NCBI GenBank assembly: GCA_013265495.1
Contig: MU058198.1
Span: 2,430,419-2,494,418 of the forward strand
DNA from: Vicugna vicugna
Lineage: Eukaryota
Reading direction: 5' to 3'
DNA: 64,000 nt
Positions 1-64,000 of this stretch are shown in pieces. The position numbers and the translations under genes are program-made. Every line of letters starts with the position of its first letter. Positions within the stretch are counted from its first letter, which is position 1. Below the pieces are notes generated by a model. It ran no database searches. It saw nothing but the letters and a program-made list of their open reading frames with translations, and was not told the DNA's origin.

Positions 1-204
1 CCGGCCAGGTCCGGAATTCTTCATTCATTTATTCCGCCACCATTCAGTGTTAATTGGGAGCCAGCTACGTGCCGCAGATACGGCCCTGACCATTTGGTCA
101 GAGGAGGTGTCAGTAAGCACATAAGCTAAACCAGTAAATAAACAAGGGCCTTCCATTATGATCGCTTTAGAATCGTTGGGCTTGCGGGCAGAAAGAGATC
201 TTAG

Positions 205-300
205 CAGTCGCTACAGTTTCTTCATCTGTGAAATGGGGATAATAGAATTTCCTATCTCATAGGATCGTGGTGAGGGCTAAATAGGGTTAGACGGGAGAAG
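205..300 (+). mobile_element. MIR core fragment
   Basis: cagtttcttcatctgtgaaatggggataatag...ataggatcgtggtgagggctaaat is the MIR core motif. Confidence 0.75.
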
Positions 301-394
301 CCCCAGTTTGCAGCGTTTGATTGGTGACTGGGTCTCCTACCCTCTTATACTGGAAGAAAACATGTTGCTAAGGAGTAACAAACCTTCCTATGGG

Positions 395-599
395 TTGCAC
401 TTAGACTTTATTTAATCCTCACCACAGTTCTTTGGAGGTCGGTACTTTTATTATCCCCACTTTAAGGATGAAAATAGTGCACTGTATCAAGATCAAGCAA
501 CTCCAGGTGGGCGCTGCGTAGGAAGTAGCAGACCTGGGATTTGAACCTATGTAGTTCTGCTCCGTAGTGCGAGCTCTTACCCACTATACTATACTGCCT
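395..599 (-). mobile_element. MIR SINE with intact Pol III type-2 promoter, antisense in POLR3E intron 1
   Basis: - strand reads GGCAGTATAGTATAGTGGGTAAGAGC...GGTTCAAATCCCAG...AAAGTGGGGATAATAAAAGTACC...GTGAGGATTAAAT; A box 591-581, B box 547-537. Confidence 0.88.
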
Positions 600-654
600 T
601 TTATTAAGGGAGCTTGCAGCATATTCGTTAAGAATGAGAATAAGGATCTTTGAC

Positions 655-815
655 ACCAACTAGACAAGACTTCTGTCCTAGCTCTGCCATTCTCCAGCAC
701 TGTGACCTTGGGCAAGTTACTCTCTCAAGTTGTTTCCTCACTTCTTAATTGGGGATGATAACTGTTGATTTTTAGGGCTATTGAGCAGATTAAATGAGAA
801 TGCATGTTAAGTCCC
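655..815 (+). mobile_element. MIR fragment
   Basis: ctgtgaccttgggcaagttac...tttcctcacttcttaattggggatgataa...gattaaatgagaatgcatgt. Confidence 0.75.
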
Positions 816-2739
816 TACAGAAGGGAGGATCTGACTCTTGAGAGTTAATCCTTCTTGCCCCTAGGCCATCTCTGCCTTTAACTTAGATGAACACTGAGGT
901 GATCCAGAGAGGTAAAATGCCTTGTCTAGGGGGCACACAGCCAGTAAGAGTACAGACTTTGAGACTGTTTGCCGTGGGGCACTCTCCCCTTACGCCCATT
1001 ATATTTTGTCCTCACCCTCTCTAACTCCCTCCTGTATCTGAAGATTATTTGGAGTTGCCTCTGCTTTCTGACTGGCTGACAGGTTAGGTTCTTGGATGTA
1101 GCAAAGATGCACCTAGCTGTGGCCTTCAGAAACCACCTTAGATTCTCCTGGTTTCCTTGTCCCCTACCCATTTGTTGAACAGCCACCCTTTGGAGGATGT
1201 TTTCTGTGCCCAATGCCATGGAGCCACTGCCACAGAGTACTCTTGTGGTCACAGGACATCCTATAGAGGCCAAAGTAGTCATTGCTGCTGGGGAAGTTTG
1301 GCTAGTGGTGGCTGGGAGGCCTGTACCTGCCTGTAGGCCGCACCCCTCTCCGTTGTCAGGTGTCCAAGAGGCCCAAACTATGAGGCCGGCAGGCTCAGTG
1401 GGTTAAAGTCTGTAACCGCCTGATTTCATGCACTTGTTCGCTCATCTATCCTTTGTATTGAGTGTTTACTTCACGCCAGGCACTGATCTAGCTATTGAGA
1501 AAATAGCATGGATTTTTTTAAAAGGTAATAATCCCCATATCAACTTTACGAAGTAAATATAATCATCTCCATTTTATGGTTGAAGCACTGAGAGGCCCTC
1601 ATGAGGCTTCCATTCCAGTGCAGAAGACAGACAACACATAAGCAGATAGACTAGGTCGGTCCTGATTGTGATAAGAACCACGAAGGAAATAAAACGGCAT
1701 GTGGTAGTGACTGGAAACAGGTTTGGGGCGACCTGTCTACTCCTGGAGGGGGTGAGGGTGTTGATATCCAATGAACAGGAGCCAGCCTTGAAAAGCCCTG
1801 AGGACAACAGATGGTGTGCAGAGGTCCTGAGACAGGCTGGGGCTCAGCTTGTTGGAGGCCCAACAAGATCATACAGGACCTTGGGGCCATGCAGAGGAAT
1901 TTGAGTTTTATTCTATGTGGCAGTGGAAGGATTTTGAGCAAGGAAATGATGTGACTTACTTTTCTGCAAGGACAATTCTGGCTATTTCTGGGAGGACTGG
2001 AGGTAGGAAAGACTTGTTGGAGCAGGACTTTTCAAATTACAGGTCAAAAAATAAATTATTAAAAAAAACAAATTACAGATCAGGATTTATTCGTGGGATG
2101 TGAAATCAACTTAGGGGGATTGTAACCAGTATTTTCAATTTTAATGAGTGAGAGTGAAAAACATCACAGATAGTAGTGGCAGTTGCTGGTTACGTGAAAC
2201 CTGGTTTTAGTTAGGTCATTGTCTGTATATTCTGGGTCATTTATATGGAATTGATTTCTTACTGTGGGTCTTAGGCTGAAAAATGTGAAAGCCACTGAGT
2301 TGGGTGATGTTGGCTGGGACGGTGAGGGTTCCTGAAGCCCTCCCTGACTGAGGAGAGGCCAACAGGGAATGGCCGAGAAAGCCTATCTGTCAGGGATGAT
2401 TGTGTCTTGGGATCCTCCCAGGCCACACCCTCTTAGTACTTCTGGTCTGTTCCCTGGCTCACCTGGAAGTCCCCAGTCTCCCACTTGTCCACAGAGCCAG
2501 CTGCAGAGAAGGCAGGTTCCTAACATACAATTCTGGCCCTGGGCAGCTGGTGCAGATGGGGTGGGGTCCCTCTGGGCAGTAGCCGGCACCTAAAAACTGC
2601 CGACTTGGGGCTTGTGATTTTCATCCAGTCTTCTCACCCCTGACTGTCGGAGGTAGCCTGCTTCCCTCCGCTCTCTTCCTCTGCTCGGAGTGCTTTGGTA
2701 GCTCCCTAAAAACGGCACTCGTATATTCAGACTACATAC

Positions 2740-3480
2740 ACGTACTGAGTGCCTGCTGTGTGCTAGGCACTGGGGGGTACAGCAAGGGACAAAATAGACG
2801 AAAGTGTCTGCCCTCATGTAGCTTACCGCTTAGTGGGGGTGGGGACAAATACTAAACACAGAGCTATGTAAACTGCCACGTGGTAGTAGTGCTGTGGAGA
2901 AAACCAGAGCGGGGAGGAGCTGGCAGGGAGGAGCTGGCAGGGAGGGATGCTGCAGTTCTGAACTGGGGGCACGGGGAGGGTCTTAGCCATCAAGTAACAC
3001 CTGAGCAGAGGCCTGAAAGAGGTGAAGGAGGGAGCCATGAGGTGATGGGGGTAGAGCAGCTTCAAAGGCCCAGAGGAGAGGCGGGAGGGTGGCCTGTGGG
3101 AGAGGCAGTCTGAGAGGAAAGGGGCAGGAGAGGGTTGTTGAGGGCCTCACGTGGGATGGAAAAGACTTGAGCTTTCGTTCTGAGTGCGATGGGAGGACTT
3201 TGGAGTGACATGACCTGACGTGGCTTTCAAAAGAACGGCTGGCTGTGGGGTGAGCAGAGACCTTAAGGGGCACAGGTGGGAGCAGGGAGACCAGTTAGGA
3301 AGCCGCTGCTGGAAGGTGGGCGGAGATGGAGCTGGCTGGACTGGGGCGCTGGCGCTGGGGGCAGCCGGATTCCTGACATACTTTGAAGGCAGAACTGACA
3401 GGATTTGCGGCTTGGCGTGAGAGGAAGAGAGGTATGGAAGATGACGCCCATGCTTTGGCCTGAGCCATCTCAGAGTCTGG
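2740..3480 (-). mobile_element. L2 LINE remnant
   Basis: tactgagtgcctgctgtgtgctaggcactgggg...ctgccctcatgtagctta, followed by the purine-rich gacttgagctttcgttctgagtgcgatggg pattern typical of antisense L2 3' regions. Confidence 0.65.
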
Positions 3481-3746
3481 AAAGTGTGTCTGGAACAAGA
3501 GCGATGACTGCACCTTGTGGCTGGGGCGGTGTGGGGGGAGCTCACAGGATATTGAGTCCCCTGGCGGAAGTATTACGCTCGTTTAAGTATTAAACCATTC
3601 AGATGGTGAGTACATAAGACAAAAATCCAGCTGGTCTTACCCAAAAGGAGAGGTCTGGGAAGAACTGCTGAGATCTGAGGTGCCCAGGTGCCCTTCCAGC
3701 TGTGACCATCCCCTCCCTGACGTGGAGGGTCGGCCCAGCTGAGCTG

Positions 3747-4053
3747 CAGTCAGCCCTCCGTCTCCATGGGTCCAGCCAACCTCGGAAAGTTCCAAAAAGC
3801 AAAACTCGACTTTGCTCTGTGCCTGGCAACTATTTACATAGCATTTACGTTGTATTTCTACATGTAACTATCTACATAACACTTACATTATATTAGGTAT
3901 TGTAGATATTCTAGAGATGATTTAAAGTATGGGATGTGTGGGCAAGTACGCAAGTACTGTGCCATTTTATACAAGAGACTTGAGCATCCATAGAATTTAG
4001 TATCCCCGAGGATCTTGGAACCAGTCTCGCCCGCCCCTTCCCCACAGGGACAG
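3747..4053 (-). mobile_element. MER2-like (TcMar-Tigger) non-autonomous DNA transposon
   Basis: tatttacatagcatttac...tattaggtatt...ctagagatgatttaaagtat...gacttgagcatcc...tggaaccag matches the reverse of the MER2 consensus as I recall it. Confidence 0.7.
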
Positions 4054-4960
4054 TGTGCTCACCCTCTGTCACGGAGACCTGCAGCGTTCCCTCCTCCAGG
4101 CACTTGAAGTGCTTCCTGTTGTTCCTGGAATCCCTCCTCCCCTCTGCAGTCCTGGTTGTCCAAATCTTTCTGTCCTTCAGGGCCCAGCCCGAACGCCCCT
4201 CTTCTCTCCTCTCAGCTTCCCTACCTCTAGCTGTGACCTGAAGTTGGATGGCCTGGCGTTGACGTCCAGTGGGTCCTCTTGCTGTGGGGATTTGAGTAAG
4301 ACACAACAAAAGTGTCTCCGAATCCCAGTCTCCTTGTTATAAAACAGGGGCAATTAAGAGGAAAGTATGTGAAGAGGGTCATTTTTAGACATGAACACAC
4401 ACACAAAACCACAGAAAGGAGGTCATCTCACTCAGGGTTGGGGTTAAAGTCAGCTTCAAAATCAAACATAAGAGGTGGAGTCACCTGGGAACCCAAGCCT
4501 TGGGACTGTCTGCTCATCCTGCTGCGCCTCAGACTCTTGAAAGCTTCCCTGTTACTTCTCCAGTGTATTCATCATGGTTGTGGACTAGCCAGCCTCCATC
4601 CTCCTGCCTGGCAGTGAATTCTTCGTGAGTGATCAGAAAACCCCTAAAACCAATCACATATTCTTTCCCGTGGGTGTAGCTGACATGTGATGACTTGGAT
4701 TTACCTGTTTGCACCCATTGCGTAGTTGCTTCTGCCCCTTTTTGGGGGGGCCAGTGGGGTATACAGTGGGCTGCCCACTTTTGACTGTGTGATAGATGTA
4801 GAAATAAGATCAGTTTATGTTTGTCTTAAGCACCTCCCTCCCAGAGCAGGGCTGGTTGCAGAACAGGTGCCCAGGTTACATGGCTGACTGACTGACATCC
4901 AGGCCTCTTGCTCTCCTTGCAGATTGAGTCCGAGGACTGCGCGGCTGGCTCCGCCCTAGT

Positions 4961-4996
4961 ATGGCCAATGAAGAAGATGACCCAGTCGTGCAGGAG
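4961..4996 (+). CDS. POLR3E: POLR3E coding exon 1 (gene exon 2; exon starts at 4923)
   Basis: Acceptor ccttgcag/ at 4922, ATG at 4961, [12 protein letters not shown], donor GAG/gtaact. Confidence 0.95.
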
Positions 4997-7900
4997 GTAA
5001 CTGCTGTTCCCATCTTCTGCCAGGGTGGGGTCCCTCCCATCCATCCATCCTCAGGCCAGCCTGGGACCTGTGGGCATCCGCCATGCCTAGAACCTTCTTC
5101 CCCATGTACCTCCCTGGTTGACCCTTCACTTCCTTCAGGTGTCTGATCCAGTATCACCTCATCGGAGGATTCCCTGACCACCCTGCCTCGTGTGACCTTC
5201 TCCTACATACCTTTCCTAGCCCCTTGCTTTGGCCATGCCTTGCACTTGACCATAGCACTTCTCAGCCCCCAAACATAAGTCTCCTTCCACTAGAGTATAA
5301 GCTTCATGAGGGTGGCGATTTTGTTTTGTTCACCACTGTTTTTGCAAAGCCTAGCACTTAATAGATCACTCAGTGACTATTTGTTGAATGAATGAGCATT
5401 CATTCTTTCTGGGCTTACCCAGGTTTAGTCATTTGGCAGTTCTCTGGATCCATTGTGTGCTGGGGGCTGTGAGCAGTGAGCCAGGCAGTATCCCTGCCCT
5501 TAGGAAGCTTAGGATCTGTGGATTGAAACTGACAAAGAACGAGTCTTAGGATGCAGACACTGGGGAGGTATGTTCCAGAGTCAGCCCAGACAGGAACACA
5601 CCCTGGAGCCTCCATGCCTTTGCACATGCTGTTCCCTCCACCTAGAATTCCCTTCACACATGCCTCCCATGTGGCTGATGAGCCTTCTCTCATCCTTGAA
5701 GCCTGGAGGTGGGAGAGGGCATGGTTCAGAGGAAGAGCTAGGAAGCTGGAAGGTAAACTGCAGTGGGGCGGGGGCAGTAAGGGTTGAGAAGAAAGCAAGT
5801 AGGGCCATGAGAAGAAAGCAAGTAGGGCCAGGTCGGTGCACCTTAAGACAGATGACAGGCTGATCCAAGACAGGTGATGGAGGCCCAGGGAGGAAGCCCT
5901 CCCCTGCCCCGTCCTCATCAGATAAGCCTTTAATCAGGCTCTAGGGTGCATCCTGATCTGGGCAGCCCCAGGGAATGCATTTTTTATTGGATTACAGTGA
6001 ACCTGGGCTGGTGACCCTGGACATACCTAGATTGGAGACTCAGTTTCCTCTGTTTTTAGCATCAGCAGATTGATTTCCTCCTCCCCGAAACTGCCTCTAG
6101 GGGCCACTACCCCTTACCTGAAATTTGAGGAGCATGCGCATGCCTGGGGCAGATCAGGCACTGGTTTCTGTCTCCTGGTTAAGTCTTCTTCCCTTGTTCC
6201 AGATCGACGTGTACTTGGCCAAAAGTCTGGCAGAGAAGCTCTATCTGTTTCAGGTAATTATGGGACATAAAGGTAAAGGGGGGAGAAAGCAAGTGTTGGT
6301 GGGTGGTGGAGACTTAGTAAGCGATGGGCGAGGAACAGTGGGAGTTCTTGGCGCAGAGGTTGTGATAAGACAGTCTGTTTGCTTTTACGGGCAGGTCGAT
6401 AGTAGTCTCTCATTTTTAAAGTGGGAAAGCCAAGGCAACTCTGAGAGGCAGACCGCGTAGTGGATGAACTTGGGCTTGCCAGCACCGAGGCCCAGCTCCA
6501 ATGCGACTTAGCTGCAGGCCCTTGCCCGGGGAAGTTCTTTAAAAAAAAGCCTCCCTGTGTCTTAGTTTTTTTGTCTGCAAAATAGTGATAGTAGCAATAC
6601 CCGATGACAGGGTCCCCTTGGGGATTGGATGAATCAATTTTTTGTTCGTTTTATGATGAGTAGATGATTAGGTTTATTTGTTTATTTGTAACAGAGGGGC
6701 TGGGGATTGAACCCAGGACCTCGCACATGCTAAGCATGCTCTCTACCATTTGAGCTATACCTTCTTCCCTGGATAAGTCTATCTTGAAGTGCTTTGAATG
6801 CTGCTTGAGAATGAGGACCACCGCTGTTATTGAGGCTCAAGGAGGGGCTTTCAGGGGCAGCCTCTGGGCAGCATGGGTGACCCTTGATTTCCAGCTGTGA
6901 GTCCCCCCAGTTTTTACGCCCGCCCCCTCCCCTGGGCTGGGCCAGTAGTTCATCATGCTCACGAGTATCACTCACATACTGTATGCAGGCACTTGTTTAA
7001 GCATTTTACGTATGTTAACTCACTTCATCCCACAATACCCCTGTGGTGGTGATTATTATTGTAATTTTATAACAGCTTCATTGAGATCTAATCCACACCA
7101 TGCAAGTTCCCCACTTAAGTGTAAATGCAATGGATTTTAGTCTAGTCACAGGGGGTGTGACCAGCACCAGTCTATTTTAAGAAGTGTTTGCAGCTGCCGC
7201 CTGGACCCCCTTCCCTACCTGCGGTCCTAGGCAACCGTTAACCTATTTTCTGTCTCTGTGGATTTGCCTGTTGTGGACATTTCACAGAAGTGGAGTCGTA
7301 TAATATGTGGCCTTTCTTGCCTGGCTTTTTTATGTAGCATGTTTTCAAGGTTCACCCATGTTATATCGTGGATCAGTCCCTCACTCCTGTTTATGGATGA
7401 GTATACTCCAGTGTGTGGATATATACACACCACATTTTGTTTACCTGTGCATCAGTTGATGGATATTTGGGTTGTTTCCATGGCTGGGCTATTATGGATA
7501 ATGCTGCTGTGAACATTCCTGTCCAAGTGTTTGTGTGGGGATGTTCTCATTTCTCTTGGGCATATACCTGGGAGTGGAATTCCTGGGTCCTATAGAAACA
7601 GTGTTTAATATTTTGAGGAACTATTTTGCACCACTTTACATTCCCAGCAGTCAGGTTATTAAGTGTTTTTGTCCCCATGTTGCATATGAGAAAACGAGGC
7701 ACAGGGAGGCTAGTAACCTGCACAGGGGGCCTGGGACAGGGTGGCAGGAGCCGCCGTGTGTGCTGGGGAGAGGCCTGGCACCCGTCCCCAGGCATCTGTC
7801 TTCACAGGCTTTGGGGCTGGGGCCTGGCTGGCCTCGTGCACCTGCTTCCTTGGCCAACAGCAGAGTGATGGTGGAAAGGGTGGTGGTGACAGTGGACCCA

Positions 7901-10900
7901 TGTGTGTTCATGGGGTGCCGGGCCCCGTGCCGGATGTCAGCTCCATTTGCCTCTTTCCCTGCTCCTAGTGGCCTTGGGAGGCGAGGACACCCATGCTTGG
8001 GGAGGCGAGGAGCTTGCCTGAGTACCCAAGGAGCAAGTGGCAGTTAGGGCTGGAACCCAGACTGGTCTGATTCCAGAACCTGTGTCCCTCCCTACCATTC
8101 TTCCCAGAGACCGGGAAATTGCATAGCTGCCCCGGACCTTGGCAGACCAGGGGCCTCCCGGGCTGTCATGGGCCAGCCTGTCCCAGCCTAGGGCTCAGTC
8201 CAGACCAGCTGTGCCTCAGGCCATTCCTGGACCTAAGCTCCAAGTTCCTGCCCCAAGCTCCAGCCCAGGAAGCAGGAAGGAGTCACTGTGTTGCTATTTA
8301 AGTGAGCTTTTAGGAAACAGCCATTTCCGTGAGATGCAATGTAGCTGATCTCAAGCAGCCCCCACAAAGGAGGGCGTGCTTTACACACTGCCACCCCTCC
8401 ACCAGGCTCATTCTGAAGGCTGTCGTGGTGGCAGCAGTGACAGCCACAGCTTTTTGAAAGTAGCCCCAAACCATGAGTCATCCACGCACCCAGTAGTGTA
8501 TGTGCAGCACGAGAGAAAGAAAGGAAAAGTGTGTCTGTGGGTACTGATGTGGAAGGATGTCCCCAGTGTGTTCAGAGCAGAGAAGCGATTTTCAAGCAGT
8601 ATGTTCAGGTGTGACATAAAATAACCTCACCCCTAATGACGCTGTGTCTCAGAGAGGGCTGTCTGAGCAGGTCAGTTGTAGACCAGCTCCCTTTCTGTCT
8701 TCAAATTGTTATTACAGAAAAGCCCACACACCAGCAACAGGAGAGAGACCTTCCTCTGCCCACCCACTTCTGCCCGGGGGTCCCGTTCATCCAGCGGGGC
8801 TTCGCGAGAACCCCACCCCTGCCCTTACAGTAGAGTGTAGAGCCCCCTCCCTCTTGGCTGGTGTAGAATAGCCAATATTGTATGTAGTGCGGCGTGCTTT
8901 TCTGTGATGGCGAGTGGGTAGGGGGTGGCGGGCTTCGCGCAGCCGTCTGTCCCCAAATCTGCCTGCGGCGGCCCGTGCTGTGTTTCGTGCTGTGTCACGC
9001 GCTGCGGCGACCCCCTCCCGCGTACTGACTCCTATAAGCGCTTCTCTTTGCATAGTCACGTAGCTCCCCACCCCCCTTCCTGTATCTCACGCAAGTTTTA
9101 TACTCTAATATAAATTAGAGAGAGAATGAGATGGTGGTTCTCACAGATCCGTCGCGCGGCGTCAGTAGTGAGTGGCGTTTGGGCCTTGTTTTCCCTCTTG
9201 GCTTCCTGTGGTCTCCTGTCACTGGTCCTTCTCTACCTGCATGGCCTGTAAACTGGCAGTTAGACCTCACCCTCTTACCCTGACTCGCCCAGCGGTGCTC
9301 TGGGGCCACGTGCGCCGGGGCCTGCTTGGGTTCCTGATGCCTAGGCGTATCCCTCTGAAGCCAAAGACATCTGACAGCCGCCCTTTGGAAGGAAGCTAGG
9401 TGGAGCTAGGGAGAAGGGGGTGCAGATGGAAACCAGCAGGGGCCTCTGGGCTCGGGTGTGGGGTCGGGGTGAAAGGTGGCTATTGATTCTTGGCCAGAGG
9501 CCCAGAGCCCAGCTCTGGTCAGGCAGACTGACGACTCCCTTCCCCTCCCCAGTACCCTGTGCGTCCAGCCTCAATGACCTACGATGACATTCCTCACCTC
9601 TCAGCCAAGATCAAGCCCAAGCAGCAGAAGGTGGGGCTGCCTGTTTGATTGGGCGGGTGGGGGGCCAACAGGGTGGGAGCTGGAAGAAGCCAGGAGACAG
9701 GCCTTTGGGGACTGGAAGCCCAGAGGAGTGATTGGAGAGATAGGAAGAAAAAGCAGCCGCTTACAGGGCCTTGAAAGCTGAGGAAGGAAGGAATTCCAGA
9801 AAGAAAGGGAGTGGGCAGCCCTAGAGAGGCCAGGGAGGAGTGAGGCTTCAGATGAATTAGAGAACGAGATGGCGTGGACAGAATAAGGCCTGATGGGGGA
9901 TCTCCTGCTTCTGGGCAGGGTCAGGATTGGCAGGGGCTGGGGTTAGGAGGTGGCCATGGCGGGGTTGGGGGATCCCCTGAGGACTGTGCCTTGGGGTCCT
10001 CATAGCTGGTGGGGTGCGTGGTGCCTCCAGGTGGAGCTTGAGATGGCCATCGACACCCTGAATCCCAACTATTGCCGCAGCAAAGGGGAGCAGATCGCGC
10101 TGAACGTGGATGGCGCCTGCGCCGACGAGACCAGCACATACTCCTCGTGAGTTCCCTGGGCCTCAGGCCTCTGAGCTCCCCTTTCTTCAAGTATGAGCCT
10201 TCCAAAGCCCTTGGAGACATCTAGGCCCTGTGCCCCATTGCTGGTCTCCCCACCAGCATCCCACCTTTGCACAACTGGACCTGGCTCAGACCCGTCCCCG
10301 TGGGAAACTTCTCTCCTGAGATGGCTCCCCTGACCAAGGTCTTCCTGGGCCGAGCAGAAACCTGGGAGTGGGAGCTGCCACCCACTGCTTGTCTCTTGGG
10401 CCACAGACAAGGTTTCCTCATCCCCAGCTTCCCTCCTGCAGCACGTGTAGCCTGTCCTGTGGTCTTGGTCCCTGGCTTTTGGATTTTAGGGTTGGGGTGG
10501 AGGGGGCTGTGCCTGCCAGGCCTGAGCCTGGAGCTTCCTTCCTCGCAACATCCGTTCTCACTGTGCTTCTAGGAAGCTGATGGACAAGCAGACATTCTGC
10601 TCTTCCCAGACCACCAGTAACACGTCCCGTTACGCTGCTGCGCTGTACAGGCAAGGTACCCACGCTGGGCATCCCGGGCTGCTGGGGTCGTGGCTGGGAA
10701 TGGTTCTTGGCCTGGTCTGGTGGTCCTATGGCTCTGGGATTGGGGGCTAGAGCAGAGATAGGAGGTAGTTCGGCCGTGGGCTGAAGCCTTCAGGGGAGTC
10801 CGAGGCCCTTGGTGACTCCCTTGAGTCAAGCTGGGTGGGTCAGCCTCAGCTCCTAGAGTCAGGTCCAAGCCCATCTTCCTCTGCCAGGTGAGCTCCACCT

Positions 10901-13900
10901 GACACCTTTACACGGCATCCTGCAGCTGCGGCCCAGCTTCTCCTACCTGGATAAAGCCGACGCCAAGCACCGTGAGAGGGAGGCAGCCAATGAGGGTGAG
11001 CCCCCCAGCCCCCAGGTCTGTCTGCATCTTGGTGGGATGGGTGGGTCACGGGGAGAAGTACTGAAGGGATGGACTGCAGGATCCTTAGCAGCACCCCTGG
11101 CCTCTGCCCACTGGGTGCCAGTAGCACCCAACCCCACAGCTTTGACAACCAAACACGTCACCATTTATGTCCAATTGAGAATCACTGACTTACACAACTA
11201 CCTCTGTCTAGAAGGAGAAGTCACAGACACCGCTGCTTGAGCCTGCTTGGTGGTGAGGCAGAGAGCGGGGAGCTGGGAGCTCCTCCAGAGGCTGCAAGCA
11301 GGGTTTTTTCTTTTGCAGCGGGAGACTCTTCGCAGGACGAAGCAGAAGAAGATGTGAAGCAGATCACGGTGAGTTCTGGCCCACAGAGAGAGTGGCCTGG
11401 GAGGCAGCAGGGCCAATGGTGTAGCTGTCTGGAGGCAGCGAGGGGTGGGAAGGTCTGCACGGAATGTGGGCTCTGGGGTGAAACAGATACAGAAACAGCG
11501 TCCATCCTTAGAGCCCTGTTGCTGGGCTACCTGGAGGGATAAGCTAACCTCTTCCCAGCCTCAGCTGTCCCAGCTGTAAACTGGATTGCGGCCCTGGGTG
11601 CAACAATAAGAAGGGGGGTATCCTGAGGCTTGGTTGGAATTGCCTGGTTAGAGGAAACCAGGGCCCCAGTGAACCCACAGACGTAGTCTGTGCCATAAAG
11701 CCTATGTCTTAATGGAGCCAAAACCTTGTTAATTAATTGTATAAGTCTATTATTTCAGGGTGCACAGATAGAAGTTTCTATCTTAACAGTTATTTGTGTG
11801 TTCTAAAGCGTCTTAGAAGAATATTGACCTTCCATTTATGGTTAAAATGAGTGTTTAAAGAAAAGTACTGCACAGATAATGATACAAATGGTACACCAGT
11901 GTGGCTGATTGTGGTGAGTGTGTGCAGGTCCTTGGAGATGGGTAGGCATTGGCTTAACCAACACGGGGCTCATCCTGTTCTCGGGATAGCTTGTTGGATG
12001 ACCTCAGATGCCTTCTTCCCTTCTCGGGGACCCACTGACGCTTGTTTAAAAAGACGTTCTTAGGCCTGTGTGCTTTAAAGGCTCCGCATAGAATCCCAGG
12101 AGTCTGTCAGCTAGCCAGCGCCCCTGCACAGGTGCCTATCACAAGAGGGGTGAGTCAGGGCTTGGCTCCATCTGGTCTCTAAGCAACAGAAACCCAGATC
12201 TACCTGGTGTGAGCCAAAAATGGCTGGTCCCTGTTACTGAAAAATGGAACTTTCCAGGGTAGCTTCAGCTATGGCTGGATTCAGGTGCCCAGAATCTGTC
12301 ATCGAAGCCTGGTTTCTCCATCACTAGGTTCTGCCTTCCTCTTTTGGCCTCTTTCTTAGGCAGTGTGCCTGCCTCCAGCAGTAGAAAGAGTTGTCCTAGC
12401 TCACATCCTCCCAGCTTCCAAGACCCCAGAGGGAAAAGAAACTGTTCTCTCATTACTTCTCATTGAAGTGCCAGACTGGACTCTTTGACTTGGCCAGCCC
12501 TGAACCACCCCTGTGACTAAGAGGATTCGGTGCTCAGACTGAGTCACGTGTCTGCTCCCTGCTGGAGCTGGGAGCACGTGTGGGTGGGACTTGGGGGAGG
12601 GATATTAGCGCTCCTGAACTGAAGGGGAAGGGAGTTTTCTAACAGAAAACTGGGAGTGGGGATGGACTGGGTGCTGGGCAGGCAGAAGCCAGAGGACACC
12701 ACTCCCTGGCTGTGTCGCACGTCACAGAGAAGCACATGGTTGGAAATGAATTCAAAGACCTGTGCCAGAGGTGGAGGGTGGGGTGGGAGCGGGAAATGCC
12801 TCAGGCGTGGAGTTCTCTGGCCGCCTGGCGGGCGCTGGGCTGGCAGCCCAGGAAGTGTCCCAGGCCTGCAGTCGTGACCCCTCTCCCCGCTCCCAGGTGC
12901 GGTTCTCCCGGCCTGAGTCCGAGCAGGCCCGCCAGCGCCGCGTGCAGTCCTACGAGTTCCTGCAGAAGAAGCACGCGGAGGAGCCCTGGGTCCACCTGCA
13001 CTACTACGGCCTGAGGGTGAGCCGGGGAGGGGTCCTGGGAGACAGGCCCCAGCGCCCAGGATGTGCTACCTGGTGGCCTCGTTGTTCCACCTCTGATTTA
13101 CTTCAGATGCAGTTGTAGCCACGGGAGAGAGGTTAACTCCTGTGGGTAGCTTGTGCTCGTTCCCACCTTCCCACCTAGCGTGTGCCCCACGGGAGTGAGT
13201 CTGCTTTTCCCCTCTTGGGGGTTGTGGCCCCCTGGGCTCTCCCTACGGGTGAGCATCTTGCTGGGCTTGGAGTGGGGCTAGTGTTTGGCTACTTTTTTTG
13301 TGCATCATGGGCCCTGAACAAAGGCTAGACGCTTCATGGGATGCTCCGTGGATAACTGGCCATCTGTACCATGGCCGAGTTCTCTGTGAACCGGACAGCA
13401 GTGATTTTTACTATGCTTGACTTAGAACCCAGTCCTTGAAACTATATATTGAGCAAGGGAAGCAATTGAATATTAGCTCACAAAGACACCATAGGCGAAG
13501 GCTCCCCAACATATTTCTGGGGGAGGAACAACTCCTGATCTCTCTGGAACCTTCCTGAAAGAGACTTGTGTTGACAGAGCCTTGGACTTTGGGTCAGACT
13601 TCCAGAAGCTCTGCTGTTTCCTACTGTGTGGCCTTAGGCTGGTTCCTTACCCTCTCTAAGCCTCAGTTTCCTTATCTGTAAGGTGGAATTAATAGCAGTA
13701 CCTAGCATCATAGTTCTTGGGGGAATTGGGGGATGAGATGAGTTGGTGTATACACAGCTGTTGGAACAGAGCCTGGCACGTAGAAGGGGCTCAGTGAATG
13801 TTAGCTGTTTTGGTCATTGCTCTCAGTGTTCTCGTACCAAGGACAGGGCACTGAGGCACAGATGCTGGGGCTGTGCATTGTAAAGGCAGGAAGGTGGCTG

Positions 13901-16900
13901 GTGGAGGCCTCATCGCAGAGGCCTTGAATGCCATGCTCAGGAAGTTGGATGTGATCCTGTGGCCAGCCTTGGAGCAGGACAGTGGGTGGCTGGAGCGGAA
14001 GGTGACTGAGGGGTGAGACCTGTGGATGGCAGAGCTCTGGCCCCGCAGGCCTGGACTGTTGGCTGAGGTCCCTCCCGCTCCCTGTTCCTCCCACAGGACA
14101 GCCGCTCTGAGCACGAGCGCCAGTACCTGCTGTGCCAGGGCTCCAGCGGGGTTGAGAACACGGAGCTCGTCAAGTCGCCCAGGTGGGGTTGGCTGGGCCA
14201 GGGTGTTATGTCCTAAGGGCTGCTGAGCCTGACACTGGCCCCAGGAGGGTCCTTCTGGCGTGGGTCCTTCCTTGGGACTGTGGTCCCTTCTGTAGGGTCG
14301 GATGGGGCCAGGAGAGGGGGGAAGTGGGAAGACATGGTCCTCCTTTCTCTGTGAATTTGGGGAAGGGTGGGGGGATCTTTGTCCCCCTCCCCCCTAGGCT
14401 GGATACAGCCTGGTTCAAGGGCAGGGGTGGGACAAGGACAGCCCTGGGAGCCGCTAACGCTGCCCCCTCTCCCCACAGTGAGTACCTCATGATGCTGATG
14501 CCTCCCAGCCAGGAGGAGGAGGAGTGAGTAGAGGCGGGCTGGATGCTCCCCCCTCCCCACCCCGAACCCCCCACCCCGGTCTCCTCTAACCCTTCCCCTT
14601 TGTTTTCAACAGAGACAAACCAGTGGCCCCCAGCAATGTCCTGTCCATGGCCCAGCTGCGCACCCTGCCCCTGGCTGACCAGATCAAGATCCTGATGAAG
14701 AATGGTGGGTGGGCACCCCTGTCCTCCAGGGCACCCCAGCTCTGCCACCTCCTGGGGAAATAGAGTCAGGGACAGACTTCAGGACCAAGGGGCCAGAGGC
14801 CCCCAATACCCCGAGCCCACCCAGCTGTACAGCTGTCCTTGAGTGGGTGGTGGGCCGCTCCAGGTCCTTGCCACTCCCCTGCTGAGTGAGCTTGGACAGG
14901 TAACTGACCTGCTGAGCCTTAGACTATTTTTCTGTAGAAGGGGTCTAAGATAGCTCCTAGGGCTGAGGCCAGGCTTCTGAAGGGCTTACACAGAGCCTTG
15001 CATGTGAACAAATGTGCGCTACGTTCATTTTCATAATGAAGCGTGTTTACTTGCACTGTTTGTGGTACCCTCACCCGGCTTCACACAGTTGGGACTCTGA
15101 AGGCCAGAACCTTTGGGGTGGATGTGAGCCTTGAACCTCAGAGCTGAGTCCCAGGCTCTGGGCTCTTCTGAGATGCCAGCAGGAGGGTCTCCTGGGGCCC
15201 GAGCAGAGAGGGGTGCTCCCAGGGGGCCAGGCTGCTTGCCTTCCTACAGAAAACGTGGGGCCTTCCCCAGGCCCTGCCCCTGCTCACTTGGCTGGGGATG
15301 CAGTGGGTGGGGGTGAGCAGGACACAGTGGCTGAGTGCATGAACTATGGAACCAGACAGCTTGGGTTCATATCCTGACCCTGCCACTCACATCCTGACCC
15401 TGACCCTAGCCACTTCAGCCATGGGTGTGTTTTGAAACCTTCCTGGGCTGAGCAGTGAGAGTCTTCCTCACAAGACACTCCTCAGTCTTCATGGGTGTCT
15501 GCTCCAGGGCTGGTGAGATGCAGGTGCCCACAGGTAATAAACTGCCAGTGAATGTCAGCTGTTCCTGGTGCCAGTGTCATCCTTAGTGTTCACGGGCTGG
15601 GCTTGTTCTGTGAGCTTGAAGCTCTAGAGACGTGCTGGGGAGAGGGACGGTCCAGGCCCTTCCCTCTTGTCTGATGTCTCCTGCGTCCTCCTCAGTGAAG
15701 GTCATGCCTTTTGCCAACTTGATGAGCCTCCTGGGCCCCTCCATCGATTCCATGGCTGTTCTGCGTGGCATCCAGAAGGTGGCGATGTTAGTCCAAGGAA
15801 ACTGGGTGGTGAAGAGGTAAGTTCATCCTTAACAGGAGCTCTTAATCCGTTTAAATTTCATGCCGTTACTGATGTTTCGGGTTTAAATCTACCATGACAC
15901 TTTCTGTTTGTCCTGCCTACATTGCATTTTATATTCATTCTTCTACTGAATTCTTTCCTTATTCAATTTCCCCTCCACTAATGTGGAAGGTACCCTTGAT
16001 TCTTGGTGATTACCCTACGTACATTTGTAACTTAAAGTTTAATATTAATTGCTGCTTTCTACTCTCATCCATGATAATTCAGTGACCTTAGAATATATAT
16101 ATTTTAAATTTTATTCATTTATTTATTGTATTATTTTATTTTGGCAGGGTGGGTAATTAATTTTTTTTTTTTTAAGAGGAGGTGCTGGGGATTGAACCCA
16201 GGACCTTGTACATGCTAAGCATGTGCTCTACCACTTGAGCTATACCCTCCCCTAGAATATTTTATATTTATCTTCCTCCCAAGTCATGTGTCGTTGTATT
16301 TGTATATTTTAATTCTGTTTTAAATCCCACGAGACATTATATTATCCACTCACATCTTTGCCTTTTATTTTGCTCATCGTTTGTTTCTGCATCTCTGACT
16401 TCCTGTCTGGGATAATTTCCTGCTGCTAAGGAATGCTGTGGGAGTTCTTTTAGTGCAGGTCTGCGGGTGATGAACTTCTTTGGTTTTTCTTCACTTAGAA
16501 ATGGCTATTTCACCCGTATTCTTGAAGGATATTTTTACAGACTTTAGAAAATCTAGGTTGATTGTTTTCCTTCCACACACAGGTATAGTTTCATAGGAAC
16601 TTGACTTCCATTGTCTCTCTTGTCGGTCTAGTCCATGACCCACCGTCTGATACCTATTCCTTTATTTTTTCTCTGGCCACTTTTAAGATTTTCTCTTGTT
16701 TTGGCTTTCCAAGCTCATTAACATGTGCCTAAGTGTGAATTTCTTTTTATTTATCCTGTTGGGGATTCATAGGCCTTGGGTTTGTGGCTTGCTGTCTTTT
16801 GGCAGTTTGTCTTCTGTGATTCCTTCTCTAGACTATCTGCCTTCTCCACTAGAGTGTCATTTTCAAGGGGGCAGGGACTGAATGTTTTGACTCTCTCTCT

Positions 16901-19900
16901 ATCCGTGGTACTTAGTATAATGGCTGGCACATGGTAGTCCCTTGGTAAGTACAGTGTGGCTACATTTTATGGCCCTTGAATTATACTCATTTTAAATGGT
17001 AGAATATAAAGTACATTAATATTCACTTTTTAGAAAGTACGATGTAAAATAAAGTCTTTCAAATATGAGTTATTTTAAATTTTCAAAAAAGTAATTCATT
17101 GCAGAAAAGTATCATTCCACAGTTGGTTGGCCAAGTAAACTGCTGAGTATGTTCATGTTACTGCCACATGGTGATGCCTGGGCTTCCACTCGGAGCCTGA
17201 GGGAGGGGAGGCAGAGGAACTGAGCCCGGGGACTGACGTGCCACCCCCATGTCGTTGGCAGCGACATCCTGTACCCCAAGGACTCCTCCAGCCCTCACAG
17301 CGGCGTGCCTGCCGAGGTGCTCTGCAGAGGCCGGGACTTTGTTGTAAGTGCCCGGGCTCTCTGGCCTCCTGGGGGGTCGTCGTGGGAGGGGGATAGGGGG
17401 CAGCACAGGGCATCCAGGACCTTGGCCCAGCCATGGAACAGAGGGCAGGTAAGTGTGATCTGGGGTGAGGGTGGGTGGGGCAGGCGGCACAGAGGTCGGG
17501 GCGGACGGCTCTGCCTTTCTCCTTCCTCTCGGATCCTGGAGTCTCCGCCTTCATCGAAAGCTTTGAGTTGAGTTCCTCTAGCCTGGAGGTTGCAAACTGA
17601 AGGCCCATAGCCATTTGAGCTGAGTGATTTTATTTTATTTTATTTTGTTTTATTTTACTTTATTTTATTTTTAATTGAAATATAGTTGATTTACAATGTT
17701 GTGTTAGTTTCTGATGTACAGCAAAATGATTCAGTTATACATATATATATTCTTTTTCATTATAGGTTATTATAATCTATCAAATAGAGTTCCCTCTGCT
17801 ACACAGGAGGACCTTGTTGTTTATCTATTTTATATACAGTAGTTTATATCTGCTAACTCCAAACTCCTAACTTATCCCTTCCTCCCTCTTCCCCTTTGGT
17901 AACCATAGCTTGTTTTCTGTGTTAATGGGTCAGTTTCTATTTTGTAAATAAGTTCATTAGTGTCATTTTTTTTAGATTCCACACATAGGTGATATCATAT
18001 GATATTTTTCTTTTTCTGTCTGGTTTGCTTCACTAAGTATGATAATCTCTAGGTCTGTCCATGTTGTTGCAAACGGCGTTATTTTATTCTTTATGGCTGA
18101 ATAATAATTCGTGTGTGTGTGTGTTCGTGTGTGTGTGTACACACCACATCTTTATCCAGTCATCTGTTGATGGACATTGAGGTTGCTTCCATGTCTTGGT
18201 TATTGTAAATAGTGCTGCTGTGAGCATTGAGGGGCATGCATCTTTTTGAATTAGAATTTTCTCTGGATATATGCCCATGAGTGGGATTGCTGGATCATAG
18301 GGCAACTCTGTTTTTAATTTTTTAAGGAATCTCCATACTGTTTTCCATAGTGCCTATACCAAATTAAGTTCCCACCAACAGTGTAGGAGTGTTCCTATAG
18401 GCTGTTTGTCTTCATTGGAGAAATGTCTGTTTATGTCTTCTGCCCATTTTTTGAATGGGTTGTTTGTGTTTTTGTTATTGAGTTGTATGAGCTGTTTGTA
18501 TATTCTGGAACTTTAAGTCCTTGTCATTGCTTCTTTGCAAGTATTTTCTCCTAGTATGTAAGTTGTCTTTCATTTTGTTTATGATTTTCTTTGCTGTGCA
18601 AAAGTTTAATTAGGTCCCATTTATTTATTTTTGCTTTTATTTCTGTTGCCTGGGTAGACTGACTTAGGGAAAGATTGCTACGATTTATGTGAGAATGTTT
18701 TGCCTGTGTTCTCGAGTGGTGCTTTTAAAGTGCTGACTTGGTTGTCTGTTTTTACAAATCACAATCATGATAGTCCTGTCTTGTCGTGAATAACTGGACA
18801 GCCTGGCATTCCTGGACCCACACCCCCAAACAGCACCGACTTTGATCGGGCCGATGATCCCCAGCTCACCACAGTCCCGGGCGCGTCTGTTTCCCTCGGG
18901 CGTGTTCCCTGCACTTGTTGCTGTGGGCTTCTGCAGCTCCTGAGCTGGCTTGTGCCTTCACCCCATGACCCCACCCTGCCTCCCACCTTCATCTCGAACT
19001 GAAGTCCCAGCCAAGGCATCCCTCCGAAGGGCTTGAAGCCTGAGCTGCTGGGACCTGCAGTGCCTCCCTTGACCTCGGCAGTGTGCTTTGTTTGCTGAGA
19101 TCTGTCTCCTTGGAGCTGTCTGCGGTGACCTTGGTTAGCTCATGTCCAGGACCGATCACACTGGGCGGCCCTTAAGCTGTTTAATAAAAGAGTGTCTGCA
19201 TGTTCTCTCTTCTCAGCTGGGTGTCCCAGCTCTTTTGGGCACTCAGCATCTACTTGCCTTTGTGGTATTTCTGTCTCTGGAGGGTCAGGGAGCAGTAGAA
19301 TTGACTCCCAGCCTTGCTAACCACACACATGTGCTGTTCACCCTTAGCTGCCTGTCAGCCCTGCTCTGTTCGTGTAGACACTGTCACATCTAGGGGTCTG
19401 GGAGAGGGTCTAGTCAAATCTGCATTGTTGTAGGTGACAGAGGGGGCAAGACATCCCACACCCCAGGGAGCTTTTGTGGTGTGGATGAGGTGGGGTGGGT
19501 CCAGCTACCCTCCTGGAGGTTGTTTACAGAGGAGGAAGCGGAGGCTCAGAGTTGAAGTGACTGCCCACAGCCACACAGCCAGGACCCAGACCCAGGCTGG
19601 GAGCCGCTACTCTGGAGCCTCATCTTGGGCTCCCAGGACAGTCTGAGGTGCGTTCGTTTCTGCGTCCTGGAAACAGGCTTCTTTTTCTCCCTCAGATGTG
19701 GAAGTTCACGCAGAGCCGGTGGGTGGTAAGGAAAGAGGTGGCCACGGTGACTAAAGTAAGTGATGTTCTTGATCTGAGGCCTGGGCCCCACCACTGGAGG
19801 GATGTGGGCTGAGCGGGGTGTTTGACCTGGTCATGTCTCACCTTTGCCCCCCTCACCCCAGCTCTGTGCTGAAGACGTGAAGGACTTTCTGGAGCACATG

Positions 19901-22900
19901 GCCGTAGTGAGGATCAACAAAGGCTGGGAGTTCATACTGCCTTATGACGGGGAGTTCATCAAGAAGCATCCAGATGTGGTCCAGCGGCAGCACATGCTGT
20001 GGACGGGCATCCAGGCCAAGTACGAGCTTGCTGGGCGGGGTGAGGGGCAGCCAGGCAGAGGGACACTGGGTTGTGCCCCCAGCCTCCCTGCCTCCAGGGG
20101 CAGTGAATGCAAATTTAGGGCTCTGTGCACCCCTCTTCCACTCAGGTGGATGCTTGCTGATCCCAGAACCCCTGGCAGAGCTACTTCCTGCTGATCAGAG
20201 CTGACGCGTGTTCTGAGGGGGTTGGGGAGGAGAGGAAACCCTCAGGCGCAAGAGCCCGGGCTCGGGTGGGCCAAGGCAGGCTGGCCAGGGACCAGCTGAG
20301 GGAGGGAGGGATAGGCTGCCACTCCCCACCCTGGCCCCAGGGAGGCTGTGGGGAGAGACAGTTGGAGCTCTAAGCATGTGGCGTCTGCAGTGACCAGGAT
20401 GTCCGGGGCTTAAGGGGGTATTTCTGTTGGGAAGCAGATGACGGGAAACAAGGTTTAAAGTTAAGAGGGTTTACTCTTCTTTTCAGGTTAGAAAAAGTTT
20501 ATAATCTTGTGAAGGAAGCCATGCCAAAGAAGCCAGATGGACAATCAGGTGCAGAGGGGTGTCGGCTGGGTGGGCCCCTAACCCCGGCACTGCCTCCAGC
20601 AGGGGTCGGCCTGGAGCGGGGCTGAGGGGGTAGCGGGTGTGTGACTCACCATTGGCCGCCCTTCTGTACCCGCCTCCCCTGCCCCGCAGGCCACCACCTC
20701 AGGGACTGAAGCCGCTGTGCTCCGGGGCTGGGGCTGGGCTCTAGGCCCCTGAGACTTCTCACCCTTTTGGGTTTCCAGAGGTGGTGGGACAGGAGGAGCT
20801 GCTGGCAGTAACCCACCTGGCTTGGGCCTCTAATTTCCCCAGTTCTATTCTTCCTTATTTTTGGCCTAGCTAAATTCCTCCTGGGTGGGGTGGCGTGACA
20901 GGTGGGCTGGGCCACTTGCTTCTGCTTCCCTCCTGTCCCTCCCTCTGGTCAGCAGGGTGTCCCCTGTTGGGATGGAAGGGCAGAAGGGCCATGGGTCTTC
21001 CCGGCACGTTCTGAACCCTCCTGAGCAGCCCTGCCTCTCCCCACAGGGCCTGCTGGGCTGGTCTCCGGGGACCAGCGGGTCCAAGTCGCCAAAAGACAGG
21101 CCCAGCAGAACCACGTGCTGCTGGAGCGGGAGCTGCAGCGGAGGAAGGAGCAGCTGCGGGCGTCCACGGTCCTGCCCGGGGTGCGGATCAAGGAGGAGCC
21201 CATGAGCGAGGAGGGGGAGGAGGAGGAGGAGCGGGCGGCAGAGGAGGACGAGGAGCCCATGGACACCTCGCCCAGCGCGGGCCTCCACAGCAGGCTGGCC
21301 AACGGGCTGCCGGGCGGGCGGCCGGCCGGCGGGGACAGCTTCAACGGGCACCCGCCCCCGGGCTGTGCCGGCACCCCCGTGGCCCGGGAACTGAGGGCCT
21401 TCGTGGAGGCCACCTTCCAGAGACAGTTTGTGCTCACGCTGAGCGAACTCAAGCGCCTCTTCAACCTGCACTTGGCCAGCCTGCCCCCGGGCCACACGCT
21501 GTTCAGCGGCATCTCGGACCGCATGCTGCAGGACACGGTGCTGGCCGCCGGCTGCAAGCAGATACTGGTGCCTGTAAGTAGCGCCTGCGGGACCGGCGGC
21601 AGACGAGGCCCCCCGGCTCCTCAAAGGGCTTCTAGGCAGGCCCTGGAGAGAAGTCTGGTCACCCGAGTGGCCTGAGCCCTGCCGGCTTTGGGGTAACAGC
21701 TGTTTGGGGGGGAATGGCTTGGGGACTTGGGAGACTGTCAGCTTCGGTTTGAATCTTGGCTCCCATGTGGTTGTGTGTGTGAGCTTGGGCCAGACAACCC
21801 CTCGGCTCTGCGCCCTCCTCTGACGTGGGTGAGTGTGCGTTGCTGTGTTCCGGGGCTTTGGTCAGGGCTCAGTGAGAGTCTGAAGGCCGGCGCCCGTTGC
21901 TCAGTACACAGCAGGGCCTCGGTCAAGCCGGCTCGGCGTCCTGGGTTCTAGTCCCCTCCCCTGCCGGCACCTCACTCACTCCTGTCAGCTTTGCCATTTT
22001 TCGGGATGATTTCACTTCTAGTGTCATTTGATCTTCCTTGCAATCGCAGGTGGAGAAACTGAATTCCAAAGAAGTGAAGTGAACTTGTGTAAATGTCACG
22101 TACCCAGGAAGTGGCAGAGCTGGAGTCTGAACCCCAGTATAGTGGCTCCAAGTCTTAAATCCTTTCTGCTTCAAGTCAGATGAGCAACCCTCTCACCAGG
22201 GCTCCTCCTGTGCCCGGGTCCCAGCAGGCCTCCCTGTCTGTAGAGGCTAGCTGGCCAGTGTGGGCTCTGGCCTTTCGGTTAGCGTTTCTGGTGCCAGGCC
22301 TGTGGGTGCAGGGCACGCGACCCCACCCCAGGCTTCTTGTCTCCTTGTCCTGCCATTGGAAGGGGCCTCACAGGGGAGGAAACGTAAGAGCAGAGGGACT
22401 ACTGGAGACCGTCTCCCTGAGCTGTGAGTGAAGGGAGCCTGGCTGTGGCCCTGGGGGGGCTGTGCCAGTCACTCTCTGCCCAGGCTCTGTCCAGACCTGC
22501 AGCAGGCAGAGTGAGGCGGGTCTGTGTCTGCCTCTTAACAAGGGAGCGCTGACATTTGCAGTCCAAGGTCAGAAGCACCTGCAGCCTTGGGTGACCTGAG
22601 GCAAAGGCCCATCCCTGAGTACGTGAGGAGCAGAAACTAGGTAGGACAAGAGGCCCCGGGTCTCAGGCTGGCTGGGCTGCCCTGAGGGATCTGGCCCTCA
22701 TGACAGGGAGCCTCCTTGCTGAGGTCTCTGCAGAAGGTACTAGAGTACTGGAGGCCTTGCCCTATTTGGAGCCACAGTGTCCACCCAGCAAATGGGTCCA
22801 TTTATCTGCAGACCTGCCTTTCGCTGACTGAGCCGGGCAAGGGAGGGGTGTCTGCCTCATGTGAGCGAGGCCGTCTTGGGCAGCGGGAGTGGACGGAAGG

Positions 22901-25900
22901 CCCATGCAGTGGGCCGGCCCCGCAACCTGCTCTTGTTGCCGCTTCTCGGTAGGACTGGCAGCTGCAGGAGGCCCTGGCCCTCTCTATAGCTCTCTCACCA
23001 ATGTCCCTTCTCGTGATCCTGATGTGGGGACCATGTCATAGTCATGTCCAGGTGGAAGATCGCTCAGACCTGTCCAGCCTCGTTTTTTTCACATGAGGGA
23101 GCTGAGGCCTAGGGAGAGCGAGTACACAGACAAAGACTTAACTCTTGGTTCTGCTACTTGTTAGCTGTGTGACCATGGACAGTGAGTAAACCTCTCTGAA
23201 CTGGACTTTCCTCTTGGAGAGTAGAGGGCAGCAGCACCTTGCTACCTCTCTGGTTTCTAATGAGCAAATGAGATTGTAAATTTACAGTCCCACCTGGGGC
23301 TTTATGTGGTAGTAACCGCTGCTGTTACTTGTGTTGTGGCACCAAGACCAGGTGCCCCCTTCCTCCAACCCTCTTCTCCGGGTGCCACGAGCCTGGGCCA
23401 CCCTTTCCTTGGTCCACCTTTGGACCCTGGTGAACGGAGTCAGGCAGGGCCTTTAACCCATTCTGATGTGGCCCTTGTGAGAAGGGATTGAAAGAAATCC
23501 CCGGGATATTCCTAAGGAGTTTCGGGGGGCGGGAGTGCTTCTCGGGACACATCTGAGGGTTGGTTTTTAGGGCAGGACGACACTGGATGTTAAAGCAGGG
23601 AGGTGAGCTAATGCCAGGCTAATGGGAAAAACAGAAACACCCGCTCCTCCACCTTATCCAGCTCATCTGTGGGCTTCGGGCCAGGTAGGGTGTGGCTGGC
23701 CTCCTCCCTGTGGTGAGGATGAGAAGCAGACGCAGGTGCAATTGCCCACCGCCCACAGCTAGTGAGTGGCAGGAGCTGGGACTGGAACTCCTGTTCCCAG
23801 AACTGGGCCGGTACAGACTGGGAGGGCCCGGGGGAGGTGGAGCTGTGTGGGAAGGACAAACGACCAGCTCACACCTGGGCCTTGGTTAGTTTCCCCCGCA
23901 GACTGCTGCTTCCCCGGATGAGCAGAAGGTGTTCGCCCTCTGGGAGTCTGGAGACATGAGCGACCAGGTGAGGTGACCTTGGCCGCCATCTTCCCCAGGA
24001 GCGGGGAGGTGTTCCTGCAGGGGGTCAGGGCTTTGGAGAGACCCAGAGTGCAGTCGTATACGTTTCAGACGTCCCAGCTACTCCCAATTTTAAACATTCT
24101 GGCTCCCTGTCTTCAGAATATGCTGGCTGTGCCAATACTTTGTGCCAAAACCGGTGGTTCCCAAATGCTAATCTGGACCGGCTGCATCAGAATCACCTTT
24201 TAAAAAATAGAGAGATTCCCAGGACTGACCTCAGAGACTCAGTTCAGTTCAGCAGAATGGGGTAGGGTCCAGATTCTGATGCCCAGCCAGCCTTGCAAAC
24301 CCCTGATGGACCACAGTTCTCAGGTGGCTGACAGCCGGAGGAATCAAAAGGATTCCTTATCAGATCTTGGGTGCCGGATCAGATCTGAGGTTAGGGAAAC
24401 TGGCCGTTCTGCCTCTAGTGACACCCTGTCTAGTGAACAGAGTATGAATTCAGCAAGCAGCGCCCCGAGGCCCAGAAGTTTTCCTTAAATCATGAACTTG
24501 CCTGAACTTTAAATTTAGATTAAGATTTAATTGCTAAGACTCCAGCTGGTCTGTCCTTTTCCAGATCCTGTTCTTCTGGTGCAAGAAGAGGAGGGGGCAA
24601 AAGCCCCCACTGAGTTCTTTGTTCCCTTTTGCCTCTTAGAAGTGGACTGACCGGCAGGCTGGGAACATCAAAGGGACGGGGCCTCTGCTGCCCCTGGACC
24701 TGTGGCGGTGCCAGGGATGGAGAGCAGGCTGGAGCAGGTCTCCCTCACGAGCCTGTGCACTATTGGCCAGAATAGGTGGCATCTGGGTTTCCTGCTCCTA
24801 ACGTGCTCCAATAATTGAAAGGAATAAGTAGTACAGTGCATATTCTTAAAAATAAATTGTGGGAAGCCATGTCCTTCCCTGCCTGACCTGGTTCCCACTC
24901 CTCAGAGGCAAGCTGCTTTTTAACTACACAATAGCACCCAAAGGGTTACCTCCATTTTTTTTTTTTAATGTATATACAAACTGAGCTTATACTGCTGTTT
25001 GATGTATCAGCTTGTTGTTGTCAGTGGGCTTCCTGTTGCCATGGATGAGGATTTAGTTCTCAGCCTTTGTGAGAATTTTTTAGTTAAATCAGATATTAAT
25101 GTTTCTAGCATCATGACTGGAAATTTATTCGTTGTAGGGCCAAGTATCAGTAGTAAACTGTGGTTTCATTTCTTTTTTGTACTACTTCCTGTTTTCACTT
25201 GTATCATTTTCTGGACACCCAGATACCAGCCGTAGTACTGTTCTTGGGTCTGACTCCCTGGATGCCTCCCACCGCCTCTCCGGCGGGGCCGGCTCTGTGT
25301 CTGTTGCTGGCTTGTAGAATCTCGTGTCTAACTTTTTGCTTAATTTTAGCTTCTAAGAGGGCAGAGGAGTTGTCTGCATTTTTTCATGTCTTAAAATGGC
25401 TTTCTTTTGTCCTTAAGTATCATTGTTTGCCTGGGGCTAGAATTTTAGAGGGCAAATCATTTTTCCTATGGATTTAAGATAGTTTTCTGTTACATTCAAG
25501 CTGAGTTGTCACTCAGTGACTTTCTGCTTCTTGGTCTTTTCAGTTTGATCCACATCCTCCCCTTTAAACCAAACTTAGGTTTTTTCTTACCCTGAATATA
25601 ACACATCAGTGCAATTCCAGACGTACTCTGGTGTGGGACATCCCTGTACTAGACGGTTGAGTCATTCTTAGGAAATTCTGATAGATTTGATAATTCCTTT
25701 TCTGTTCTTTCAGAATTCTTAGGTCATATATTATAAATCAGAGCTTTTCTTTGTCATTTGACACCTTTTATACTACTGGGGGATTTTTACTTTCTTCTGT
25801 TTAATTTTGGGGGGACGTCCTGCTTTTTGTAGCATTCTGTTTCACGGATGCAACACTCTGTGTGTCAGGACAGCCGCTCACTCTTCGTCCTGGTCTTTGT

Positions 25901-27309
25901 CTTCACGCAGTGTAGATTGTGGCTTCCCCTGCCTGCGAAATCAGTTATCACTCCTGTTTTTTGTCATCCAAAATTATGTCTAAACTGTTCATCCTGTGCT
26001 GATGCTTCACTGGCACTTTTGTTCTTGGCACATACCTTTATTTCTGGTCTTCATTTTATTGGGGTCTCAAAAGATGACAAATTAGCCAAATGAGTTTGTG
26101 TTTAACCAGAAGTCCTGGGTAGGGACTTTGATCACAGACTGCAGTGTGGAGTTTGGTGCATAGTTTGGGATTTCATATTTGGGGCTGTTTCTCTTTTAGG
26201 CGATTGTTTCCCATAATAACATGTTTTTGCTACTAAAGCATCGACAGGTTTTGCTTGAAATTTTTTCCAAAAATTACCGTGTACGCCGGAACATGATCCA
26301 GTCTCGGCTGACTCAAGAGTGTGGAGAGGACCTGAGTAAACAGGAGGTGGATAAAGTGCTAAAGGTACATCCGTTTGGCGTATAATCACATCAGAGTCTG
26401 GGCTTCTGCACTGACCGTGAGTTTAAGAACAAGGGAGATCACAACCGGCTCTTCCCTGTCTTAGTTGGAGGCTGACAGTGTGTGGAAAGGGATCAGTCAG
26501 GGTTTTTCCTGTTACTGTGTTTGTTAAATCAGACTCCTCTGGACCCTTCCCCAGCCAGTTGGATCTTCAGCAGCAGATAATAGTTGGCACTTGTGTGGTG
26601 GGTATGTGCTAAACTGAATAAAATGTAGGCTCTATCCTGAAAAAATACAGTCTGGTTGGGGTCATCATCCTTGAAAGCGACAAGGCCTATGGTATAGCCC
26701 TTGCCTTACTCCTCCTCTGAATCTTGGTACCACTTTTGTGGTTTTTGCCATAGCCACATCTAATTAAATTTAGCTTTAAAAAGGAATATATCATTTGTCT
26801 AGTATGTGAAAATACTTAATTCCTACTGGGCATTACTTACAATGCTTTTACGAAATGCCTGTGGTGCAGATACCATGTTTGCAGAAACATGGAATGCTGA
26901 AAGCTGCTGACAGATTCCCAGTATTCTAGAATTCTTACGGCCTCTGTTAAGGATCCAGGGCCATAGATACTGACGTTATTTGTGAAGCACCTCTGTTCTG
27001 GCCATCTTATTCGGTTTTTCTATTCTGTGTTTATAGAGCACGTTCACTTATAGTTCCTCAGTCTTAAGACTCTTGGAGGAGAGGAAGGGGCCCAAGGCCC
27101 ATACGTGGCTGACCACATCATGTGCAGGCAGAGCTTGATCTACTTTTTGTGTTCTCGCCATTAATTATAAATCAAGTTCTGAGATGCTGCATAAAATGTA
27201 GCAGCTTGCTCTCCTGCTGAAGTCCGCCCTTAACGTGTGTCTCTGTTCCCAGGACTGCTGTGTCAGCTATGGTGGCATGTGGTACCTTAAAGGGACGGTA
27301 CAGTCTTGA
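4961..27309 (+). CDS. POLR3E: RNA polymerase III subunit E (RPC5), spliced CDS of 20 coding exons, 2136 nt, 711 aa plus stop
   Basis: Exons joined at GT-AG sites in a continuous frame: [41 protein letters not shown]...[19 protein letters not shown] recognise this as mammalian RPC5; its position next to CDR2 matches human synteny. Confidence 0.97.
5785..5830 (+). repeat. Perfect 23-bp tandem duplication
   Basis: tgagaagaaagcaagtagggcca at 5785-5807 and again at 5808-5830. Confidence 0.95.
6203..6253 (+). CDS. POLR3E: POLR3E exon 3
   Basis: ttccag/ [17 protein letters not shown] /gtaatt. Confidence 0.95.
6661..6770 (-). mobile_element. tRNA-Ala-derived SINE (Vic-1-like, camelid)
   Basis: - strand GGTATAGCTCAAATGGTAGAGAGCATGCTTAGCATGTGCGAGGTCCTGGGTTCAATCCCCAG followed by an A-rich tail. 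Confidence 0.85.
7060..7665 (-). mobile_element. Old L1 (L1M) 3' fragment
   Basis: ctattttctgtctctgtggatttgcctgttgtggacatttc...gataatgctgctgtgaacatt...gggagtggaattcctggg...ttacattcccagcag. Confidence 0.8.
9553..9630 (+). CDS. POLR3E: POLR3E exon 4
   Basis: ccccag/ [26 protein letters not shown] /gtgggg. Confidence 0.95.
10031..10146 (+). CDS. POLR3E: POLR3E exon 5
   Basis: ctccag/ [38 protein letters not shown] /gtgagt. Confidence 0.95.
10573..10655 (+). CDS. POLR3E: POLR3E exon 6
   Basis: ttctag/ [27 protein letters not shown] /gtaccc. Confidence 0.93.
10888..10995 (+). CDS. POLR3E: POLR3E exon 7
   Basis: tgccag/ [36 protein letters not shown] /gtgagc; 108 nt. Confidence 0.93.
11319..11368 (+). 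CDS. POLR3E: POLR3E exon 8
   Basis: ttttgcag/ [17 protein letters not shown] /gtgagt. Confidence 0.93.
12897..13016 (+). CDS. POLR3E: POLR3E exon 9
   Basis: tcccag/ [40 protein letters not shown] /gtgagc. Confidence 0.95.
13575..13810 (+). mobile_element. MIR
   Basis: ctgtgtggccttaggc...ctctaagcctcagtttccttatctgtaaggtgg...cctggcacgtagaaggggctcagtgaatgttagc. Confidence 0.75.
14097..14182 (+). CDS. POLR3E: POLR3E exon 10
   Basis: ccacag/ [28 protein letters not shown] /gtgggg. Confidence 0.93.
14479..14523 (+). CDS. POLR3E: POLR3E exon 11
   Basis: ccacag/ [14 protein letters not shown] /gtgagt. Confidence 0.92.
14613..14704 (+). CDS. POLR3E: POLR3E exon 12
   Basis: caacag/ [30 protein letters not shown] /gtgggt. 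Confidence 0.93.
15696..15816 (+). CDS. POLR3E: POLR3E exon 13
   Basis: cctcag/ [40 protein letters not shown] /gtaagt. Confidence 0.95.
16097..16252 (-). mobile_element. tRNA-Ala-derived SINE (Vic-1-like) with target-site duplication
   Basis: Same family as 6661-6770; flanking tagaatat at 16089-16096 and 16253-16260. Confidence 0.88.
16270..16800 (-). mobile_element. Ancient L1ME-like fragment
   Basis: T-rich antisense L1 pattern (ttcttttagtgcaggtctgcgggtgatgaac...ttcttgaaggatattttt...tttatttatcctgttggggattc). Confidence 0.6.
17262..17343 (+). CDS. POLR3E: POLR3E exon 14
   Basis: tggcag/ [27 protein letters not shown] /gtaagt. Confidence 0.94.
17628..18713 (-). mobile_element. 5'-truncated artiodactyl-type L1 (ORF2 end, 3'UTR and A-rich tail)
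   Basis: (TTTTA)n tail; ORF 18084..18305 (-) [13 protein letters not shown]...[18 protein letters not shown] is the L1 ORF2 C-terminus. Confidence 0.92.
19696..19755 (+). CDS. POLR3E: POLR3E exon 15
   Basis: cctcag/ [20 protein letters not shown] /gtaagt. Confidence 0.94.
19862..20019 (+). CDS. POLR3E: POLR3E exon 16
   Basis: ccccag/ [52 protein letters not shown] /gtacga. Confidence 0.94.
20487..20548 (+). CDS. POLR3E: POLR3E exon 17
   Basis: tttcag/ [20 protein letters not shown] /gtgcag. Confidence 0.92.
21047..21573 (+). CDS. POLR3E: POLR3E exon 18 (large, CpG-rich; acidic linker and C-terminal domain)
   Basis: ccacag/ [16 protein letters not shown]...[15 protein letters not shown]...[11 protein letters not shown] /gtaagt; overlaps ORF 21115..21675. 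Confidence 0.95.
23890..23967 (+). CDS. POLR3E: POLR3E exon 19
   Basis: ggttag/ [26 protein letters not shown] /gtgagg; a competing in-frame acceptor ends at 23901. Confidence 0.88.
24150..24330. mobile_element. MER5A-like hAT-Charlie MITE
   Basis: gtggttcccaaa...gcatcagaatcacc...cagagactcagttcag...gattctgatgcccagccag. Confidence 0.6.
26239..26364 (+). CDS. POLR3E: POLR3E exon 20
   Basis: ctaaag/ [42 protein letters not shown] /gtacat. Confidence 0.92.
27253..27309 (+). CDS. POLR3E: POLR3E last coding exon (21)
   Basis: tcccag/ [18 protein letters not shown] then TGA at 27307-27309. Confidence 0.95.
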   Translation, partial: DCCVSYGGMWYLKGTVQS

Positions 27310-27594
27310 CGATAGTTGCAGACCACTAACCAGTGAGTCCAAGCCCAAGGAAGGACGGCAGCACCGGCAGAGGTGGAAGTGGTCTCAGTTGCTTCAGAAG
27401 ACACGGAGCAAGAGGAACTGACCATCTCGTGGCCTGTGGCATCGCACTGTCCAGTGGACAGAGGGGATCATACTCAGCCAGTGGCAGGGTCAGCTTAAGT
27501 TAGATCGCTCCCAGAAGAAACCAGCCACGACCTTCTTTGCAGTACAGTTTGAAATTCCTGATGTATTTTGCTTATTATTTGGTTTCATTCTCAT

Positions 27595-27600
27595 AATAAA
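27595..27600 (+). terminator. Candidate proximal polyadenylation signal of POLR3E (AATAAA)
   Basis: AATAAA about 290 nt after the stop, with U-rich sequence upstream. Confidence 0.45.
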
Positions 27601-28035
27601 AGAGAGTGTTTACTGACACAGGCAGGATGATGAAAATCATGGTTTAATATTTTACTTTCAAACTTAATGCCAATAAGGTCTAATAAGTTATGTTTACAAG
27701 ATGAAGAAAACCTCAAGGTTTTTAATATTTAAAATGCCTAGAAGCCAGTTTAGTCTTTGATTATCTATCTGCTAAGACTTCTGCCAATTTCATCAAACAA
27801 ACCAAATTGAATTGTTTTACTGTTGGGTTTCTGTGGCCATTTCACCTTTTAAAACAACCTACTTTATGTAGCAGTTTCAACTGTTTACATGAACCATAGC
27901 AAAAAAATCAGAATCAAATCCATCTGTTCTTAAACGTTTGCACCAGGATGCAAACAAAACCAGGTAAGTATGGAACAATGTGTAAGTGAGGTCATCACGC
28001 TTTGATGTAAAAATTTCTATTTTGTGTATTTTTAA

Positions 28036-28041
28036 AATAAA
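28036..28041 (+). terminator. Candidate distal polyadenylation signal of POLR3E (AATAAA)
   Basis: AATAAA preceded by TGTA motifs and a U-rich tract, followed by GT-rich sequence; repeat-derived DNA starts shortly downstream. Confidence 0.55.
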
Positions 28042-28164
28042 TGCTAACACTAACCTGGCATCATGGTGCTGCTGTCTTCTAATGGTTACAAGAAGGCAAT
28101 GCCGTCTGCTCTCAAAGCCTTGTATGTGCATCAGAGGGAAGGGTGCTGACAGCCCTACTCAGTA

Positions 28165-28408
28165 GAACTGTGCCATTTAAAAATTTGCTAGTAGACATAT
28201 TAGGGTAGTAAAAATAAACTGGTTAAATTTTAATATATTTAGTCCAATATCGTTAAAACATCAACATGTAATAAAAAATGTTAATATTTTACCTCTTTTT
28301 TGGTACAAAGTGTTCAAGATACACTTACAACACTCTCAGTTTGAACTAGTTACAGTTTAAGCGCTCAGTTGCCACACGTGGCTGGTGGGGACTGGTGGAC
28401 AGTGCAGC
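28165..28408. mobile_element. MER3/MER33-like hAT-Charlie remnant
   Basis: cacttacaacactctcagtttgaactagttacagtttaagcgctcagttgccacacgtggctggtggggactggtggacagtgcag. Confidence 0.6.
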
Positions 28409-29299
28409 CCTTGGAGGACTATGAACAAAACAAGAGCCAGGCCGCTGTGGTGAGGCTTTTGTTGTGGGCTGCTTTGGGCAATAGAGCCACTGCCGTCTGA
28501 GGGTTTAGATGATGGTCTGTGTGTCCTTATGTGCCCCCAAATCCCTCCCCCCATCAAATATCAAAACTAATATTTGGTAATGTAGTTTAACAGGTAGATT
28601 GCATATTATGTTCTTGCTTCTAATTGTTAACATACATGAGTCTTAAAAGTAAAAAAGTTTCCAGAGTTTATCGAGTGTGTCCAGCTACCATGTAACTACA
28701 TTACCAAGGAGAGACCCCCTTGTACGGCAGAGACTGAGCCGACCAGAACTGGGCGTGGGGTGGGGCGGGGCGTGTGCTCAGCTGGGAGCTGTAGCCTTAG
28801 ACACACTGACAGAGATGAGTTAAACACTGAATTCAAGTAGCTAGGGAAATAACAACATAGGAGGAAATAATTACAAAAATTAAGGAGGTAAAAATTCATG
28901 TAAAGTAAGATATACCAGCAGTTACTGATAAAGGAAAATGGCACAAGCCTGAATAGATAGTGAGATGGGGAGAGAGACAGGAATTAGATGATTTATAAGG
29001 AAAATACAAATTATTTAAAGTGGTTGGAAAGAAATTGCAACGGATCAATTATTAGAGAAGAAAAGGCCCAGAGATGATGACAGTTGAATTATATCAAATC
29101 TTTGTGACATAAACACAAGGGTAAACTCCAGCGTGTAATAAGCCCCCAGATTCTTAACAAAGCATTGATTTAAGAACCTGACAAAGATAGCATGATGTGA
29201 ATAAAAATCCTAAGTAGTGGATTCCAAAGGCATGTTAAAGAAATGATCATAATATATTTATGCAAGGTTGATGACACTAGGAATAACTATTGTAACAAA

Positions 29300-30480
29300 T
29301 GCAAGGTTGGAATCAAGACTTTCCCTGTAAGACCAGGAACAAGGCAAGGATGCCTACCTTAACTACTATTTAACACAGTACTGGAAGTTATAGCTAAAGC
29401 AATTAGGCAAGAAAAAAAATGAGAACAAAGTACAGTTATCTCTGCAGATGATATATGTAGAAAACTAAAGATTTCACAAAAAGCTCGTTAGAATAAATGA
29501 GTTCAACAAAGTAGCAGGACACAAAAGTCAGCACACAAAAGTTAGTTGCATTATCTATGCACTAATAAGGAACCATTTGAAAAGGAAATTACAAAAGCAA
29601 TTCCATTTATAATGGCATCAAGAAGAATAAAATATTTAGTAATTAACCAAGGAGGTGAAAGAAAGATTTGCATGACGAAAACTACAAAACACTGCTGAAA
29701 GACATAAATGGGACATCACATGTTCATGGGTTGCAAGAGTGAATATTGCTAAAATATCAGTATTACCCAAAGTAATCTATAGATTCAATGCAATCCCTAT
29801 CAAAGTCCCAACAATTTTTTTTTTTTTGCAGAAATAGAAAAACCCATCCTATAAGCCATATGAATCTCAGGGGACCCTGAATAGCCAAAACAATCTTGAA
29901 ATAGAACAAAATGGTAGGACTCATATTTCCTCACTTCGAAACTTACTACAAAGTTACACTGATCAAAGCAGTGTGGTACTGGAATAAAGAGAAATAGACT
30001 GATGGAATAGAGAGCCCCGAAGTAAACCTTCATTGTTGTCAAGTGATTTTTGACAAGAGTTCCAAGACCATTCAGTGGGGAAAAGATAGTCTTTCCAACA
30101 AACAGTGCTGGGAAAACTGGACATCCATGTGCTCGAGAGTTTGGACCCTAACTCAACACCACAGAAAAACACTCAAAGTGGATCAAGGACCTCAATGCAA
30201 GACCTGAAACAAAACTTTAAGAACAACAAAAGTTGTCACGATATTGGATTTGGCAATCATTTATTGGTATGACAACAAAGGCACAGGTAACAAAAGAGAA
30301 AAGACAAATTGGACTTTACGGAAAAGAAAAATTTTATGTAACAAAAAGAGTATCAACAGTAAAAAGGCAACCCACAGAATGGGAGAAAGACTTGCAAATC
30401 ATATTACCTGCTGAGGGAGTAATATCTAGATTATATAGAGAACTCCTAAAAGGCAACAAGAGATTCTCAAAAAGGATGAA
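29300..30480 (+). mobile_element. Old L1 ORF2 (RT and C-terminal region) fragment, degenerate
   Basis: caggaacaaggcaaggatgcc...aacacagtactggaagt...gcagatgatat...tatagattcaatgcaatccctatcaaa...aaggcaacccacagaatgggagaaa. Confidence 0.9.
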
Positions 30481-30489
30481 AAATGCTGG

Positions 30490-32500
30490 TTAAGATAGCA
30501 TAGTAGTAGGGCCACAAGCTTGCGTCGCATCACGGCTACAACAAAACCACAAGTGACTGCTAAACAACTATCAAAGAAAAAAGCTTGGAACCTAGCAAAA
30601 AAGATCAATGGGAAACGTAGAGGGAACCACAGCAGGACGGTAGGAGGGGCCCCACACCCCCCGGGTGGGTGATCCACAAACTGAAGAGTAAGTCGCAGAG
30701 GCCCTCCCACAGGAGTGAGAGCTCTGAGCCCCACGTCAGGCTCCCCAGGCTGGGGCTCTTGCGCTAGGAGGAGGAGACCCCAGGACATCTGGTTTTGAAG
30801 GCCAGGGGGGCTTAACTTCAGGAGCCCCATGGGACTAGGGGAGGCAGAGACTTCATTCTCTAGGGAAGCATACACAGAATCTCACGTGCGCCAGGTCCAA
30901 GGGCAGAGGCAGTGATTTCATAGGAACCTGGGTCAGAGCTGCCTGCTGGTTTTGGAAGGTCTCCTTGGGGAGGTAGGGGACATCTGCGGCTCCCCCTGAG
31001 GACATAAAAGCTGAGGGCGGGCATTCTGGGAGTGTTCATCTACGTGAACTTTCCTGGAGGCTGAAATCTTGACTGGATCATTAGCAGCAAGACCTAGCGC
31101 CACCCATCAGCAGACTTCCTGAGTCACAGATGCCTCTGGATGTGCCCCAAGACACAGCTCTACCCACCAGAGGGCCAGGATCAAGCTTCACCCAACAGTG
31201 GGGCAGGCACTGACTCCTTCCGCCAGGAAACCCGCATAAGCCTCTTGTCCAGCCTCATCCACGGAGTTGGGAGAATCATGCTCCTTGACTTCAGACTGTA
31301 CTACAAAGTGACAGTAATCACAACAGTATGGTACTGGCACAAAAACAGACACATAGTTCAATGGAACAGGATAGAAAATGCGAAAATAAACTCACACACT
31401 TACAGTCAATTAATCTATGACAAAGGAGGCAAGAATATACAATGGAGAGAAGAGAGTCTCTTCAGTAAGTGATGCTGGGAAAACTGGACAGCTGCCTGTT
31501 AAAAACTGAAATTAGAACATTCTCTAATACCATATGCAAAAATAAACTCAAAATGGATTAAAGATTTAAATTTAAGACCAGATATTATAAAACTCCTAGA
31601 GGAAAACATAGGCAGAACATTCTTGGACATAAATCACAGTAATATATTTTTTGAACCAGCTCCTGGAGTAATGGAAATAAGAGCAAAAATAAACAAATGG
31701 GACCTAATTAAGCTTAAAAAGCTTTTGCAAAGCTAAGGATACCATCAACAAAATGAAGACAACCTACAGAATGGGAGAAAATATTTGCAAATGATGCACC
31801 CAATAAGGGACTAATTTCCAAAATATACAAATAGCTCATACACTTTAATACCTAAACAGACATCTCTCCACAGACATACAGATGGCCAACAAGCACATGG
31901 AAAGGTGATCAACATCACTACTTCTCAGAGAAAAGTAAATCAAAACTACAATGAGGAATCACCCCACACCTGTCAGAATGGCTATCATTAAAAAGTCTAC
32001 AAACAGTAAATGCTGGAGAGGATGTGGAGAAAAAGGATCTCTCCTACACTTGGTGGGAATGTAAACTGGTGCAGCCACTATGGAGGACAATAGGGAGGTT
32101 CCTCAGAAAGCTAAAAATAGACTTACCATACGATCTAGCAATCCCACTCCTGGGCATATATCCAGAGAAAAATATAATTCAAAAAGACACATGTACCCCA
32201 GTGTTCATGGCAGCACTATTTACAATAGCCAAGACATAGAAACAACCCAAATGTCCATCAACAGATGACTGGATAAAGAAGATGTAGTATACATATACAG
32301 TGGAATACTCAGCCAGAAAAAGAATAAAATTATGCCATTTGCAGCAACATGGATGCCATATGGTATCACTTATATGTGGCATCTAGAAAAAAGGACACAA
32401 ATGAACTTACCTACAAAACAGAAACAGACTCACAAACATAGAGAACAAACTTATGGTTACCAGAGGGTAAAGAGGGTGGGAAGGGATAAACTGGGAATTC
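30490..32500 (+). mobile_element. Younger L1 with a 5'UTR-like segment (about 30490-31262) fused directly to the ORF2 3' end and 3'UTR
   Basis: GC-rich 5'UTR-like segment, then [26 protein letters not shown] (ORF 31140..31472) and [14 protein letters not shown] (ORF 32024..32239). Confidence 0.8.
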
Positions 32501-33380
32501 AAAAATCGCACCTCTTGGGGACTGATGGAAATGTTAGCTATCTTGATTGTGGTAGTGGTTTCACTGGTGATTACATGTATCAAAATTCATCAAACTGTTA
32601 ATCTGAAATATGTGTAGTTTACTGGACAGGAACCGTACCACAATAAAGGTGTTAAAAAAAAAGAAGAAAGCCATTAAGGGGAAAAACACACAAGAAAAAA
32701 AGGCAAAGGACAATGCAAATGACTCTTAACAGATTAAAAAAATTCAACCTTATTAATAAAAGACATGCAAATTTAAACTACAAGGGAACATCATTTTTCT
32801 CCTATTAGTTTGGCAAGGGTCAGCAAGTTTACCAGCCTGAGTGTGAGAAGAAAGGCATCCTCACATATTTGTGGGAGTTGATGGAAGTGTCTATCAGGAA
32901 ACTTCTGGAAGATGGTAAATAGCAAAAGGCTCATCTCTTTTACTTCACTTATAATTTATCTTCATAAATATCCAAAGATATATATCCAAGTATCTACCTT
33001 ATCTATTTACCTATCTATATAAAGCTGTTCACTATAGACTTTTTTGGTAGTAGCAAAAGACTAGAAACAATCTACTCACCAGGGACTACTTGAATATACA
33101 GACTGGAATACTATACAACTATCATAAAGAATGTAGATGGTCAGAGAAAAACACATGGTTTCAAAGACACATGGATCAGTGAAAATGGAAGCTACAGTAT
33201 GTATTTTTGTTTAAAAATATGGGGTGATATAAGCATACACATGTACTAGTACAAGCAGAGTATTTTGGTAGGACATGCCAACAAACTCGTAACTAGTTGA
33301 TTCTGGGGAGAAGAGTTGAGAGGTCAGGAGAAGGAGAGATGACTTACTCTGCAAACTTTTTGTACTGTCTGAAAAAATAA
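32500..33380 (+). mobile_element. Ancient L1M/L1ME 3' fragments
   Basis: gatggaaatgttagctatcttgattgtggtagtggtt...; atgcaaatttaaactacaag...gtagcaaaagactagaaacaatc...ggaatactatacaactat. Confidence 0.65.
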
Positions 33381-33795
33381 TGTTTTACCCATTTTTAAAA
33401 ACTTAATCCAAGAGCAAAATTAGATTCAATGCTCATTTTAATGTTTGAATGTTGCAGAATGTTTCTCCTATGACTGAATGATCAAATGTTTTGAGAATCA
33501 ACTCATCAAATGCTATTAATTCAGAACCAAGTTCAACATTTCTAAAATAGTGAAAATTGTATAAAGCATATAAATTGCAAATGTTTTCCAGCCATATCAT
33601 AATTTTAATGAACACTCATCAATGTAAGCAGAATTTGCGCTATTCCACAATCCGAAGGAATGGGAAAAAAATCACTATCAATTCTCCTTAGGGATACGTG
33701 TTGGAAGAAGAAAAGTGAACAGTTGGTTTTAACGGTCAAATGGCTTAAACTTAAAATAATAAGCAGTCGATCCATTTGTTCATTTCACAGGTTGT

Positions 33796-33801
33796 TTTAT
33801 T
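33796..33801 (-). terminator. Candidate CDR2 polyadenylation signal (AATAAA on - strand)
   Basis: tttatt on the + strand about 1.04 kb past the stop, with TGTATATA just upstream on the - strand. Confidence 0.6.
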
Positions 33802-34839
33802 TGGTTCTTAGAAAAATATATACAATAACTGGAACCCCAGTTCTCTTAAATAGTTTTAAATTAAAAATATGCAGGTGAGAGGATGAGTGTATTTCCAGTC
33901 AGAACATGAACACTGTTTAATAAAGTGGCAGATGGGGATTTCTGCAGCCAGTCAGAAACACGTACAGGAATGGCCGGAAGTGACGAGAGCAACTTGACGC
34001 CGGCAGGTTCGCCAGCTCAGACAACACAGCGGGGCGAAGGGGTTTCATCTCGCCCCTTTAGTTTGAATTTACAAAAAGAGTGAAAGATGTACACATTTGC
34101 CTATCGTAACCACTACAGCTTTTTGAGTAAGAACTTTTGAATGTGGGGAGGAGGCCCTCTAGCGCTACGTTCACAAGCTAGCTGGGCAAACCAGAGCTTG
34201 CCCTCTCAGTCTGGTATTCCGCTGGATTTACATGTATTAGGATTATCTGTCAGTCACAATTCAACTGGTAGCAGATGTACAAACTCAAAGGTCTGGAATA
34301 TTTGTTAATGCTATTTATTTTGGATTAGACCCCTGCTTTCTCCTGAACATTCTTCTTAATGAATTCACAGTATCCAACAGTGTTTGCGAAAGGTATTTTC
34401 ATTTGGCAGCCGTCCGACTTCTACGTAGTTTTGAGAAGTTAAGCAAAGAGGCAGCAGGAATTGCCTTTGCTTTGTTTCAACTCTGCCCTTTCCCCTGTAT
34501 AACATATCCTATGTACCAACTACACAGCACTGTAATTCCAGGCCTATTCTCCAGGAGCACAGATCTTCCCTCCACTGGTTCCGGGGCTTTTCAAGGAATC
34601 GCACCTAAGCATTGCACCAGCCAGAGGCCAGTTTGTCATGGGGTTTCCTGAGGAGCTTAAACGGAACTAGATTTTAGAACTGACCACCTTCCTTCCTCGC
34701 TGTATGCATTTGCTCAAAAAGCAAAGCAGTGAGGCAAATGTCAGGAGCCAACATCAGGCTTCGTGGTCTACAAACGCTTGTCTGAGTGGGAGAGAGGTGA
34801 CAGGAAACACGCCAATCAGTAGTGGAGCTGGAGGTTCAC

Positions 34840-56212
<21,373 letters not shown>

Positions 56213-59200
56213 CTCGGCCGGCTCTTCCGGGGGCAGCGGCCCCCACCGCCGCCGGCCCGCCTCAGCCGCTGCCCCGGGCTCTCCGCCGGCCCCTCCGCCC
56301 TCAGCCAGAGCCGCCCTCGGGCGGGACGCGCCGCCGCCGCCGCCGCCCAGGCTCCGCCGCGCCCTCGGATCACAGCTACCCGCTGCCGCCGCCACGGGGC
56401 GGCCGGCAGCGCACGTCGCGAACCCGCTTCGCGACTCGCCTCACACCCCCCAACGGATCGAACGGCCGGCAACCCGCCGCGAGCGCCCCGGCCGGCGCCC
56501 CGAGCCTGCTCCTCACGCAGCAGCCGGGCCCAACGTGGCACTTTGGCAGAATCCTCCCCGACCGGGGCTGCGATTCAAACCCCCGGTGGCTCCTCAACCA
56601 ATCGCGAGTGGGCTTCCGGCCGAGCGGCGGCGAGGTTGTCCAATCGTGTCTCTCCGAAGGCCCGCGGTTCGCCCGGTCTCAAGGGCAAGTAGCCAATAGC
56701 GACTCCGGAAGAAACAAAGGAGGCGGGGAAAAGGCGAAGAGGTGCGGCCGAAGGCCCCGCCCTCTCTCGGGCGTTAGATTGCTTCTGGGCTTGCATTCAG
56801 GGTGCTGGGGGTGTCGGGGTGGCCGCCGCCGCAGCGCGTTTGGTGGGTGTCCGGCGGTGCTGACCTGCTGCGTGGGCATGAGGGGCTGGAGTCTGGCCTC
56901 CCAGCAGCAGGCGGTTGCAGGCGTGGGGCGCGGAGGGTACCAGGACTCCAAGGACCGCTGCCCTGCCTGTCCCCGCTGGTCTTTTGAGTCCCAGATTTGC
57001 TTTCCTTGGTGCAGGGTAATTAAGAGACGGTCGGAAGTTTAGGGTGTTTTCTCCTTGGTATCTGAACCCCCACCTCCAACCTACTGAGCGTTGTACACAC
57101 TCCCCGTGAAACGGTGGGCCTCAGGCCCACCTGGGTATCTGGGTCCTGAAGGGGTGCAGTTGACGCTAACTCCTCAGAAAAAAATTGCAAGCATTTTCGC
57201 ATGCGATTTTGAAAAGATTCACACATCACAAGTTAAACATCTGGAGTAATTAAGACCTGACACCTGGAGAGAAGAGACTGCAGCCCTAGCACTCGACGGC
57301 CAGCAGGGCAGTGAACGTTGTCTTCCACAGACAATAACAAAATAAATGCTCCTCGTGACGTTTACCATCACCGTGCAGTCAAAACATAGAAAGTTTAAAA
57401 TATAGTGACAGGACAAAAGGTCAGTGTCCTCAACCTTGATGTAATGATACAGCTGGCAGAAGACAGCGGTGCCCTCTCATAGTAGAATGCCAACCAGTAA
57501 ACGTAGAAGGAATAATGGTGTTAGAAGTGATACAAGAGGCGTGGTAAACTCGCAAATCCTTTTCTCCCGAATCCAGGTATACTAGAAGGCGGAGTGTTAC
57601 TGACCCACTTTTTATTGCTAGGTTAGGAAAGAAGCTAGGTCCCCTGTTTAACCTGTACTGCCCTAGTTGTGGATATTCTGGTAGAGCCCAGAGCCAAAAG
57701 AAAACAACAAAAACCAGCTATCTTAATTTAAAAGTCAGTCATTACAGATAGAGCTCTTTGAAAGGAAAGATGACTGGCTTTAGGGTTTGCTGAAGGTGAT
57801 TTGTGGAAACTGAAGGGCTAGAATCCTGCATCTACCTTCAAGAGACTCATCTTCCATAGCCACTAATCTGCAAGATTGAAAGTGCTGACTTTTTTCTCCA
57901 TGGCAAATAGCTCATTTTGACTACAAATCAAATGGGAAAATGTATAAACGTTCTTTAACATTCACTGTCAAAAAACAAAAACAAAAAATAATGAAAAAGA
58001 ACAATCTGGAGAATTAAAGTTATCAATGATTTAAAATGGCAAAAAACAAACTAAAAAAAACCCCCAAACACCAGAATTTGTGACTTTCGGTACTAGTGGG
58101 TTTTTTAAAGGACACTATTTGGGGAAACTTTTTTTTTTAACCCTAGCTTGAACAAAAATTGCATTGAAAAATACATGTTGGCTTTCAGTGCTAAAAGCCC
58201 TGCTCTAGGGGGGTGGTCTCCATCATTCTTTTAGAGGCTACATAGTCATAGCTGAGAAGCAATTATAAGCAGCCTCTTTAGTGACATTATTATTTAATAG
58301 TAGGTTAGTGAATAACAAAAAAGTTGATTCTAAAAGGAGGGTTTTGGGTTTTCATTTAAGAATGCACCAGTATTTAGTGCACCTGCCCAGCCAAATCATT
58401 ACACCTTTTTGCGACTTTTTTTAAACTCTTATTATGCAACATTTTGTAGTGAAGAAGAACAAGTTTCAGAAGTCTTTTGTTCCTGGTTGTAAAAGTGTGC
58501 ATTCTTGTTTTTTGGTGTTTTGTTGCTATAGTAAAATCAGGTAAGGAGCATTTTTATATAGTAGTGGTGGCTTTGAAAAAAATTGTTAAGTGGTGATTTT
58601 CAGTTTGATGCTTACTGAAATAAGTGTTTGTTATGATGAAAATAATCTAAAGCAAAATATTGATAGTTCCTTTTTTGCAGATGGAAATAAGGAAGATTTT
58701 TATTTCCTCCTTTTAATAAATATAAACAAAGAGAAGTTTGGGGTATGGAGTGTTTAATAATGTTATTAAAACCTTATATTCGCCTTATATACTGTGTGCA
58801 TATTACATAAACCTTATATTTTAGATACAATGGGTGCTTAACTCAAAATCTTTTAAAAAAAATTTGTACTCAACTAAGCAAGCTTATGATCCTTTGCAAA
58901 ATTCTGAGTTTATAAATACCTGCCTTCTGAGTTAATGATAGATCAGTTCAGAAGGTGTGCCATGCTTCTAATTTTAGCATGCCAGAAATAAAGCTAGGAA
59001 AAAGAAGTGTGCCTAGATTTTTGTGGGCTAAATTTGTAACTTGGCTTTTGGTTCTACTGACTCCCTTGTTTTTGGCCCTTTTAGTAACCCTAGCTTCCAT
59101 CTTCATTCTCACTTGTGCCAAAAGTAACTACCTGGAATGAGGTCTTCAACAGTAGTTTCCAACTTTTCCAAACCTGCTTTAAAGCCAAAAATGTTAGCTG

Positions 59201-59352
59201 ACCTCCACATAATAGTATTTGGATTTTTCAGGTGTTTGACCACTGCATAATGACAAAATAGTTCATATATTTGTATTTTATCCTTACAGCAGAATTTACA
59301 AACATTCAGAGAAAACTAGTACACATATGGGCAAAGTATTCTTTATTCTGTT

Positions 59353-59463
59353 CATTTTTTAAATATTAAAAAAAATTTTTTTGACGGAGGTACTGAGGAT
59401 TGAACCCATGACCTTGTGCATACTAAGCATACACTCTCCCACTGAGTATACCCCTTTCCCCCC
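59353..59463 (-). mobile_element. tRNA-Ala-derived SINE (Vic-1-like) with TSD
   Basis: tctttattctgtt (59340-59352) and tctttagtctgtt (59464-59476) flank gaggattgaacccatgaccttgtgcatactaagc. Confidence 0.85.
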
Positions 59464-60530
59464 TCTTTAGTCTGTTGACAGACAATGCTTGGTCTGTATA
59501 TGGGTTTAATAACCGCTTTTGATAATTCTAGGGCCCTATGTCCCATAGAATTAAAATCATTCTTATAACTACCTGATGCAAAGTGAAGCTCAGGGACTTA
59601 GGTAATTTGATCATTTGAGCCAAATGCCCACTCCTCCCTTCTAACTTGCCCTCACCTTCCCTAAGAATTTGAATAATGTAGCATCAGGTGACTGCTTAAT
59701 TCCAAAGGCTTATTTAAGCAAGTAACATCTCTTGAATTATCTGAATATTTGTCTGTTTTTTGCTTCAGTAAGATTTTTGGAGACCTGCCCAATATTCTAG
59801 TAAGCCAGGGATAAAACAGGAAAATCAAGACTAAAAGGAAGATGAGTCTATCCCTACCTCTTGCTTAGTTAACCTTTTCCCATTTTCCAGTTGGATAAAT
59901 CAAATCACTGAAAGGATGAGACAATAGGCCAGATTTAAGAGGGACACCTACATCGGAGCAAGGTCCAAACTGTGCCACTTCTATATCCATGTTAAGTATG
60001 TTCTTTGGGCCAAAGTTACAGTCTGTCAGAAGTTCAAGAATAAATCTTCCAATGCAAGTCTGTACTACTGAATGGACAACTTTATACTCAGATGAAATGC
60101 TTCCTTCTATTCTTTCTCTCTGATGTTAGCTAAAGGTGTCTCTTTGTTGTCCTCTTCTTTCTCACCCTTCTGAGTAGGGAGGATAATAATGCCATAAACA
60201 CATCTCCCTGGCCACTAGTTAAATATATTCAGACTCTTGGATGAATCTCCTTTTTATAAGTTAGAAGAGATATTCAAGTAGAGGCACACTCTAAGCAAAT
60301 TAGCATTTCTGGCCACAACTCAAAAACTGTTGAGTAAATGGATAAGAAAGTTAAGTGTTAAGTCCAGTTGCATATTCACAGTTAGTGGCTTTGGACTTTT
60401 GTTTAAAATTAACTGGTGTCCAGTGTCCATGGAATTTTTGCCATTTGTCAGCGATTGTATGCAAGTAGTGAATTGTAACCATTTCCTTTTCTTCTTACAC
60501 TAAAGGAAGAAGAATTTCTCTGCATGGAAA

Positions 60531-60680
60531 ATGACACTTTTAAATATCAAACCCAGTGCTTGGGCATTTTCTATGATAACATTAGGGACTGAAATGCTAA
60601 ATTCTGTCTTCAGTTTCTATTATGTAAAGCTGTTTTTACATCTGTACAAGATTTCAGAAGTGGCCTTTTACCAAGCCCAG
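60531..60680 (+). CDS. MFSD13B: MFSD13B-like MFS transporter, first clear coding exon (exon starts about 60506)
   Basis: MTLLNIKPSAWAFSMITLGTEMLNSVFSFYYVKLFLHLYKISEVAFYQAQ /gtgagg; resembles the N-terminus of MFSD13A/TMEM180; head-to-head with CDR2 as in human and mouse. Confidence 0.82.
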
Positions 60681-61224
60681 GTGAGGCAGATCCCTGTTGT
60701 CCATTCCCCTAGGACCGAGTTTCTCCTTCCTTCCTTGTGATTTTCCAAAGAGCTGATCCTTCACAAGCTAAAAGTTATCAAGAAAGGGTTATCCATGTCC
60801 AGGATCCTCTGTTTGAGGGCAGAGAGTTTTAAAAGATTGTCACTTACAACATAACAGCTTTAGAGTTTAAAGGGTAAGCTTTTGTTATCTGGAAAATTCA
60901 CTTATGTGGACAAATTAGAATTATTACCAAGATATTCTGTGTTTTGAAATGGCCTATGATATTCACAAATTGTACTGTAACTCATTACCAATTAGACAAT
61001 CAGCATGGATGCAGTTCATGGTCTTAAGACCCCTTATGTTTTATACTGTCATTCGTTTATTACCAACAACAACATCCTTGATCTAATAAATACTTCTGCC
61101 ATTTTGAGATGGCAGACACTGATATTTTAACCTTTTCTAATGAAATTATGTAAAACTGTGCCGTGGTCTGTAAATAGGCCATCACTCTCTGCAGAGGCAT
61201 GGATGTGGCTTGTGGAGAGTCAGT

Positions 61225-61485
61225 TTAGCACCACGATTGAAAGGCAGACTCTGGGGTCCTCTGCTTTGCTCAGACTCTGCCTCTGTCATTTATTAACTAA
61301 GCAAGTTGCTTAAGCTTCTCTAGCCCTCAATTTCCTTGTAAGACAGGGATTAATAATAGTACCTGCTTCATAGGATTATTTTAAGGATTTCATGAAATAA
61401 TTCATGTAACAGTTTGTACAATGCCTAAACACAAAGTGAATGCACACTGGCTTTTTGGTTAGTATTAACTATTATTATTATTAAT
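61225..61485 (+). mobile_element. MIR
   Basis: ggcagactctgggg...gcaagttgcttaagcttctctagccctcaatttcc...aataatagtacctgcttcataggatt. Confidence 0.7.
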
Positions 61486-61641
61486 ATTTCAGCACATATG
61501 CCCCTGCTGGTCTGAAAGCAATGAGCTTTTTTTTTTTTTTCCCAATCAACTTTGGTTACTTCACTTCACATTAAAGTAAAAACACAGGGGTCATTTTCAT
61601 CAGTATAAACTGCACTAAAAGAATCCTGTGTTTTCTTCTAG

Positions 61642-62367
61642 GTGATTTTAATGATCTGGAACGCTCTTAATGACCTGACGGGGTATTTTCACAACAACTC
61701 GAAGGCCGACTGCTGTTCCAACATTCATACTTCTGTTTCGTATGGCGCCCCTTTATATGCGATAGCCTTTCTGCTTCCTTGGTTCCCTTGGAAAGACTAT
61801 CGCGAAGGTGACTGGCTCAGTGGGCTTCACCTGGTGGTATCCTTATGTGCTTTTGATAGCACGCTTACCTTCATTCAGCAAGCCCAGTGTGTGCTGTTTG
61901 CAGAAATTTTCACTCGCTATGAAAGTCGGCTCCAGCTTATTAAAATGAACCAAGTGGCGTCCCTGGTAGGATCTACCAGTATCCTGTTCTGTGGCCTCAT
62001 CTCTGATAACATGGAAATTCTGCTCAATTTTCAGGCCACCGCCATTGTCATTGCCATTCTTGCTACTGTCAGCCTCTATACCGGCATGTGCCACATGAGT
62101 CGCTTAGAACCTAAAAGAAGCCTTGAGGAAAACCTTTTCTCAGAAAGTGACCAGGATCTCCCCTGGACCTCCGTTGTCTCACTGATGAGACAAATCTTAA
62201 CCCAGAAAAACTTTTGCCTTTTTCTGATAATGAATTTCTTCCAAGTCTTCCTTTTAACCTTCTTCAATAACTTCATGATGATCTTTGCTGATAATCTCAT
62301 TCCCAAGGATGTTCTTCCTTCTTCTGTAAGTAGCGTCATGTACGGGGCAGGCTTTATCTACCCACAG
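61642..62367 (+). CDS. MFSD13B: MFSD13B-like MFS transporter, large coding exon (gene continues past the window)
   Basis: ttctag/ VILMIWNALNDLTGYF...VMYGAGFIYPQ /gtacgt; 242 open codons with several hydrophobic segments; WNxLND motif as in MFSD13A and MFS_2 transporters. Confidence 0.85.
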
Positions 62368-63812
62368 GTACGTGGTCATTCTTCATGTATCTTCCTTCAG
62401 GGATACCTGTTTAACTCTTACCTGGCTGAGGAAATTAAAAACCTAACTATATCAGTAGTTTGAAAAAAAATGAGTCACAGTTGTTGAGAGACCCAGTGAT
62501 TATACAAGAGCCCTAGGCATTATACAAGATTTAGTAGGAACATAATAGAAACGAGAGATGAAAGGAAAAAAAGCAAGGGGAACCCAACACAAACTGAGCA
62601 TCGTGGTGTTTTAAACATTTTAGTTTTTGAATTTTGTTCTCTGAGCTGCCTCACTTACACCTACACAGAGCTATGGAAAAAAAGCAGATGGCTTCCTGTG
62701 AGTGTGTCATTTCGCTTTATCCTGGCATTTAAGATTCCAGGGACTATTTCAAGGGAGGAGAGTTCCTTGATCCTGAATTCCTGAAGCCAGGTTTCAAAAC
62801 ACTTGGCTAAAAGACTGAGTCCTGGAATTTCAGAGCGTCAGTAAAATTCCATGGTCATGACCATTAGTGCAGAGGGTATGTCCATCTTCAAGAAAAATAC
62901 CAGCCTATTGTTTATTACACCATTTGGAGAGTTGACGAATCAAATTGCTCCCCTTAACCTAAATGCATCCTCCAAAAATATGACTTAACGTAGCCTACAA
63001 TACAGGCTTTTTCCTGTTTTTTACAATTAAAATCTGTTATCTGTGCTCCTCAGAGAATGAGTTATTCTAGATAAGTTTTTACTATTTACTAACTTTCAAA
63101 AATATTTAAACCAGGTTGGGTAGAAATAGTTCTAAAATGTATGTGTTGTCATACTTTCTTAAGCAAAGTATGCAGGATAGAATTTGCCTTTCTGCCATTA
63201 GCTCAAGGCCTTTATCATAGTTTGGTTACTGTATATACCCTAATAATGAGAACTCACATTTATTGAGTGCTTACCACATGCCAAGCGCCTTGTACACATT
63301 ATCACACGTAATTCTCACAATCACCTGCAAGAAAGACTCTTCCTACCCTTACAAGAGAGAAGAGGGAAGCTCAGAAGCCTTACAGTCTTGCGCTCTAGGA
63401 TCATCTCTAAAGGGTACTGTGTTCATGTGGTCTGTTTAGCAGAGTTTACCAAATAGAGTATCATTTTTGGCTTATCAGTATAATCCCAGGTACTGTGTGT
63501 GCATAAGAAAATGAGACTCTCCCTTCTGGGCAGTTTGCAGTTTTTCCAGTTGTTTGCTCCTGGGTTCAACGACCCAGAATGGGGAGCTGTTCTGAGTTCT
63601 TTTCTCTGCTTGTTATAATCAGATTCTAGGCTGTACATAAATTCCCAATTTTAATCACGTACTTGCCTATAGGATCTCCTCTTCTCTAGGTTAAAACAAG
63701 TTTGTTAAACACTTATGTAAAAAATTGTTTTAAAGGGCAGATAGATATTTTTAAACGGCTGGTATTTCATTGAGATATAACTCACATACCATACAATTAA
63801 TTTACCCATTTA

Positions 63813-63955
63813 TTTATTTATTTAAACTTTTTTGGCAGGAGTGGTGGTGGTAATTAATTACTTGCTTATTTTTAAAGGCGGTACTGGGGATTGAACGCAG
63901 GACCTTGTGCATACTAAGCATACACTCTACCATTTGAGCTATAGTCTCCACCCAC
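63813..63955 (-). mobile_element. tRNA-Ala-derived SINE (Vic-1-like) inserted in an antisense L1 3' end
   Basis: taatttacccattta (63798-63812) and taattcacccattta (63956-63970) flank ggggattgaacgcaggacc...gagctata. Confidence 0.85.
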
Positions 63956-64000
63956 TAATTCACCCATTTAAAATGTCCAGTTCAGTAGTTTTTAGCATAC

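Follow-up and report, generated by a model that had tools for sequence, protein, structure and literature searches.

Sequence evidence that a camelid POLR3E gene carries, in intron 1, the orthologue of the antisense Pol III-transcribed MIR of mouse and human

Introduction

Most MIRs show no Pol III occupancy (PMC5358760), and an antisense MIR within a gene that encodes one of Pol III's own subunits, with both internal promoter boxes apparently intact, raises the question of whether it is the camelid counterpart of a known regulatory element and whether it would restrain its host gene. Such an element has been published for mouse and human Polr3e/POLR3E (Yeganeh 2017, PMC5358760; MIR_dup2285 of Carnevali, PMC5381342). 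We analysed a 64,000 nt stretch of DNA (the window) containing POLR3E, for which a sequence-only reading had proposed an orthologous MIR acting as a feedback loop. The anatomy of the element, its gene, position, orthology and lineage are taken here from this DNA, while occupancy, transcription and interference are taken from mouse and human.

Results

POLR3E and the position of the element

The identity of the host gene, the intron 1 position and the antisense orientation given in the sequence-only reading are all supported, by Pfam, by identity to RPC5 and by the splice donor and acceptor (Table 1). Pfam RPC5 or RPC5_C matched all five of the exon frames tested, the long exon of POLR3E matched RPC5 at E 1e-93, one exon encoded 53 residues which were all identical to human RPC5 (PDB) and a mouse Polr3e primer matched exactly at 21419-21438. 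Exon 1 lies outside the window: its donor GT is found approximately 500 nt before window position 1 in upstream DNA of the same contig (8500-8501 of an upstream piece whose position 9001 is window position 1), and the intron 1 status and the junction of exons 1 and 2 are read from DNA alone. The MIR unit is antisense to POLR3E and lies approximately 970 nt beyond this inferred donor. Upstream there is a CpG island (GC 0.74, CpG observed/expected 0.74), placing the promoter approximately 1.1-1.3 kb from the unit, and the same upstream piece contains a tRNA-Leu(AAG) gene at 8097-8178. This layout, including the tRNA-Leu upstream of the promoter, is shared with mouse Polr3e as drawn in Fig. 1A of PMC5358760.

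Table 1 Features of the POLR3E intron 1 MIR and its surroundings (window positions; comparisons with mouse were made by eye)
Feature	Position	Strand	Remarks
Predicted Pol III unit, orthologue of the published Polr3e intron 1 MIR	471-603	-	Approximately 128-132 nt to the first terminator (predicted)
A box TAGTATAGTGG	581-591	-	0 mismatches to TRGYNNARNGG; 9/11 identical to mouse
B box GGTTCAAATCC	537-547	-	0 mismatches to GGTTCRANNCC; 11/11 identical to mouse
First terminator, T4, within the MIR body	471-474	-	Terminal 7 letters identical to the end of the mouse element
Non-canonical terminator, T3GT2	377-382	-	Predicted RNA 222/226 nt
Second T4 terminator	357-360	-	Predicted RNA 242/246 nt
Rest of MIR body (core region)	387-470	-	Transcribed only on read-through (predicted)
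5' flank of the unit	604-650	-	32/47 identical to mouse (Fig. S4C)
Decayed MIR-like copy adjoining the unit, divergently oriented, boxes lost	656-811	+	nhmmer, box scoring, alignment
POLR3E intron 1	1-4922	+	Begins approximately 500 nt before window position 1; acceptor AG 4921-4922
POLR3E exon 2	4923-4996	+	Start codon at 4961
POLR3E (RPC5) coding span	4961-27309	+	20 coding exons read from sequence; stop 27307-27309
Young tRNA-derived simple SINE, POLR3E intron 3	6692-6765	-	ARAGORN tRNA-Leu; first T4 at +184
Sense MIR-like head, POLR3E intron 12	15305-15400	+	Only 3 box mismatches, the fewest apart from the target; boxes likewise 33 nt apart
Young tRNA-derived simple SINE, POLR3E intron 13	16176-16249	-	ARAGORN tRNA-Ala; first T4 at +997
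tRNA-Leu(AAG) gene	Approximately 900 nt upstream of window position 1, next to the POLR3E CpG island on its upstream side	+	ARAGORN; Rfam 57.3 bits

A predicted Pol III unit with intact boxes

The minus-strand A and B boxes proposed for this MIR were found to be exact when scored against the type 2 patterns listed in Table 1, with 33 nt lying between the two 11-mers. Both of the positions at which the A box differs from mouse are degenerate in the consensus. The spacing is equal to that of mouse, as the two sequences align without gaps over a 67 nt block, and the spacing of 25-26 bp given in PMC5358760 must therefore use other box limits. Taking the published mouse element as the homologous reference, the unit begins at 603, which would place the Pol III start somewhere in 602-598; the sequence-only reading had put it near 598.

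Both of the T4 runs suggested as terminators (474-471 and 360-357) were confirmed, and no other run of four or more Ts was found in a scan of the minus strand over 700 nt downstream, but the T3GT2 at 382-377 had been missed. From starts at 598/602 the two T4 runs predict RNAs of 128/132 nt and 242/246 nt, in agreement with the lengths of approximately 125 and 240 nt predicted beforehand and with those of the human element. MIR-like sequence extends to approximately position 387, so that the first T4 is internal to the repeat, and the remaining body at 387-470 resembles a sense copy at 210-287 (nhmmer, E 4.4e-6). A genome-wide search recovered no second close match to the unit at the sensitivity of that search.

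Neither a tRNA cloverleaf nor another RNA family was found within 357-603 using ARAGORN and Rfam, including RF00005. We also considered a structured RNA at this locus and rejected it: the z scores of the predicted RNAs against shuffled sequences were -0.04 and +1.19, with 97/200 and 180/200 shuffles folding at least as well.

Orthology to the mouse and human element

We compared the unit to the mouse element (Fig. S4 of the mouse study). Positions 537-603 aligned without gaps and 53 of the 67 letters were identical by eye; by part, identity to mouse by eye was 12/12 at 592-603, 21/33 in the spacer between the boxes and 7/7 for the terminal letters. Conservation continued into the flank, where 19 of the 21 letters at 615-635 were identical (by eye). 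Between the B box and the terminator, however, only around half of the letters were identical to mouse where the body could be aligned, with 13/24 in the best stretch (by eye). The check suggested beforehand, of the boxes against the MIR body, thus found the boxes to be the better conserved (B box 11/11, A box 9/11, body around half; mouse, by eye). The marmoset row of the published alignment was identical to 52 of the 67 letters of the head at 537-603, and the eutherian rows of Fig. S1 have words of the body in common with the window copy, both by eye. A mouse MIR ChIP primer had its sole match at 576-596, with 3 mismatches; a match was also obtained in 1 of 100 shuffles.

For the human element, Table 3 of PMC5381342 gives predicted RNAs of 124/131 nt (T4), 223/230 nt (T3GT2), 243/250 nt (T4) and 354/361 nt (T3CT). 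The first three terminators are of the same kinds and at similar distances, at 128, 222 and 242 nt in the window vs 124, 223 and 243 nt in human; for the second and third of these the match is one of lengths only, and their ten letters could survive without selection. No T3CT was found at the distance of the fourth human terminator, the next T3CT here being at 409/413 nt.

Orthology to the mouse and human element, as put forward in the sequence-only reading, is therefore supported by the gapless match to mouse, the primer match and the terminator spacing, and on these sequence comparisons the element is the orthologue of the published POLR3E/Polr3e intron 1 MIR. It has the same gene, intron, orientation, neighbouring tRNA-Leu, boxes and flank as the mouse Polr3e MIR and human MIR_dup2285 (PMC5358760; PMC5381342), and a unit length of 133 nt vs 132 nt in mouse. 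It differs only in substitutions of neutral appearance, located in its spacer and body, and in lacking a T3CT at the human distance. The comparison suggests drift in the body of the RNA but retention of the promoter, flank and terminators. The conserved flank at 615-635 (about -13 to -33) likely corresponds to the TFIIIB footprint, and deletion of upstream sequence was reported to lower transcription of the human element in vitro approximately 2-fold (PMC5381342). When only the B box of the human element was altered, about 40% of its transcription in vitro was reported to remain (PMC5381342).

Intact boxes among shuffles and other MIR-like copies

A strict pattern combining both boxes occurred once in the window and in none of 200 dinucleotide shuffles, whereas a loose pattern occurred three times, in the MIR unit and in two SINEs of young age; of 200 shuffles, 1 had the loose pattern. 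It should be noted that shuffling provides only a weak null where SINEs are concerned; since SINEs inherit their boxes, other MIR-like copies are the fairer control. Using nhmmer with five seeds derived from the window, a search which was not exhaustive, we found at least 12 MIR-like loci including the target. The claim that the other MIRs lack one or both boxes was borne out, with both boxes intact in none of the 11 other copies, the best of which had 3 mismatches and the rest 5-6, though several of these 11 are 3' fragments which could not carry boxes. Ordinary decayed copies appear to resemble the unit in having a tRNA-derived head and core but differ from it in box preservation. The probable membership of the unit in the MIR family comes from its orthology to human MIR_dup2285 and its similarity to the other old copies in the window, which we take to be MIRs. 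In Fig. S4C the mouse element, too, is followed by sequence similar to the decayed copy which adjoins the unit at 656-811 (by eye).

Lineage and previously published conservation

Two primers for the hinges of alpaca IgG2 and IgG3 heavy-chain antibodies (PMC10825579) each had one exact match in the 2.03 Gb genome and reversed controls had none; the primers were run on this genome alone. An Ig C1-set exon comes after one of the two sites, and the second site is a short exon bounded by AG and GT. These predicted heavy-chain hinge exons place the genome in Camelidae. Their peptides look to be of a South American type.

The conservation of the MIR in this lineage had been offered as the new part of the sequence-only reading. 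This does not hold, as Vicugna pacos is named in the 23-species MIR alignment of 2017 (Fig. 1C and Fig. S1 of PMC5358760), which also takes in cow, sheep, buffalo and three cetaceans; camelid conservation of this MIR has been known since then at the family level. Our comparison with Fig. S1 covers the letters of six rows and part of a seventh, which do not include the alpaca and human rows. No camelid functional data on the POLR3E MIR were found in the literature; a main-text search for alpaca work on the element also gave nothing, but it is a weak one, as it misses the 2017 paper, in whose main text the species appears as "Vicugna pacos".

The platypus row of Fig. S1 is without the AAAGGCAGTAT start and the terminal T4 of the five complete eutherian rows (by eye), and one bat row starts slightly differently from the other eutherian rows. 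The platypus copy resembles a generic MIR-type copy and may be an independent insertion, in which case the element would be eutherian or therian and not pan-mammalian.

Young SINEs and neighbouring genes

The two young tRNA-derived SINEs within POLR3E are both antisense to the gene, with a perfect B box and an A box with 1 mismatch. They belong to a high-copy family, with 1967 first-look candidates and 94-100% identity among the 40 scored, which is presumably the camelid family vic-1. Two further decayed copies lie near 44430-44505 and 59385-59455. SINEBase mentions vic-1 as a simple camel SINE. The assignment to Camelidae above is independent of this name.

A coiled-coil gene lies tail to tail with POLR3E (34843-35772 and approximately 56050-56130, both on the minus strand, with a CpG island at 56-57 kb). 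It had only sub-threshold Pfam hits, and it looks like CDR2. A 273-codon open frame at 61642-62460 on the plus strand had a weak MFS_2 match below the Pfam cutoff (E 2.8e-4) and is possibly, we assume, an MFSD13B-like gene beside CDR2. Fragments which we presume to be L1-like were seen at approximately 29200-32500 (plus strand), between the 3' ends of POLR3E and the CDR2-like gene, and at 17670-18720 (minus strand) in POLR3E intron 14. In papers on human 16p12, POLR3E and CDR2 occur together.

Discussion

We propose that a SINE remnant has been kept as a live type 2 Pol III gene in intron 1 of camelid POLR3E. Pol III would start at 602-598, head toward the POLR3E promoter and end mostly at the T4 at 474-471, or else read through to 382-377 and 360-357. 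Pol II that has set out from the CpG-island promoter would meet it head-on and slow just ahead of the MIR 3' end, and this interference would lower POLR3E output modestly (approximately 1.5-fold in mouse ES cells), with the act of transcription, and not the RNA, being what matters. By analogy with mouse and human, we consider it quite probable that the camelid orthologue acts on POLR3E through such interference in cis.

The published evidence for this comes chiefly from mouse, where deletion of the MIR raised Polr3e pre-mRNA, mRNA and protein (almost 1.5-fold), with mRNA increased in all of the knockout lines tested, and abolished the Pol II peak at the MIR, and where a reporter fell by 20-30% only with a MIR which was antisense and had intact boxes (PMC5358760). 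These results argue against an alternative which we consider unlikely, that the unit is active, owing to open chromatin and to the CpG island and tRNA gene nearby, but is not regulatory for POLR3E. The boxes would then be kept for another TFIIIC/TFIIIB role, such as a chromatin boundary or a local Pol III hub, interference would be mainly that of Pol II with Pol III, and POLR3E would be affected to a negligible degree. Boxes which are kept while the body drifts fit this equally well, and CRISPRi of the human MIR was reported to lower MIR RNA while POLR3E mRNA was unchanged (bioRxiv 10.64898/2026.09.24.754042), although any relief could have been masked if the dCas9-repressor sitting in intron 1 was an obstacle to Pol II in its own right. 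Loss of Pol II also raises MIR transcription (10.1101/764605; PMC9703767), so that interference between the two polymerases is mutual, and depletion of Pol III strengthened the signal of Pol II over the MIR in ChIP instead of abolishing it, a result at odds with a simple pile-up (PMC9703767).

That the short MIR RNA is a functional product acting in trans seems very improbable. All 7 of the cell lines examined contained the human MIR RNA (PMC5381342) and the terminator positions are conserved, but in mouse the RNA appears unstable and its overexpression from other loci left Polr3e unaltered (PMC5358760), and here we found no folding signal and no Rfam match at the locus, with a 3' body around half identical to mouse. 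It is equally hard to believe that this is a dead or non-orthologous MIR whose boxes have survived by chance in camelids. MIR-like copies are indeed common in the window and inherit boxes by descent, but the gapless match to mouse reaches into flank beyond the repeat, body words are common to the eutherian rows (by eye) and none of the other copies has kept both boxes.

The sequence-only reading went beyond cis interference, which is published, to a feedback loop, and in this it was overstated. Even for mouse and human, a feedback loop in the strict sense is still a hypothesis. The authors of the mouse study favour head-on collision and offer feedback as a possibility, and in their data 5S, pre-tRNA-Ile and U6 were not raised by deletion of the MIR (PMC5358760), suggesting that POLR3E is not limiting; the same result can be read in favour of a unit without a regulatory role. 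When human cells carried a POLR3B variant or had La knocked down, however, MIR RNA was decreased and POLR3E mRNA increased, which supports autoregulation (bioRxiv 10.1101/2024.02.05.577363). With support in print being mixed, physiologically relevant negative feedback on Pol III through the camelid element is conceivable, though we lean somewhat against it. Intragenic Pol III units at sites of Pol II accumulation are likewise described in VAC14, SHF, CTC1 and HES7 (PMC5358760, Fig. 5), but their orientation varies and none of the host genes encodes a Pol III subunit, so that autoregulation is not implied.

RPC5, the product of POLR3E, is the termination-reinitiation subunit of Pol III. A bolder reading, which we regard as rather improbable, is that the ladder of weak terminators (T4, T3GT2, T4) makes the roadblock a sensor of RPC5-dependent termination and not of total Pol III, and that the two young SINEs may have supplied camelids with additional antisense Pol III units. 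On this reading the conserved part, with its similarly spaced terminators in human and camelid and its flank of 19/21 identity to mouse, would be more than a promoter. If the roadblock were such a sensor, recycling of Pol III on the T4 unit or read-through toward the promoter could set it.

Few Pol III units have been described which tune a Pol II gene by interfering with its elongation; the POLR3E MIR is one of them, and it is a candidate for autoregulation of Pol III. As conservation in camelids has been in print since 2017, the camelid copy adds almost nothing to this known system. What little it adds is a terminator ladder that matches and an upstream flank that is conserved, both of them candidate cis elements of the POLR3E MIR.
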